Source: Bacteroidota bacterium | Lineage (GTDB): Bacteria > Bacteroidota > Bacteroidia > Bacteroidales > Paludibacteraceae | Direction: 5' to 3' | NCBI GenBank assembly: GCA_021779195.1 | Contig: JAJYBB010000014.1 | Coordinates: 19,061-83,060 of the forward strand | DNA length: 64,000 nucleotides | In this document: positions 1 through 64,000 of the stretch, piece by piece | Numbering within the stretch: the first letter of the stretch is position 1 | Layout of the letters: each line of letters begins with the position of its first letter | Program-made: the position numbers and the translations under genes | The notes under the pieces: model-generated | Seen by the model: only the letters and a program-made list of their open reading frames with translations | Told to the model about the DNA's origin: nothing | The model's database searches: none

Positions 1-364
1 TTTCAACGGTTTCGTAAGCCAGACATACTGCCCCACTTGCCATCATGGCTCTGGTAAGTTCTTCGCTTGATGCAAAATGAAAATACGTGAAAACCAATTG
101 ATTATTCCGAATTAATTTGTATTCGCTTTGAATGGGTTCTTTTACTTTAATAATCATTCCTGCGATTGAAAATACTTCTTCCGCTTTTTGCAAAATTGTT
201 GCTCCTGCATTTTGATACATCTGATCGGTAAAACCGCTGTTTTCGCCGGCAAGGGTTTCAACATATACTTCATGTCCATGTTGAATTAAAGTTTTTGCTC
301 CTCCTGGAGTTAAAGCAACGCGATTTTCGTTGTTTTTAATTTCTTTAGGAATTCCAATTTTCAT
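1..364 (-). CDS. ald: alanine dehydrogenase, N-terminal part (gene runs off the left edge)
   Basis: Manual reverse translation from the ATG at 362-364 gives MKIGIPKEIKNNENRVALTPGGAKTLIQHGHEVYVE..., the conserved N-terminus of L-alanine dehydrogenases. Not in the ORF track because it is truncated. Confidence 0.8.
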   Translation of the reverse strand, partial: MKIGIPKEIKNNENRVALTPGGAKTLIQHGHEVYVETLAGENSGFTDQMYQNAGATILQKAEEVFSIAGMIIKVKEPIQSEYKLIRNNQLVFTYFHFASSEELTRAMMASGAVCLAYETVE

Positions 365-860
365 ACTCTTTTATTGTTTAAATTTCGTGATAAATTGTCT
401 GTTTTGATTTTTGACAATTTTAATAACAGATTGATTATTAGTATTATTGGTTTAATGTATGAAAAGACAATACATTTCAGTTCAAAAAATCGCCGTAAAA
501 ATACATGTTTAATTTCAAATTGCAACAAATAATTTAAAAAATTTGAGATCTAAGATCAAATAATTTTATAAATATCTATTCTACAGTGATTCATTGCACT
601 TACGAATTGTAATAATACGGATAATATTATTGTTAAAATTGCGGATATTTTAAATATCTAGACTATAAAACTTTCGTAAAGTAATAAAATGGCTATAGTT
701 GGTTTCGATTTATAAGTATACTGTATTTTGTTTCAAAAAGATATCGTTTTGATCGATAATCCAATTGCATATTTTGTTATTTAATCGAAATAAACCGATG
801 AGACTTTCAATTTGTGTCAATTAATTTTGGAGTAAGTAATTTTTTTCAAATCAAAAAGTG

Positions 861-868
861 TAATTTTG
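861..868 (+). promoter_or_regulatory. candidate Bacteroidota sigma-A -7 element (TAATTTTG) for mltG
   Basis: Exact match to the TAnnTTTG consensus, 57 nt upstream of the ATG at 925. Confidence 0.45.
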
Positions 869-924
869 TACTCTCAAATTTATCTTGATTTATGAAAATA
901 TAATTACGCAAAACTTTTTGATTT

Positions 925-1944
925 ATGAATAAAGTTATTAAGTGGATGGGTGTCGTTATCCTGATTCTTGTAATTTTCGTAGGATATTTATTGTTTGCTC
1001 CAAATATTTTTCCTGTTTCAGAGGAAAAAGGTTTTCTCTGTATTCCTGACAGTAGTACTTTTAAGGATGTGCAAAAATACCTTCAACGAGATGCAAGGGT
1101 TTTAAATTTTAAGACGTTTAATTATGCAGCTCATTTGATGCATTATGGTGATAATATTCATCCCGGTCGGTATCAACTTAAAACAGCTATGAACAATTTT
1201 CAGTTGATTCGTTTGTTAAGAAGTGGGAGACAAACGCCGGTTAAACTCACCTTCAATAATATACGTACGAAAGAACAATTGGCTGGTCGGTTGGGAAAAC
1301 AGCTCATGGCAGATTCATTGAATATCATGAAGGTTTTAAATGATACGGCATTTTTATCTAAATATGGACTTAATCCTGATAATGCAATCGTTTTATTTAT
1401 ACCAAATACATATCAAATTTTTTGGAATGTAACGGCTAAAAAATTAGTGGAACGAATGGATAAAGAATACAATAAATTTTGGACTCCTGAACGAAGAGCA
1501 AAAGCCGCAGCTATTCCACTGCAATTGCCTGAAGTCAGCACATTGGCATCAATTGTGGAAGAAGAAACAAACAATAAAAAAGATCAACCAATGGTTGCAG
1601 GTTTGTATATCAATCGTTTAAAGGTTGGAATGCCACTTCAAGCCGACCCGACCATAAAATTTGCACTTGGTGATTTTAGCTTAAAACGTATTTTATCGGG
1701 GAATTTACGGGTAAACTCGCCTTACAACACTTATAGAAATCTTGGTTTGCCTCCGGGACCTATACGCGTAGCTTCTGAACGGGGTATTGATGCAGTTTTA
1801 AATTACAACCATCATAATTATATTTATATGTGTGCCTCCGAAACGCTCAATGGTGAACATAAATTTGCGGTAACGTGGAAAGAACACGTAGCTAATGCCA
1901 AAAAATATCGACAAACATTGAATGAATTGAAGATCTTCAAATAA
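925..1944 (+). CDS. mltG: endolytic murein transglycosylase MltG (YceG-like)
   Basis: 339 aa with an N-terminal TM helix and a YceG-like body (SIVEEETN..., GLPPGPI, NYIYMCA). ATG start. Confidence 0.85.
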   Translation: MNKVIKWMGVVILILVIFVGYLLFAPNIFPVSEEKGFLCIPDSSTFKDVQKYLQRDARVLNFKTFNYAAHLMHYGDNIHPGRYQLKTAMNNFQLIRLLRSGRQTPVKLTFNNIRTKEQLAGRLGKQLMADSLNIMKVLNDTAFLSKYGLNPDNAIVLFIPNTYQIFWNVTAKKLVERMDKEYNKFWTPERRAKAAAIPLQLPEVSTLASIVEEETNNKKDQPMVAGLYINRLKVGMPLQADPTIKFALGDFSLKRILSGNLRVNSPYNTYRNLGLPPGPIRVASERGIDAVLNYNHHNYIYMCASETLNGEHKFAVTWKEHVANAKKYRQTLNELKIFK

Positions 1945-1980
1945 ATTTATTTTTCCAGTTATAAGTTATTTAACAATTTA

Positions 1981-3048
1981 CTATTCAATATAATTAACTT
2001 CTGGATTGAGCATGATGTCAAATTTTTCGTTCACAGAAAGTTGAATTTGCTCCGCCAGATGAATAATTTCGGCTGGATGGGCTTCTCCTAAATTTATTAA
2101 AACCAACGGTTGCTTTTCGTAAACTGCTACATGTCCAATTTGTTTCCCCTTCCAACCGCATTGTTCGATGAGCCAAGCAGCCGGAATTTTAACTTTTTCG
2201 TTTGGTAAAAGATAATTAGGGATGTCAGGATAATTCGTTTGTATTTTTTTTAAATGTTGGATTGAAATTATCGGATTCATGAAAAAGCTACCTGCGTTTC
2301 CCATAACCTTCGGATCGGGTAATTTATTTTGTCGGATGGAAATAATAGTTTTACGTATATTTTCTAAATTAATCTCACCTGTTTTCAGAACCTCATTTTC
2401 TAAATGTTGATAAGTTAAATTAAATGTTGGTGCTGTATTTAACTTGAAAATGACTGAGGTTACAAAGTATTTACCTTTCAATTCGGTTTTAAAAATACTG
2501 TTTCGATAGCCATATTTACATTCGGCATTTAAAAAAGTGCGATTAATACCAGTCTCTATTTCAATAGTATTTACGCTTTCAATCAGATCAGCTACTTCTA
2601 TGCCGTAAGCTCCGATGTTTTGCACGGCTGCAGCTCCTATTTCGCCGGGAATATGCGATAAATTTTCAATTCCACCCCAAGTTTGTTTAACACAATAAGC
2701 TACAAAGTCGTCCCAATCAACACCCGAACCTGTTTCGATCCATATTTGATTATCGACTGATTTTAGAATTTTTATAAATTGAATATCCGAATGCAAAACG
2801 ATACCATGAAAATCTTTGACAAACAATAGATTGCTGCCTTTGCCAATTGATAATAAAGATTTTGATTTAAAAAAATGAGAATTTAATGCTTTTTGCAATG
2901 CCGAAACTGACCCGACTTCAATCAAAAAATCTGCATGAGCATCGAACCCGAAGGTGTTAAGATGCTTGAGCGATGCATTTAAAGTTATTTTCAAATCCGG
3001 AAGAGTTGAAACATTCAGCAAATCATCGTATTGATTTATATTTTCCAT
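1981..3048 (-). CDS. murB: UDP-N-acetylenolpyruvoylglucosamine reductase
   Basis: 355 aa with the FAD-binding MurB signature (GKGSNLLF, GGIENLSHIPGEIGAAAVQNIGAYG, NAGSFFMNP). Confidence 0.9.
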   Translation of the reverse strand: MENINQYDDLLNVSTLPDLKITLNASLKHLNTFGFDAHADFLIEVGSVSALQKALNSHFFKSKSLLSIGKGSNLLFVKDFHGIVLHSDIQFIKILKSVDNQIWIETGSGVDWDDFVAYCVKQTWGGIENLSHIPGEIGAAAVQNIGAYGIEVADLIESVNTIEIETGINRTFLNAECKYGYRNSIFKTELKGKYFVTSVIFKLNTAPTFNLTYQHLENEVLKTGEINLENIRKTIISIRQNKLPDPKVMGNAGSFFMNPIISIQHLKKIQTNYPDIPNYLLPNEKVKIPAAWLIEQCGWKGKQIGHVAVYEKQPLVLINLGEAHPAEIIHLAEQIQLSVNEKFDIMLNPEVNYIE

Positions 3049-3070
3049 TGGTTTGTTTTAAAATCTTGAA

Positions 3071-3997
3071 TTAATAGGGAAAATTTAATTTATTCTTTAC
3101 AAAATCAATCATATCTTGTGTGTCATCAGCGTTAAACCAATGAATATCTTTGTCGCGATTAAACCAAGTGAGTTGACGTTTGGCATATCGACGTGAATCC
3201 TGTTTAATCATTGCTATAGCATAATTTAGTTCCCATGTTCCAGCAAAAAATTGAAATAGTTCTTTATATCCGACAGTATTTAGGCTATTTAAATGTTTGT
3301 GGGGATAAAATTGTTTTGCCTCATCGATCAATCCATCCTGAATCATAATATCAACTCTTTTGTTGATGCGTTCATATAGTTCGGTGCGTGGACGGTTTAA
3401 TCCGATTTTAATAATATTGAACGGACGCGTTTTAGGTTGTCCGGTACGAAGATCAGAATAGGGTTTCTCCGTTATTGTGCAAATTTCGAGCGCATGTAAA
3501 ATCCGTTTCGGATTTTTTAAATCAACTTCTTCGAAGTGAACGGGATCTATTCGTTTCAGTTCTTGTCGTAGATATTCGATGCCAAGATTTTGGTACTGAT
3601 TCATCCAAAATTCCCGGGTGTCATTGTCCACCGTTGGAATTTGATCCATACCGCGACAAACGGCATCGATATACATCATGGAACCGCCAACGAGCAGAGC
3701 AGTATTACGTTCCTGAAATAATTTTTCTAATAAATGAATGACATCCTGCTCATATTGACCGGCATTATATTCATCGAAAATCGACCGAGATCCTATAAAA
3801 TAATGTTTAACACGACGAAGCTGTTCTTCGGTTGGTGTTGCAGTACCGATTTTCAATTCGCGAAAAATCTGTCTGGAATCGGACGACAGTATTGGGCAAT
3901 TTAGCATTTCAGCTAATTTTAAACTGATTTCGGTTTTCCCGACACCCGTTGGTCCTAATAGGACGATCAGGGTTTTATTTTTTTCAGATTTATCCAT
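3071..3997 (-). CDS. miaA: tRNA dimethylallyltransferase
   Basis: 308 aa with P-loop GPTGVGKTE, then SSDSRQIFRELKIGTA and YAKRQLTWF, typical of MiaA. Confidence 0.92.
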   Translation of the reverse strand: MDKSEKNKTLIVLLGPTGVGKTEISLKLAEMLNCPILSSDSRQIFRELKIGTATPTEEQLRRVKHYFIGSRSIFDEYNAGQYEQDVIHLLEKLFQERNTALLVGGSMMYIDAVCRGMDQIPTVDNDTREFWMNQYQNLGIEYLRQELKRIDPVHFEEVDLKNPKRILHALEICTITEKPYSDLRTGQPKTRPFNIIKIGLNRPRTELYERINKRVDIMIQDGLIDEAKQFYPHKHLNSLNTVGYKELFQFFAGTWELNYAIAMIKQDSRRYAKRQLTWFNRDKDIHWFNADDTQDMIDFVKNKLNFPY

Positions 3998-4090
3998 TAG
4001 CTGATTTGATTTAACTTACAATTTTTGTTCTCATTAAATTATTGATCTAAGAGCGCTAATTAAGTGTAAATTGTGCATTGTTAAACAAAA

Positions 4091-4122
4091 AAACAGAAAA
4101 TAATATAGATTATTTCCTGTTT
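4091..4122 (-). terminator. rho-independent terminator of the 4145-4702 gene
   Basis: 14-bp stem (one mismatch) with a 4-nt loop. On the minus strand it is followed by TTTTGTTT. Confidence 0.6.
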
Positions 4123-4144
4123 CATGTTTTAAAAAGCTGTGTTA

Positions 4145-4702
4145 TTAAAATGTTTGATCTTCAGTAAATAAGCTATTGTCATCAAAATTCATTTCTCCAA
4201 AGCCTTCATCATCTAATTCATCAGTATCGAATTCTTCATCACCATAAAAATTTTCATCTAAATTTGCTTTAGGAGCTGTTAAAATATTTTCAATTTCAAT
4301 GATTTGTACGGGTGGTTCTCCTTCTGATTGAGTACAAACGGGAGATTTCAAATTTTTCATTGGGAGAATTTCTGTCAGTTCAATAAAGAAAACACGGTCA
4401 GACATCATGTCGAAGATATAAACCAATTTTTGATTTTCTTCCGAAATTAATTCTTCAAGCGTGGTTTTATCCATAACCAAATTATCGTACTCGGAGCTCG
4501 ATTCCATTTCAACCAATGTAACTTCCTGACCACGTTCCCAATCATCAGAACAAATAAAGAAACTGGTTATTAAATTCTTTTCATAATGAACTGAATCAAG
4601 GATAGCGTGATGCAAATCAATGAATTTAGCTTCGGAATCAATTCGAATTACGCGGACAAAATTATCTACCTCATCGGATAGAATTGTAAATTCATATATC
4701 AT
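4145..4702 (-). CDS. hypothetical protein, possibly an MM3350/pRiA4b-ORF3-like fold, with a strongly acidic C-terminal tail
   Basis: 185 aa. The N-terminal pattern YEFTILSDE..FVRVIRIDSEAKFIDLHHAILDSV resembles that family. The last ~45 aa are D/E/F-rich. The family call is from memory only. Confidence 0.6.
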   Translation of the reverse strand: MIYEFTILSDEVDNFVRVIRIDSEAKFIDLHHAILDSVHYEKNLITSFFICSDDWERGQEVTLVEMESSSEYDNLVMDKTTLEELISEENQKLVYIFDMMSDRVFFIELTEILPMKNLKSPVCTQSEGEPPVQIIEIENILTAPKANLDENFYGDEEFDTDELDDEGFGEMNFDDNSLFTEDQTF

Positions 4703-4989
4703 ATTTGTTCGTTTAAAATTCGATGTAAAAATACAACAAATTTTTTATTGAATAAATAAGAATCGAGATATATCCCTCAATTTTGTACTTATTGTGTTAA
4801 TTGTGATAGTTTGTATATTTCTGATAATCAATGCTTATTTAGAGTTTAATTTTATAATTAATTGCTGAACACGTGATTAAAAAATGGATTATTTATTGAA
4901 AATTTCTGTTCGGCTGAGAATGCAATGCATAGTGAATAAATTGTTTTGATTTTAAGCGATTAATTTATTTATTAATCTTGTAATTTTAC

Positions 4990-4997
4990 TATCTTTG
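4990..4997 (+). promoter_or_regulatory. candidate -7 element (TATCTTTG) upstream of the MarC-family gene
   Basis: Exact TAnnTTTG match about 100 nt upstream of the ATG at 5101. Confidence 0.4.
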
Positions 4998-5100
4998 CAT
5001 ATATATCGTATTTTCATTCCGAAATTGCAGGTATAAGTATTTGCCTTTTCATTTATAAAAATTGTTTTTTATAATTTAATTCACTACTAAATAAATAATT

Positions 5101-5676
5101 ATGCAGTTAAGTTTTATTCAAATTGCCAGTGCTTTTATGGTACTTTTTGCAATTATCGACATTTTAGGCTCCATACCTATAATAATGAATATTAAAAATA
5201 AAGGTGAAAGTATTTTTGCTTTTAGGGCAAGCGCTGTAGCATTGGTTATATTGATTTTATTTTTATTTTCGGGTGAAGCAGTTTTACATCTTTTTAATGT
5301 TGATATTCAATCATTTGCTGTTGCAGGAGCTTTGGTTATTTTTATTTTTTCACTTGAAATGATATTGGACGTAGAAATATTTAGAAACAAAGGTCCCGAA
5401 GGCGGCTCTTCCATCGTTCCGATAGCGTTTCCACTCATTGCTGGCCCTGGATCATTTACAACTTTGGTGTCTTTACGAGCAGAATATGCATTGGGAAATA
5501 TTATTATCGCTTTGATATTGAATATGATATTTGTTTATTTTGTATTAAGATCGACATCGAAAATCGAACGGATGATAGGGCAAGGAGGAATTTATATTTT
5601 AAGGAAATTTTTTGGTGTTATTCTGTTGGCAATTGCCGTCAAACTTTTTACCAGCAATATTGGGTCATTGCTTTAA
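5101..5676 (+). CDS. MarC family (UPF0056) integral membrane protein
   Basis: 191 aa with about 6 TM segments. The N-terminus FMVLFAIIDILGSIPI and the motif IAFPLIAGPG are typical of MarC/UPF0056. Confidence 0.85.
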   Translation: MQLSFIQIASAFMVLFAIIDILGSIPIIMNIKNKGESIFAFRASAVALVILILFLFSGEAVLHLFNVDIQSFAVAGALVIFIFSLEMILDVEIFRNKGPEGGSSIVPIAFPLIAGPGSFTTLVSLRAEYALGNIIIALILNMIFVYFVLRSTSKIERMIGQGGIYILRKFFGVILLAIAVKLFTSNIGSLL

Positions 5677-5807
5677 TGTAGTTTGTTTTCAGTTCAATTT
5701 ATACAAATTATACCTAATTCTTATTATAAATTATATATGTAATTGACATATTACACTTTGTGTTTATTCTCAGATATAATATAGTTTATGGTATAATCTA
5801 TTGGTAA

Positions 5808-7016
5808 TTACTTGAATTCATTTTGGCGACGATATATTTTCCGTTTGGTAATGTCAAACCAAATCGTTGTTCGAATTAATAGTAAAACGATTAATGGATA
5901 TGCCGCATCGTTAAATACTTGTTTAGTGAGTGCAAAGGAGAATAAAGCACTAACCAATAATATTATGTTAATCATTTGGTAGATAAACAAAGGTGTCCGC
6001 CATTTTTTTATCCACAGAACTACAGCGACAATAAGATTTAAAGGATTAAGCCACAATATATTATAATTCCATTTGACCAAGGGATGAATTGAAAAGAACA
6101 TTAAATAGAAAACAATTATACCGCCAATACCAGTTAGAAAAAGCAATCCTGTATCAAAGTATTTACAAGTTCGATATCTACGAATATCCCATACCGAAAT
6201 TATTATTCCTATAATTAACAATATGATGGCGATTGCTAAAGGTTTGAAAAGCCATAAATTTTCCTTTTCAGGGTTATTGTTTGCATTTACTAAAACCATT
6301 TTTTCGCCTTTTATTAAATTGTGAATCAGTCCATTGTGTGATGTAACGGTAGCTCCTTGAATCTCATTCATTAATACTTCTGGAAGAAACATACTTTCAT
6401 TAATTGTTGCTGTTCGGTCGGCTTCAATACCAAACACCAAATCTATTCCGAATTTCAACCATGTATCTGTTCCTACATATTTTCCTATCCATTGCCTAAA
6501 CGTATAAGAATCTTCAACTTCCCTGAAACGCACGTATCCATTTAAAGCTTCAATAATTTTATCGCGTGGTCGAGTTGCACAGTTGTCAAAAATAAAATTA
6601 TATCGGTAAACCCGATTTTCGGGTTGGTAATTTTGAACGAGCAATTTAAAAAGTTGTTTTTTTTCAATCGGATTCAAATTTAAAACCTGCTCCCAAACCA
6701 TTGAATTACGGGCTTCGTACTCGGGTAAAAACAGTGCAGTTTCATAAACTCCAAGTTGATAATCAGTTTCGCCTTTGATAAATTTATAATAAAAATTTGG
6801 GGTATCAAAACTAAAAATGCCGTAATTAAAAACCACATCAAGTGCCTGCCCGGGGTCTTGAACACGTATTGCAGTGTGTCCGAATTTTTCATAAACTTCT
6901 TTTCCGGGTGCACAAGTTATGAGACTGATAATTGCTGAATCGCCGATAGGATTAAATTGAGCGTTTGACTTGACGAATAAAAGGATAAATAGCAGAAGAA
7001 TGCCAATTCGTTTCAT
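5808..7016 (-). CDS. DUF4105 (Lnb N-terminal-like) domain protein with a polytopic C-terminal half
   Basis: CAPGKEVYEKFGHTAIRV and YNFIFDNCATRPRD are DUF4105 hallmarks. Start moved to the ATG at 7014-7016, which gives the signal peptide MKRIGILLLFILLFVKSNAQ. Confidence 0.8.
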   Translation of the reverse strand: MKRIGILLLFILLFVKSNAQFNPIGDSAIISLITCAPGKEVYEKFGHTAIRVQDPGQALDVVFNYGIFSFDTPNFYYKFIKGETDYQLGVYETALFLPEYEARNSMVWEQVLNLNPIEKKQLFKLLVQNYQPENRVYRYNFIFDNCATRPRDKIIEALNGYVRFREVEDSYTFRQWIGKYVGTDTWLKFGIDLVFGIEADRTATINESMFLPEVLMNEIQGATVTSHNGLIHNLIKGEKMVLVNANNNPEKENLWLFKPLAIAIILLIIGIIISVWDIRRYRTCKYFDTGLLFLTGIGGIIVFYLMFFSIHPLVKWNYNILWLNPLNLIVAVVLWIKKWRTPLFIYQMINIILLVSALFSFALTKQVFNDAAYPLIVLLLIRTTIWFDITKRKIYRRQNEFK

Positions 7017-7221
7017 AAAATATAATTTCAAATGAATAGTGATAAACAAAAGTATAAAATTAATTTGAATTTTTTAGATGTTGCATTATTTTTTCAGGCA
7101 TAAACTCATATCTTGTATCGAAAAAAATATAAAATTAACCGATCTAACAATAAATAATCTTATTTTCTTTATGCAAATTTTTTTTTTAGGTTCAAAATAT
7201 AACTTTCTATAAAAAAATCAC

Positions 7222-7229
7222 TAAATTTG
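7222..7229 (+). promoter_or_regulatory. candidate -7 element (TAAATTTG) for the Crp/Fnr regulator gene
   Basis: Exact TAnnTTTG match 44 nt upstream of the ATG at 7273. Confidence 0.45.
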
Positions 7230-7272
7230 TGCTTAATAACATTGTTGTCAAACATATTCTGTTTAAAGAAGT

Positions 7273-7974
7273 ATGACAAAGAAATTGATTTCCGAACTCA
7301 AGCCTATAGATGAAATATTATCATCGTGGGATGTATTAACTCCCGATGAACGTCAATTTGTTAAAAACAATTTCACGTTACATCATTTTAAGAAAAATGA
7401 ACTGATTCATTGGGAAGGTGAAATCCCATCTCACATGATGGTTTTGGCTGCAGGAAAAGTAAAGGTTTTCAAAGAAGGAGTGGGCAGCCGTACACAAATT
7501 ATTCGAATGTTGAAACCGGGCGAAAACTTTGGTTATCGTGCAATTATTGCCAATGAACCGTATAATACGAACGTTGCAGCTTTCGAAAACTCAACTGTTT
7601 ACATGTTGAAAGCAGATATTTTTATATCGATACTTCGACATAATAATGCTTTTTGTTATCGCTTTTTAGAAGAAATGGCAACTGATTTGGGTGCATCCGA
7701 TGCACGTACTGTTAATTTAACACAAAAACATATTCGTGGACGGCTGGCAGAAGCATTATTGCTTTTGAAAAAAAATTACGGATTAGAGGAAGATGGTGCT
7801 ACCATTAGCATTTATCTGTCGCGTGAAGATTTGGCAAATCTTTCGAATATGACTACTTCGAATGCTATTAGAACTTTGTCGAATTTTGTAAATGAGCATA
7901 TTATTGCAATGGATGGTCGTAAGCTTAAAATTATTGACGAAGAAAGATTAAGGAAAATAAGCAAAATGGGATAA
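7273..7974 (+). CDS. Crp/Fnr family transcriptional regulator
   Basis: 233 aa with a cNMP-binding-like beta-roll (GENFGYRAII) and a C-terminal HTH (REDLANLSNMTTSNAIRTLSNF). Confidence 0.88.
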   Translation: MTKKLISELKPIDEILSSWDVLTPDERQFVKNNFTLHHFKKNELIHWEGEIPSHMMVLAAGKVKVFKEGVGSRTQIIRMLKPGENFGYRAIIANEPYNTNVAAFENSTVYMLKADIFISILRHNNAFCYRFLEEMATDLGASDARTVNLTQKHIRGRLAEALLLLKKNYGLEEDGATISIYLSREDLANLSNMTTSNAIRTLSNFVNEHIIAMDGRKLKIIDEERLRKISKMG

Positions 7975-8026
7975 ATCCTTAGTAGTAAAGATTAGAATTA
8001 AATTTTTCCTAAATTAATTTTACAAT

Positions 8027-10246
8027 ATGAATGCCTCGCAAATACATACTACTCATAAGGCGGTTTTACATTTGTTGTCAACCAAGCAAGTAAAGAGCGC
8101 ATTTGACAAGATCTTATTATTAGTAGATGATTTGCAAATGGGTGAATATTCCGATCGGCTGGAGGAAATGCAACAAAATTACCGATATCTTCTACAATAT
8201 TTTTTAGATGGAATCAATGATCCGGAACGAAAATCAGTGTATGATAATCTAATTTCTAAACTGTTTGCTTTAAACGCTGAGCTTAGAGAAGAATTATTGT
8301 TTCGTAACTCGACAAATTTTGAATTTAATCAAAAACGTTATTTTCCTTATAACCAACATTATACTTCGAACTCTTCTTTATTCGATTCTTTCGATTATTT
8401 TCATTCGCAAACTCAATTGTTGCAACACTCGGAAGATAATCATACGATCGAGATTCATCGGTTGCGTTCGAATTTTGAATCTGCGTTAAATGAATTATTT
8501 GGGCTGTTTTGGCTGACCACCCATTATACTACAGACGAGAAGCAGCTTTTTTCTAAACTTTTGAGCTTGGGTAATCGCAGTTGGATCGAAAAAAGTTTGT
8601 CGGTGTCGGGTCTTACATTAAATATATGGCGCATGTTCGATGAGAGCAAGCTGATAATGCTATTTGATGCTTGTCAATCGACCGATACACGGATAAGGCA
8701 AAGGGCTTTAGTGGGTTTGTGTTTTGTGTTGGCACGCTATAATCAGTTTATCACTTTCTTTCCCCAGATTCGAAACCGAATCGTTCTTTTGATTGATAAT
8801 AAGCATATTGTTGAAAATTTCAAAAATATAATTATTCAACTTATTGGAACTACCGAAACAGAAGAGATTACAAAAAAAATGCGGGAAGAAATTTTGCCTG
8901 AAATGATGAAAATTTCTCCTTTACTAAAAGATAAAATGGACACTGACAGCATTGTAAATTTAGATGAATGGGGTGAAGAAAATCCTGAATGGCAAGAAAT
9001 ACTTGATCAGAGTGGAGTTTCAGATAAGTTGCAGGAATTGAGTGAACTACAATTAGAAGGAGCTGATATTTATATGAGTACTTTTTCAATGTTGAAAAAT
9101 TTTTCTTTTTTTTCATCTATTTCCAACTGGTTTATGCCCTTCGACAGTTTGCAAAGCTCCATAAGCGATTTGTTTGATTCTGATGATAAAACGGTTTTGT
9201 CTGCATTTGTAGACAGCCCCTTAATGTGCAATTCAGATAAATATTCATTTTGTTTGAGTATACTTCAGATGCCTGAAAAACAACGTTCTATGTTGAAAAA
9301 CTCAATGGGAATGGGTGCGGAGCAAATGGAAGAAATGAATAAAGATGAAGCAATTCTGACTCCCGATTTGGTCTCAAAAAATATTTCGAAACAATATATT
9401 CAGGATTTGTTTCGTTTTTTCAAACTATTTCCCCAACACACCGAATTTTCAGATATGTTCGCTTTTTCATTAATCATGCATCGAACCTATCTGTTCGACT
9501 TGCTTTCATCAGATATTGAATTTATGAAATCAATTGCCGAATACTATTTTATTAAAAATCATTATATTGAATCGTTGGAGCTTTTTGAAAAAATGCAAAG
9601 TAACCTTGTTCCCACTGCTGCTATTTATCAAAAAATGGGTTATGCGTACCAACAAACTTCTCAGTTGGCCAAAGCTCTTGATGCTTATCTGAAAGCAGAT
9701 ATTGTTCAACCTGATGATGTATGGACTATTCGGAAAATTGCCCTTTGTTTCAGGCTGCAGGGAGATTTTACAAAAGCGTTGGAATATTATCAACATGCTG
9801 AGTTTTTGAAACCAAACCAAACATCTGTTTTATTTCAAATTGGACATTGTTATTTAGAACTTGGAAAATATAAAGATGCATTGGCAATTTATTATAAATT
9901 AGATGCTCAGCATCCCGATGACAATCCCAAAGTGTGGCGTGCAATCAGCTGGGTTGCTTTTGTTTCCGGTAATATTCAACAAGCTGAATATTATAACCAT
10001 AAGTTATTGAAAGTTGAACCTACAGCTTCAAATTATTTAAATGCGGGGCATATTGCATGGTGCAAAAATAATTTGAAAAATGCCGTTGAACTTTATGAAG
10101 AATGTTATGATTTGATGGGACAAAATTGGCAGGTCTTTTTAGATTCTTTCACTGAAGATAAACCATATCTAAATTCTAACGGAATTGAAGAAGATGAAAT
10201 CCCTTTGCTTCTGGATGCATTGAGGATGAATATTGATGCCTTGTAA
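8027..10246 (+). CDS. tetratricopeptide-repeat protein with an uncharacterised ~500-aa N-terminal region
   Basis: 739 aa. The C-terminal ~230 aa show repeated TPR-like A..Y.KA / A...Y periodicity (AKALDAYLKA, ALEYYQHA, ALAIYYKL). Confidence 0.8.
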   Translation: MNASQIHTTHKAVLHLLSTKQVKSAFDKILLLVDDLQMGEYSDRLEEMQQNYRYLLQYFLDGINDPERKSVYDNLISKLFALNAELREELLFRNSTNFEFNQKRYFPYNQHYTSNSSLFDSFDYFHSQTQLLQHSEDNHTIEIHRLRSNFESALNELFGLFWLTTHYTTDEKQLFSKLLSLGNRSWIEKSLSVSGLTLNIWRMFDESKLIMLFDACQSTDTRIRQRALVGLCFVLARYNQFITFFPQIRNRIVLLIDNKHIVENFKNIIIQLIGTTETEEITKKMREEILPEMMKISPLLKDKMDTDSIVNLDEWGEENPEWQEILDQSGVSDKLQELSELQLEGADIYMSTFSMLKNFSFFSSISNWFMPFDSLQSSISDLFDSDDKTVLSAFVDSPLMCNSDKYSFCLSILQMPEKQRSMLKNSMGMGAEQMEEMNKDEAILTPDLVSKNISKQYIQDLFRFFKLFPQHTEFSDMFAFSLIMHRTYLFDLLSSDIEFMKSIAEYYFIKNHYIESLELFEKMQSNLVPTAAIYQKMGYAYQQTSQLAKALDAYLKADIVQPDDVWTIRKIALCFRLQGDFTKALEYYQHAEFLKPNQTSVLFQIGHCYLELGKYKDALAIYYKLDAQHPDDNPKVWRAISWVAFVSGNIQQAEYYNHKLLKVEPTASNYLNAGHIAWCKNNLKNAVELYEECYDLMGQNWQVFLDSFTEDKPYLNSNGIEEDEIPLLLDALRMNIDAL

Positions 10247-10297
10247 TTATCGTATTTTTTTCCGGAATGCCATCATATTCTTTACTTATCCCGGCTT

Positions 10298-10582
10298 TTA
10301 TAATAGAAGAATACTTCCGATTAAATATGGCATTCCGCCTATCAAAATTCCTGAAGCAAGTTTGAAATTGTCGGATTTGTAAAAAATAAATACCAATCCC
10401 AAATCGGGAATGATTGAAAGCAAACACAATTTGCCAAGCAATGCCGATGGAAAAATTTGTTTTATGGCTTCAAAGATACTTACATCAATGGGATAAAATT
10501 TAAGTAAGAAAAGCCAGGCAAAACCTATTGGTAAAAGCAATCCGATGAAGAATCCGTAAATAAATCGATTAAATCGAACCAT
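10298..10582 (-). CDS. small hydrophobic membrane protein (3 predicted TM)
   Basis: 94 aa, co-directional and immediately downstream of surE. No family recognised. Confidence 0.5.
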   Translation of the reverse strand: MVRFNRFIYGFFIGLLLPIGFAWLFLLKFYPIDVSIFEAIKQIFPSALLGKLCLLSIIPDLGLVFIFYKSDNFKLASGILIGGMPYLIGSILLL

Positions 10583-10606
10583 AAATTAAGATTAATTTTT
10601 TATAGT

Positions 10607-11380
10607 TTAAATCAAATCCCATCCTGCGATCGACTCTATCGCTTCATAAGCTGTAAGATCAATTTTGGTGGGGACAATTGATATAAATCCCTGATTTAAT
10701 GCCCATTCGTCAGTATCTTGAGCTTCCGGTTCATGATTCTCAAAATATCCGGTAAGCCAGAAATAAGCTCTTCCATGCGGGTCGGTGCGTTTTGCAAATT
10801 CTTTGGTCCATCGTCCTTTACATTGCCGAACTACTTTTATTCCCTTAATTTCTCCCACCGGAGCATTTACATTCAGGCAGACTTCTGGGGCAAGCCCTGA
10901 ATCTATTGTAGTTTGTGCGATTCGGAAAAGAAATGGTTGGAAAAAATTGAAATCAGCTTCAAGCGAATGATCATTAATTGAAAATCCGATAGATGGAATT
11001 CCATTCTCACATCCTTCGAGAACTGCCCCCATTGTCCCTGAATAAATTACATTAATAGCCGAATTTGAACCATGATTAATCCCTGCAACTACCAAGTCAG
11101 GTTTTCGGTCGACAATCTCATTCATGGCCAGTTTTACACAGTCAGTAGGTGTACCGGTACAAGAAAATCGGATTAGTCCTTCAGTTTCTTCGATTTTTTT
11201 AAAGCGAATTGGATGCATTACTGTCAAGGCGTTTGATTGACCTGAACGTGCACTATCTGGAGCAACTACAATAACATCACCTAATTTGAGCATTTCTGTT
11301 GTAAGTACTCCGATCCCCTTGGCATCAATTCCATCATCATTGGTTATGAGAATTAACGGTCGATTTTTTTTTACATCCAT
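10607..11380 (-). CDS. surE: 5'/3'-nucleotidase SurE
   Basis: 257 aa with the ILITNDDGIDAKGI N-terminal motif, GINHGSN and YSGTMGA. Confidence 0.92.
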   Translation of the reverse strand: MDVKKNRPLILITNDDGIDAKGIGVLTTEMLKLGDVIVVAPDSARSGQSNALTVMHPIRFKKIEETEGLIRFSCTGTPTDCVKLAMNEIVDRKPDLVVAGINHGSNSAINVIYSGTMGAVLEGCENGIPSIGFSINDHSLEADFNFFQPFLFRIAQTTIDSGLAPEVCLNVNAPVGEIKGIKVVRQCKGRWTKEFAKRTDPHGRAYFWLTGYFENHEPEAQDTDEWALNQGFISIVPTKIDLTAYEAIESIAGWDLI

Positions 11381-11440
11381 AAACGAAAATAATTATATTT
11401 GAAAAAAATAAAACTTTGTGCGGGTTATTCTTCATCACAT

Positions 11441-12163
11441 TCACTTTCGAATGCGCCAAATGGTAGCACTCAGAAATGTACCTGAAATAAGTACGAAATA
11501 CGCAATGTCGCGTGAATCAATTACTCCTCGGCTCATAGATTTATAATGCACATGAATACCTAATAGCTCGAAAAAATGAATCGATTGTGCGTTATGTGAA
11601 AAGCTGGCAATCACTTCAAATCCATAATAGAAGAAAAAACTGATTAAGACAGCTAATATAAATGAAACAATCTGATTTTTTGAAAGTGATGATGCGAAAA
11701 TTCCAATAGCCACATAGACAGCAGTCAGGAAAAAAAGTCCGATAAATGAACCCCAAAACGCTCCAGAGTCCACATTTCCCTGTGGTTCTGCTATGTACGA
11801 AACAGAAAAGTAATATATCAGGGTAGGAATTAATGCAATAGAAACCAACAACCAGCCGGCAATATATTTACCAAAAACTATGGAAAACTTACTAATGGGT
11901 TTTGTAGCTAATAATTCCCAAGTTCCGTTTTGCTTTTCTTCAGCAAAAAGTCGCATTGTTACTGCCGGACATAGGAACAAAAACAGCCAGGGTGCTAGAT
12001 AAAAAAGTCCATCAACATTCGCATATCCTGCATCTAAAATATTGTATTCTCCCGGAATAATCCAGAGGAGCGCACTTAAAAAAAATAGAAAAATAAACAC
12101 TACGATATAACCTGTAGCTGTACTAAAAAAATACCGAAGTTCTTTTTTTAAAATTGCGAGCAT
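11441..12163 (-). CDS. ABC-2 type transporter permease, GldF-like
   Basis: 240 aa, 6 TM, N-terminus MLAILKKELRYFFSTATGYIV as in gliding-motility ABC permease GldF. No ATPase or GldG partner is adjacent. Confidence 0.7.
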   Translation of the reverse strand: MLAILKKELRYFFSTATGYIVVFIFLFFLSALLWIIPGEYNILDAGYANVDGLFYLAPWLFLFLCPAVTMRLFAEEKQNGTWELLATKPISKFSIVFGKYIAGWLLVSIALIPTLIYYFSVSYIAEPQGNVDSGAFWGSFIGLFFLTAVYVAIGIFASSLSKNQIVSFILAVLISFFFYYGFEVIASFSHNAQSIHFFELLGIHVHYKSMSRGVIDSRDIAYFVLISGTFLSATIWRIRK

Positions 12164-12194
12164 GATGTTACGTTAATGTATTTAAAATATTTAT

Positions 12195-12202
12195 TACATT
12201 TG
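12195..12202 (+). promoter_or_regulatory. candidate -7 element (TACATTTG)
   Basis: Exact TAnnTTTG match ending 2 nt before the ORF-track ATG at 12205, so that ATG is unlikely to be used. Confidence 0.5.
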
Positions 12203-12249
12203 CGATGTCAAAGGTAATTAAAATTCATTGGATGAAAGTCGAATTCAGT

Positions 12250-13479
12250 ATGAAATTCAAATACATCATATTATTTTTATTTATTTTCAATTTCGTTTGT
12301 TTTGGTCAAAAATTTGAAAATCAAATATTCAAAGTAGAATTTTTGTATGGCGATATTTTAAAACATACGCCTCGTGTAGTTCCATTAATTCAAGGACCGG
12401 TAATAGGGGGGGAGGTAGCTGTTGAATTTCAAACAATGGGTGAACGCGCTTGGCATCAATACCTTAATTATCCGGTCGTCGGATTGGGTGCTACATGGTT
12501 TAATCTGGGGAACCCAGTCATGCTTGGCCAAGCATTTGCATTCTATCCGTATATTAATTTCCCGCTTTTGAAAAGTAAAGTTTTGAAATTCAGCATTAAA
12601 GCTGGTGCTGGTTTGAGTTTTGTAACAAAAAACTATTATAATACTAATACCGATTCGCTTGGCAACTTGTTACCGGGTTTGAATGGAACCAATGCCGCCA
12701 TTGGATCGGTTGTGAATGTTTATTTGACAGGAGGAGCAAATTTTACGTTTTCTCTTGGTCATGGCTTTAGTTTAGCAGCTGAATATAATTGGAATCATAT
12801 TTCGAACGGAAATATAGCAACTCCAAATGCTGGGCTTAACTTTTTGAATTCAATGATCGGAATTCGATATTGTCCGAATGAAAATAAGCAATTTGAAAGA
12901 AAACATAAGCTTTTTGCCGATTTGCCTCGCAAATTTTCAACTGAACTGACTTTTTATGGAGGAATGAGATCGCTATATTATTTAGATCATCAATTGTTTC
13001 CTGTCGGTGCCGTTGCTTTTAGCCTTTCACGCCCATTAGTTAATTTTTATCAAATGGGATTAGGGATTGATGCATTTTATGATGGTGTGTACGGTGCAGT
13101 TTATATTTCCCGGAAAAATCCGTTGAATACTACTCAATATGGATTTACCTATATAACTGAAGATCAGCTAATAAATAAAATTAGGATAGGTGTTTCTTGG
13201 CAACATGAAATAATTTTAGGAAAATTAACTGCTGGTTTTCATGTTGGGTTATATCTTTTTAATCCGATTAAAAATCTTGAACCTTTTGATCAGGCTTCAA
13301 CAAAACAATTAAATAAACCACTGATTTATCCCTATAATATTGAAAAAGAGTCAGGATGGTTTTATTCTCAGGCAATTTTAAAATATAGCATTTCAAGACA
13401 TTTTCTGGTTTCTGTAGGATTAAAAACTCATTTACAAAAGGCAGAATTTATCGAGTGGGGCTTGGGATATAAATTCTGA
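12250..13479 (+). CDS. acyloxyacyl hydrolase / PagL-like outer-membrane lipid A deacylase family protein
   Basis: Beta-barrel-like alternating pattern with the NWNHISNGN motif (H-x-S-N of PagL-type deacylases). Start set at the ATG at 12250, giving the signal peptide MKFKYIILFLFIFNFVCFGQ. Confidence 0.65.
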   Translation: MKFKYIILFLFIFNFVCFGQKFENQIFKVEFLYGDILKHTPRVVPLIQGPVIGGEVAVEFQTMGERAWHQYLNYPVVGLGATWFNLGNPVMLGQAFAFYPYINFPLLKSKVLKFSIKAGAGLSFVTKNYYNTNTDSLGNLLPGLNGTNAAIGSVVNVYLTGGANFTFSLGHGFSLAAEYNWNHISNGNIATPNAGLNFLNSMIGIRYCPNENKQFERKHKLFADLPRKFSTELTFYGGMRSLYYLDHQLFPVGAVAFSLSRPLVNFYQMGLGIDAFYDGVYGAVYISRKNPLNTTQYGFTYITEDQLINKIRIGVSWQHEIILGKLTAGFHVGLYLFNPIKNLEPFDQASTKQLNKPLIYPYNIEKESGWFYSQAILKYSISRHFLVSVGLKTHLQKAEFIEWGLGYKF

Positions 13480-13629
13480 AAACGATTATAAGTTTTTATT
13501 TCGAATTTTGAACAATTGTTGTGTTAACCAAGTTATTACATGTAATATTTTATTTGAATCATTTAAATCTGAATTTTCAAAATAACAGAGCACTATCAGT
13601 ATTTATTGTTAAACTTATTTTCGATTACT

Positions 13630-14571
13630 ATGTGGAAAGATTTTTTCTATTTTACCAAAGGACAACGAATCGGAATAATCATTCTGGTGGCACTTATTAC
13701 TATTGCGTTGATTGTAAACTTTGTACTACCTTTAATTTTTCAAAAACCTGAATTAACGAATCCTGATTTTATTGTCGAAGTTCATCAATTCGAACAAAGT
13801 CTGCATTCTCGCGACAGCATTCGACAAGCTTTGTGGCAAAAGCAATATCAAGAACGACAATTGGCTTATGAAGAAAAATATAAAAGCTTGTATAAAAATT
13901 ATCAGATCAACTATAAACCCGAACCAGTAGTTCTATTTACTTTTGATCCGAATACACTCGATTCATCGGGTTTTGTTAAGTTGGGTCTAAAATCATTTAT
14001 TGCATCTAATATTTTGAAGTACAGGAATAAAGGTGGTCGATTTAAGACGTTGGATGATTTTGCTAAAATATATGGTATTTCAGTTCAGAAAGTGAAAGAA
14101 TTAACGCCATTTATAAAAATTGAAACTCAACCTGTAGAAATTAAAAATAAAATTCCATTAAAACGTACCGATATTATTGTCGATTTAAATTCGGCTGATA
14201 CAACTTTGCTTATGCAGGTAAAAGGCATAGGACGTGGATATGCAAAGGGAATAGTGCGTTTTAGAAATGCCGCTGGAGGTTTTGTTTCAGTGGATCAATT
14301 AGCCGATATTTATGGGATGCGGCCCGAAAATTTAGAGAAAATTCGTCCATTTTGCACAGTAAATCAAATTTATATTCGTCAGATAAAAGTAAATTCGGCA
14401 AGCGTTGAAAAACTCGCAGCGCACCCGTACATTAATTTTTATCAAGCCAAAGCTCTTTACGAGTTACGACGCCGGAAAGGGAAACTAACATCTTTCGATG
14501 AACTGAAAACTTTATCCGTGTTTGCTTCTAACGATTTACTGCGAATTAAACCCTATTTAAGTTTCGAATAA
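13630..14571 (+). CDS. ComEA-like helix-hairpin-helix DNA-binding protein
   Basis: N-terminal TM anchor and two HhH-type segments (LNSADTTLLMQVKGIGRGYAKGIVRFR; VNSASVEKLAAHPYINFYQAKALYELR). Start moved from the TTG at 13606 to the ATG at 13630. Confidence 0.75.
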   Translation: MWKDFFYFTKGQRIGIIILVALITIALIVNFVLPLIFQKPELTNPDFIVEVHQFEQSLHSRDSIRQALWQKQYQERQLAYEEKYKSLYKNYQINYKPEPVVLFTFDPNTLDSSGFVKLGLKSFIASNILKYRNKGGRFKTLDDFAKIYGISVQKVKELTPFIKIETQPVEIKNKIPLKRTDIIVDLNSADTTLLMQVKGIGRGYAKGIVRFRNAAGGFVSVDQLADIYGMRPENLEKIRPFCTVNQIYIRQIKVNSASVEKLAAHPYINFYQAKALYELRRRKGKLTSFDELKTLSVFASNDLLRIKPYLSFE

Positions 14572-14612
14572 TTATTCCACTTTCATCAATCATAGATTTT
14601 AAAGAAAATCAC

Positions 14613-14620
14613 TACATTTG
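14613..14620 (+). promoter_or_regulatory. candidate -7 element (TACATTTG) for adenine deaminase
   Basis: Exact TAnnTTTG match 34 nt upstream of the TTG start at 14654. Confidence 0.5.
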
Positions 14621-14653
14621 TCTAAATAAAACTGCACTAAATTTGAGATAATA

Positions 14654-16291
14654 TTGAAAAAAATTTCAGGACATATAGTAGATGTGGTCAATAAATCGAT
14701 CACCAAAGGGATCATTTTTATCGAAAATGGGAAAATCGTTTCCATACAACACAATGATGTGGTCGATAATCAATATATTACTCCGGGGTTGATCGATGCA
14801 CATATTCATATTGAAAGTTCGATGATGCTTCCTGCTGAATTTGCCCGCTACAGTTTGCCCCACGGAACTGTTGCCTGTGTGTGCGATCCCCATGAAATTG
14901 CCAATGTTTGTGGGGTTGACGGTGTGGATTATATGATTGAAAATAGCCTTAATTCTCCCATGAAGTTTTATTTCGGTGCTCCATCGTGTGTTCCTTCTAC
15001 ACATTTTGAAACTTCGGGAGCAATTCTTGATGCTGAAGCCATAGATCAATTATTGCAAAGGGATGATATTTATTTTTTAGCCGAAATGATGAATTATCCG
15101 GGCGTTATTCATCACAATAAACAAGTGCATTTGAAATTAGAGGCAGCTGCACGGCTTGATAAACCAATTGATGGACATGCTCCCGAACTTAAAGGCGAAG
15201 AACTTGAAAAATATGTAAAAGCAGGTATCAGTACCGATCACGAATGCATGACTTTTCGTGATGCTGAAGCTAAAATTGCAATGGGTATGAAAATATTAAT
15301 TCGGGAGGGAAGTGCAGCAAAGAATTTTGACGAATTATTGCCGCTTATCTCATTGTATCCTAATCAAATCATGTTTTGTTCGGATGACAAACATCCTGAT
15401 GATTTACTGAAGAACGGACATATAGATGCGTTGGTACGTCGGGCAGTTCAAAAAGGTTATGATCCGATTGATGTTCTTGTAATATGTTCATATACACCTA
15501 TTAAACATTATCATCTCAATGTCGGTTTACTCCAAATTGGCGATGTGGCAGATTTTATTCTTATTGATAATTTAGTCGACTTTAATATAAAAGCAACTTA
15601 TATCGAAGGTGTAAAAGTAGCTGAAAACGGCTTCCCGACTTTTCAACGATTTGAACCCAAGAACAACATCAATCAGTTTAAGGCTGAGAAATTGACAATC
15701 GAACACTTAAAACTTTCGAAAAAGGGCGACGAAATCAAAGTAATTGATGTTGAGAATGGACAACTTTATACAAGAGAAATACTTCATTTACCGAAAGTAG
15801 AAAACGGGAATGTGATTTCAGATATTGAAAACGATATATTGAAAATGGTGGTTTATAATCGTTACCAATTTTCGCTACCGGCAATTGGATTTATAAAAAA
15901 TATAGGATTAAAACGTGGTGCAATAGCATCGACTGTAGCGCACGACAGTCATAATATAGTTGCAGTAGGCACTTCCGATGAAGAAATTGTTTCAGCAATT
16001 AATCAAATCATTGATACTAAAGGCGGAATTTTAGCTTGCAATGGCGAATATTCGTCAATATTACCGTTGCCTATTGCAGGCTTAATGTCGGATGAAGCAG
16101 GAGGCAGCATCGCTAAACGGTATGAAGAAGTAGATGCTTTTGCTAAAGCATTAGGTTCAACCTTGAACGCCCCGTTTATGACATTGGCATTCATGTCTTT
16201 ATTGGTAATACCTGAATTAAAGTTGGGTGATAAGGGACTTTTCGACAGTCGAAGTTTTGAGTTTATCGATTTGTGGGATAAGATTTTATAA
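14654..16291 (+). CDS. ade: adenine deaminase
   Basis: 545 aa amidohydrolase with the motif GLIDAHIHIESSM, then EMMNYPGV and HDSHNIVAVG. It appears to use a TTG start; there is no in-frame ATG near the conserved N-terminus. Confidence 0.9.
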   Translation: MKKISGHIVDVVNKSITKGIIFIENGKIVSIQHNDVVDNQYITPGLIDAHIHIESSMMLPAEFARYSLPHGTVACVCDPHEIANVCGVDGVDYMIENSLNSPMKFYFGAPSCVPSTHFETSGAILDAEAIDQLLQRDDIYFLAEMMNYPGVIHHNKQVHLKLEAAARLDKPIDGHAPELKGEELEKYVKAGISTDHECMTFRDAEAKIAMGMKILIREGSAAKNFDELLPLISLYPNQIMFCSDDKHPDDLLKNGHIDALVRRAVQKGYDPIDVLVICSYTPIKHYHLNVGLLQIGDVADFILIDNLVDFNIKATYIEGVKVAENGFPTFQRFEPKNNINQFKAEKLTIEHLKLSKKGDEIKVIDVENGQLYTREILHLPKVENGNVISDIENDILKMVVYNRYQFSLPAIGFIKNIGLKRGAIASTVAHDSHNIVAVGTSDEEIVSAINQIIDTKGGILACNGEYSSILPLPIAGLMSDEAGGSIAKRYEEVDAFAKALGSTLNAPFMTLAFMSLLVIPELKLGDKGLFDSRSFEFIDLWDKIL

Positions 16292-16306
16292 AAATGAATC
16301 ATAAAA

Positions 16307-16338
16307 AAATCCCTTATAAAATGAATTACAAGGGATTT
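16307..16338. terminator. bidirectional terminator between convergent ade and gap
   Basis: AAATCCCTT / AAGGGATTT 9-bp stem flanked by an A-run on one side and a T-run on the other. Confidence 0.65.
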
Positions 16339-16362
16339 TAAATTAATATCAGAATAATCAGT

Positions 16363-17376
<1,014 letters not shown>

Positions 17377-17405
17377 TTAAAATTGAGTTTTTCTGAATCG
17401 TGGTG

Positions 17406-17413
17406 CAAAATTA
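17406..17413 (-). promoter_or_regulatory. candidate -7 element (TAATTTTG on the minus strand) for gap
   Basis: CAAAATTA on the plus strand, 41 nt upstream of the gap ATG. Confidence 0.5.
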
Positions 17414-17571
17414 ATCATTTTTACCCAAATGACAAAAATACCTTTGCGTTAATTTACAGCTTTTTTTGTTTTGCAATATGCAGATGTCAAATTGTAAGTT
17501 CATTATTGACTATCAATGATATTATATCAATTCATACTTCATATCGGAGAAGATAAAAACAAACAAAAAGA

Positions 17572-17613
17572 AACAAAAAGCAATCGTTTCTCAGTGATTA
17601 CTTTTTGTTTCGT
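17572..17613 (-). terminator. terminator of the DUF2892 gene
   Basis: GAAACAAAAAG / CTTTTTGTTTC 11-bp stem. On the minus strand it is followed by TTTTTGTTTGTTTTT. Confidence 0.55.
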
Positions 17614-17629
17614 AAACTTTTGAAAAATT

Positions 17630-17842
17630 CTATTTTTTTTCTTCCTTTTTGGTGGTTTTAATTCCGAAAAGCGTGTAAAGTGGGCAAAAACTGATTAAGC
17701 TAGTCAGAGTAAATACCAATGCTAAAATTAATGCTACTACGCCAAGAGCTCCGGTGAGCACTTCTTTGTAAAATAAAATAATCAATACAATGGCTAAAGC
17801 AAGCCGCACAACTTTGTCGGTCGAACCCATATTCTTTTTCAT
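17630..17842 (-). CDS. DUF2892 (YgaP-like TM domain) small membrane protein
   Basis: 70 aa with the pattern GSTDKVVRLALAIVLI...FCPLYTLFGI typical of DUF2892. Confidence 0.75.
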   Translation of the reverse strand: MKKNMGSTDKVVRLALAIVLIILFYKEVLTGALGVVALILALVFTLTSLISFCPLYTLFGIKTTKKEEKK

Positions 17843-18004
17843 GATGTAATTTTTTAATGATTGAATACCAATATGTCATTGATTATAACAATCCTGTTTG
17901 TGATTAGTTCAAAACACTTATTTTTTTTGAAGTTCATCCGTATTCGGTAACTGAAATGCAATTGACATAACTTAAACCCATCACGGTTTTATTTCTGTTA
18001 AAGC

Positions 18005-18041
18005 AAATGCCAGATTCAATTCATTATTGAATCTGGCATTT
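18005..18041 (-). terminator. strong hairpin downstream of the efflux operon
   Basis: Perfect 16-bp inverted repeat AAATGCCAGATTCAAT / ATTGAATCTGGCATTT with a 5-nt loop, 24 nt past the TolC stop. The T-run is weak. Confidence 0.5.
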
Positions 18042-18064
18042 ACAAGAATTATGCTGTGATCAGG

Positions 18065-19378
18065 TTATTCGTAAATTCGTTGTCCTAAAGCAATCTTGAG
18101 TTTTAATAAACTTACCGAATAATCAATTTTGGTTTTGTAAAGGGCAAGTTTACTTTCTGAAAGTGCCGTGAAACTATCCAGTAAATCTAAATTTGTTATT
18201 ACGCCGGCTTTGTAATTTATATCGGCAAGGTTGTAGGCTTGAGTTGCTTGTTTTAATTGTAATTCTGATTGAATTACCTTTTTTAAAGATGCTTCGGCAG
18301 TGGCACGACTTTCGACCACTTCATTGGTAATGCTTCGTCGAGCTAATTCAGTATCTTGCTGATTACTTTCCAAATCAGCTTTTGCCTGTATTTTGGCATA
18401 TTTATTTCTGTTGGCATCGAAAATTGGAACATTCAAACCTACACCAACTGCATAATTCATTTTCCCTGTATCTCCAAAATTATTATTGAAATATCCATTT
18501 TTAAATCCACCAGAAGCAATAAAGTTAAGCGATGGATTGTTTTGAACTTTTATCACTTCTAATTTTGATTTCGCGAGCTGTTCTTTTTGAAGGGCTAATT
18601 TCATTTCATCCCGATTGGTGAATGCGACCTGACATAAAGAGTCAACAGAAGGTAGAATTTGTTTTTCAAGCAACTCTTTTTTCAGTAAAAGCGGTTTGTC
18701 TTCGGGATTACCTAAAAACCCATTCAATTGGCTGATTTGAATTTGAAAAGCAGTTTCCAAATCTATTTTTTGGTTTTCAATACTTGATATACGCACTTTG
18801 GTGGTAATAATATCATATTGAATTGCCGAACCAGTAGCTGCTTTTTTCTGAACAAATTGTAAATGTTCGTTCAAGGTTTTCAATTGATCATTTTTAATCT
18901 GAATCGCTTCTTCTAAGAAGTTTATCGTGTAAAAATTGGCAACTACAGCCATTGAAAGTTGTTGCTTAAGCTGATCGACGCTCAATTCAACCAATTTTTT
19001 AGAGGATTGGTCAAGTGCCAGATTTTTAATTGTCTTTCCGAAATCGTAAATACTCTGGTTTACAGACACGGATGCATTATACATGTCTGGTGGATACAAT
19101 TGTAATTCTTTTCCACCAAATGGAATTGTTGTTACCGGCCCAATCCGGTTATAGGATGCCGAGAAATTTACATTCGGAAGATAAGCTGTTTTTGTTAGAC
19201 CAATTTTTGCATCGGCCATTACCAATTGTTTGTCAGCTTTTTTTAGCGCAGGATAGTTTTGCATTACCGATGAAAGAATTTTCGTTAATGATAACGAATC
19301 GGTATTTGCTGGTTGACTCCATGCAGTAATCGATGAAAGTGTCAGCAAAATTAATGACCACGTTTTTATATGTTTCAT
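18065..19378 (-). CDS. TolC family outer-membrane efflux protein
   Basis: 437 aa with a signal peptide and duplicated coiled-coil/OEP repeats (YLPNVNFSASY..., PSLNFIASGGF...). Confidence 0.88.
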   Translation of the reverse strand: MKHIKTWSLILLTLSSITAWSQPANTDSLSLTKILSSVMQNYPALKKADKQLVMADAKIGLTKTAYLPNVNFSASYNRIGPVTTIPFGGKELQLYPPDMYNASVSVNQSIYDFGKTIKNLALDQSSKKLVELSVDQLKQQLSMAVVANFYTINFLEEAIQIKNDQLKTLNEHLQFVQKKAATGSAIQYDIITTKVRISSIENQKIDLETAFQIQISQLNGFLGNPEDKPLLLKKELLEKQILPSVDSLCQVAFTNRDEMKLALQKEQLAKSKLEVIKVQNNPSLNFIASGGFKNGYFNNNFGDTGKMNYAVGVGLNVPIFDANRNKYAKIQAKADLESNQQDTELARRSITNEVVESRATAEASLKKVIQSELQLKQATQAYNLADINYKAGVITNLDLLDSFTALSESKLALYKTKIDYSVSLLKLKIALGQRIYE

Positions 19379-19393
19379 TTTTTGATAATAATT

Positions 19394-21007
19394 TTAGATT
19401 GAACTTCTTTTTAACATTTTATTTTTAGAATGCATCAAGAATATAGGGATGAAACTGATGGCTGTAAGGCCTGCAGCGATAAGAAAATCATCATTGATTC
19501 CCTGAATGAACGATTGAATGCCAACATGTTGCATTAACACACCCTGACTTTGTTTTAAAGCAGTTGCATATGAACTACCGGCGTTGTGTTGAATATAACT
19601 TGTCAGATTATGAATGGTGTTTTGGAATACCTGTGAATTTGCTTGAATGGAACCTCCAAAAATTTGTGAGTGAAAATTGATACGTGCAGTCAGTACTGTT
19701 GAAAGTAATGCTACTCCCAAACTTCCTCCAATTTGCCGTATTGTATTTGTAATTCCTGATGCCTGAGCCATTTTATCTCGTGGTATACTTGCCAAAGACA
19801 ATGAACTCAGGGGAGTAAAAATCATTCCCATTCCGAATCCGCGCAGATAAAGCGATGTCATTACAAATGAATGTTCGGTCATAAAAGATAAATTCGAATT
19901 GAGAACAAAACTGAGCACCAATAAGCTTATTCCCAGATATAATGGTGATTTGGCTTCAATTTTATCAGAATAGAGTCCAACCAATGGTGAAATCAATCCC
20001 TGAATAATCCCGACTGGAAGAAATACTGATCCTGATTGTAATGCCGTATAATCCAAAGAATTCTGAAGATATAAAGGCAGCAAAAAGGTGCTTCCGAACA
20101 TACCCATTCCAAATACCAGCATAATAACATTGGCCATGCCGAAATTATGATTCTTTAGCAAGCGTAAATCGAGTAAAGGATCTTCGGTGGTCAGTTCCTG
20201 GGTAACAAAAACGACTAATCCAATTGCTGAAATGGCAAAACAGAGTAATATATACGGTGCAGTCCACCCTGCTGAGTTGGTAGCGGCATTGCCTTCTGAT
20301 AACGCATATAGCAATACGGGTAAAAATATGATGACCGAAATAAAGCCTACATAATCAAACTTTTTGACATTTGGATGAACAAATTCACGCTGTATAATGA
20401 TTGTAAGAACCAATGCAATAATGCCTACAGGCACATTTACGTCAAATATTAGTGGCCAGCTGAAATTGTCAACCAAGTACCCGCCGATCATTGGACCAAA
20501 TGATACTGATGCCGCCGATGCAATTGCCCAGAAACCCAAGGCCATTCCCCGTTGATGTGGCGGAAATTCACGTGTAATAATAGCCATACCAAGGGGTTGT
20601 ACCATTCCTGCTCCCAATCCTTGAATGATGCGTGATGAAATTAGCGTCGTTTCATTGCTGGACATACCGCAAAGCAAGGAACCAAATGTAAATAAAAATA
20701 GTCCCCAAAAATAGATTTTCTTGTAACCAAATTTATCAGCAAGCCAACCAGAAGTTGGTAGCATGGCTGCCATAGCAAGCATATAAGCGGTAATAACCCA
20801 CTGAATGGTCGATAACCCAACACCGAACGATGACATGATTTTAGGCAAACTAACGTTTACAATCGTACCATCGAGCACAGCCATAAATGTTCCCAGCATT
20901 ACGTTTCCCAATACAAACCATTTGTAGTATTGACTCTTAGGATGATAAATAGAGTTTGGAGTCCGTAATTTTCTTCGAATTTTATGCGCTTTTGAAATCT
21001 TTCTCAT
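19394..21007 (-). CDS. MFS transporter, DHA2/EmrB family (14 TM)
   Basis: 537 aa with LDGTIVNVSLPKI and GWLADKFGYKK, typical of EmrB/QacA-type drug exporters. Confidence 0.9.
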   Translation of the reverse strand: MRKISKAHKIRRKLRTPNSIYHPKSQYYKWFVLGNVMLGTFMAVLDGTIVNVSLPKIMSSFGVGLSTIQWVITAYMLAMAAMLPTSGWLADKFGYKKIYFWGLFLFTFGSLLCGMSSNETTLISSRIIQGLGAGMVQPLGMAIITREFPPHQRGMALGFWAIASAASVSFGPMIGGYLVDNFSWPLIFDVNVPVGIIALVLTIIIQREFVHPNVKKFDYVGFISVIIFLPVLLYALSEGNAATNSAGWTAPYILLCFAISAIGLVVFVTQELTTEDPLLDLRLLKNHNFGMANVIMLVFGMGMFGSTFLLPLYLQNSLDYTALQSGSVFLPVGIIQGLISPLVGLYSDKIEAKSPLYLGISLLVLSFVLNSNLSFMTEHSFVMTSLYLRGFGMGMIFTPLSSLSLASIPRDKMAQASGITNTIRQIGGSLGVALLSTVLTARINFHSQIFGGSIQANSQVFQNTIHNLTSYIQHNAGSSYATALKQSQGVLMQHVGIQSFIQGINDDFLIAAGLTAISFIPIFLMHSKNKMLKRSSI

Positions 21008-21010
21008 GCC

Positions 21011-22009
21011 TTATTTTATGATTTTTACTACTGCTGACATGCCTGTCATTAAACGAAAACCACTTGGTTTTTCTCCTTTATCGGTACTGTCAATCGATAT
21101 TTTCACGGGTATTCGTTGTGTAACTTTTGTGAAGTTTCCGGACGCATTGCTCGGTGGTAATAATGAAAATTGCGAGGCGGTAGTTGATCCAAGTAAAAAT
21201 ATTTTTCCTTTAAATGTAACTCCGGGATAAGTGTCAAGTGAGAAAAGAGCTTCTTGTCCTACATGCAATTTCTCCATTTTTGTTTCTTCTAAATAAACCA
21301 AAACCCAGAATTTTAAATTATCATTGATGGTATAAATTGATTGTCCCAAATTTGCAATATCACCCGGGAGCAACCAACGTTTTGCAATTACACCACTCGA
21401 TGGCGCATATAATCGCGTATTTTGAAGTTGCGTGTTAATTGTATTTATTTGCGCTTGAGCTGAAACAATCGCTGTTTGAGCCGATTCGATCATGGTTTTG
21501 GACACTTTCAATTGAGCTTGGGCGGCATTAAATTGAGCTTTGGCTGTTTCCATCGCCTTTTTTAAATGATCATACTGTTCCTTTGTGATAACTTCTCCTG
21601 CAAATTGAGCTTTTGCACGGTTAAAATCTTCGTTAGCTCTTTCTAAGTTTATTTTTAAAACGTCATTATTCTTTACATCAAATTCATATTTGGCTTCTGT
21701 TTGCATTTTGCCAGCTTCAGCCTGTGCTTTTCCAGCAATGATTTGTTGTTTCTGAGCCAATATATCGGTACTATCCAATTCGGCTAGCAATTCACCCTGT
21801 TTAACAGTATCACCTTCGTCTGCATAAATTTTACTTACTCTGCCCATGATTTTGGGACTTACGGTTACAACATCCGAAGTTACATACGCATCGTCAGTTC
21901 TAATAAAACTATTGTAGTCTATAAACCAATAAATTCCACCGACAATAACAAGTGCAATTACCACCATTAGTGGGATGTAAATTTTCAAATCTTTTTTCTT
22001 CTTTGCCAT
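21011..22009 (-). CDS. HlyD/EmrA family membrane-fusion protein
   Basis: 332 aa with a TM anchor, a lipoyl-like hairpin (VKQGELLAELD), a long coiled coil and a beta-barrel. It ends 3 nt before the MFS start. Confidence 0.9.
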   Translation of the reverse strand: MAKKKKDLKIYIPLMVVIALVIVGGIYWFIDYNSFIRTDDAYVTSDVVTVSPKIMGRVSKIYADEGDTVKQGELLAELDSTDILAQKQQIIAGKAQAEAGKMQTEAKYEFDVKNNDVLKINLERANEDFNRAKAQFAGEVITKEQYDHLKKAMETAKAQFNAAQAQLKVSKTMIESAQTAIVSAQAQINTINTQLQNTRLYAPSSGVIAKRWLLPGDIANLGQSIYTINDNLKFWVLVYLEETKMEKLHVGQEALFSLDTYPGVTFKGKIFLLGSTTASQFSLLPPSNASGNFTKVTQRIPVKISIDSTDKGEKPSGFRLMTGMSAVVKIIK

Positions 22010-22177
22010 ACCTTTTTTGATTTATTTTTTTGATTAAAATAATATGTAATAATTAATTGGATAATAAGAACTTGGTTGTCAAATAATTTCGACGATTTTT
22101 GAAAACAGAACTTGTGGTCATTAAATTTATCGATCTATTTCGATGAAAGATAATACAATGTTTTAGAGTGGTTTTTT

Positions 22178-22627
22178 CTAAAATGTGATCTCTACCAAAA
22201 TTTCACGTACTTTATTCGATGAATCAAATAATTGGACTAATTTATTCTCGTCGAGTTTATTTATTCGAAGTCTCATTTCGCTGCTCAATTCTTTAATAAT
22301 CATATCAAAATTTTCTTTCCCTTTTAGACTTAATTTGATGTTGACAATTCGACGGTCGTTTGGATCGGAAATGCGTTCGACTAAGTTTTCTACTACTAAT
22401 TTGTCAATATGAGCCGTTACATGCGGTTTGGGCATGCCCAGTTTGCAGCCAATTTCTGACATGGAAAGTAAAGGGTAACGACTTAATAACCCGAGTACAT
22501 ATAACGATCCAGGATTCAAATTGGTTTTAGCCCGAATTGTTCGGGTTAATCCCTTTGATAATAGCGGATGTATATATATCAGATTTTCAATAATTTTATC
22601 CACGGTTTTCGTTGTGTTTTCATTCAT
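22178..22627 (-). CDS. MarR family transcriptional regulator
   Basis: Winged-HTH pattern (MSEIGCKLGMPKPHVTAHIDKLVVENLVERISDPNDRR). The ORF-track start at 22645 is TTG; the ATG at 22625-22627 sits a sensible distance from the -7 motif. Confidence 0.85.
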   Translation of the reverse strand: MNENTTKTVDKIIENLIYIHPLLSKGLTRTIRAKTNLNPGSLYVLGLLSRYPLLSMSEIGCKLGMPKPHVTAHIDKLVVENLVERISDPNDRRIVNIKLSLKGKENFDMIIKELSSEMRLRINKLDENKLVQLFDSSNKVREILVEITF

Positions 22628-22653
22628 ATTGTTTGGTTTTTTCAAAATGGTTA

Positions 22654-22661
22654 CAAAAGTA
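22654..22661 (-). promoter_or_regulatory. candidate -7 element (TACTTTTG on the minus strand) for the marR-efflux operon
   Basis: CAAAAGTA on the plus strand, 27 nt upstream of the ATG at 22627. Confidence 0.4.
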
Positions 22662-23282
22662 TAACTATTAAATGAATTGAACCATTCTATTTATGGAAAT
22701 TTATAATTAAACAACAATTATTTAAAATGAATGTTCTTCGAGATGAGTAAATATTGATTTTTAACACAGTAGTGAAAGTTTTAAAGCATATTTTGCTTTG
22801 TATTTTTTCCTTTTTAAGTCGGAATATTTTTATTGAAGATGGCAACTGATTTGAGATTATTGCTTTGTATTGCAGATTTTCGTTTCAGGAAATATATGAG
22901 AATTGTTTCAGGTAGTTTTAAGAAAGAAAAGTGATTCAGAAAGCCAACATTTAAAATCCTGTTTTTTGCCATAATTTTTTGCTTCGACATTTCCGGTATT
23001 TTTCTAAATTGCTTCAATTTCAAATTGGTCAAATTTTATGTATCAAAATTATGCGAGTTTCAATGCAATTTATCTTGTCGTTTAATTTTTAGGTTTTGAG
23101 ATAGATTGTTCAATTTTTGATTTAGCTCCAGCTTTTAAATGCGTGAATGGATTGCGCATTTAATTTTTCCTAAAAACGTTGACATGTCTTTTATAAGAAT
23201 CCTTTCGTAGTATATCAAGAAAAGTTCATCAGATTATACATTTCCTTATATATCAGACTCCTTGATCCGTCAATAATCGATA

Positions 23283-26200
23283 TTAAAAGATTTCCACGGC
23301 ACTTACTCCATTCGTTTTTTTGATTACCTGAATCTGAACCTGAATACGCTCCTTTAAACTATCGACATGCGATATAATTCCAATCATTTTACCTTGTGTC
23401 TTCAGTGTTTCGAGTGTTGAAATAACCGTTTCAAGCGTGCTGCTGTCCAACGTTCCAAAACCTTCGTCGATAAATAGCGAACCGATACTGACATTGTAGC
23501 TTGCCAGATCTGATAACCCGAGCGCTAAAGCCAGACTTATCAAAAACTTTTCGCCACCGCTTGAAGTGTCCACTAACCGTATTTCATCCGCCTGATAATG
23601 ATCTACTAAGTTGAAATTCAGTTCTTCTCCTGCTTTATATTGCGGATTTAGCTGTAAAGAATAACGTCTGTTCAGCTTGTACAAATGCAGGTTGGCTAAG
23701 TCAATCAGATTTTTGAGCGTAAGGCGTTGCACATAGGTATTAAATGCATCCTGCGAACCGCCAAGTACTGTCATTAAATCAATCCATTTACGGCAAACCA
23801 GCTCTTGTTGTGTTATTTCGTTAATTACCTGAGTATTACGACTCCTGATCTGGTTGTCCTTTCGGAAACTTTCTGAAATTTCACCCTCTCTTTTTTGGAG
23901 TTTTTCTTTTTGGTCATTGATTTCAGTCTGTTTATCGAGTGCCATTGTCAATGTTTCATCCGGTTTTATTTCTTTTTCGAGGTAATCTAATTCAGTAGCA
24001 ACTTTTTTCGCAAAGGTTGAAATCGTTATTTTTCTATCATCTATTGACTTTCGAATTTGTAGATATTGCGCTTTTAAATCATCGCCAAGCAATGCTTTTT
24101 CCACTGCTTCGCGATTGGCAAACCTGCCTTGATTCATTTTTTCAGCTAACCCTGTCATTAAATCGTTTAGTTTGGCTCTATTATCCAACTGTTCCTTATT
24201 TATACTTGTTTTTTCTGCTACAAGTGCAGTTTGAAGATTTTTAAAACCAGTTAGTTGCATGGTCGCCTTTTCCATTGCACTTTTTACAATGTCAATTTCT
24301 TCTTTCAATTCTGTCCGCTTTTGTTCCGTATTCATTTCCGAAGGCAGAATAGAATTTCGGTTATCTTTTATCGAATTAAGTTCTTTGTTTAAATTTTCAA
24401 TTCTATCTTCTATCGTGCTGACTTCATTTAATTTTGCTGCTGTTTGATCGTTTAGATGTTTTATTTCAATGTTGCATTGCTTCTCATTGTTTTTTGTTTC
24501 TGTTTGTTCTTTCTCATTGTCATTGTAATCTTTTACACTCTTTTCAAGCTGCATAATAAAATTTGTTGTGTTCTCAGGCTTGGGCAATGTCAGGTTACAA
24601 TCGGCAAACTGACTAACCAATTCTCTTTCCAACGCTGCATTCCTGCGCTTTAATAATTCACATTCCTTTCCAGCCTCCGCAATTGATTTCTCAATACCCG
24701 TATTTGTCGTAACGAACTGTGTCAATTGAAGTTCAAATGCTTTTATTTTCTCTTCAATCGCTTTTAGCTCCGTCTGTTTTTCGTTTTTAAGTTTTTGTTT
24801 TTCCTGTGATGCTGAAATCTTCCCGGCAAGAATTGCCATTTCGCTTTCAGTTTTTTTTAATACTAATTCTATCACCGGTTTATCGTCAATTCTATATTTC
24901 GAATTGGCATTTGAAAATTTTTTATTCAGTTCGTTCAGATCTGCTTCGTTTTTACAGGTTTGCGTCAATACCTGCTGCAACTCAGCACTGATACGGGCTT
25001 GTTGCAACTCTGCGGTGTTCTGAATTTTTTTGAGTTTTTCTAACGCCTCCCTGCGTTCGTTCAATCTTTTTTTGCTATCGAAGATGGTTATTTCAGTATA
25101 ATGTTCAACCAACGGGTGCGTCGAAGAACCACATAAAGGACAAGGTTCTCCCTGTTTTAGTCTTTTTCGTTCCGATTCAAGGCTCACAATATATTGATCT
25201 CTTTCATACAACTCTTCAGCGTCTTTTTCCGATAGTATGGCTCTTTCCATTTCAGCGACCAGTTCTTGAATTTTCTCCGAAAGTTCCTTCTGTTTTTGAT
25301 CTAAATCCGTTTTCCTATCTGTAAGTATCTGTTTATCAACTAAAAATTTATTATAATTTATCGACCATTGAATTAAATCCCGCAACTGTTCTTTTATATT
25401 GGTAAGCGTGTAGTTCTGATTTACCAATTGCTCAATACCGCCGGCATCCAACGACTTTTGTAAAGTTTCTATCTCACCGGCAAGAGTTTCAAGACTCACT
25501 CTTTCTTCAATATATTTTTTTCTAATTACTTCTATCGAAGCTTCATTGGCTGCAAAATCTGCCCTGCCTTTAACGATGGTTTTACTCCATTCGGCTATTC
25601 TTTCCCAACTTCCCTTTCGTTGCGTAAGCTGAGCATTCCAGCTGTTCAGCTGTTTTTCGATGGACGGAATGGTTTTGTTTTGTTCAAAATATCTATTCAG
25701 CTCTTCAAGAATGACTCCGAACGATTTCAATTTCTTCTTCTTCTCTTCGACAGATTGCATTAATCCGCTTTTGGCTTCCAATAGTGCAGTAATAGCTTTC
25801 TCATTTTCAGAGATATTTGTTTTATGCGAATGAATAGTAGTATCCAACGCAATAACCTCTTCCAGTTTTAGGTGCCATTCAGCGCTTTTTTTTTCAGCTT
25901 CGAGCATTTTTATTTTACCATCCGCTTCGGAATCTGAGGCTGCTTTTACCTTTTCTTCAATAGTACTTAGTTCTGAATCAATATCTTGTATGCGACGATT
26001 TTTTTTCTCGATGTCCTGTTCAAGCCATCTGATTTCGGTCAATAATGCCTTAAATGGCTCAGCAGCTTCATGTATCTCCAACTGTTGAAAAACAATAGAA
26101 TTTTGCTCTATATCAAGTTCAAGTTGTAATTTATCAACTTCCGTATTTTGTCTTTGTTGTTTTAACTTCTCTATTTGCTCGAATAACTTGATCAGTCCTT

Positions 26201-26942
26201 CAACTTTTTTTAAATCCGTATTAAAGGTTTTCAGTCGATCATTTAATTGTTCTTCTTCTTGTTTTAACCGATCTATGGTTTCGTCGCTGAGCAAATCATC
26301 CGTATTTATTTTACTTTTAATGTGTTCTAATCGTTTTTTCTCTTCTGAAATCCGGTTTTTCAACGTTTCTCCAATTTTTCGGTAGATTTCGTCACCTGCA
26401 ATTTGCTGCAACAATAACCCTTTTTCGGTATTTTTAGCTGATAGAAAAGCAGCAAATTCACCTTGCGCCAGCATAACAGAACGCAGAAACTGATCATAAT
26501 TTAATTGCGTGATTTCTACTATTTTTTCATCGCAGGCCGTTTTTGTTTCTGCTACAATCGTTCCTGAAGTTAAATTCTTTAACCGCAATGTTTCTACCGG
26601 CTTGCTAAGTTTTCTACCATTATTACTTGCCAACCGGATATCCCATTGCGCTTCATAGCGTTGATTTTGTGCCACGAAGGTAACCCTGACCATGGCCGTA
26701 TAGCTGCCATAGCTAACCACATCTTCCAAACCGCCTTTACTTCCAGCTTTTTCAAATCGCGGGACACGACGGTAAAGCGCTATCGTAATAGCGTCGAGCA
26801 AAGTGGTTTTGCCGGCTCCGGTAGGTCCGGTGATGGCAAACAAACCTATTTCTTCAAAGCGCGGATGTTCAAAATCAATTACGATAGGTGCATCGCATTT
26901 AAGCGAGTTGATATTTTGGAGTTCTATTTTCAGTATTTTCAT
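23283..26942 (-). CDS. sbcC: exonuclease SbcC (SMC-like ATPase)
   Basis: Walker A GPTGAGKTT, a very long coiled coil with a central zinc hook (GEPCPLCGSSTHP), and signature/Walker B SGGEKFLISLALALGLS...LFIDEGFGTLD. Start moved from a TTG to the ATG at 26940-26942 (MKILKIELQNINSL). Confidence 0.9.
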   Translation of the reverse strand: MKILKIELQNINSLKCDAPIVIDFEHPRFEEIGLFAITGPTGAGKTTLLDAITIALYRRVPRFEKAGSKGGLEDVVSYGSYTAMVRVTFVAQNQRYEAQWDIRLASNNGRKLSKPVETLRLKNLTSGTIVAETKTACDEKIVEITQLNYDQFLRSVMLAQGEFAAFLSAKNTEKGLLLQQIAGDEIYRKIGETLKNRISEEKKRLEHIKSKINTDDLLSDETIDRLKQEEEQLNDRLKTFNTDLKKVEGLIKLFEQIEKLKQQRQNTEVDKLQLELDIEQNSIVFQQLEIHEAAEPFKALLTEIRWLEQDIEKKNRRIQDIDSELSTIEEKVKAASDSEADGKIKMLEAEKKSAEWHLKLEEVIALDTTIHSHKTNISENEKAITALLEAKSGLMQSVEEKKKKLKSFGVILEELNRYFEQNKTIPSIEKQLNSWNAQLTQRKGSWERIAEWSKTIVKGRADFAANEASIEVIRKKYIEERVSLETLAGEIETLQKSLDAGGIEQLVNQNYTLTNIKEQLRDLIQWSINYNKFLVDKQILTDRKTDLDQKQKELSEKIQELVAEMERAILSEKDAEELYERDQYIVSLESERKRLKQGEPCPLCGSSTHPLVEHYTEITIFDSKKRLNERREALEKLKKIQNTAELQQARISAELQQVLTQTCKNEADLNELNKKFSNANSKYRIDDKPVIELVLKKTESEMAILAGKISASQEKQKLKNEKQTELKAIEEKIKAFELQLTQFVTTNTGIEKSIAEAGKECELLKRRNAALERELVSQFADCNLTLPKPENTTNFIMQLEKSVKDYNDNEKEQTETKNNEKQCNIEIKHLNDQTAAKLNEVSTIEDRIENLNKELNSIKDNRNSILPSEMNTEQKRTELKEEIDIVKSAMEKATMQLTGFKNLQTALVAEKTSINKEQLDNRAKLNDLMTGLAEKMNQGRFANREAVEKALLGDDLKAQYLQIRKSIDDRKITISTFAKKVATELDYLEKEIKPDETLTMALDKQTEINDQKEKLQKREGEISESFRKDNQIRSRNTQVINEITQQELVCRKWIDLMTVLGGSQDAFNTYVQRLTLKNLIDLANLHLYKLNRRYSLQLNPQYKAGEELNFNLVDHYQADEIRLVDTSSGGEKFLISLALALGLSDLASYNVSIGSLFIDEGFGTLDSSTLETVISTLETLKTQGKMIGIISHVDSLKERIQVQIQVIKKTNGVSAVEIF

Positions 26943-26947
26943 AGTCG

Positions 26948-28153
26948 TCAATCATTGTCAGTTACGATTTGTAGAATCTCATTAAATGCATCGAGCATTT
27001 CAGGTTTTTTTTCCAAATCAACACTCATTTCTTCGCATTTCAATCTGAAAACATCAACCGGCTTAAAGGTTTTTATATGTTGCGCATTGTCCACTAAGCT
27101 TTTCAGTTTTTCATAGTTACGTTCATCGTTTAATGTAATTTTTAACACTTCGGGTTTGAGTTTCGTGGCAAAGTCGTTGATTTCTTTATAGCCTGTTGCC
27201 GCTTCGTTGCCGTTGTTTAATATTACTTCCACCCAGGGTGTCAATGGATTATTGTCGTTGTCGAGTGTCAGCAATTGTGCTTTACAACTTTCGACAGAAC
27301 CTTCAATCTGAACTATTTTGCGAAATGCAGGCACCGGTATTTCGTTAATTTGGATTGATTCTCCCGTTTTAATTTCCACCACTTTTTTATCCTGATTCGC
27401 TTCGCTGAAACTCAGAACATAAGGAGAACCTGAATAACGGATATGGGAAGTATTTCCCACCGGTTGTGCCCGGTGTAAATGACCGAGTGCCACATAATCA
27501 AAACCGGCAGGAAAATCGGATGCGCCTATATCGCCCAGATTACCGACATAGATACTTTGCTCACTTTCAGATGTTTTCCCTCCAATGGCAAATAAGTGTC
27601 CCATCGCTATTACCGGTTCATTATCTGTTTTCACCGACTCACAGTATGCTGCTATTTCTGCAAAATGACGGATAAGGGCTGTTTTATAGCGGTTATTCAT
27701 TTCTTCTGCCGATTCGGCAGCAATAGCGCGACGAATATCCTGATCGCGTAAATAAGGAATGGCTGCCACAATGACCGCTTCACCATTAACTAATATCCTA
27801 AACACTTCATTAGCCAGATTATCTGTGGCTTTTCCGACTACTCTGACTGAAAAGGCATTCAATAATTCTTTGGGGGCATTCAGCGTGCTTGGTGCATCGT
27901 GGTTGCCTCCTGTAATGAACACTTCCCGGCAAGTGCTATTGTAAAGCCGTAGCAGAAAATTATAATAGAGCTTTTGTGCTTGAGCCGATGGTACGCCCAC
28001 ATCGAATATGTCGCCCGAAACCAATACGATATCTATATGGTTTGTCGCAATATAATCTGTCAACCAGTCAAGAAATAACGCTTGTTCCTCTTGCTGAGAT
28101 TGCTCAAAAAACCGATGCCCCAAATGCCAATCGGACGTATGTAGTATTTTCAT
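26948..28153 (-). CDS. sbcD: exonuclease SbcD (Mre11-type nuclease)
   Basis: MKILHTSDWHLGH, GDIFD, GNHD and GHLH phosphoesterase motifs. The ORF-track N-terminal extension to 28255 lies upstream of the promoter motif and is not family-like. Confidence 0.9.
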   Translation of the reverse strand: MKILHTSDWHLGHRFFEQSQQEEQALFLDWLTDYIATNHIDIVLVSGDIFDVGVPSAQAQKLYYNFLLRLYNSTCREVFITGGNHDAPSTLNAPKELLNAFSVRVVGKATDNLANEVFRILVNGEAVIVAAIPYLRDQDIRRAIAAESAEEMNNRYKTALIRHFAEIAAYCESVKTDNEPVIAMGHLFAIGGKTSESEQSIYVGNLGDIGASDFPAGFDYVALGHLHRAQPVGNTSHIRYSGSPYVLSFSEANQDKKVVEIKTGESIQINEIPVPAFRKIVQIEGSVESCKAQLLTLDNDNNPLTPWVEVILNNGNEAATGYKEINDFATKLKPEVLKITLNDERNYEKLKSLVDNAQHIKTFKPVDVFRLKCEEMSVDLEKKPEMLDAFNEILQIVTDND

Positions 28154-28223
28154 ATTTTGCTGAGATCCAAAATTTTTATTGTCTATGTAGTATCTTTTTT
28201 GAAAAATAAAGATATTCGGACAA

Positions 28224-28231
28224 CAAAGATA
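28224..28231 (-). promoter_or_regulatory. candidate -7 element (TATCTTTG on the minus strand) for sbcDC
   Basis: CAAAGATA on the plus strand, 70 nt upstream of the ATG at 28153. A second match (CAAAAATA) lies at 28253-28260. Confidence 0.4.
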
Positions 28232-28683
28232 ATCACAAACCTTAAGCAGTGACAAAAATAAAAATTTATTTTTGAAAGATCAGAATTCATCACGAAAATG
28301 TTAAATACCGTCGTGTGTCAGATTGATATTTTTTAATCTTTTCGTTATGACTGATGATTCAACTTCATTGCATTTTATAAAAATGATTCGAAATCTATCA
28401 AATTTATAAACTTGAAGTTACAAATTGTTGCATTGAACGGTTTAAAAAAGCATCGAATCCTGAAAATTATTATGAATGATATTTATTTCTAAAGTATCAT
28501 TGATATTGGTTGCTATAATTCAGATTATCAGCTAAAATCTTAGAATTCAAGTTGTACTTTGGCAATTTAATTTCCCGATTTTATTGCAAGCATTGAATTA
28601 AAATTTACGCCAAATTTTTTCTGTCATAATGTCAATGGCAAGAATTTTGATGATGAATAGGAAATCAATTAAATTTTAAACGT

Positions 28684-29367
28684 ATGTTATTCGGATATTT
28701 TATTTTTGGAGTATTTGCGTTGATCAGTTGGATGATTCAAAACAATTTGAAATCAAAGTTTCAGCGTTATTCCAAGATTCCTATTCCACGCGGAATGACC
28801 GGTAAGGATGTAGCTGAAAAAATGTTACGAGACAATGGAATTTTCGATGTTCAGGTTATATCAACCAATGGGCATTTGACCGATCATTACAATCCGGCAA
28901 TCAAGACCGTAAATCTAAGCGAGAACGTTTATGGATCAAGTTCTGTTGCTGCTGCAGCTATTGCAGCTCATGAATGTGGGCATGCTTTGCAACATGCAGA
29001 TGCTTATGCTCCTCTTACACTACGATCGAAATTAGTCCCGGTGGTTAGTTTTGCTTCTAATTGGGTACAGTGGATTTTGTTAGGTGGGATCATTTTAATT
29101 CATTCATTTCCACAATTATTATTAGCAGGTATCATTTTGTTTGCAGCGACTACCCTTTTCAGTTTTATTACGCTTCCTGTCGAAATCAATGCCAGTTCAC
29201 GTGCATTAGTTTGGCTTAATACGTCGGGTATTACCACTTATGAAACACATGAGCAAGCCAAAGATGCCCTAAAAACCGCTGCATATACCTATGTGGTAGC
29301 AGCCATTGGTTCGTTAGCTACGTTGATTTACTATATTTTAATTTTCATGGGTGGTAGTCGACGATAA
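28684..29367 (+). CDS. YugP-like putative neutral zinc metallopeptidase (membrane)
   Basis: 227 aa with the HECGHALQH zinc motif and flanking TM helices, the typical Zn_peptidase_2 layout. Confidence 0.85.
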   Translation: MLFGYFIFGVFALISWMIQNNLKSKFQRYSKIPIPRGMTGKDVAEKMLRDNGIFDVQVISTNGHLTDHYNPAIKTVNLSENVYGSSSVAAAAIAAHECGHALQHADAYAPLTLRSKLVPVVSFASNWVQWILLGGIILIHSFPQLLLAGIILFAATTLFSFITLPVEINASSRALVWLNTSGITTYETHEQAKDALKTAAYTYVVAAIGSLATLIYYILIFMGGSRR

Positions 29368-29421
29368 ATTGCAAACTCGGAATGATCTAACGTAACATCA
29401 TTCGCATGCTTTACGTATAAA

Positions 29422-29450
29422 ACTGAGAGGTGATCTATCTCTCAGTTTTT
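29422..29450 (+). terminator. rho-independent terminator after the metallopeptidase gene
   Basis: ACTGAGAG / CTCTCAGT stem followed by TTTT. Confidence 0.6.
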
Positions 29451-29526
29451 GTTTAAATGGAGTTAGGAAGCAGAAATCCCTTTTCAGGATTCAAATTATT
29501 TATTACCTTTGCAACTCTAAAAATAA

Positions 29527-29600
29527 GGCTCCGTAGTTCAGTTGTATAGAACGTCAGATTCCGGTTCTGAAGGTCAAGGGTTAGAATCCCTTCGGGGTCA
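29527..29600 (+). tRNA. tRNA-Arg (anticodon CCG), 74 nt, no encoded CCA
   Basis: Hand-folded cloverleaf: acceptor GGCTCCG/CGGGGTC (two G-U pairs), D stem GTTC/GAAC, anticodon stem TCAGA/TCTGA, loop TTCCGGT, variable AGGTC, T stem AAGGG/CCCTT. The D and T loops are atypical (see findings). Confidence 0.85.
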
Positions 29601-29617
29601 CGAAATGATTGAAGTAA

Positions 29618-29649
29618 AGATGCCCAGATCTTATCGGGCATCTTTTTTT
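29618..29649 (+). terminator. rho-independent terminator after the tRNA
   Basis: AGATGCCC / GGGCATCT stem followed by TTTTTTT. Confidence 0.7.
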
Positions 29650-29755
29650 GTGAGTTTGATTTTTTTCCAGATCGTATGAAGTAATGATATCGCCATTTAT
29701 TTGCTGTTACTCCCTCAGCAAAATTTTATATATTTTAATAATCTACATCCCTGTT

Positions 29756-30946
29756 TTACCAGTCCAACAACTTCCTGTCTCCTTTAATGCGTTGAATTCC
29801 TGAAATTTCCTGCGAGACTTCCAATGTTCCTTTATATTCCTTATTCTCATTACGAACAGCAAAGTACTGAATCAGGATAAATTTTGGTCCCATGTGAAAC
29901 CAAAATGAAGCAACGTCCTTTTCGCCGATTTTAAATGAATTCAAAATTTTTTCTACCACATGAACGCTTTCAGGTGGATGGCAAAACTGAACTTTTCTTC
30001 CAATAATTGCAGGTGTGCGTGGGAAAATACGGTGTGGCGGATTAGAGAAAAACCTGACTGTATCATTCTCGTCTACAAAGGTAATATCGACGGGTAAATG
30101 ATTAAAAATCAGATTGAATTGTACAGCACTCAACGTACCTGTTGGAAAATATATTTTTTCTTCGTTACTGAAAATGATTTTTTTATTTTTTAATTCAGGA
30201 GGTTTTAATTGAGCAAACGGAAGTCCTATTTCAATGGTTTGCAGCAACATATCATTTAACTGTTCGTCCGTAGAAGTTTCGAGTAACATCGAAAATATTA
30301 TTTTTTCTTCCCTGAGAATAATCGTATTCACATTGAAAAATACCAATCCGCAAACTGAATTGAACTCTTTTAAATCAATTTCGTTTTTTGATAACAATTC
30401 GGTTAGTTTCCGTACGTTACGTCGAATATCATCATGAAAGGACCACATGATTTTTACGCATTGATGATGTTCCCATTTTGATTCAAGAAGTGGAAAAACC
30501 ACATTTTCTATTACTGTATAATGCAAAAAGAACTGCTCGAATTCATTTAATTTCGTTTTCAAAGCACTTACATGAATTTCATCAATCTGTTTATTAAGGG
30601 CTTTGATGTGTTCACGTATTTCTTTCAATTTCAAAAGGGCAACGTCATTGTCTTTTGTATAAAGATCTAAAACTGAGTTCGGTTTTGGCTTTAATGCGGG
30701 ATATTCGAGAAGGATTTGATATAGTATATTTATTAGTTTATTAGATACAACCTTTAAATCTTCAATGGGAATTTTTTTATCTATCAGAATATCAAAAGCC
30801 ATTACAATATCGTGCGGAATAAATTTGCTGGTTTTAATTGCGTGTTTTTCGATTAATTGAAGTCCGTTTTCACCTTGCAGTAAACCAAGCATGTAATTGG
30901 CAAGTTCTTCAGCTCTTAATTTAGATGTATTTGTAAATTCTGACAT
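29756..30946 (-). CDS. DUF438 protein (hemerythrin-like N-terminal half + PAS-like C-terminal domain), paralogue 2
   Basis: The C-terminus LPVDITFVDENDTVRFF...FCHPPESVHVVEKIL...GTLEVSQEI is about half identical to the 31530-32759 product. Start moved from the TTG at 30976 to the ATG at 30946 (MSEFTNTS..., parallel to the paralogue's MSELINNS...). Confidence 0.82.
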   Translation of the reverse strand: MSEFTNTSKLRAEELANYMLGLLQGENGLQLIEKHAIKTSKFIPHDIVMAFDILIDKKIPIEDLKVVSNKLINILYQILLEYPALKPKPNSVLDLYTKDNDVALLKLKEIREHIKALNKQIDEIHVSALKTKLNEFEQFFLHYTVIENVVFPLLESKWEHHQCVKIMWSFHDDIRRNVRKLTELLSKNEIDLKEFNSVCGLVFFNVNTIILREEKIIFSMLLETSTDEQLNDMLLQTIEIGLPFAQLKPPELKNKKIIFSNEEKIYFPTGTLSAVQFNLIFNHLPVDITFVDENDTVRFFSNPPHRIFPRTPAIIGRKVQFCHPPESVHVVEKILNSFKIGEKDVASFWFHMGPKFILIQYFAVRNENKEYKGTLEVSQEISGIQRIKGDRKLLDW

Positions 30947-30972
30947 AGCAATACTCTCCAGTTTTAAATCGA

Positions 30973-31506
30973 TCAAATAGATTTATTCTTAACAAAGAAA
31001 ATAAAAAACAACTCATCATTTTCTTTTTTAATCCAATGAATGAAGCCAAAGCTGGATGCTTTTTCGATTAATGGAACAGGAAGAAATGGAGCGATAAGTT
31101 GATAAATTTCATCCTCTTTTTGCTTTTTCAGGTCTTCCATAACCTGAGCTACGGGATGTTCACCGTTTGCGAGCATTTCTCTTACATCAAATTGTGCAGT
31201 TACTTTATTTGTATCAAACCACGTTGGTGATTGGTAATTATATTGATGTTCTTCCGAATTAATTTCTTCAGCAGTTTGTCCAATCTCCTGGCGTAACTGA
31301 TTTACGAGTAAGCCAACATTCACATTCCCAATCAAAGCAGCTTGTTGCAAGGTTGCCACTTTTCCAACTGTTCGGCGCAACACCGGATTTTTTAGTTTCT
31401 CGAATGTTGGCACATAAGCTATAAGTATATCTTCCAACTCTGGATATGCCTCGATAATGTCAAAAACTTTGGTCTTGGGTGTTATAATCAGTTCTTCTTT
31501 TTTCAT
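30973..31506 (-). CDS. DUF1858 (HCP-associated redox-disulfide-like) + DUF2249-like domain protein
   Basis: 177 aa. The N-terminus ITPKTKVFDIIEAYPELEDILIAY...TVGKVATLQQAA is typical of DUF1858. The C-terminal half (FDVREMLANGEHPVAQVMEDL) is DUF2249/TusA-like. Confidence 0.75.
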   Translation of the reverse strand: MKKEELIITPKTKVFDIIEAYPELEDILIAYVPTFEKLKNPVLRRTVGKVATLQQAALIGNVNVGLLVNQLRQEIGQTAEEINSEEHQYNYQSPTWFDTNKVTAQFDVREMLANGEHPVAQVMEDLKKQKEDEIYQLIAPFLPVPLIEKASSFGFIHWIKKENDELFFIFFVKNKSI

Positions 31507-31529
31507 TTTAGTGTATTTGTAAGTTTGTT

Positions 31530-32759
31530 TTATTTGTACGAAAGAATTCTCTGTTCGCCTTCTAATTCACGATAGGGAGTAATGTTGTGAGAAACTTCAA
31601 GCGTTCCAAGGTATTCACCTTTATCATTCCGTAAAGCAAAATACTCAATATGTATCATTTTTCCACCCATATTTATCCAGAATGGTGCACTGTTTTGTCG
31701 ACCACTTTTAAAATCGTCGATTATTTTATCCACTATATGAGCACTTGCAGGGGGATGACAATGACGAACATCCCGATTGAGTATCGCTCTGTTTCGTTGG
31801 AAGATCCGTTCGGCACTTTGCGAAAAGTACTTCACTTTATCCTCTTTGTCCACAAAAGTTATATCTACCGGTAAGGTATTTAAAATAGTCATAATCTCTT
31901 CGGCCGAAAAACTTCCGCTTGGTAATTGGATATGACTTCCGCTTTTTTGCGATTCGTTGATGGATGGTTCTTCTGCCCATTCGGGTTTCCACGTTACTAC
32001 CGGATCATACAGGCAAAATCCAATTTCAATCGATTGTTTGCTTATTTCGAACCAATCAGCCTCAGTGAGTATATCCAGCGTCATTGGAAATAAAATTTCC
32101 TCTTCTTTTGTTATCATTTCCTTCGCGCCTTCTGCAGCAATTTCGAGTATAAGTTCAGCTACTGCAACGAACTCTTCTTTCGTCATTTCGGTAGTTTTTA
32201 ATACTTCAATGCTCCCTTTTATCATTTCGCGGATTTCATCGTGTTTTCCCCACATCACTTTAGGCGGTCCGGTAATTTCCGCTTTCTCTAAATAGGGAAA
32301 AAGCAGATATTCTTTACGTTGATAATGTTTATCAACGTCGTAAAGCGTATTGTAAAGTCCTCTTAGTTTAATCAATTTATTAGTTATAGATTCGGAAGGT
32401 TCAAATTTGATTTCAGAAATTAAGGCGAAAATTGAATTAGTTAACTTTCTAATTTCTTCATTTTCTTTTCGAAAAACATCAACGGGATGACCTTCTGCCA
32501 CAGGTTTCAAAGCTGATAAGTCGACGCGACCTTCGAGAACTGACGAATGTGCATCACAAAGATCCAAAATCTCATCTTCTGGTAATCCTTCTGAAATGAG
32601 TTCCTGCTCTACTTCGACCACCTCTCCGTACGGAATTTGGCTTAGCGACAGCAATAATTCATGTTGAACAGCTTCAGTGGAGCCACCCTGATGAATCTGC
32701 AACAAAATTTCTTTCAGTTTCTCTTTTCTGCTGCGAGAATTGTTAATTAGCTCACTCAT
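31530..32759 (-). CDS. DUF438 protein (hemerythrin-like + PAS-like), paralogue 1
   Basis: 409 aa with LPVDITFVDKEDKVKYF...HCHPPASAHIVDKII...GTLEVSHNI, plus N-terminal H/E-rich helical repeats. Confidence 0.85.
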   Translation of the reverse strand: MSELINNSRSRKEKLKEILLQIHQGGSTEAVQHELLLSLSQIPYGEVVEVEQELISEGLPEDEILDLCDAHSSVLEGRVDLSALKPVAEGHPVDVFRKENEEIRKLTNSIFALISEIKFEPSESITNKLIKLRGLYNTLYDVDKHYQRKEYLLFPYLEKAEITGPPKVMWGKHDEIREMIKGSIEVLKTTEMTKEEFVAVAELILEIAAEGAKEMITKEEEILFPMTLDILTEADWFEISKQSIEIGFCLYDPVVTWKPEWAEEPSINESQKSGSHIQLPSGSFSAEEIMTILNTLPVDITFVDKEDKVKYFSQSAERIFQRNRAILNRDVRHCHPPASAHIVDKIIDDFKSGRQNSAPFWINMGGKMIHIEYFALRNDKGEYLGTLEVSHNITPYRELEGEQRILSYK

Positions 32760-32814
32760 TATTTTTGTTGGTTTATTGGTTAAGTGATTGTTTGATAATT
32801 TATTGTTACTTATT

Positions 32815-33513
32815 TTACCGACCGGATAAACTTAATGCTTTAGGATACAATATATTGTTTTCCAGGTGCACATGAATGTGCAAATCGTCTTCAAATTCCT
32901 CCAGCAATTTATAGGTAACCCGATAGGTATTACAACCATCATCCGGCACACTGTAATTATCGCTCAGCACATTAATCTTATCCATTGTTCCACCGGCAAA
33001 TTCATGCTCCCCTTTCATACGGGTGATTTCGGAAATACTAGTCGCTTTCGTTTCCGGAGAATTGCTTTTCAACAGTTCTTTGATAGCCGGAAAAAGAACT
33101 TCTTCCTCCTTTTTGAGATGTTGCAACAGTTCGGTATTAATTTGAGAGAAAAGCCTGGCAATTTCAACCAACTCGGGATGGTGAGCCCCATGAACCTGTT
33201 CAATTTTCAGGGTATACGCTGTCAACTGTGGCAATAACCTCGTTACTGTTTTATGATGTGTATTTACAATATAATCACATAAAAAGTCAAGATTCCATTC
33301 ATTGAAGTTATGCAATGCGTTGACAGTTGTATTTTCAAGTTTAGCCAATTCTGTTTCAAGTACAGTACTGTCAATATTCTTTTCCTTACAGGCCAGTTCC
33401 AGACTCTTATTGCCACCACAGCAAAAATCGATACCTGCGTTTTTAAATATTTCGGCCGCTCTGAAATCTTGTGTAACAATTTCTCCAATTGAGGTTGTTT
33501 TATAGTTTTTCAT
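32815..33513 (-). CDS. ric: iron-sulfur cluster repair di-iron protein (RIC; YtfE/ScdA family)
   Basis: 232 aa with the N-terminal DFCCGG motif and hemerythrin-like HHKTV / HHPEL / HLKKEEEVLFP / HVHLENNILYP ligand motifs. Confidence 0.9.
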   Translation of the reverse strand: MKNYKTTSIGEIVTQDFRAAEIFKNAGIDFCCGGNKSLELACKEKNIDSTVLETELAKLENTTVNALHNFNEWNLDFLCDYIVNTHHKTVTRLLPQLTAYTLKIEQVHGAHHPELVEIARLFSQINTELLQHLKKEEEVLFPAIKELLKSNSPETKATSISEITRMKGEHEFAGGTMDKINVLSDNYSVPDDGCNTYRVTYKLLEEFEDDLHIHVHLENNILYPKALSLSGR

Positions 33514-33549
33514 TTTTTAACTGTTTATTGGTTAGTTAATTCCTAAAAT

Positions 33550-33756
33550 TTATTCAGTTTCTTCATATTTTATTACACTTACGGGACAGCTATCTGCTGC
33601 ATCTTTTATGTCCGTATTGAATGCTTCAAAATCTACATTTTCTTTTACTTTCATTTTATCGGGTACTTCAAACACACTAGGTGCAATCGATTCACATAAA
33701 CCGCATGAAGTACATTCGTCTGAGCTTTCATCAAGCCATACTTTAATAATTTTCAT
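33550..33756 (-). CDS. small single-cluster ferredoxin
   Basis: 68 aa with CTSCGLCESIAP...DSCPVSVI, the Cys pattern of mono-cluster [3Fe-4S]/[4Fe-4S] ferredoxins. Confidence 0.8.
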   Translation of the reverse strand: MKIIKVWLDESSDECTSCGLCESIAPSVFEVPDKMKVKENVDFEAFNTDIKDAADSCPVSVIKYEETE

Positions 33757-33767
33757 AATTTTGATTT

Positions 33768-34316
33768 TTAGTTCAAATATATTTCACTGAAATAAAGTAC
33801 AAGTTTTAGATATCTATCAAAATACTCGTTTTCAAAAGTGCTTGCATTTGATATTTTAAAATCCTCGGACATGGCTGACAATACCCCAGCTGGTAAAATC
33901 CGTTCTGCCATAGGGTATAGTATATTGTTTTCTTTTGCAATGTGATTTGTTAATAGTTCGCAATAATTTAAAAGATTATACTTAATCTGTTCGAAAGCAG
34001 AACGATCGCCGTTTTTAAATTTTTCAATGCTTTCGCCTGCTAATTTAATGTAATTTCTTCCTTCGTTATGTTCATGTAGCATCATACCAATTGGTCCAAA
34101 TTCACGAGACATGCCGAATTTCTCCATTTCCACAAATAATATATCTTCTTCTTTGAGATGATGGTATTTGTCTGCAAAATTTTTTATAAAATCGATAATT
34201 TGTTCCACATGCTCTAAATTTATTGTTTCATCATCCGAATTCAATATTATTCGAGTTACTTCAATCATTTTAAGGATGCTGTCGTGTTCCCCGACCAAAA
34301 TTTCTATTGCTTTCAT
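33768..34316 (-). CDS. hemerythrin HHE cation-binding domain protein
   Basis: 182 aa with GEHDSIL, HHLKEEDILF, LHEHNEG and HIAKENNILYP di-iron ligand motifs. Confidence 0.85.
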   Translation of the reverse strand: MKAIEILVGEHDSILKMIEVTRIILNSDDETINLEHVEQIIDFIKNFADKYHHLKEEDILFVEMEKFGMSREFGPIGMMLHEHNEGRNYIKLAGESIEKFKNGDRSAFEQIKYNLLNYCELLTNHIAKENNILYPMAERILPAGVLSAMSEDFKISNASTFENEYFDRYLKLVLYFSEIYLN

Positions 34317-34626
34317 GGTTGTTTGTTTTTTAAAATTAAATAAATTGATTAGCTGTTCTATTACCTATGTCAATATAAAATTGAATATCAATCACCTATC
34401 CCATAGAATCCCACTTAAAGTTTTGCCCCGAACGAATTTTACTTAGTTGACATAGGCGATTTCCGCTTCGTTCCAATTGGCTTGAACCAAAAAACGAAGC
34501 AAAATAGTTCAAGAGGTCTTACCCCAAGGAGGTCGGTCGTTTGCAAGTGTTGTGAAAAATATATTTGGTACCAAAACGGATACGTATATTAAATGATTAA
34601 TTATTGATATTCAATTATATAGAAGT

Positions 34627-34989
34627 TTAAATATTGAGAATGTTTTGAATAGCTTGTTTATTTTGTTCAATGCTGGGTTTCGGAGTCTTTACCACCAACA
34701 CCCTGAAATCTGCATTACTTTTATTGTGAAGACAATGCGGAATATTTTTTGGACTATCTATAAGCATGTCTTTTGTTACTTTTTGTTTTTCATCTCCAAT
34801 TTCCACAATGCCTTCACCTTCCAAAACATAGAAAAAAACATCAACAGCAGTGACATGTTTTTTTAAACTTTCACCTGCTTTTAAACACATGTGTACAACT
34901 TGTACATTTTCATTGTCGTGAATTTTTCGGGCGTCAATACCATGTGGATTTTTTGTGGTAATTGCTTCATCGTAAATTATTGTCTTCAT
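34627..34989 (-). CDS. cupin domain protein
   Basis: 120 aa single cupin barrel (VVHMCLKAGESLKKHV...VFFYVLEGEG...IPHCLHN). Confidence 0.8.
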   Translation of the reverse strand: MKTIIYDEAITTKNPHGIDARKIHDNENVQVVHMCLKAGESLKKHVTAVDVFFYVLEGEGIVEIGDEKQKVTKDMLIDSPKNIPHCLHNKSNADFRVLVVKTPKPSIEQNKQAIQNILNI

Positions 34990-35072
34990 TTTTTTGTAAA
35001 TTTAGTTGTTATTTGACATTATCTTTTTGTTTTTATAATGCTACTGATAAGTAGTATTATAAAACAAAAAAA

Positions 35073-35486
35073 TTAATATCTTAATATTTTATTAAAATCC
35101 ATATCTGATAATTTGGTTTCACGGAAAACTTTATTTAAATCAGTTCTTAGGTTCATCCACAAATAATGCATGGCACAAGGATTTGAAGATGAACAACTTT
35201 CAAAGCCTAATAAACAACCATTCAGTTTATCCATACCTTCAACTGAGTCAATTATATCGTACAACATTATTTCATCGGGGCCTTTAATAAAGGTGTAACC
35301 CCCATCCCTGCCTTGAATACTTCGGATAAATCCTGATTTCGACAAATCAGTCATTAAACGTCGCAAGTATTTATCCGAAACTTTTAATTCTTTCACAAGT
35401 TGTTTAGCTGTATATAATTGATCTGGCGATTGTGACATGTAAATTAAAATGCGTAAAGCATATTCGGAAGTTTTTGATAATTTCAT
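35073..35486 (-). CDS. Rrf2 family transcriptional regulator with an Fe-S ligand Cys triad (NsrR/IscR-like)
   Basis: 137 aa with an N-terminal wHTH (SEYALRILIYM...) and Cys91-X6-Cys98-X5-Cys104 (CLLGFESCSSSNPC), spaced as in cluster-binding Rrf2 proteins. Confidence 0.9.
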   Translation of the reverse strand: MKLSKTSEYALRILIYMSQSPDQLYTAKQLVKELKVSDKYLRRLMTDLSKSGFIRSIQGRDGGYTFIKGPDEIMLYDIIDSVEGMDKLNGCLLGFESCSSSNPCAMHYLWMNLRTDLNKVFRETKLSDMDFNKILRY

Positions 35487-35517
35487 ACTATATACTACCT
35501 CGTTGTATTATTTACTG

Positions 35518-35525
35518 CAAATATA
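35518..35525 (-). promoter_or_regulatory. candidate -7 element (TATATTTG on the minus strand) for the Rrf2 gene
   Basis: CAAATATA on the plus strand, 32 nt upstream of the ATG at 35486. Confidence 0.45.
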
Positions 35526-35894
35526 GATGTTTTTATTTCATTACCAGCAACTCAATAGATAAATATTCTAATAATTAACATTCAATATTCTAGGATTAAA
35601 TCTAAATTAAAATACATCAGGAATTTAAAAATCAAATCGAACATGTTAAAAATGTTAAAAGATTTATGCCTTGTGATTAATTGACATAATTTGCAGCTAT
35701 CCGGTCATAATTTTTTAGTTATTTCGAGGATCGTTTTTTGAGATGGCAATTTGCGCTCAACAAACCTGTTTTAAAAATTCATTCAGTGAAATTTAGATAC
35801 TTTGCTATCGTTAATTGCCAACTCAATTTTGAAACAAACTGGTTTTGATTAATAGGTTTATTGAGATGAGCCTCATGAACGTCAAAATAAGTCA

Positions 35895-35929
35895 GAAAGC
35901 TACTAGATAATTGATATCCAGTAGCTTTC
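35895..35929 (-). terminator. terminator hairpin after the 3235-aa gene
   Basis: Perfect 10-bp stem GAAAGCTACT / AGTAGCTTTC, 28 nt past the stop codon. The minus-strand trailer is T-rich. Confidence 0.55.
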
Positions 35930-35956
35930 AATGAAAATAAAATTATTTCTAATCAT

Positions 35957-38900
35957 TTATTTATTCATAATTATCAGTTTCGTCCATCCGACGAGTTTGG
36001 CATTGTTCATTCTTACATCTACCAAATATAATCCAGGAATAAGTTTCAGATTTCCAAGCTTATACTTTTCAGTTACCGCGTTATGATTTCGATAATCTAT
36101 GAAAACCAGCTGACCAGTACTGTTGTAAATTCGTATATTTAATGTCCCGGAAGTCGGTTCCTTAACATACAGTATAACATCTTTGTAAGAAGGATTTGGA
36201 TAAATACTGATATTATTCGAGTATCTTACTTTTAAGTCCAAATTCGTTTTGGTCAAAAAGACCGTTACTTCATCTGCCTGCGAATCGTCAACGCCATCGT
36301 TTACTACTAAGCTGAATGTGAGCTGATTAATACCTGAAGGAGCAACAAATGTGGGTTTGGCGTAATGAACATCATTCAGGGTTATTCCTTCTGGTGAAGT
36401 CCATTTGTAGGTAAGTTCATCATTATCTGCATCGAAAGATTCAGAACCATCTAACATGATTAAATCCTCGCCAGCCCCTATCTGATCTGGTCCAGCATTA
36501 GCCACCGGAGTAACGTTTCCTCTTAGTATCCACTGAGTCAGTGGAGACAAAGTTCCTGTCTTTCCACTCAGATATTTTTTCAATCCGGCTGTACTCACTG
36601 ATAGCGAGAAAGTTCCACCCGAAGCAACACCTACATTGCCGAAATTGCCAACTGTAAACTCGGTGTCACTATTTTTGTTGATAATCATTGAATTTACATT
36701 TGTTTCCATGCCGTTGAGTTTGCAAATCAGATTATTCTTCAACGCAGTTTCATTCAAAATCTTATCAGAGAAATTGAGTAAAATTGAAGCAGGATGCTTT
36801 CGTAGTGTACCTAAAGGAACATTGTTCCAGTTAGCCGTAAGAGGCATTTCGTCAATGTAAATAGGAAGTTCTGTCATTGATGTATTGCCAAGTGTATCAA
36901 CGGTTTCTGCCTGCAATTTCATGCTTCCTGAAGATGGAATTTTTACCGTTAAAGCCAATATACCGGTGCTGGCAGGCAAAGTATCGACTAGGAGCGTGGA
37001 AGTTTCGTAACTGTTATAATATAATCGGATACGAGCCTTGGGCGCATTCACCTTCATTGATACCTCCAATTGCGATGTCGAAGTAACTCCATCGTATGAC
37101 GAATATCCCAGATCTGGAGAAATTTTCATCTCTGTAACCGATGCCGGCACATTTCTGCTCACTGTCCACGTTTTTTGGAAAAAGCCAAAGGCTTTGTTCC
37201 CAGACAAATCGGTTACATTTGCCATATTTATTTTTAATACATAAACACCGTCGTTGTAAGTCAGCAATCTGAAATCAGTAATTAAATAAGTAGTATCGTT
37301 TAATATTCCATAATTCAGTTGCGAAACAGGTTGTTGTAATCCATCTTTCCACAGTTCAACAATCGAAATTCCGAATCCGGAAATCGGCTCACTGAATGTC
37401 AATTGAGCGGAAGTAATGTGTTGGTTATCATAACCACCAACGTTTTTCATGATAATTTTATTCAAAATAGGTCCATGAGTGTCAATTTTCCAGCTTACTT
37501 TTTGAGCTGAGAGACCGAAAATACCATTTTTAGATTTAATATTCGGTAAATCAACGGTTAGTTCATACGTTCCATCGGCAATCATAATGCTGTCTGTTTT
37601 CAAAATTTTAAAAAGTTTACCTTCAGTATCCATTCGCGAGATAGAAACCGGAGCAGTAACCACATTCCCTTCTCTGGTCCAAACAAGACGTGCAGGAGTA
37701 AAGGATGTGGTATCTACAGGCACGGTGAATCGAATCATTACATTATCCGAAATGACAGCAGTAGCGCTTCCGTCAACAGGTATCCCGATAAATTCACTCA
37801 CAGCGGGTGAATTAGTAAACTGAGACCACGAAATCTGTTTCGATAATTCACCTGCTTCGCCTGTCAGGTTGGTAATGCCAGTTGTTTGAATAGTAAGCAC
37901 ATAATATCCATCAGTAGTAGTTACAGATGACAAATTAATGCGGAATGTAACTGAATCAATCTGCGTAACGGTAACTGAGTTATTCATTAAATTGGAACCC
38001 CCTTGGCAACGTAAAATCATATCTTCGAATGTGAAGGATGATGCCTTAACCGGTTTTTCGAATACAACGTTGACTAATGAAATTTGTGAAGAAGAAACAC
38101 TTGAAGGAACATTTTCAAATTTCAGCACGGTGGGTGGATCGACCCTTTTAGGGACGAATTTAATTAAATACTTTGTTAACTGAATAGAATCAAATTCATC
38201 CACGAAATGTATTTTATGTTCGTATACAGGTTCTTTTCCATCGGGTAAAGTAACATGTGTCTGCCATACATTTCTTGCCGGAAGTGTTTTGCCATCGCGC
38301 TGGCGTGTTACATTTAATATTTCATATCGTCCCGCAGTAGGATCAGTTACTTTACCGTAATTCCAACCCATCAGTTTTGGAGAAACATCCAGTCCGATTT
38401 CGTAAACTGGCGAAGATAACGTTCCCGTGGTACAAATAGTATTAACTGCACTTACAGGCAACACATTGCCACTTGAAGTGTAAATTTCATCGGGAGTTTC
38501 ATCGGCATCCTGAACTTCATTTACTAAAAAGTCATGAATTGTATCCAAATCGTTATAAACGGATATACTGCGTATTAACTCGTGTAATTTGGCTCCACTA
38601 ATTAAACTAAGGTCGGGATTTCCATAACTATCGGCGTGAACAACGCGGGTTTCGTAATTCACAAAATGTCCAAGCAAGTCGGCTGTAAACCACCATTGAC
38701 CTATAGCCGTTGATTTTGAAGCTATATTTCCAAAATCAATATTGTTTAATCCGAGTTGACGATTTTGACCGTTCAGATTCGAACCGATTAGCGCCAGATG
38801 AATAGCCAGCCCTTTCTGATTTTCGATGATTTCTGGTTGTGCCGACTCCACGCGTACCTTGGTAGCTGCACCATATCCATTGTTTTGGATCATTAAAGCC

Positions 38901-41900
38901 AGTTCGGCTGGAACAATAGGTTCTATCGCTTCTGTAAGCGGATCATCGGCCAGAATATCGCGTTGCATAAAATAATGTAGGTACAAATCGGGACTCGGAT
39001 TTACATCAAGTGAAATCGGGAAGAGTTGTTTTGTGACTTCCATTCCGTTAAACGGATCGATATACGAGAATGAACCTCCAAATGAATAAGTGGTCGGTAC
39101 TGTTGGTGCAGCTCCTTTTTCGGGGATAAACAGAATAGAAGCACTACCCTTCTGTCCGGCAGCGAGCGACCCTGTACCGTCAATGCCGGTAAGTATGCTA
39201 AGTGCTTTGGTATTAATCTGAAACAAATCGTTACAAAGAACGCCCAGTGAATTTTTCACTTCCAGATTGAGTTTGATATTGGTCATTGCATTCTGGTTAT
39301 TCCCGTTTACAATGGTTAAAGTACCTTCAAAAGCTTCCCGTGTCATTACCAGTTTTTGTGAAATTTGCAGGGTAATTGATGCACAAACCGATTTTTTCCC
39401 TGTTTCAGTTTGTTCTTTCAGAGTATTATAAGCCGTATTTGCCATTTCGCGAATATTGGCATATCCTCTTCCTATGGCATAGGCAAGTGCAGAATCTTCC
39501 TGTAGAACATATTTTTTTAATAAATTATTGTTGATAATATCGGGGAAATCGTTAGTAGGTTCCTGAATATTTTGAGCTCGGGCTATCAGTGTTCTGTTCC
39601 ATCTGAGCGAAAATGCTTCCACTTCAACAGGCAAGATATCTGTTCCTGACAAATTCTGGTTTATTTTAATAATATCGAGCGGTTGTATTTCTTTTTTAAA
39701 TACAGTAAATGAATCAACTGCGTGTACAAAATCTACAAAGTTAACCCGTTTATACAAGGAGTCGATTCCGGTAATCTCATTCATCCAATTGTGCTCGGCA
39801 TCCATACTATGTCGTGCCCAAAGCAAATCGGTGTATGCCTGCTTAATAATAGGAGGCATTAAAGGTTTTGGTACCGTTGGATTAGTCTGATAAAGCTTTA
39901 ATTGTTTGACTAATAAGCGTGGAGGATCTTTATAGCAGCTGTACGCCGTTCCAAATAATCCGATCACACAACCCCATCCGGGTATAAATCCTAATCCGCA
40001 TTGGGCAGCATCAACCAATGTCGGTCCGTCATCATCGGTAAATGATTTAATGCACGCAACAACTCCCGATGCTGTTCCAATTGGGCCAGGGATGCACCCA
40101 AGCACCGCCAGTGTAAGTTCCATGGTACAATTGTCACATTCGAAAACATTGTTTACAGATACAGTAGAGCTGTTGTTTGAGGGAACAACGTATACATATC
40201 CGCCACCGCCACCACCTAAAGTAGGACTGCCACCACCCGGAGAATAGCCTCCGGTGGCAGATCCAGTGCAAATTCTCCCCGAAAATTTAAACAGTTGGAC
40301 GCCCTCGTGCCATTTTTTATCAGGGCCGCAATAGAATCCATGACTTTCAACCACTACATCGACGCAGTTTAAATCCGACGCAGTTGCTCGCAATATTGTG
40401 TTGACCGGATTAAATGAGGCTTTACGTTTCATAACCACCGGAATCTGAATAGATTGTTGTGCCAGCAAATCCATTTTTGTGAAATTGGTTACAAACTCAT
40501 ACTCCGGATCGTTGGGGAATTTAAGTGTAACATCAGTGGCTGTGATCAATCCTTTGTTTGTAATTGTAACAAAAAACGGATAGGTTTCATCATTTATCAG
40601 TTGTGGCATACTGTCGGGCATTGACATGACAACCACAGGAGCAGGAACATTTGTTTCGTATTTCATGATCAGATCCACTTTATATTCATCTTCCACTTCT
40701 GTACGAACAACTTCCCATGTATAACTGATCGCCTGAAAACTTATAAAGATGCTTTGCGACAGAGTTTTCCCTGCATCAATAATGATGTTGTTCCGATAAC
40801 CATCATGCTTTTCCGCTTCTACAGTCATGGAATAATATCCTTCAGGAATACTGTCCATCTTAAAGATCCCATTTGAATCCGTGAATCCATCTGCCACAAT
40901 CACTCCGCTATAAGGATGACGAACAAGAATATGCGCATTTTTTACAAGAGGGGCTTCGGTTGTATTGTAGGTATATTCATCCAATACATCTATACAAAGA
41001 CCACCCTTAGCATCGGAAACTGCTTCTAATTTATAAGGCATTGCAATTCCTTTTCCATGTTCACAGTTTATTGCTATCGACCCGTTTACAGGGGTGTTAA
41101 GTGCCAAGTCAGTATCAGTTAATTTTAATGTTACCGTTACGCTTTCAGAAGGTTTAATATTGGCAATCGAATCGGAACTAACCAGACTCATAAAACTGAC
41201 GGATGGAAGCAGGATTCTAACAATTCCACTTTCACCGGCACCTCGGTTAGTAAGCGTAAATTCGAGGTATTTGGTTGTTCCTTTTGAAACAGTCGTGCTG
41301 ATATTTGTTGGACCGGTTTCGAGTGAAGCCTGTTGTTCCTGACAGAAGTAGTAGACATCGTATCCGATAGTTACACCTTCATCACAACTGATGATCAGAT
41401 TTAATTTCTGATAATCAGACGTCATACTGCGTTTAGTACCTAAAACAGAATAATTGAGTGTAGCTGTGGCATTGGAGGGCAAAACTGCCAGAGGACTTGC
41501 CGTTAAAGTACATCCGTCGGGCAACGTTTTGATTTTCAGTTGAATGTTTTTCAGTTCAATATTACTTGTGTTTTTTATTTGAAGCGCTCCATTGAAAGGG
41601 TCTCCTACTTTCGTCAGCCAAGTAATATAATCTCCTGCAGTACGTTTTATTCCCAGAATATCGAAAGAATCTTGGACAGCGGTTAATCCTTCGTCGGGAT
41701 AGCAAGCGCCGATTTCGAAGTGTCCAGATTCGTCGGGTAATGGATTAAACTGAACTGTATAATTTCCGAGATTATCGGTTATTGAAGTCAATTTTTTCCT
41801 TGTCCCGTTGCAAAGCAGATAAACATCAATATTTACATTTGATGCCGGTTGCAGATTTGTTTTTATTGCTTTACCATAGATATTGATTGGCTTATTAGGC

Positions 41901-44900
41901 AATGTCTGGGTTAAATCTACAGTGGCAGTTGCGGTGTATTCCGGAACAATTTTAAAGTTTATGGGATCGTAAGTGTTGTTGGTATAGACTAGCTCGCTCA
42001 ATGCATTATTCGGATTTGCTTGTGCCAACAGGTTGTAATTACCTGTTTTTGAAGGTAAAGTCAGCGAAATGCTAAAAGGAACAGAATCGCCCATTAGAAT
42101 CTGATTTGTAGTAGCAAAAGTTTCCAATAACTGATCGCTGTTATCTACATAATTATCCTTGGATAAATAAAACCCTACTTTTGAGCCTGTTGGTGCATTC
42201 AGATATCCAAGATTTAATAATCGACCCGTTACCTGAACTATTTCACCGGTTAAAGCAGTAGTTTTATTTACTTCCATATGGTGAATTACTAAATCGGGTT
42301 TATTCAGATCGGTAACATAAGCGAAACAAAACCCCGAAACAAAGCCGGCTGCCTGAACTGTGATACTAACTGTTTGATTTCCATCTTCAATACCATCATT
42401 GATTGTGGTAATAGGGACTTCAACCGATTTTTGTCCAGCAGGAATCTGTACCGTTGACTGAACTTCAATTTCAGTTGGATCGTTAAACATGATGGTTACA
42501 TTCACGTTTCCTGAAGTTTCGGTATTTCGGGAAATAATTAGTTTTCCTGCATTGGTTTTTCCTTCAAAAAGCGATACAGGATTTACGATTGCTGTAAGGC
42601 ATGGTCCATCATTATCGGCAATAACCAAACTTTTAGTTATTACACCTCCGTTATCAGGAGACGAATTGCAATTGCAGGACTTTACCCATACCGAACCAGT
42701 GATTACCACTTTGCGGTAACCATCTACTTCTGCGTTATCCACAACGCCAATATTGAATTTTGCTTCATTTGTACCGCTCGGAAGTGTTATGGCGGATGGT
42801 ATAATTAAAGTATTTGGAACCGAAACTGTAAAATTGAGTGTGATATTTCCATCACCTTTTATTCTTTTGATGGATGCATAAGTAGCGTACATTCCTCCAG
42901 CCTCAGGAACCGTATCAGCAGTAAGGTTGAATTCCAGTTCTGGCATATCATCATCGTTGATAGTGGCTGTTGCGCTGCACGAAGAATATCCTCCGGAACT
43001 TATGGTTATTGAAGCTGTGCCGTTCAATTCGGGAGAATTATCATTTATCACAAAAATAGGAACAATCACAACTGAATCGTTTGCCTGGATTGTGGCTGCA
43101 TTATTAAAAATCCACTGATTGGGTTTATCGGTCGAAAGATAAACGGTGAGCGGTGAAGTGGTTATCAGATTTCGTGTAATTCTCAGTTTTAGCGAATCTC
43201 CCTCGTTTACAACCGTTTTATTTAGTACAGCTTTCAAAACAGTAGCTTCATTATCAAGTATTTGTATCATCGAAGTATCGCTTTTATACGAAGCTGCCGA
43301 TATCACTATTTTCACATTTCTTAAACCATCCACGATCGCATTATCGATTGCTTTTAAGTTAAATATTTCTGAAGACATATTTTCAGGAATAGTAACCGAA
43401 GCAGGAATGGTGATTTGACCCGCTGGGAGGTTGGTGATATTAACCGGAAGAGGTGTTGAATATTCACCGCTGCGTGCTATAACGCATCTTACTTCAGCAT
43501 CGGATCCTTCGGATAAGGAGGTAGTAGCAATATCAAGAAAAAGCACATCGACAGGAGTTACCGTACTAGAAGAAAGAGCCTTGTTGTTTGCATCGGTTCC
43601 GCTGTGTTCAATCAGTGTTCCGGAAGGGATGAGCACCACCTCAATATTTGCGGGTCCTGAAAATTTTAATATTTCCGGAATTTTAAACGTATACCTTCTG
43701 GTCAGTGTTTGTGCTACTGGTAAGTCGATACTGCTTGTCAAATGAGGGCTTAACGCCACCCTTCTTCCATTAGGAGAAATAAGAGTAACTCTTTCTGACC
43801 ATCCGCCTAACGCATTGGCATTGCCAATATTCTCAACCTTCCAGCTGATTTGCAACGAGTCGCCCGGTGTAAAAGTTGTTGTGGTAGTTTGAATATCTTT
43901 CACCTTTATATCTGGAAAGGGTTTGAGAGCCACTTTAACTGAGTCGGCAAACCGCAGCATGTTGTTGTCGTTGGATAATTCAGTCAACTCGTTATAAATA
44001 TCGGTTTTAGCAAACAGGTAATACTTTCCGGTATATTCAGCCGGCATGGTAATTATAAACGACTGTGTGTATGTTTCATTCACAGCCAATTGTCCTGAAT
44101 TATATTTTACCATCAGTTGAGTTTTTCCTCCGTTCGCAGCTGTGTCAGTCGAAATATACACTGCATCCTGCCATTGCCCGCTGATTGTAGAAGTTTGTCC
44201 TGTATTTTTAACAGTAAATGTTACAGTAAACTGACTACCCGATTCCACTTCTTTTGGAGCCTGTACATCCGTAATTTGAAGATCAGGTAGCGATTTGGTT
44301 GTAAACGTCTGAATGCTGCTTTCTGCAGACGAACATTCGTTAATTGATACAATTTTCCAGGAGTAAATTGTACCTGGTTTCAAATTGTACAACCGTTTGC
44401 TGGTTCCGTAAATATAAGGTTGAGTTGCGTTTGCAGGTATGGGTGCTCCTTCTTCCCAAAGAAAAAGGTTGTAATAACGACAATTCAGCGAAGGTTGCCA
44501 ATACAAATCGAGATAAGCTGAATTTAGATTTGCAGTTCCCGTTTCAGGTGTCATTCCCGTTGCTTTGGTGCAGGGTTTGCATTCTACTCCCACAGTACCC
44601 GAATACGTAATTGCGGTTAAATTTTCATTGCAGAGCACATTCTGGATGCTTACAGTATGCGTACCGCTGTTTAATGCTACCATTCCTATCCGGCACAAAA
44701 TCCCTGAACCGATCAAACCGCTTCCGGAAGCAAATGATATTTTAATAATCGATCCAGAAGCATTATTCTGTACCGAAATGGGATAATCAACCGCTTCAAT
44801 TTTAGATGTAACACCTGCCAAATTTGAATTAAATGTTAATTCAAAACTTCCTGAGTAAACGATTGTACCCGGTGCAATTTCAATTTTTACCGGCAGGTAA

Positions 44901-45664
44901 AAAGTATCCATTAATATAGCTCCACTGTTAACTACGCTTAGTTTTATTCCTCGAACATCGATCACACCGGTAGTGTAGTTTCTATTTCCTTTTGCATCGG
45001 TAACATAAATTTTGGTAGATCCAGGACCGGTTGCAGTAACTTTTCCATTTGCATCAACCGAAGCAATAGCCCCATTATCACTTCCGTAAGTAAAAGGTGG
45101 AGTGCCGCTTGATACATTCATTTGTACTGTTTCGCCTACATACAATTGCCTGCTGTCGGGGTAAATATCGGGAAATGGCAATGAAGTACTGTTGATATAT
45201 GCGGATTTAAGTGTCATGGCAGGACTTCCTTCATTCAACAGACTAAATGCAGAAATGTTATCAATAGTGGTATATCCGCTTCGTTTTGCAAAAAAGCGGA
45301 TGTACAATAAATTTCCATTCCCTATTAGCGGCTCTGCACCGGCAAGGGCAATATATAATCTTCCGGGCGTACCACTGTTGACCGTCGGAATTCCCCAACT
45401 TTTCATTGGTGTACCGACCGAATCAATTCCCAAAAATTCGACATAATTGGAATTGTAGCTTAACCCGAATTTGAATGCGTAAATATTTTTTCCGGTAAGG
45501 AGTGTATCAGCCTTAACCACCACTGTAAAGGTATCTTTTTCAGTTACTGTGTTGTTTAATATGCTGAATCCGACAGTTTGTGCAATTATTTTATCAACCG
45601 GAAAAAAATTGAAAATCAGCAGAAAAACAGAGGGTGCGATGGTAAATTTTATAAGTTTTTTCAT
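35957..45664 (-). CDS. giant (3235 aa) T9SS-secreted multidomain surface protein
   Basis: Signal peptide, then in order: cohesin-like, Big_2 (VGETVQMN...ASVDANGKVTATGPGSTKIYV), cohesin-like, FN3-like, CARDB x2-3 (PDLQITDV...VKNTG...ELSNDNN), Calx-beta-like x4, CarboxypepD_reg-like (NGIFKMDSIPEGYYSMTVEA), Gly/Cys-rich hydrophobic core, ~590 aa of unknown type, Ig-like repeats, PKD-like (ANAGPDQ...DGSESFDADND), T9SS CTD. Confidence 0.9.
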   Translation of the reverse strand: MKKLIKFTIAPSVFLLIFNFFPVDKIIAQTVGFSILNNTVTEKDTFTVVVKADTLLTGKNIYAFKFGLSYNSNYVEFLGIDSVGTPMKSWGIPTVNSGTPGRLYIALAGAEPLIGNGNLLYIRFFAKRSGYTTIDNISAFSLLNEGSPAMTLKSAYINSTSLPFPDIYPDSRQLYVGETVQMNVSSGTPPFTYGSDNGAIASVDANGKVTATGPGSTKIYVTDAKGNRNYTTGVIDVRGIKLSVVNSGAILMDTFYLPVKIEIAPGTIVYSGSFELTFNSNLAGVTSKIEAVDYPISVQNNASGSIIKISFASGSGLIGSGILCRIGMVALNSGTHTVSIQNVLCNENLTAITYSGTVGVECKPCTKATGMTPETGTANLNSAYLDLYWQPSLNCRYYNLFLWEEGAPIPANATQPYIYGTSKRLYNLKPGTIYSWKIVSINECSSAESSIQTFTTKSLPDLQITDVQAPKEVESGSQFTVTFTVKNTGQTSTISGQWQDAVYISTDTAANGGKTQLMVKYNSGQLAVNETYTQSFIITMPAEYTGKYYLFAKTDIYNELTELSNDNNMLRFADSVKVALKPFPDIKVKDIQTTTTTFTPGDSLQISWKVENIGNANALGGWSERVTLISPNGRRVALSPHLTSSIDLPVAQTLTRRYTFKIPEILKFSGPANIEVVLIPSGTLIEHSGTDANNKALSSSTVTPVDVLFLDIATTSLSEGSDAEVRCVIARSGEYSTPLPVNITNLPAGQITIPASVTIPENMSSEIFNLKAIDNAIVDGLRNVKIVISAASYKSDTSMIQILDNEATVLKAVLNKTVVNEGDSLKLRITRNLITTSPLTVYLSTDKPNQWIFNNAATIQANDSVVIVPIFVINDNSPELNGTASITISSGGYSSCSATATINDDDMPELEFNLTADTVPEAGGMYATYASIKRIKGDGNITLNFTVSVPNTLIIPSAITLPSGTNEAKFNIGVVDNAEVDGYRKVVITGSVWVKSCNCNSSPDNGGVITKSLVIADNDGPCLTAIVNPVSLFEGKTNAGKLIISRNTETSGNVNVTIMFNDPTEIEVQSTVQIPAGQKSVEVPITTINDGIEDGNQTVSITVQAAGFVSGFCFAYVTDLNKPDLVIHHMEVNKTTALTGEIVQVTGRLLNLGYLNAPTGSKVGFYLSKDNYVDNSDQLLETFATTNQILMGDSVPFSISLTLPSKTGNYNLLAQANPNNALSELVYTNNTYDPINFKIVPEYTATATVDLTQTLPNKPINIYGKAIKTNLQPASNVNIDVYLLCNGTRKKLTSITDNLGNYTVQFNPLPDESGHFEIGACYPDEGLTAVQDSFDILGIKRTAGDYITWLTKVGDPFNGALQIKNTSNIELKNIQLKIKTLPDGCTLTASPLAVLPSNATATLNYSVLGTKRSMTSDYQKLNLIISCDEGVTIGYDVYYFCQEQQASLETGPTNISTTVSKGTTKYLEFTLTNRGAGESGIVRILLPSVSFMSLVSSDSIANIKPSESVTVTLKLTDTDLALNTPVNGSIAINCEHGKGIAMPYKLEAVSDAKGGLCIDVLDEYTYNTTEAPLVKNAHILVRHPYSGVIVADGFTDSNGIFKMDSIPEGYYSMTVEAEKHDGYRNNIIIDAGKTLSQSIFISFQAISYTWEVVRTEVEDEYKVDLIMKYETNVPAPVVVMSMPDSMPQLINDETYPFFVTITNKGLITATDVTLKFPNDPEYEFVTNFTKMDLLAQQSIQIPVVMKRKASFNPVNTILRATASDLNCVDVVVESHGFYCGPDKKWHEGVQLFKFSGRICTGSATGGYSPGGGSPTLGGGGGGYVYVVPSNNSSTVSVNNVFECDNCTMELTLAVLGCIPGPIGTASGVVACIKSFTDDDGPTLVDAAQCGLGFIPGWGCVIGLFGTAYSCYKDPPRLLVKQLKLYQTNPTVPKPLMPPIIKQAYTDLLWARHSMDAEHNWMNEITGIDSLYKRVNFVDFVHAVDSFTVFKKEIQPLDIIKINQNLSGTDILPVEVEAFSLRWNRTLIARAQNIQEPTNDFPDIINNNLLKKYVLQEDSALAYAIGRGYANIREMANTAYNTLKEQTETGKKSVCASITLQISQKLVMTREAFEGTLTIVNGNNQNAMTNIKLNLEVKNSLGVLCNDLFQINTKALSILTGIDGTGSLAAGQKGSASILFIPEKGAAPTVPTTYSFGGSFSYIDPFNGMEVTKQLFPISLDVNPSPDLYLHYFMQRDILADDPLTEAIEPIVPAELALMIQNNGYGAATKVRVESAQPEIIENQKGLAIHLALIGSNLNGQNRQLGLNNIDFGNIASKSTAIGQWWFTADLLGHFVNYETRVVHADSYGNPDLSLISGAKLHELIRSISVYNDLDTIHDFLVNEVQDADETPDEIYTSSGNVLPVSAVNTICTTGTLSSPVYEIGLDVSPKLMGWNYGKVTDPTAGRYEILNVTRQRDGKTLPARNVWQTHVTLPDGKEPVYEHKIHFVDEFDSIQLTKYLIKFVPKRVDPPTVLKFENVPSSVSSSQISLVNVVFEKPVKASSFTFEDMILRCQGGSNLMNNSVTVTQIDSVTFRINLSSVTTTDGYYVLTIQTTGITNLTGEAGELSKQISWSQFTNSPAVSEFIGIPVDGSATAVISDNVMIRFTVPVDTTSFTPARLVWTREGNVVTAPVSISRMDTEGKLFKILKTDSIMIADGTYELTVDLPNIKSKNGIFGLSAQKVSWKIDTHGPILNKIIMKNVGGYDNQHITSAQLTFSEPISGFGISIVELWKDGLQQPVSQLNYGILNDTTYLITDFRLLTYNDGVYVLKINMANVTDLSGNKAFGFFQKTWTVSRNVPASVTEMKISPDLGYSSYDGVTSTSQLEVSMKVNAPKARIRLYYNSYETSTLLVDTLPASTGILALTVKIPSSGSMKLQAETVDTLGNTSMTELPIYIDEMPLTANWNNVPLGTLRKHPASILLNFSDKILNETALKNNLICKLNGMETNVNSMIINKNSDTEFTVGNFGNVGVASGGTFSLSVSTAGLKKYLSGKTGTLSPLTQWILRGNVTPVANAGPDQIGAGEDLIMLDGSESFDADNDELTYKWTSPEGITLNDVHYAKPTFVAPSGINQLTFSLVVNDGVDDSQADEVTVFLTKTNLDLKVRYSNNISIYPNPSYKDVILYVKEPTSGTLNIRIYNSTGQLVFIDYRNHNAVTEKYKLGNLKLIPGLYLVDVRMNNAKLVGWTKLIIMNK
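35960..36214 (-). other. T9SS C-terminal sorting domain (type A-like) of the 3235-aa protein
   Basis: Last ~85 aa NISIYPNPSYKDVILYV...GQLVF...LIPGLYLVDVRMNN...KLII, the classic Por_Secre_tail pattern. Confidence 0.8.
44585..44947 (-). other. cohesin-like module 2 of the 3235-aa protein (aa ~240-360)
   Basis: FYLPVKIEIAPGTIVYSGSFELTFNSNLAGV...ASGSIIKISFASGSGLIGSGILCRIGMVAL follows the cohesin strand pattern. Judged by eye only. Confidence 0.45.
45185..45577 (-). other. cohesin-like module 1 of the 3235-aa protein (aa ~30-160)
   Basis: FTVVVKADTLLTGKNIYAFKFGLSYNSNYVEFLGI...GRLYIALAGAEPLIGNGNLLYIRFFAKRSG matches the usual cohesin layout. Judged by eye only. Confidence 0.55.
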
Positions 45665-45739
45665 TGTCGTAAGTGTTGAGTTGTTGAAACTTGTAATTCT
45701 TCGCGGATCACTTTAAAACCCAGGTTGAAAATTATTTTC

Positions 45740-48700
45740 TTATTTCCGGTTAAGAACCATTTTTTCAGAAAAGTTTCTGCCATCAGCATTCATCCTAACA
45801 AGATAAACGCCATTCTGCAAATTACCCAAATCAGACAACGGAATTTGTAATATCTGTTTTCCTTCGCCAATTTTATTATAGTTGTAAATTCCTAATGTTC
45901 TGCCCGAAATATCAATAATATTGATATCCATTTTTTTAAGTTCTTTCTGAGCATAAAATTCAATATTCAACTTATTTACGCCAATCCAGATATTTATTAT
46001 CTTGTTGGCTTCAACCGGTGTGAGAAACGTAATAATTTTCGAAGTAATTGGTAATGTTGAATTGGTGAGCGTGAGTTGACTTTCATTGGCCATTGCTGAA
46101 GTTATACTGAATTCCGATTCGGCAATAGCAGCATCCACGAGTTTGAATGTCAGGTAAATGACACCATCTTCGAGCGATAAATCCTGAGCCGAAGCCATGG
46201 AAATAGCCAGGATACCATTATCGGTCAGTGTTGACTGTGCAAACGATATATCCTGATTCAGTTTTGAAGTTTGGATATTGATCAATTTGATGTGCTGCTG
46301 ATTGAAATTAAATTTCAAATCGAGCGATTTCACTCCGGCACCGGTATTTAGTGTGATTGGAATAATAAATTCTCCGTTGTCTGTTGCTGGCTGAACAGCT
46401 GTCAGAGTGATAGCGGTTTGAATGTTGGCTGGAGCAAGCTTCCGAATCATGCTCGGGTTGGGTGTAAATGTTGCAATCAAATTCACATTGTATTGTAAAA
46501 TCATGGAGGCATCGTACGATGTAATTGAACCGTTTTTGCTGACATCAGCTACATTTTGTTGAGCAGCATTAAGCACGATATTCGAAACGACATATTGCAA
46601 AATAAGCGATGCATCATACGGATTGATCGTTCCGTTCTGGCTCACATCGCCAAGTTCAGCTTTGGTAAGTTGTGATGTAAAAGGTGAGAATGCCACATAA
46701 TCCGATATCCGTTCGCCGGTTCCCGAAGGATTGGACGTGGCATTTTTAGGTCCTGTGGTAGCGTTATACCAACAATTGGTTGCTGTAACGGTGGTTGACG
46801 ATGATTTATTCCAAATGGCGTATCCATAGTTATCATCCACATCTATGAAATCGCAATCGGTAATTACGGGGAACGAAGAATTAGTGGCGATAATTCCGTG
46901 ATACCCTTTATCAAAACGACAATGCTGAATGGTAGGAGAAGCATTGTCTACTGTAACAGCTCCGCGTGAATCGGGATACGAAGCATATTTAATAATACAG
47001 TTTTTCAAAACACAATTTTCATCTACAGATTCATTATAAAAATAGATACCACGCCATGCATAATTCCAAGGCGCATTGGCATCGGCATTATTATAGGTAT
47101 CACCACCGTAAAAATCATCCCTGTCGGATGTAAAGACAATAGCGCTATCAGAGGTTCTTCCTCCTACGGCTATCAATCCGTTACTCACATTCAGGTAACC
47201 ATAATTCATAAATTTGGCAATGATACCCGGCTCAATTGTTAGTTTGGCCGAACTGCCAACCGTATAATAATTAAATACATATGGGATGTTGGTTATTCCT
47301 GCAAAATTATGCTTTTTCAATGTTGCATCTTGCGTAAGTGTCTCATCATTAACGCGAATAGCTCTGCCGGTGGATCCGGAAATTATATTCCCTGTGGTAG
47401 AGTGCGGATATGTAAGCAATGAAGTGTTAAATGGATAACTGATATTATTAAATGTACAGTTTTCGATAACTGGAGCACTCAATCCGACCAGAGAAATACC
47501 ACAATTTGGATAATTTTCAAATGTGCAATTTGTTATGATTGGTGATGCATTGTTTAACTGAATCGGAGTTGTGTTCGAATATCTGAAAATGGCATGATCA
47601 ATCGTACTTGAATCGTTGGCCGAATCGTAAAATACGAAAAAATTTCCATTGTTAGTTGGCGAAAGAGCTCCATCTTGCTGGCTGTCTTTTGGATTTCCGT
47701 AAAAATCATCCTCTACTGTTGTAAAGACAACTGGGTTTGTCGCTGTACCTTCAATATTTAACCTCCCTTTAATATTCCATCGTCCTCGACCTTTAAATGT
47801 TAATCCTGCAGGAATTGTCAACTGATCTGTTACAGTCAATGCATCATCGTACCATAAATAAGTGATTGGATTATATCCGGCAAAACTACGTGCCGGAACC
47901 GTTCCGTTTACATTTCCCGGTCGAAGTTTTATAGCAATATCGGCTACATTGGATAATTTATTCGTTCCGGTAAAGGTTGGATTTGCAAACATATCCATGT
48001 AAATTGGTTCCCAAGCGATATTGCTAAATTCACAGTCTTTAATTTCGGGATCGGCATTCCCAAATATTGCCAATCCACATTGATTCGTAAAATTGATTTT
48101 TACTGAATCGAGCAATACATGACAATCGGTGATCTGAATCGGACAATCGATGTTCCAGCCTCCACCACAATATCTGATCTCACAGTTTCGCATTATATTT
48201 TCTGTATCGCTTGCCGAACCGGTAAAATTAAATCCATACCAGTCATAGTTATTGGGAATCGTTGATGTGGTATTGTTGTTGGTATCTCCGCCGACTGAAT
48301 CGTCATTAATGGATGTGAAAATAATTTTTTCCGTTTTTGTTCCAATCGCTTTTAGGGCGCCATTAATAATCCAATTCTGACCGAACCGATTTGATTTAAT
48401 AATGATTCCTGGATTGATAGTCAATGTGTTACCGTTTTCAATCGTTATACTATGTGTTAGAATATAAGGTAAATTTGTATATCCTGCAAAGTCCATCTTC
48501 TTCAAAGTTGGCGAATCGGTTTCTACACCATCTAATTGAATGCCTGTAAATCCGACATTGGTTAATGTGTTTCCCTGAATATTGGGTGATCCGTTGCTTA
48601 AAATATATCCAATCGGATATTGGGCGATGTTTATGAAACTATTATTTGTTATTTGTGCATTTTTAGTAAACCATATGGCATTGTACGAATTTTTTATCTC

Positions 48701-50254
48701 GCATTTATTAACTATATTACTATTCTTCAAATAGATAGCCCAATTACTCGAGTAGTTTCCTGCATAATTAAATTTCCAATTTTCAATTTTCGAGAGGGTT
48801 GTACTATAGAGACAAATTCTACCTCCCGCACTTGTTGCCGGAGCTTGGGTTCCATCGTTTTGTGAATCGGCAGGATTTCCGTACGTGTCGTCGGCGATAT
48901 GCGTGAAGATGATGGGTTCAGTCGTTGTCCCAATTCCAGTCAGGGTACCGTTTGCCGTGATCATCGAATAACCATCCCTGCATTTTATTACCACACCTGG
49001 ATCAATAACCAATGAAGCAGTATCATGCACAATTGTATTGTCATACAGACAATAAGATATATTGTTTAGTCCTATAAATGAAATTTTTTTCAGATGTCCT
49101 TCATTCACAATGGTTGTTCCGCGGAGTCTAATCGCCTTAAGTTCACGGTCGTTAAATTGTATGGAATCATTCGTAAAGGTAGGATTTGCATTCATATCCA
49201 TTGTTAAATTATAGGCTTCCCCATTTACAACGGTTGAAGGACCGAATACGCAATTTGATATAAGAGGATTACTTGTTCCCTCAATGTGTAGATTCCATGC
49301 ATTTCCGGTAAATCGGCAGCTATCAATGATGGGTGAAGCATTTGTGGTTCTTAGTGCAGCATACCATTCATAATCGTATGAAGCATTTTTCAGAACACAA
49401 TTTTTCATGATACAGGCTGAATCAATCGAACCATCGTAAAATCGGATTCCTCTCCAATAGCTTCCTTTAGAATATTTGTCAAAAATGATGGGATTGGCTT
49501 TGGTTCCTAATGCCTTGACTTTTCCTTCGTAAACTTCAATATCAGTTCCATTCATCTGTAAATTGACTCCCGGATCCATAATCAGGGTTGCATTTGCATT
49601 GACATCAATGTTATTGTCATTAAAGTATGGATAGCCAAAATTCTTCAAGTGAAACTCCTGACTAATTCTTTCAAAATCTATATCTATATAATTATATGTG
49701 TTATCCGTAAATACCAAATTTTTTCCTGGATTTACTACACCTGCGCCATAAAATTGGATGGGAAAATCGGAATTTGATATTTGAGTGCTGTCGATATTCA
49801 GCGTGCCCAAATAGCTGATGCGTACTGAACCGCTGAGATTATTCACTGCACATTTGTGTAGAGTCATTTGTCCTTTTCTGACGTAAAGGTTGGAAGCATA
49901 TTCCACCGTACAATTGTTTAGATTTACATTTCCCACTTCATAATATTCGTACGAAACGTAAATGCCATCCCAGAATCCTTTCGTTACTCCGGCATTGCCA
50001 GTAAAAGTAACTCCATTTGCATTTAAAGTACCCCTTACATGCAGGTATCGTCCGGAATTGAATTTGACAATTACTCCTGGTTCAACAGTCAGAGTTACCC
50101 CTGCGTTCACTTCAATACTGTTTACGATCACATACGGACTATTTGCAACTGTCCAGATCGTGTTTGAAGTTACCGATCCTGTAATGTCAGTTGCTTTTGC
50201 ACCTGTTATGAATATAATAAGGGCAAAAATTGAAAGTAATAAATTTTTTTTCAT
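45740..50254 (-). CDS. 1504-aa T9SS-secreted protein: six right-handed beta-helix modules, then dockerin-like, cohesin-like and CTD
   Basis: Signal peptide MKKNLLLSIFALIIFITGAKA; repeated NC.I.Y/NAS PbH1-like turns; tail as in the sub-features. It lies 75 bp upstream of the 3235-aa gene on the same strand. Confidence 0.9.
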   Translation of the reverse strand: MKKNLLLSIFALIIFITGAKATDITGSVTSNTIWTVANSPYVIVNSIEVNAGVTLTVEPGVIVKFNSGRYLHVRGTLNANGVTFTGNAGVTKGFWDGIYVSYEYYEVGNVNLNNCTVEYASNLYVRKGQMTLHKCAVNNLSGSVRISYLGTLNIDSTQISNSDFPIQFYGAGVVNPGKNLVFTDNTYNYIDIDFERISQEFHLKNFGYPYFNDNNIDVNANATLIMDPGVNLQMNGTDIEVYEGKVKALGTKANPIIFDKYSKGSYWRGIRFYDGSIDSACIMKNCVLKNASYDYEWYAALRTTNASPIIDSCRFTGNAWNLHIEGTSNPLISNCVFGPSTVVNGEAYNLTMDMNANPTFTNDSIQFNDRELKAIRLRGTTIVNEGHLKKISFIGLNNISYCLYDNTIVHDTASLVIDPGVVIKCRDGYSMITANGTLTGIGTTTEPIIFTHIADDTYGNPADSQNDGTQAPATSAGGRICLYSTTLSKIENWKFNYAGNYSSNWAIYLKNSNIVNKCEIKNSYNAIWFTKNAQITNNSFINIAQYPIGYILSNGSPNIQGNTLTNVGFTGIQLDGVETDSPTLKKMDFAGYTNLPYILTHSITIENGNTLTINPGIIIKSNRFGQNWIINGALKAIGTKTEKIIFTSINDDSVGGDTNNNTTSTIPNNYDWYGFNFTGSASDTENIMRNCEIRYCGGGWNIDCPIQITDCHVLLDSVKINFTNQCGLAIFGNADPEIKDCEFSNIAWEPIYMDMFANPTFTGTNKLSNVADIAIKLRPGNVNGTVPARSFAGYNPITYLWYDDALTVTDQLTIPAGLTFKGRGRWNIKGRLNIEGTATNPVVFTTVEDDFYGNPKDSQQDGALSPTNNGNFFVFYDSANDSSTIDHAIFRYSNTTPIQLNNASPIITNCTFENYPNCGISLVGLSAPVIENCTFNNISYPFNTSLLTYPHSTTGNIISGSTGRAIRVNDETLTQDATLKKHNFAGITNIPYVFNYYTVGSSAKLTIEPGIIAKFMNYGYLNVSNGLIAVGGRTSDSAIVFTSDRDDFYGGDTYNNADANAPWNYAWRGIYFYNESVDENCVLKNCIIKYASYPDSRGAVTVDNASPTIQHCRFDKGYHGIIATNSSFPVITDCDFIDVDDNYGYAIWNKSSSTTVTATNCWYNATTGPKNATSNPSGTGERISDYVAFSPFTSQLTKAELGDVSQNGTINPYDASLILQYVVSNIVLNAAQQNVADVSKNGSITSYDASMILQYNVNLIATFTPNPSMIRKLAPANIQTAITLTAVQPATDNGEFIIPITLNTGAGVKSLDLKFNFNQQHIKLINIQTSKLNQDISFAQSTLTDNGILAISMASAQDLSLEDGVIYLTFKLVDAAIAESEFSITSAMANESQLTLTNSTLPITSKIITFLTPVEANKIINIWIGVNKLNIEFYAQKELKKMDINIIDISGRTLGIYNYNKIGEGKQILQIPLSDLGNLQNGVYLVRMNADGRNFSEKMVLNRK
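45743..45991 (-). other. T9SS C-terminal sorting domain of the 1504-aa protein
   Basis: Last ~80 aa ...INIIDISGRTLGIY...ILQIPLSDLGNLQNGVYLVRMNADGRNFSEKMVL, a typical CTD beta-sandwich pattern. Confidence 0.65.
46049..46426 (-). other. cohesin-like module of the 1504-aa protein
   Basis: EFIIPITLNTGAGVKSLDLKFNFNQQHIKLINI...NGILAISMASAQDLSLEDGVIYLTFKL. Judged by eye only. Confidence 0.5.
46478..46663 (-). other. dockerin-like duplicated Ca-binding segment (aa ~1198-1259)
   Basis: GDVSQNGTINPYDASLILQYVV ... ADVSKNGSITSYDASMILQYNV: two EF-hand-like loops, each followed by a helix, spaced as in type I dockerins. Confidence 0.65.
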
Positions 50255-50735
50255 AGTAAAAAAATTAATTTGTTAATTATGTCCCATATTTAAACAGAAT
50301 TGTTTGCATATTTTGGCTATAAACAAGCTATACGAACCTATTTCAATGATCATTTATGTACATTTGTTTATAACAGCGAACAAATATGAATAGTTTGTTA
50401 ATATCTGGAATATACAATGAAATATATCTTAAATATATATTTATTTATGTTTATTTATTATTGTAAAAATTTACTATATACTTTCTAAAAAATCGCCGAG
50501 AGGCTCAATATTCTTAGGATTAGACTGGTTTTGGTTCTATAATCAGGTTGTTTATGCGAATATGAAATTGCTGCCAAAGAAGATAACTTAAAACCAACCA
50601 ACAGGAAATATAAAATCGTAGTGGTAACCGACAAAGGAACTGTTGAAGCCGACTGGACAACTGACACGAAGATTTCGGTACAACTACCTGTAAAATAGAT
50701 ATTTAAAATTGCATTATTAATGTTACAGATTTATG

Positions 50736-50770
50736 AAAAGCCCGGATTCTTTTTTAGCATCCGGGCTTTT
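50736..50770. terminator. strong GC-rich hairpin with flanking A/T runs
   Basis: AAAAGCCCGGAT / ATCCGGGCTTTT 12-bp stem, followed on the plus strand by CTATTTTCTT. No annotated gene ends here (see findings). Confidence 0.65.
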
Positions 50771-51005
50771 CTATTTTCTTAATAATTAATTTTACAGTAC
50801 AAGCGCTGATAGAAGTTGCAACAGGTCAATATATTGACTTATCGAATTTCTGTTTTTTTCATTATGCTAATAATATTTTTAATGTTAAATAATACAGTTA
50901 ATTAATATTTAGCAAACCTATCAAATGGATTAAATACTGCAATCGTTTCCATTGATATAATTCAGCACTTTTATTTCATATTACAGGATGCATGGATAAA
51001 TAGAG

Positions 51006-51013
51006 TATATTTG
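51006..51013 (+). promoter_or_regulatory. candidate -7 element (TATATTTG) for the glycosidase gene
   Basis: Exact TAnnTTTG match 63 nt upstream of the ATG at 51076. Confidence 0.45.
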
Positions 51014-51075
51014 TTTTTCAAAATACAGGATAGTAAATCTCATTCAGACAAGCTCCTGTTAAAATCCAATGCTAT

Positions 51076-53760
51076 ATGAAACTCCAAAACTTAGTTTTTA
51101 CTTCACTCTTATGCGGAATGCAGCTACTCACTATGGCACAAACCAACAACCCTATTTACCAATCTCCGGCATTCAGCGTTTTCAACGATCATGTTGTGCA
51201 AGGACAATACAGGGCTAACGCTTTGTCGGCCACCGAGATGCAATCGGATTACCAGAGCATGGCTACTGAATTTAAAAGCCCGCGGATTACATTTAAATTT
51301 TCGATTAACGGGCTTGACAATGAGATGCTTCCGGGTGTGAATCACGAATTTGTTTGTTTGGATGGAAACTGCGAAACGCCCCTTATTTCATTTGGCAAAC
51401 AATATATCGACTCCCAACGTATTCCGGCAAATACTTATTTGAAACCCAATACTTTGTTGAAAATCAGGCTGGATATGCGACCTGTTTTTGCACAGTTCAA
51501 CAAGGTTGGATATTATACCAATTTCAATGGAACAAAAATATACAAAGCCGACTTTAAAGGAGTTTATGTGGTGGGCAATACGGCTCCAATGGTTTGGAAC
51601 TTCGACAACCTGACTTACCATAAAGACCTGGAACTTACGGATCCTAAGGGAGATGGTATTTTCGAAGTGACAATGAAAATTAACCCGAAAACTAAAGAAA
51701 CAAGTACACTGAAAACATGGAAACTCACCAAAGATATTAGTGCTTTCCCCCGTTATAAATCACCTGCGCTGCTTGAAAATGCCATTTATAATATGTCGGT
51801 GGAAGAAATGCAGAAAGCCATTGAAAAAGACAGTACCCTGCGCACCGGTATAGAATGGCCCGGCGTTTGGACGCGCGACGTGAGTTACAGCATCATACTC
51901 TCGATGGCATACATGCAACCAAAAGTATCCGAAAACAGCCTGATGCGCAAAGTAAATGCCAACGGACGCATTATTCAGGATACAGGAACAGGTGGTGCCT
52001 GGCCTGCTTCGACCGACCGCATGATTTGGGCGGTGGCTGCCTGGGAAATATACAAAGTTACGGGCGACAAAACCTGGCTCCGCAACGTATATCCGATTAT
52101 CAAAAACTCCATCGAAGACGATTTGATGGTGGATCATGACCCCAAAACAGGGTTGGTAAAAGGCGAATCGTCGTTTCTCGACTGGCGCGAGCAAACTTAT
52201 CCGCGCTGGATGCAACCGGTGGACATTTATTCAAGTAAAAATTTAGGAACCAATGCATTACACTTCCGTGCATTGACCGTGGCAAGCCGTATGGCAGAAT
52301 TAATGAATGAACAGGCTGTCGGCTCGAAATTTAAAGCGGAAGCGGAAAAAATAAAAGCCGGTATCAACAAATACCTTTGGATTCCGGAAAAGAATTATTA
52401 CGGTCAATATCTCTACGGGCGAAATTACCAATTGTTGTCGCCCCGTTTCGAAGCGTTGGGCGAAGCGTTGAGCGTTGTGTTTGACGTGGCTGATCCGTCA
52501 AGGCAAAAAGAACTGGTTCAACATGTTCCGGTGGTTGACTATGGAATTCCGTGCATCTATCCACAAATTGGTGATATTCCACCTTATCACAACAATGCGG
52601 TTTGGCCTTTTGTGCAAACTTACTGGATGTGGGCGGCAGCCAAAACCGGAAACGAGAAAAGTGTATTACACAGCATAGCGGCTATTTATCGCGCAGCAGC
52701 CATGTTCCTTACCAACAAGGAAAACTTTGTGGCTGACAATGGCGATTGGGCCGGTACACAAATCAATTCCAGCAATATGCTCTGGAGTTTGTCAGGCAAT
52801 ATCAGCATTATTCACAAAGTACTGTTTGGCATTCGCTTCGGAGAAAATGAATTAAGATTTCAACCTTTTGTGCCCACCGTAATGGCTGCCGTACGGAAGC
52901 TTGATAACTTCAAATACAGGAAAGCCGTGTTGGACATCGAAATGAGTGGCTTTGGAAACAAGATTGTTTCCTTTCTGCTGGATGGAAAAGTGCAAAAGTC
53001 GGCTGTAATCCCGTCAACTCTTACAGGCAAACATGCGATAAAAATTATATTAGCAAACAACGAGTTGGAAAATCAACCGATAAACCTGGTAAAAAATGAA
53101 TCAACTCCGCTTATGCCGATTGCCACGTTTGAAAACGGGAAACTGTCGTGGTCAATGATAGACGGAGCAACGAGTTACCAGATATTGAAAAACGGACAAG
53201 AGTGGAAAGAAACTACCGCCACCTCAATTGAAATTCCAACCCATGAAACGGGTGAGTTTCAGGTTATGGCGGTTGATAAATCGGGATTAACTTCGTTCGC
53301 CGGCGAGCCGTTGGAAGTTTATCCGAAAAAAGATATTTTCACTTTTGAAGTTGAAAATCAGGCGGTTTCATCTTCTCTGCCTTATCAAGGTTTCTCGGGA
53401 ACTGGTTTTGTGGAAATAAGCCGTACCGTCAATCGAACCGTTAATATGGAGATAGAAGTTCCAACAAATGGACTATATGCCATCGATTGGCGTTATGCCA
53501 ATGGCAACGGACCTACGAATACCGAAAATAAATGCGCCATCCGTACTTTGTTTGTCGATAATGTTCGTTCCGGTGCACAGGTTTTTCCGCAGCGAGGCAA
53601 AGAAGAATGGTCGAACTGGGGATTCAGCAACGCCATTCAGGTACAACTGAAAGCCGGTAAACATACGTTGAAATTGGAGTTTATGCCCGAAAATGAAAAT
53701 ATGAATATCGAAATAAATCAAGCTATGTTGGATTATGTACGGTTGGTGAAGCTAAAATAA
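51076..53760 (+). CDS. secreted six-hairpin (alpha/alpha)6 glycosidase-like protein with an N-terminal E-set/CBM-like module and a C-terminal CBM6/35-like module
   Basis: 894 aa with a signal peptide. VYVVGNTAPMVWNFDN...DGIFEVTM is starch-binding-module-like. The WTRDVSYS...GAWPASTDRMIWAVAAWEIYKVTGD core resembles GH15/GDE_C-type barrels. The C-terminus (...YRYANGNG...HTLKLEF...LDYVRLV) is CBM6-like. The GH family is not resolved. Confidence 0.6.
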   Translation: MKLQNLVFTSLLCGMQLLTMAQTNNPIYQSPAFSVFNDHVVQGQYRANALSATEMQSDYQSMATEFKSPRITFKFSINGLDNEMLPGVNHEFVCLDGNCETPLISFGKQYIDSQRIPANTYLKPNTLLKIRLDMRPVFAQFNKVGYYTNFNGTKIYKADFKGVYVVGNTAPMVWNFDNLTYHKDLELTDPKGDGIFEVTMKINPKTKETSTLKTWKLTKDISAFPRYKSPALLENAIYNMSVEEMQKAIEKDSTLRTGIEWPGVWTRDVSYSIILSMAYMQPKVSENSLMRKVNANGRIIQDTGTGGAWPASTDRMIWAVAAWEIYKVTGDKTWLRNVYPIIKNSIEDDLMVDHDPKTGLVKGESSFLDWREQTYPRWMQPVDIYSSKNLGTNALHFRALTVASRMAELMNEQAVGSKFKAEAEKIKAGINKYLWIPEKNYYGQYLYGRNYQLLSPRFEALGEALSVVFDVADPSRQKELVQHVPVVDYGIPCIYPQIGDIPPYHNNAVWPFVQTYWMWAAAKTGNEKSVLHSIAAIYRAAAMFLTNKENFVADNGDWAGTQINSSNMLWSLSGNISIIHKVLFGIRFGENELRFQPFVPTVMAAVRKLDNFKYRKAVLDIEMSGFGNKIVSFLLDGKVQKSAVIPSTLTGKHAIKIILANNELENQPINLVKNESTPLMPIATFENGKLSWSMIDGATSYQILKNGQEWKETTATSIEIPTHETGEFQVMAVDKSGLTSFAGEPLEVYPKKDIFTFEVENQAVSSSLPYQGFSGTGFVEISRTVNRTVNMEIEVPTNGLYAIDWRYANGNGPTNTENKCAIRTLFVDNVRSGAQVFPQRGKEEWSNWGFSNAIQVQLKAGKHTLKLEFMPENENMNIEINQAMLDYVRLVKLK

Positions 53761-53816
53761 ATGGATGCTTTTATTTAAAATAAATGTTTAACTTACAAAT
53801 AAATGTATTTTGAATT

Positions 53817-54290
53817 ATGATTCCAGCGCAAGAACTCAAAACAGATAACTTACAGATTAAACCACTCACGGTTCAAACAATTCAAGAATTATGGTCGAAA
53901 ACCTACAATACCGATAGCAAACCCGACTGGTCGCACATTTTTCCGTATTATCATCCCAATATTGTTTTTCAGGACACCATTCAGCGCATTGAGGGCATCG
54001 AAGACTTCACCGCCATGTGCAACCGCCTTACCAAACGAACTTACAAGCTGAATATGGAAATTGTCTCCATTGTTCAGAACGAAAATATCATTATGTTCGA
54101 CTGGATAATGACCATGATGTTTAAAAAATATCCGAGTACGCCAATGTATGGTTCCAGTAAGTTAACGATCAGCGACGATGGATTAATTCTCGAACAACGT
54201 GATTATTACGACCTGTGGGGCGATATTTTCAATAATATTCCGCACTGGAATAAAATGTATCGCCGGTTTTTAATTAAAAAATTTGGTTGA
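53817..54290 (+). CDS. NTF2-like / SnoaL-like fold protein
   Basis: 157 aa; size and alpha+beta cone pattern (YHPNIVFQDTIQRIEGIEDF...). The family-level call is weak. Confidence 0.55.
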   Translation: MIPAQELKTDNLQIKPLTVQTIQELWSKTYNTDSKPDWSHIFPYYHPNIVFQDTIQRIEGIEDFTAMCNRLTKRTYKLNMEIVSIVQNENIIMFDWIMTMMFKKYPSTPMYGSSKLTISDDGLILEQRDYYDLWGDIFNNIPHWNKMYRRFLIKKFG

Positions 54291-54438
54291 TAGCCATTTA
54301 TAAGTTAAAATACTTATTGTAAAAAAGGTAAACGCAAAGAGAAAAACTTTTTAAGTTTTTCTTAGTGGTTTTCTGATTTTGAGTTTTTTGCGTTGAACAT
54401 AATATTTTATTGAAAATTATGAACTTATCTAATTTCTA

Positions 54439-55395
54439 ATGTCAGAAAAAAAAACCATACAATATATCCGCCAGTACAAATGGAGCAATGTTTTTGCCAT
54501 GATTCGCAACAACAACAGAGATGCAAAAATTTGTACCGACGTATTCAGCAATAAATTGGTGGTAATTACAGGCGCCACTTCGGGAATAGGGTTGGTTACA
54601 GCCCATAAATTTGCTTCGCGAGGTGCCGATTTGTTGTGCATAAACCGAAATATTGAGAAGTCAGAAAAACTAAAACTGGAAATTGAAACCGCTTACAGCG
54701 TAAAATGCAATTTTATAATCGCCGATTTAAGCAGCTTGAAGGAAAGTTTCAGGGTAGCCAGCGAATTGAAAGCTTTGTCAAAACCCATTGATGTGTTGAT
54801 TCACAATGCTGGAGTTTTTTTAACTAAACGAGAATTAACCTCCGAAGGCTTCGAGAAAGTGTTTGCCCTTCACTATTTGTCATCCTTTGTGATCAATTTA
54901 AGTTTGATGGATAAACTTAAGTTACAGCAACAGGCACGAATTATCATGGTGGGTTCCGAAGGGCATCGGTTTGCGGCATGGGGATTGAATATCAACGATT
55001 TGAATTGGAAAAAACGCCGTTATTCCGGATTAGGAAGTTACGGATCGGCAAAATTGGCGCAATTATTATCGATGTTGATTTTTGCCGAATATTTTAAAAA
55101 TTCGGGTGTTACCATAAATTCCATGCATCCGGGAGCCGTTAAATCTGAAACCGGAAAAAGTAACGGGTGGTTGTACAACTGGTACAAAAAGAATCTGATT
55201 GACAGAACTTTAAAATCGGCCGATTGCTCAGCTGAAGCTTTGTATTATTTGGGTGTCTCAGCCGATATGGAAGGAAGAAGCGGGAATTTTTATAATCTAA
55301 CCACACTGGAAGAACCTGCTCCACCTGCATTGGATAGGGATGTTGCGCTTGAATTATGGGATAAAACAGTGAAAATGACAGGACTTTCAACCTAA
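54439..55395 (+). CDS. SDR family oxidoreductase
   Basis: 318 aa with the Rossmann motif VVITGATSGIGL, NAGV and the catalytic motif YGSAKLA. Confidence 0.88.
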   Translation: MSEKKTIQYIRQYKWSNVFAMIRNNNRDAKICTDVFSNKLVVITGATSGIGLVTAHKFASRGADLLCINRNIEKSEKLKLEIETAYSVKCNFIIADLSSLKESFRVASELKALSKPIDVLIHNAGVFLTKRELTSEGFEKVFALHYLSSFVINLSLMDKLKLQQQARIIMVGSEGHRFAAWGLNINDLNWKKRRYSGLGSYGSAKLAQLLSMLIFAEYFKNSGVTINSMHPGAVKSETGKSNGWLYNWYKKNLIDRTLKSADCSAEALYYLGVSADMEGRSGNFYNLTTLEEPAPPALDRDVALELWDKTVKMTGLST

Positions 55396-55406
55396 AATAA
55401 ATAAGT

Positions 55407-57026
55407 ATGGTAACTAACAGATATGATGCAATTGTGGTGGGCGGTGGCATTGCCGGACTGACAGCTGCCGCTTATATTGCCCGCGCCGGAAAGTCGGTAG
55501 TGCTTTTCGAACGGCAACACAAAGTGGGTGGTTTGGTGCAAACGTTCGACCGCGATGGCATTTATTTCGATGGCGGATTGCGTTCCATCGAAAATTCGGG
55601 CATCGTTTTTCCGATGCTCAAACAGCTCGGCATCGACCTTGAATTTACCAAAAGCAATATTTCCATTGGCATTGGCCATTCAATATTAAGACTCAAAGGC
55701 AAGGAAAGCGTTGACGAATACGAAGATTTTCTTTGTGAACAATATCCTGAAAATAAGAAAGATGTAAAAGCAATTGTCGGTGAAATAAAGAAAATAATGG
55801 GGTATATGGATATCCTTTACGGCATTGATAATCCGGCATTTCTGAACATGACCGAAGACCGCGAATATCTGATGAAAGTGATTCTTCCGTGGATGTTTAA
55901 ATTTATTTTTACCCTGCGGAAAATCAAAAAAATCAATGAACCGGTGGAAGATTATCTGAAAAAATTTACTTCCAACCAATCGCTGATCGACGTTATTGCC
56001 CAACATTTTTTCCAGAAAACACCCACTTCATTTGCACTCAGCTATTTCAGTTTGTATCTGGATTATCATTATCCGAAAGGCGGAACAGCTACTTTAATAA
56101 AAAAACTCGAAGATTATATTCTTGAAAATGGAGGAATTATCAAAACAGGTGTGACCATTCAACGCCTGCAACCGGAAGAAAAATTTGTAACAGACCACGA
56201 AGGAAACCGTTTCGAATATTCCAGCTTAGTATGGGCAGGTGATTTGAAGCAAATGTATAATATTATTCCGGTTGAAAAACTGAATGACCAGAAATTAGCG
56301 GCTAAAATTACTGAAAAACGTACCTTGCTGAAAGAATTGAATGCGGGCGATTCGGTTTTTACGGTTTATCTTTCGGTGAATGAAATCAAGGAATATTTCG
56401 CCAACATCTGCACCGGACATTTCTTTTACACTCCTGATAAACAAGGATTAAACAGCGTGGATAAAACAAACCTCGAACTTTTTATGGCTGCTGAAATTAC
56501 TGAAAAAGTGAATGTTGAATCAAAAAACAAATTGAAGCAATACTTAGAAGATTATTTCCGGTTGAATACCTTTGAAATTGCCATTCCCGCCTTGCGCGAT
56601 GCCGATTTGGCGCCCGAAGGTCAGGTTGGTTTGGTGGTAAGCCTGCTTTTTGATTATACGCTCGCTAAAAAAATTGACGATTTTGGCTGGACGGCAGAAA
56701 TAAAAGCGTTTTTGGAACAAATCTCCATTCAAATTCTCGACGAAAGCATTTTTCCGGGACTGAAAAATAAGGTTTTCGGATGTTTCTCGTCCTCGCCGGT
56801 AACGATTGAAAAAATGACCGGAAACACCCAGGGCGGCATTACAGGTTGGGCTTTCACCAATCCGGTGATGCCTGCCGTAAGCAGTATGCTGGGAATTGCC
56901 AAATCGGTTTTAACACCCCTACCTTCCGTTTTTCAGGCGGGACAGTGGACGTACAGTCCGGCAGGTTTGCCCATTTCAATTTTGACAGGAAAATTAGCTT
57001 CGGATAAAATACTTAAAAACAGTTGA
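55407..57026 (+). CDS. FAD-dependent oxidoreductase of the phytoene desaturase (CrtI-like)/amine oxidase superfamily
   Basis: 539 aa with the dinucleotide-binding N-terminus YDAIVVGGGIAGLTAAAYIARAGKSVVLFE...GG. The start is 11 nt after the SDR stop. Confidence 0.8.
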   Translation: MVTNRYDAIVVGGGIAGLTAAAYIARAGKSVVLFERQHKVGGLVQTFDRDGIYFDGGLRSIENSGIVFPMLKQLGIDLEFTKSNISIGIGHSILRLKGKESVDEYEDFLCEQYPENKKDVKAIVGEIKKIMGYMDILYGIDNPAFLNMTEDREYLMKVILPWMFKFIFTLRKIKKINEPVEDYLKKFTSNQSLIDVIAQHFFQKTPTSFALSYFSLYLDYHYPKGGTATLIKKLEDYILENGGIIKTGVTIQRLQPEEKFVTDHEGNRFEYSSLVWAGDLKQMYNIIPVEKLNDQKLAAKITEKRTLLKELNAGDSVFTVYLSVNEIKEYFANICTGHFFYTPDKQGLNSVDKTNLELFMAAEITEKVNVESKNKLKQYLEDYFRLNTFEIAIPALRDADLAPEGQVGLVVSLLFDYTLAKKIDDFGWTAEIKAFLEQISIQILDESIFPGLKNKVFGCFSSSPVTIEKMTGNTQGGITGWAFTNPVMPAVSSMLGIAKSVLTPLPSVFQAGQWTYSPAGLPISILTGKLASDKILKNS

Positions 57027-57037
57027 TTGACTATTTT

Positions 57038-57454
57038 TTAAAAATTTAAATAGGTTGGATTAAGCTTCATGGTCATATTCCCATTCAACTCGAAAAGCCA
57101 TTTATTAAAAGCCGGTGGTCCGAATTTGGCTTCTATGTTATTGGAATATCCATAGCCCTCAATCGGAATAAAAAGCATTTTGGTATCTAACTTTTTGTTT
57201 TTATTCTCGTCGTGAATGAAATTGAAAGCATACTTACCCGCTTTCAGATTTTCAATAACAATGCTGCATTTTTTATTCAAAATATTGGCTGTTCCTACCT
57301 TTAAACTTTTGTGATGCTGATCAAAAAGTTCGTAGAGTATATTTCCATTATTGTTTCGTAAACCGGTAATTTCAAATATTAAATTATATTGTGCCAATGA
57401 TTTTACTGGCATGAAAATGAAGAATATAGCTATCGTTATAAAAAGTGTTTTCAT
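57038..57454 (-). CDS. DUF2141 domain protein (secreted)
   Basis: 138 aa with a signal peptide and GNILYELFDQ...NKKLDTKMLFIPIEGYGYSNN...GPPAF, typical of DUF2141. Confidence 0.75.
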   Translation of the reverse strand: MKTLFITIAIFFIFMPVKSLAQYNLIFEITGLRNNNGNILYELFDQHHKSLKVGTANILNKKCSIVIENLKAGKYAFNFIHDENKNKKLDTKMLFIPIEGYGYSNNIEAKFGPPAFNKWLFELNGNMTMKLNPTYLNF

Positions 57455-57544
57455 GAACTTATGGATTTAAATTTAGAAGAACGCTTTCTCTTTTATAACG
57501 CTTTCTTTTCGGAGCTAAAAAGTTATCTTAAGTTTGTTTCGTAT

Positions 57545-58483
57545 TTATTTTTCCCAAATATCTTCGTAAGTGTAAAACCCGCCCGGAAGGACACAGAATA
57601 ATCCCTTGGATATACGAAGGTTTTGTTCCAAATCGCCTAATTTTACAAAATCAGATGCATCTAATCTTACATTCAAAGCATTGAAATTTTCGCGAATACG
57701 CTTTTCGTTAACAGATTTAGGAATAACAATAGAGCCACGTTGTATTCCCCAAGCTAATAACACTTGAGCAGGAGTGCAATGATGTTTTTCAGCTATTGAT
57801 TTTACAATGGCTTCACGTGTTAATCCGGCTTTGCCTTGTATTAAATGATGGCTTCCAAGCGGTGAATATGCTGTTACCAATATTCTGTTTTTACGACAAA
57901 ATTCTATTAATTCAGTCTGCTGAAAATAGGGATGTAGCTCAATCTGAAGCATCTCTGGAGCAATACGACTATTTGTTAGCAATCGATTGAGTTTTGGCAT
58001 ATTGAAGTTAGAAACGCCGATATGTTTTGCAAGCCCCTTTTCCTGAATAATTTCCATTGCCTGCCATGTTTTTTCTATCGAAAATTCATCTGGCGACACT
58101 AAATCATCAGCACTATGGGCATATAGATGTCCTGTTTTGAAAGCTACCGGCCAATGAATCAGATATAAATCAAGATAATCTAACTGTAGGTCAAATATGG
58201 ATTTACGAATGGCTTTTTCCACTTGTTTTGGGGCATGATCGCTGTTCCAGAGTTTGGAAGTTACAAAGATATCTTCGCGTTTCACCAGCCCATTTTCAAT
58301 TGCAAATCGTAAAGCTCGACCAATTTCAGTTTCATTCTGATAAATATATGCACAATCGAAATGTCGGTAACCAACCTTGATAGCAGCCAATACCGCATTA
58401 TAAACTTCGTTTGGCTTCGAAAGCCATGTGCCTAATCCAATTTCCGGAACATAATCTCCATTTTTAAATGTGAAAGTATTCAT
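57545..58483 (-). CDS. aldo/keto reductase
   Basis: GLGTW, HFDCAYIYQNE, LDYLDLYLIHWP and IPKS motifs. Start moved from a TTG at 58522 to the ATG at 58481-58483. Confidence 0.9.
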   Translation of the reverse strand: MNTFTFKNGDYVPEIGLGTWLSKPNEVYNAVLAAIKVGYRHFDCAYIYQNETEIGRALRFAIENGLVKREDIFVTSKLWNSDHAPKQVEKAIRKSIFDLQLDYLDLYLIHWPVAFKTGHLYAHSADDLVSPDEFSIEKTWQAMEIIQEKGLAKHIGVSNFNMPKLNRLLTNSRIAPEMLQIELHPYFQQTELIEFCRKNRILVTAYSPLGSHHLIQGKAGLTREAIVKSIAEKHHCTPAQVLLAWGIQRGSIVIPKSVNEKRIRENFNALNVRLDASDFVKLGDLEQNLRISKGLFCVLPGGFYTYEDIWEK

Positions 58484-58711
58484 ATTCGAAATTATTGATT
58501 GATTATTATTTCTATTTTGCAAAATAGAAATAAAATATTTTTAATGGCATATTTTTTAATGCAATTCTAGTTGTAAGTCCCCTTCAGAAAATTTAAGTAC
58601 GGTTTGCAGATAAATTTAACTGCTGCTTGTTTCTCATTACTTGTTGAAAACATTATTATTGCAAAATTAACTTGTATAAATTAATTTAGCAAGATCTTAT
58701 TAATAAGTAAT

Positions 58712-60424
58712 TTATAAAGTTATGGGGTAAACCATTTCTTTTATATGTTTAAAATATCCTTTGTAATTTTTAGTATTTAAGTCGCTATCGGTCAACACTT
58801 CCAAAACAGTAGCTTTGTCGGAAGTTAAAAGATTTTCGATGCTCGCTGAAATTTTTTCCGCCTCATCACAAAATAAATAACCAAGCCCAAAAGCTTCTAC
58901 CAGCGCATTAATTTTCACATGGTGAGGAGTGGTAAAAAAATCAAGATTTTCCTTCATTAATTGATCATCGCCAATAAACCTGAAAATGTTTCCGCCATTA
59001 TTATTTAATACAATGATTTTAAGATTACTACTGATATAATTATTCCATAGTGCATTTGAGTCATATATAAACGATAAATCGCCCGTAAGAAAAATGGTTG
59101 GTTTTTGCGAAGCGAAAGCAAAACCTGCAGCTGTCGACATGCTTCCATCAATGCCCGAAGTGCCACGGTTGCAGTAGTATATAAGGTCGGAACGCGAAGG
59201 ATACAATTGTGTCCATCGAACGGAGGTACTGTTGGCTAAGTGTAATGCTGAATTTGAAGGCAACTTTTTCAATAATTGGGTTGTCAGACTCATGTCCGAA
59301 AGTTCAGGGTGATTGACAAAGGTTTCATGTTGAAGCATTAGTTCGTGCATCCAATTCTGAAATATTTCAGCGAAACCTTTTCCTCTTTTGTTCAAAGGCA
59401 TTTGCATCAGTGTTTCTTCAGCCGATCCGGGAATAACCGTGGTCAGACTTTTATAAGTGTCAACATAAGGCATTGTCGATGCTAATTGCCATTGTTCTTC
59501 CGGCTGAAATTCACGTAAAAAAAGTTTTAATTGTTTACAAATTACCGAATGCCCAATCGTAATTAATAATTCCGGCTGAAATTGCGAAACTGAAATCTTA
59601 TTTTGATCAACAGCATTAATTACTGCAAATAACGATTCAGGCTGAGAGATAATTCGTTCGCCATTTATGTTTGAGAGGTTTTCAGCAATAACCACAACAT
59701 CAGGTTCGTTGGAAAGTCGGTTAGCGAGTTCAATAAGTTTATCATTTTTAGGTAAAATCCCAAATATTACCATTTTTTTCTGAAACTTTGTCCACGTATT
59801 TTGCAACATACCCAAACTTTCAGGAGTAAGCGAAATCCGGTTTTGAACTGTTTTTATAATTTTAGGATGGCTGTGTATATCAGGCAAAGCAGAATAAATA
59901 GGTTCACGTAGGGGAACATTAATTTGTATCGGACCTTGCGGGAATGATAATGCCGCATCAATAGCCTGTGAAACCTGTCGGTCGGAAAAACTCAAATCAG
60001 CCGGTTGAATGGTTTCAACCGGTAAATTGAAGCTTTCTTTTATATAATTGGCATAAATATTTGTTTGCCGCAAAGTTTGTCCATCAGCCTGATCAATCAT
60101 TTCAGCAGGCCTATCGGCAGTGAACACAAGCAATGGCAAATTTTGGTAATATGCCTCGGCGATTGCCGGTGCAAAGTTCAGAACTGCTGTCCCTGAAGTG
60201 CAAATAAGAGCAACAGGTTCCCCGCTATTTTGTGAAATTCCGAGTGCGAAATAGGCTGCAGAACGTTCGTCGGTAATACTTAAACATTCCATTTCGGGTT
60301 GAGCTGTAAATGCGAAAATTAAAGGAGCATTGCGCGATCCGGGAGCAATGACCACTTTTCGAACGCCATGTTTGGCGCAAATTTCGGGTATATTTTTAAT
60401 TCCTTGTCGGAAATGATGTACCAT
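58712..60424 (-). CDS. menD: 2-succinyl-5-enolpyruvyl-6-hydroxy-3-cyclohexene-1-carboxylate synthase
   Basis: 570 aa ThDP enzyme (PGSRNAPL, TSGTAVLNFAPAIAEA, GTSGIDG, GDLSFIYDSNAL...NNGGNIF), adjacent to menF. Confidence 0.9.
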   Translation of the reverse strand: MVHHFRQGIKNIPEICAKHGVRKVVIAPGSRNAPLIFAFTAQPEMECLSITDERSAAYFALGISQNSGEPVALICTSGTAVLNFAPAIAEAYYQNLPLLVFTADRPAEMIDQADGQTLRQTNIYANYIKESFNLPVETIQPADLSFSDRQVSQAIDAALSFPQGPIQINVPLREPIYSALPDIHSHPKIIKTVQNRISLTPESLGMLQNTWTKFQKKMVIFGILPKNDKLIELANRLSNEPDVVVIAENLSNINGERIISQPESLFAVINAVDQNKISVSQFQPELLITIGHSVICKQLKLFLREFQPEEQWQLASTMPYVDTYKSLTTVIPGSAEETLMQMPLNKRGKGFAEIFQNWMHELMLQHETFVNHPELSDMSLTTQLLKKLPSNSALHLANSTSVRWTQLYPSRSDLIYYCNRGTSGIDGSMSTAAGFAFASQKPTIFLTGDLSFIYDSNALWNNYISSNLKIIVLNNNGGNIFRFIGDDQLMKENLDFFTTPHHVKINALVEAFGLGYLFCDEAEKISASIENLLTSDKATVLEVLTDSDLNTKNYKGYFKHIKEMVYPITL

Positions 60425-60505
60425 AGTATTTACTTTATATTCATTTCAAATGTAATGAATTAATACTAAATCGATTATTTATTTTTAGATTTCCAAATTA
60501 ACGTA

Positions 60506-61645
60506 TTATTCTATAGAATTAATAACATTTGTCATCGTCATCATTTTATTTTCAGTTTCTTCCCATTCATTTTCAGCAACCGATGAATTCGTGATGCCTG
60601 CACCGCTATAAATAACAAAATGATTATCAATTAATTGTAAACAACGCAGGTTTACAAAAATATTTGTTTCTTTGTTGATTTGGATTGGTCCCAGAAATCC
60701 GGAATAATAACTTCGGTCGTGTTTTTCGTTTTTCAAAATAAAATTGAGAGCATCGCTTTTTGGCAATCCGCCTACAGATGGAGTAGGGTGGAGGGCTTTT
60801 AATAAAGCAGACAATCGAGAATTAGTATCATTTTTTGAAAATTCAAACGTTGTTTTCAAATGTATGAGGTTGGCTGCTTGATAATTTTTCGGTCCGGTTT
60901 TGTGAACTTTTGAAATGCCACTTGAACGAAGAGTTTGCTCAACAAAATCGGTAACAATTCTCTGTTCTTCAATTTCTTTTGCACTCCAACGGTACGTTTC
61001 AACTGCTGCACCGGTAGCAATTTGCGTTCCGGCAAGCGAAACGGTTTTCAGGCTTTCATGTTCCGTTTTGAGTAATGGTTCTGGTGTAGCACCCAACCAA
61101 CAACCTACCTCAGGTATTTGGATCAGATATACAAATGCATGTGGATATTTTTGGCAAAGTTTCAGGAAAAATGCTGAAGTGTTGAATTCATCTGACGATT
61201 TAATGATCCGGATTTTCGATAGCACAACTTTTTGAAATTTACCGGTATTTATTCTCTTTACTGCGCTATTCACCTGATTTTTAAAATCACGCTTTGAGGT
61301 TGAATTTAGGTTGTTAATATTTGATGTTTTGGAAGTGAGAAAATTTGAATTTGATCTTAACATACTGATCAAAGAAGCTTGAATTTCGGTTGACAGGGCT
61401 ATAACATCAGGTTTCAAAAAGTAAGTTCCATGTTTTTCGTTCTCGAAAAACGGAGAAATGACAAATCCTGAATTTTCGCCAATTTCATCCAAAGAAGAAA
61501 TTTTTTGAGGAAATGATTGATATTGAACAAGTGTTGTAATTTCAGTTTCAATTGGTAAACGAAAAGAAACAAAGGGAATTCTTCGCTTTAAACACGTTGT
61601 TTGTAAATTATATAATGGTTGGTATAAAGTACTTTCAATAACCAT
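60506..61645 (-). CDS. menF: isochorismate synthase
   Basis: 379 aa chorismate-binding fold (GATPEPLL, HPTPSVGG, YSGFLGP, GAGIT). Confidence 0.85.
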   Translation of the reverse strand: MVIESTLYQPLYNLQTTCLKRRIPFVSFRLPIETEITTLVQYQSFPQKISSLDEIGENSGFVISPFFENEKHGTYFLKPDVIALSTEIQASLISMLRSNSNFLTSKTSNINNLNSTSKRDFKNQVNSAVKRINTGKFQKVVLSKIRIIKSSDEFNTSAFFLKLCQKYPHAFVYLIQIPEVGCWLGATPEPLLKTEHESLKTVSLAGTQIATGAAVETYRWSAKEIEEQRIVTDFVEQTLRSSGISKVHKTGPKNYQAANLIHLKTTFEFSKNDTNSRLSALLKALHPTPSVGGLPKSDALNFILKNEKHDRSYYSGFLGPIQINKETNIFVNLRCLQLIDNHFVIYSGAGITNSSVAENEWEETENKMMTMTNVINSIE

Positions 61646-61663
61646 AATGATTAAAATTTTGCA

Positions 61664-62074
61664 CTAAGCATTTGGAATGGGGACAATTCGATTGGTTAAT
61701 CGGCATAACGAAATGAGTTTACCTGTTTTATCTTCAATCCGAATTTCCCAGACATGTTGAGTTTTGCCGCGATGAACAATGGTTCCAATGCCAAAAACTT
61801 CATTTTCATGGGTTGTAGCCACGTGACTACCACTTATTTCGACTCCTAAAACCTGAAATTTTCGTAAATCAACTAAAAATATAGAACCCATACTTCCTAC
61901 AGATTCGGCTAAAGCCATTGAAGCACCGCCATGTAAACGTTTCATGGGTTGAAAAGTTCTATGATCAACGGGCATTTTCGCTACTATTCGGGTTTCGTTT
62001 GCTTCGATAAATACAATGTCCAACTGTTCCATTAACGTATTTCTGCAAATTTTGTTTATCTCATCGCAAGTCAT
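61664..62074 (-). CDS. PaaI/YdiI-type hotdog thioesterase (probable 1,4-dihydroxy-2-naphthoyl-CoA hydrolase)
   Basis: The HGGASMALAESVGS motif and its position at the head of the menF-menD block. Start set at the ATG at 62072-62074; the longer ORF adds a non-family 35-aa extension. Confidence 0.75.
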   Translation of the reverse strand: MTCDEINKICRNTLMEQLDIVFIEANETRIVAKMPVDHRTFQPMKRLHGGASMALAESVGSMGSIFLVDLRKFQVLGVEISGSHVATTHENEVFGIGTIVHRGKTQHVWEIRIEDKTGKLISLCRLTNRIVPIPNA

Positions 62075-62358
62075 GCTGTACAATTGATGTAATTTATATA
62101 TCTGATTATCTGAGTTTTTATTATAATTTGAAAAGTGCAGAATTGATGAAATTGGGATTGTTGTAAAAAAAATCTGCATTTCGCAAGTTTCGTTTTCTTG
62201 ATAAATAACTCTGATAAAAGGTTGTATTCATAGATTTATATTCTCGAAAACCAATCTACAAAGATAAATAAAATTCCGATTAAAGTATTCATTCCTGTTC
62301 AAGCTCAAAAAAACAGAAAAAATATCATTCAAGTATTTGGTAATCCAAAGAAAAAGAG

Positions 62359-62366
62359 TATTTTTG
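62359..62366 (+). promoter_or_regulatory. candidate -7 element (TATTTTTG) for rplM-rpsI
   Basis: Exact TAnnTTTG match about 140 nt upstream of the rplM start. Confidence 0.45.
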
Positions 62367-62505
62367 CAGTCCGTTTATTATCCCTGTATAATAGTTTGTT
62401 TTTAAAAGCATAATTATCGAATTTTGTGCCGATTAGCCTCCTCAAATTTCATGAAAAAGCTCAAAGGAACGACTCAGTTATTAATTCAATAAACAATTTA
62501 TCAAA

Positions 62506-62961
62506 GTGAATACGTTAAGTTATAAAACCATTTCTGCCAATAAAGCAACGGTTCAGAAAGAATGGGTAGTCGTGGATGCTACCGATATGATATTGGGACG
62601 TATGGGTGCTAAAGTTGCCAAAATTTTGCGCGGAAAATACAAACCAAGTTTTACTCCTCATGTTGATTGTGGTGATAATGTGATTATTATCAATGCTGAC
62701 AAAGTTCAATTGACCGGTAATAAATGGAATGAAAGAGTGTATTTAAGCCACACGGGATATCCCGGAGGGCAACGGGAAATAACTCCAGCCAAATTGATGG
62801 AAAAAAGTCCTGAAAAACTTGTAAAAAAAGTTGTTAAAGGCATGTTGCCAAAAAACCGCTTGGGTGCAAAGTTGTTGAATAACTTGCATGTATTTAGCGG
62901 ACCAGAACACAATATGCAAGCTCAACAGCCAAAACAAATCGATTTAAACTCACTTAAATAA
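62506..62961 (+). CDS. rplM: 50S ribosomal protein L13
   Basis: 151 aa: MNTLSYKTISANKATVQKEWVVVDA...HTGYPGG. GTG start. Confidence 0.95.
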   Translation: MNTLSYKTISANKATVQKEWVVVDATDMILGRMGAKVAKILRGKYKPSFTPHVDCGDNVIIINADKVQLTGNKWNERVYLSHTGYPGGQREITPAKLMEKSPEKLVKKVVKGMLPKNRLGAKLLNNLHVFSGPEHNMQAQQPKQIDLNSLK

Positions 62962-62966
62962 TCAGT

Positions 62967-63353
62967 ATGGAAGTAATTAATGCCTTAGGAAGAAGGAAAG
63001 CGGCTGTTGCTCGTGTTTTCGTAAGCGAAGGAAACGGACAAATTACCATTAATAAACGCGATATAAATGTATATTTCCCATCTCCAATTTTACAATACGT
63101 GGTTATGCAACCACTTACAAAATTAGGAGTAACCGAAAAATATAATATCAAAGTGAACATTGGTGGTGGAGGTTTCAAAGGTCAAGCCGAAGCATTGCGG
63201 TTGGCTATTGCTCGTGCATTGGTGAAAATTAACCCCGAAGACAAACCAAGTCTAAAATCGGAAGGTTTCATGACCCGCGATCCACGTGAGGTTGAACGTA
63301 AAAAACCAGGTCGTCCAAAAGCTCGCAAGAGATTTCAGTTCTCAAAACGCTAA
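62967..63353 (+). CDS. rpsI: 30S ribosomal protein S9
   Basis: 128 aa: GRRKAAVARV...GGGFKGQAEA...RDPREVERKKPGRPKARKRFQFSKR. Confidence 0.95.
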   Translation: MEVINALGRRKAAVARVFVSEGNGQITINKRDINVYFPSPILQYVVMQPLTKLGVTEKYNIKVNIGGGGFKGQAEALRLAIARALVKINPEDKPSLKSEGFMTRDPREVERKKPGRPKARKRFQFSKR

Positions 63354-63402
63354 TTTTTATTTACCATTTTATTATTTACCATTTACCATCATCCGTTGCG
63401 CT

Positions 63403-63410
63403 TAATTTTG
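63403..63410 (+). promoter_or_regulatory. candidate -7 element (TAATTTTG) for rpsB
   Basis: Exact TAnnTTTG match 137 nt upstream of the rpsB ATG. Confidence 0.45.
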
Positions 63411-63546
63411 TCAATTGAAAATGATAAATGAATAAATTTTAGTTGGTGTTGGTTTAGTATCTAAATTGTCGGGACTCTTAGTTTTTTCGAAGGCTATCAG
63501 GCAATTGATTTAAAAACAGAAGGTAAACAAATTTAAAACAAAAAAA

Positions 63547-64000
63547 ATGTCAAGAACAAATTTTGATGAATTATTAGAAGCAGGTTGTCATTTTGGTCAC
63601 CTGAAACGTAAATGGAATCCCGCAATGGCTCCTTATATTTTTATGGAGCGGAACGATATTCACATTATCGATTTACATAAAACGGTGGTAAAAGTTGATG
63701 AAGCTGCTGCTGCATTAAAACAAATTACTAAGTCAGGTCGCAAAGTTCTTTTCGTTGCAACTAAAAAGCAAGCTAAAGATGTAGTAGCTGAAAAAGCTAA
63801 ATTGGTTGGAATGCCTTATATTACTGAACGTTGGGCAGGAGGGATGTTAACAAACTTTCCAACTATTCGTAAGGCAATTAAGAAAATGTCATCAATCGAT
63901 AAAATGATGACTGATGGAACTTTCGATAATATTTCAAAACGCGAAAAATTACAAATCACACGTCAACGCGAAAAATTAGATAAGAACTTGGGTTCAATTG
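63547..64000 (+). CDS. rpsB: 30S ribosomal protein S2, N-terminal part (runs off the right edge)
   Basis: Manual translation from the ATG at 63547: MSRTNFDELLEAGCHFGHLKRKWNPAMAPYIFMERNDIHIIDL..., the canonical S2 N-terminus. Confidence 0.93.
   Translation, partial: MSRTNFDELLEAGCHFGHLKRKWNPAMAPYIFMERNDIHIIDLHKTVVKVDEAAAALKQITKSGRKVLFVATKKQAKDVVAEKAKLVGMPYITERWAGGMLTNFPTIRKAIKKMSSIDKMMTDGTFDNISKREKLQITRQREKLDKNLGSI

Follow-up and report, generated by a model that had tools for sequence, protein, structure and literature searches.

The window, which is the whole 64,000-nucleotide stretch analysed and comes from a Paludibacter-like bacterium, carries on its minus strand gene A, encoding the protein P1, and directly after it a gene encoding P2, which is a fusion of two genes (B and C) that stand apart in other loci (Table 1). 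The initial annotation had described two co-directional open reading frames with a short hairpin-free gap between them, and the coordinates as well as the gap were confirmed. P1 and P2 share a reading frame, and the spacer holds one extra in-frame stop codon beyond the stop of P1 itself. A terminator-like hairpin and a TAnnTTTG motif were searched in this gap and neither was found. The gap of 75 bp, its freedom from hairpins and the hairpin beginning 28 nt past the P2 stop point to an operon structure. Upstream of the pair, in divergent orientation, is a gene for a six-hairpin glycosidase.

Table 1. Features of the P1/P2 locus (positions are those of the window; aa, residues of the respective protein)
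Feature	Positions	Strand	Evidence
Gene A (P1), 1504 aa: signal peptide, beta-helix repeats, dockerin, cohesin, T9SS CTD	45740..50254	-	ORF and Pfam
P1 passenger, aa 22-1190, right-handed beta-helix repeats	46685..50191	-	Pfam Beta_helix, three stretches
P1 dockerin, aa 1201-1259, two 22-residue segments, DVSQNGTINPYDASLILQY and DVSKNGSITSYDASMILQY	46478..46654	-	Dockerin_1
P1 cohesin (CohA), aa ~1275-1412	46019..46432	-	Pfam Cohesin, AlphaFold2 beta-sandwich, Foldseek
P1 T9SS type A C-terminal sorting domain, aa 1427-1504	45743..45976	-	PF18962 and TIGR04183
P1/P2 intergenic spacer	45665..45739	-	75 bp, without terminator-like hairpin
Gene B/C fusion (P2), 3235 aa	35957..45664	-	ORF; alignment to B and C of three-gene loci
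P2 cohesin 1, aa ~29-164	45173..45580	-	Pfam Cohesin 26.7 bits, family HMM 180 bits
P2 Big_2 Ig-like spacer, aa 170-228	44981..45157	-	Pfam Big_2 31-36 bits
P2 cohesin 2, aa ~238-365	44570..44953	-	Pfam Cohesin 22.7 bits alone, family HMM 145 bits
P2 passenger inherited from gene C	36515..44569	-	Profile scans
P2 K319L-like PKD domain, aa 3057-3136	36257..36496	-	32.3 bits, segment scanned alone
P2 T9SS type A C-terminal sorting domain, aa 3154-3232	35969..36205	-	PF18962, TIGR04183
Terminator-like hairpin, 15-bp stem	35895..35929	-	Starts 28 nt past P2 stop

A signal peptide and a T9SS-type C-terminal segment had been ascribed to both proteins, and both features were recovered. The N-termini of P1 and P2 resemble Sec signal peptides when judged by eye (MKKNLLLSIFALIIFITGAKA; MKKLIKFTIAPSVFLLIFNFFPVDKIIA), and both C-termini exceed the Por_Secre_tail cut-offs of PF18962 (27 bits) and TIGR04183 (23 bits), with 29.0 and 26.1 bits in P1 and 33.9-39.4 and 31.2 bits in P2, respectively. 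The passenger of P1 scores 72 bits with Beta_helix and contains four Asp-rich motifs, IIFT..DDxYGNPxDSQxDG or DDxxGGDTNN, which start at aa 448, 644, 842 and 1039 with a period of ~197 aa and whose residues are nearly invariant in alignments of 41 and 78 sequences. P1 has 216 homologs and, among the 120 matches listed, most are full-length proteins of ~1500 aa. A PDB relative of this passenger was sought by sequence and none was found.

The P1/P2 pair carries one genuine dockerin and three genuine cohesins. The duplicated segment of P1, earlier read as the paired calcium loops of a dockerin, is matched by the Dockerin_1 profile at aa 1201-1255 with 36.6 bits (cut-off 22.9) and is modelled by AlphaFold2 as a helical bundle with pLDDT >90. 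Its loop residues D1, S3, N5 and D12 of segment 1 and D12 of segment 2 are invariant in 78 homologs. No other module of the pair is nearly as conserved as the dockerin, whose mean pairwise identity is 65% as against 25-37% for the cohesins, 38% for Big_2 and 24% for the CTD, and which is also far more conserved than its flanks; positions 11, 17 and 18, which make the cohesin contacts in type I complexes, are among the conserved ones. A second dockerin was sought in all other ORFs of the window and of the compared loci, and none was found.

Pfam Cohesin (PF00963, cut-off 24.1 bits) gave no match in whole-protein scans of P1 and P2, and the matches arise when the modules are scanned singly, with 25.6 bits for P1 aa ~1268-1415, 26.7 bits for P2 aa 28-164 and 22.7 bits for P2 aa ~234-370, the last being slightly under the cut-off on its own. 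A scan of P2 aa 1-400 yielded Cohesin at 36.4 bits over two stretches together with Big_2 at 36.2 bits, in agreement with the earlier view that P2 opens with two cohesins split by a Big_2 domain. The HMM of CohA also matches P2 cohesin 1 (45 bits), and in distant B proteins the N-terminal Coh-Big2-Coh region scores 35-66 bits, module 2 being the best stretch. The cohesin-like module claimed right after the P1 dockerin is borne out by its Pfam score and by its AlphaFold2 model (pLDDT 87-88), for nearly all of the best 50 PDB matches to the dockerin-plus-cohesin model are cohesin modules. Foldseek matched CohA to 2vo8 (TM 0.69, E 7e-8), 5nrk_A (0.67), 2ccl_A (0.64) and 2xdh (0.61), and 2w1n was the best match of the first AlphaFold2 model. 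CohA is the least conserved of the cohesins (25% vs 35-37% for those of B).

P2 aa 1-365 aligns with B aa 1-366 of the three-gene loci, and from aa 362 onwards P2 aligns with C from aa 158-170. By these alignments P2 is the first ~362 residues of B fused onto a third giant gene, C, with the junction to the C body at ~aa 362-366, at the end of cohesin 2. The initial annotation had missed both this origin of P2 from two ancestral genes and the three cohesins of the ancestral scaffold protein. Such a fusion is found in the Paludibacter clade, and the joining of the B cohesin head onto C argues that the cohesins are functionally linked to the C body. Along the P2 passenger lie CARDB domains (aa 460-570 and ~1122-1232), four ~100-aa repeats (aa ~700-1105), CarboxypepD_reg (aa 1574-1638), a Cys-rich domain (aa ~1795-1960), a conserved module (aa ~2090-2500) and Big_5 repeats (aa ~2510-2720), along with weak FN3 (17.5 bits vs a cut-off of 25). 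Among the passenger folds proposed earlier, Beta_helix, CARDB and PKD (as the K319L-like domain) therefore stand and FN3 is weak, whereas Calx-beta, considered for the four ~100-aa repeats, found no support, with no match even at E<=10. Profiles of glycoside hydrolases, lyases and CBMs had no match in P1 or P2, in line with the earlier statement that the passengers are not glycoside hydrolases.

The gene pair was followed through 89 loci, comprising the window and 88 fetched ones, with named homologs from Bacteroidota, Calditrichaeota and "Chlorobi". An A gene (beta-helix, dockerin, cohesin, CTD) is directly followed by a B gene (cohesin, Big_2, cohesin start) in 80 of the 89; the remaining nine are cut off at the end of A, so the pair is present in 80/80 testable loci. 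The gap from the A stop to the B ORF ranges from -90 to +300 nt, the genes flanking the pair differ in each locus examined, and the pairing is kept even in loci whose A gene shares no more than 27-33% identity with the window in its C-terminal cassette. Exactly one dockerin and one cohesin occur in all 86 A-type ORFs which match both models (one additional ORF, cut at a contig end, shows the dockerin only). B ORFs carry three cohesins in 57 cases and four in 3, and the unfused B proteins carry three. The shortest B proteins (618-660 aa) consist of a signal peptide, three cohesins, Big_2-like spacers and a CTD and nothing else, which argues that the conserved role of B resides in its cohesins. 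Across the loci the cohesins and the dockerin form the conserved core and the passenger regions vary, and this core together with the minimal B speaks for two components coupled in function and against a pair of unrelated adhesins. Profile matches exist and the synteny could hardly be stronger, and the two-component surface structure of the initial annotation is partly supported, its coupling by the conserved modules, the synteny and the minimal B.

In P1 the long beta-helix region has at its base the single dockerin, with one cohesin beside it, and the two N-terminal cohesins of P2 are far in sequence from its sorting domain. We give slightly better than even odds to the reading that P1 and P2 are two products of one conserved T9SS cargo operon in which the P1 dockerin binds a P2 cohesin as a surface complex. 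Sec would export both proteins and the T9SS would take them through the outer membrane to the cell surface, where they are probably tethered and probably fit together. The Ca-loaded dockerin would bind a P2 cohesin like a dockerin subunit on a scaffoldin, and a P2 could take up as many as two P1, an unfused B in the relatives as many as three. CohA would pack on the dockerin as a rigid unit and may either stabilise it, like the X-module of type II dockerins, or offer an extra docking site for the chaining of P1. In the fused form the geometry looks awkward, as C-terminal tethers would place the P1 dockerin near the membrane and the P2 cohesins ~2,800 residues from their anchor.

The AlphaFold2 models bear on which cohesin is the partner. 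For dockerin and CohA together (236 aa) the pTM is 0.83, as against ~0.5 expected by our arithmetic if the two were placed independently, and it drops to 0.64 with the CTD added, as for a rigid body with a free CTD. The dockerin is thus confidently placed against its own cohesin, which suggests a rigid unit of the two, and it could be occupied in cis by CohA. The pairing might then be confined to P1, its dockerin binding a P1-type cohesin in cis (closed, self-capped) or head-to-tail (dimers or filaments), with the cohesins of P2 or B either recruiting dockerin proteins from genes at other sites of the genome or having no partner at all. The short connector of conserved length (5-11 residues in 82 of 86 A proteins) and the one dockerin and one cohesin kept in each A protein also favour this, and Archaeoglobus fulgidus AF2375, with a cohesin and a dockerin in a single chain, is a precedent. 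We nevertheless consider it unlikely, as it leaves unexplained the cohesin-only gene after A in every testable locus and the lack of any second dockerin gene nearby; moreover, CohA is the least conserved cohesin while the dockerin is so highly conserved, and the predicted packing may not involve the canonical binding face. In mirror-tree and mutual information analyses of 60 non-redundant pairs, no cohesin did better than the controls, Big_2 and the CTD.

Many polysaccharide lyases and GH28 enzymes fold as right-handed beta-helices, and the passenger of P1 might accordingly be a lyase, hydrolase or epimerase displayed for the breakdown of polymers, as in a minimal cellulosome, on a scaffoldin with a T9SS anchor. 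Precomputed NosD-type matches (PF05048) in paralogs, the glycosidase gene upstream in the window and the Cloacimonadota case, in which a T9SS-CTD cohesin scaffoldin with dockerin-bearing enzymes was inferred (PMC8542988), speak for such a display. It is improbable all the same, because no enzyme or CBM profile matches either protein, the glycosidase gene is not kept at other loci, each operon has a single dockerin protein and no enzyme set, and the P1 passenger lacks a PDB relative by sequence. Many non-cellulosomal dockerin- and cohesin-like modules are without a demonstrated partner, according to Peer et al. 2009 as cited in PMC6487960 and PMC13487519. With this and the modest Pfam scores in the window in mind, the dockerin might be a Ca-stabilised structural element and the genes co-expressed adhesins not touching each other, the cohesin-like sandwiches serving as Ig-like spacers or binders of external ligands. 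We hold this to be quite unlikely too, since the make-up of one dockerin and three to four cohesins is strictly kept across phyla while no other part of B and C escapes variation or loss, dockerin conservation (positions 11, 17 and 18 included) is far above that of the flanks, and the minimal B offers cohesins alone. For the favoured P1:P2 complex, the passengers are non-enzymatic by every tested profile, so a structural or adhesive surface assembly is most likely, not a cellulosome.

Compared with known systems, the pair would be a T9SS-anchored, non-cellulosomal cohesin-dockerin system. The cellulosomes of Clostridia (C. thermocellum CipA, with type I cohesins) share with it the Pfam Cohesin and Dockerin_1 families, the fold of the P1 cohesin, with TM values of 0.5-0.67 against type I and II cohesins, and the placing of a multi-cohesin protein beside a dockerin-bearing one; adaptor scaffoldins such as ScaA, like P1, have both module types. 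On the other hand, P1 and P2 lack glycoside hydrolases and CBMs, are probably anchored by a T9SS CTD, in a Gram-negative bacterium, and not by SLH or sortase, and have one dockerin protein per operon instead of dozens, its dockerin and cohesin being directly adjacent with a fixed short connector. The best structural matches to the P1 cohesin are the non-cellulosomal cohesin-dockerin pairs of Clostridium perfringens glycoside hydrolases (GH84C/GH33; 2w1n, 2vo8, 2jh2), where the modules join large secreted proteins and do not build a cellulosome; their carriers, however, are enzymes of a Gram-positive pathogen, without T9SS, beta-helix passenger or conserved two-gene operon. In Archaeoglobus fulgidus, cohesin and dockerin also lie in one non-cellulosomal polypeptide, with 2xdh as its cohesin, but this is a single archaeal protein without T9SS or a companion multi-cohesin gene. 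The X-module-dockerin units of type II likewise set a beta-sandwich beside a dockerin, as in the predicted rigid body of P1, whereas in P1 the sandwich follows the dockerin on its C-terminal side and is, by both profile and fold, a cohesin in its own right. In the Cloacimonadota 'Ca. Stygibacter' a cohesin protein with a conserved CTD was proposed in silico, as here, to reside on the cell surface, where dockerin proteins would be recruited to it (PMC8542988). That scaffoldin has 3,755 aa and tandem cohesins with CBM2/CBM3, and the dockerins are on several enzymes (GH18, GH57, peptidases) (PMC8542988), whereas the present system has a fixed A-to-B gene pair with one dockerin protein that is non-enzymatic by the profiles.

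The T9SS cargo gene pair of this window has a conserved core, the constant features of which are one dockerin and several cohesins. The first gene (type A) codes for P1, a beta-helix protein in which the dockerin is followed by one cohesin (CohA), and the second codes for P2, which opens with cohesins. The ORF search has returned both minus-strand genes at exactly the positions and sizes of the initial annotation. Their spacer was confirmed to be 75 bp long and, by pattern scan, to contain no terminator-like hairpin, and no Bacteroidetes-type TAnnTTTG motif was found in it. This is consistent with P1 and P2 being placed on a single transcript, judging from the sequence. P1 and P2 also share a reading frame, with the P1 stop and one more in-frame stop lying in between.

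Positions of the features in the window and in the homologous loci
Feature	Sequence	Position	Strand	Basis
P1 ORF, 1504 aa	window	45740..50254	-	ORF search
P2 ORF, 3235 aa	window	35957..45664	-	ORF search
Hairpin, 15-bp stem, 28 nt past P2 stop	window	35929..35895		pattern scan
Region between P1 and P2 with the in-frame stops	window	45665..45742		
Four Asp-rich motifs, P1 aa 448-1065	window	47060..48913		
Fusion junction, P2 aa ~362-366	window	44567..44581		
Gly-rich and hydrophobic region, P2 aa ~1795-1960	window	39785..40282		
Widespread central module, P2 aa ~2090-2500	window	38165..39397		
Gene cluster downstream of P2	window	31530..35486		
282-aa cohesin gene between A and B	L060	10998..11843		
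282-aa cohesin gene between A and B	L061	5846..6688		
282-aa cohesin gene between A and B	L062	10998..11843		
Four-cohesin B-like gene and 437-aa single-cohesin gene, upstream of A	L074	84..5043		

The genes flanking the pair have no evident link to it. A six-hairpin glycosidase gene lies divergently upstream. The cluster downstream of P2 looks like an iron or nitrosative-stress unit, with genes for an Rrf2 regulator, a cupin and three hemerythrin-domain proteins, of which one is ScdA-like and one of the DUF438/PAS type. The remainder of the window is ordinary chromosome, and none of PorK/L/M/N, Sov and PorU/V was found among the window ORFs scanned.

The dockerin with paired calcium loops, proposed earlier for P1, is well supported. 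Dockerin_1 (PF00404) matches P1 aa 1201-1255 with 36.6 bits against a curated cut-off of 22.9. A type I dockerin consists of two tandem segments of ~22 residues, each with a 12-residue Ca-binding loop (ligand positions 1, 3, 5, 9 and 12) and then a helix; two such loop-helix segments, DVSQNGTINPYD and DVSKNGSITSYD, are present in P1 at a spacing of 34 residues, and AlphaFold2 has modelled their helices at pLDDT >90. Position 3 of the loop is Ser and not Asn or Asp. In a 78-sequence alignment of the A C-terminal fragment covering both paralog classes of A, almost all invariant columns fall in the dockerin, namely D12 and L in both segments and, in segment 1, also G, D1, S3 and N5; at least 90% of the homologs retain D1 in segment 2. 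Further, Tyr11, Leu17 and Gln18 are near-constant in both segments among 60 non-redundant A/B pairs; positions 11, 17 and 18 are known to contact the cohesin in type I complexes. Over the same pairs, the mean pairwise identity is 65% for the dockerin, 38% for Big_2, 37% and 35% for B cohesins 1 and 2 (CohB1 and CohB2), 25% for the A cohesin and 24% for the A CTD (T9SS type A C-terminal sorting domain). Such a pattern would be expected of a binding module under selection. No further dockerin was found in any other ORF of the 64-kb window or of any locus surveyed.

The cohesins have been more difficult to detect. Whole-protein hmmscan of P1 and P2 gave no Cohesin (PF00963) match at E<=0.1, and the matches emerge only from scans of 140-400-aa segments; automatic annotation of such long repetitive giants may under-call cohesins. 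Scanned alone, P1 aa ~1268-1415 scored 25.6 bits, P2 aa 28-164 26.7 bits and P2 aa ~234-370 22.7 bits, the last being just under the curated cut-off of 24.1 bits. P2 aa 1-400 taken as one segment scored 36.4 bits across two stretches, with Big_2 present, so that the reading of P2 as opening with two cohesins around a Big_2 domain holds. The AlphaFold2 model of P1 aa 1185-1504 (41 sequences, mean pLDDT 87.1) shows the dockerin as a bundle of helices, a sandwich of nine strands and, for the CTD, another sandwich. For the P1 module, the nine-stranded beta-sandwich that characterizes the cohesin fold was modelled at pLDDT >90. Cohesins were among the Foldseek matches of the aa 1185-1504 model, and for a dockerin-plus-cohesin model the top 50 PDB matches were nearly all cohesin modules (2vo8, TM 0.69; 5nrk_A, 0.67; 2ccl_A, 0.64; 2xdh, 0.61). 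Profile and fold together bear out the cohesin-like module predicted after the P1 dockerin. The three cohesin modules are homologous, because ortholog HMMs cross-match between the P1 cohesin and both P2 cohesins (13.5-45 bits). No other ORF of the 64-kb window carries a cohesin, and phmmer of P2 cohesin 1 against PDB sequences gave nothing useful. By module family and fold, P1 and P2 are a cohesin-dockerin system.

Both proteins also carry export signals, as the initial annotation had stated. The T9SS-type C-termini score above cut-off with TIGR04183 and Por_Secre_tail PF18962 (26.1 and 29.0 bits in P1; 31.2 and 33.9 bits in P2), and by inspection both N-termini look like Sec signal peptides, with basic residues in the n-region, a core of hydrophobic residues and a motif of the cleavage type (AKA/IIA). 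Among the other modules, Pfam detects Beta_helix (72 bits) in P1, and two copies of CARDB (80 bits), CarboxypepD_reg, Big_2 and a K319L-like PKD domain in P2. Two labels were not sustained. The four ~100-aa repeats of P2 aa ~700-1105, named Calx-beta, gave zero profile matches at E<=10, and the FN3 label in P2 reached 17.5 bits only. In P1, four Asp-rich motifs with a period of ~197 aa close each beta-helix unit; IIFT..DDxYGNPxDSQxDG alternates with DDxxGGDTNN, both are nearly invariant across the family, and they may be calcium sites.

The P2 region of aa ~1795-1960 consists of a Gly-rich low-complexity stretch and then hydrophobic, transmembrane-like segments. A transmembrane or pore-forming nature was considered and rejected on account of eight cysteines conserved in 20 homologs (RxC, CDxC, GC and others), and the region is probably a disulfide-rich domain. 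P2 aa 1700-2500 matches 2,576 clusters of 1.84 billion representatives (1,746 at E<=1e-30), the core of the matches being aa ~2090-2500. This module is carried mostly by proteins of 2,000-7,500 aa; the shorter of them possess a T9SS CTD, and one possesses Peptidase_C10. No Pfam family covers the module, and it is without a solved relative. Against the PDB, a profile of the central module matched CTDs only, and phmmer of the P2 centre gave nothing useful.

Conservation of the gene pair in relatives, a check proposed with the initial annotation, has been borne out. P1 has 216 homologs, of which 120 are listed, nearly all of 1495-1517 aa, with identities down to 42% among those listed and with the names Paludibacter, Prolixibacteraceae, Saccharicrinis and Bacteroidales; the closest genome locus, a Paludibacter MAG, has the same two-gene layout. 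Judging by the homolog names, the host is a Paludibacter-like member of the Bacteroidales. The N-terminal 370 aa of P2 as query retrieved nine proteins only, and synteny was therefore taken from DNA loci. A metagenome scan with the dockerin-cohesin-CTD alignment gave 497 relatives, from which 80 loci were kept, and 88 fetched loci together with the window (89) were surveyed by BLASTP and family HMMs. Gene A is followed immediately by a plus-strand ORF beginning with a homolog of P2 aa 1-365 in 80 of the 89 loci, at -90 to +300 nt from the A stop, and the remaining nine end at or just past gene A. The flanking genes were different at every locus examined. The pairing holds even where the A C-terminal cassette is only 27-33% identical to that of the window and A is ~1750-2100 aa long. 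In these distant pairs Dockerin_1 scores 24-39 bits, while Cohesin reaches 29-44 bits in A proteins and, in the Coh-Big2-Coh region of B, 35-66 bits, so that the Cohesin scores are stronger than in the window. The names in the distant class are Paludibacter, Bacteroidota, Salinivirgaceae, Symbiothrix, Calditrichaeota and "Chlorobi" MAGs.

Every one of the 86 A-type ORFs that match both models carries a single dockerin and a single cohesin, and one further A ORF, cut by the contig end, has the dockerin only. The unfused ORFs of the cohesin gene (type B) code for three cohesins in 57 cases and four in three, at fixed positions of about aa 25-165, 235-370 and 445-575, and no dockerin was found in B proteins of the loci surveyed. 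Besides their three cohesins, the shortest B proteins (618-660 aa) have only a signal peptide, Big_2-like spacers and Por_Secre_tail. Since this census is constant and the minimal B holds little else, the dockerin and the cohesins are the invariant content of the system; everything besides cohesins varies in B and in the third giant gene, C.

Additional cohesin genes were also seen at some loci. The 282-aa protein encoded between A and B at three of them consists of one cohesin (Pfam, 30.6 bits) between a signal peptide and a T9SS CTD, in which it resembles single-cohesin anchoring proteins. In another locus, a second four-cohesin B-like gene and a 437-aa single-cohesin gene precede A, so that in some genomes a single dockerin protein is surrounded by several cohesin proteins. 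Two paralog classes have been recognized: in one, a ~1500-aa A goes with fused B/C, and in the other, A has ~1900 aa and B is minimal (~660 aa). Paludibacter-named MAGs hold both (L066, homolog P0130, compared with the window). The dockerins of both classes are near-identical at the presumed contact positions, which raises the question of cross-talk of the two operons, if both occur in one genome.

Comparison with the relatives indicates that P2 is a gene fusion. Where A is at most 53% identical to P1 (L004-L007, L021, L024 and others), three genes are arranged as A, B and C. In these loci B (~1320-1430 aa) combines three cohesins with PKD, REJ and DUF5018 regions and has a CTD of its own, and C is ~3000-4100 aa long, starting with its own ~150-aa N-terminal domain without a Pfam match, then FN3, CARDB and further domains. 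P2 aa 1-365 aligns with B aa 1-366, and P2 from aa 362 aligns with C from aa 158-170; going by these alignments, P2 is a B head of ~362 aa joined to a C body. The third cohesin, tail and CTD of B and the signal peptide and N-terminal domain of C have been lost, and a single in-frame deletion would yield the 3235-aa P2. The window and all loci with A at least ~63% identical to P1 have the fused form. The fusion provides an argument of the Rosetta-stone type that the B cohesin head and the C body act together.

In the mechanism we propose, the dockerin of A would bind the B cohesins, which in the window would be the two at the P2 N-terminus, and this binding would yield a surface complex in which CohA either stabilises the dockerin or extends the assembly. 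We lean, by a modest degree, towards this reading. The fused form makes its geometry awkward: if both C-termini were tethered, the P1 dockerin would be near the membrane and the P2 cohesins ~2,800 residues from their anchor, so that the complex would need partner release, fold-back or cell-cell contact. That A and B do not bind each other at all is very unlikely in our judgement. As to the partner of the dockerin, mirror-tree and partial correlations of domain distance matrices over the 60 non-redundant A/B pairs set no cohesin apart from the Big_2 and CTD controls (values for the dockerin: CohA 0.17, CohB1 0.15, Big_2 control 0.15, CohB2 0.0), and APC-corrected mutual information between the dockerin columns and five other domains was not enriched for cohesins over controls, the sequences being too few and the dockerin too conserved. 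An enzyme display system, in which the P1 beta-helix would be a carbohydrate-active enzyme, is as improbable as the absence of binding between A and B. The beta-helix region has no relative by sequence among PDB entries (phmmer), P1 has no match to GH, PL or CE profiles, and no CAZyme profile matches P1 or P2, in agreement with the earlier statement that the passengers are not glycoside hydrolases.

Pairing of A only with itself is rather unlikely. AlphaFold2 gave pTM 0.83 for dockerin plus CohA (236 aa, 78 sequences) and 0.64 when the CTD was included (320 aa). Independent placement of domains of 62 and 125 residues would give a pTM of roughly 0.5, and a value of 0.83 would need low inter-domain error; moreover, scaling 0.83 by 236/320 and adding a small contribution of a free CTD would lead to ~0.64. 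From this arithmetic AlphaFold2 seems to treat dockerin and CohA as one rigid body, and a contact between them is hinted at indirectly. In 82 of 86 A proteins a connector of 5-11 residues separates their HMM footprints, a constancy which fits a fixed arrangement. Such a unit could represent cis capping of the dockerin, an X-module-like buttress which leaves the binding face free, or a signal really stemming from trans contacts between A molecules. Cohesins bind dockerins through the 8-3-6-5 sheet, and Foldseek, being a single-chain comparison, is blind to the geometry of the complex. A bolder reading, which we regard as quite unlikely, is that the T9SS-anchored three-cohesin protein nucleates head-to-tail chains of beta-helix proteins, forming fibres or a coat without polysaccharide breakdown. 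Each A would then be a rigid dockerin-cohesin joint, attached by its dockerin to the unit before it and offering its cohesin to the one that follows. The fibres or coat would be non-covalent structures of Gram-negative bacteria, made with the glue of cellulosomes, and the A/B pair would be a surface-assembly system of Bacteroidota, Calditrichota and Ignavibacteriota that has not been described before. Overall, the observation behind the initial annotation has been confirmed and its interpretation as a surface scaffold of P1 and P2 is partly supported.

Cohesins and dockerins are familiar above all from the cellulosomes of Gram-positive bacteria, which their pairing glues together, and to our knowledge most of the catalogued non-cellulosomal cohesin and dockerin modules lack a known partner or purpose. 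The present system makes the partner question tractable, as its operon encodes a fixed complement, one dockerin to three or four cohesins, which is predicted to leave the cell through the T9SS. This complement is shared by genomes ranging from Bacteroidales to Calditrichaeota and "Chlorobi" MAGs, and the minimal versions hold almost nothing else. If the binding is true, it would offer a small, defined Gram-negative cohesin-dockerin system for study and engineering, the first case of T9SS cargo built for mutual assembly after secretion, and functional access to the many beta-helix proteins of ~1,500-1,900 aa which form a large family now named by domains only. A full-text literature search found no description of the A/B(/C) operon, which is not proof of novelty.

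In comparison with the known systems, the likeness to a cellulosome lies in the scaffoldin, which has at least two cohesins; P2 has two and unfused B three or four. On the other hand, the sole dockerin here is on a beta-helix protein without a GH, PL or CE match, and no CBM family is among the Pfam matches of P2 or the B proteins. The cellulosome reading is rejected, because there is neither a dockerin-bearing CAZyme nor a scaffoldin CBM. Dockerins of Bacteroidetes have been noted in rumen metagenomes (PMC6487960), and non-cellulosomal modules are described as occurring mostly on non-catalytic proteins (PMC13487519). The nearest structural relatives of the P1 cohesin in the Foldseek comparison are the non-cellulosomal modules of C. 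perfringens. For Cloacimonadota, a scaffoldin that unites cohesins with a T9SS CTD was inferred before (PMC8542988); it shares this type of CTD with the proteins studied here, whereas its CBMs and several dockerin-bearing enzymes distinguish it from the A/B pair.
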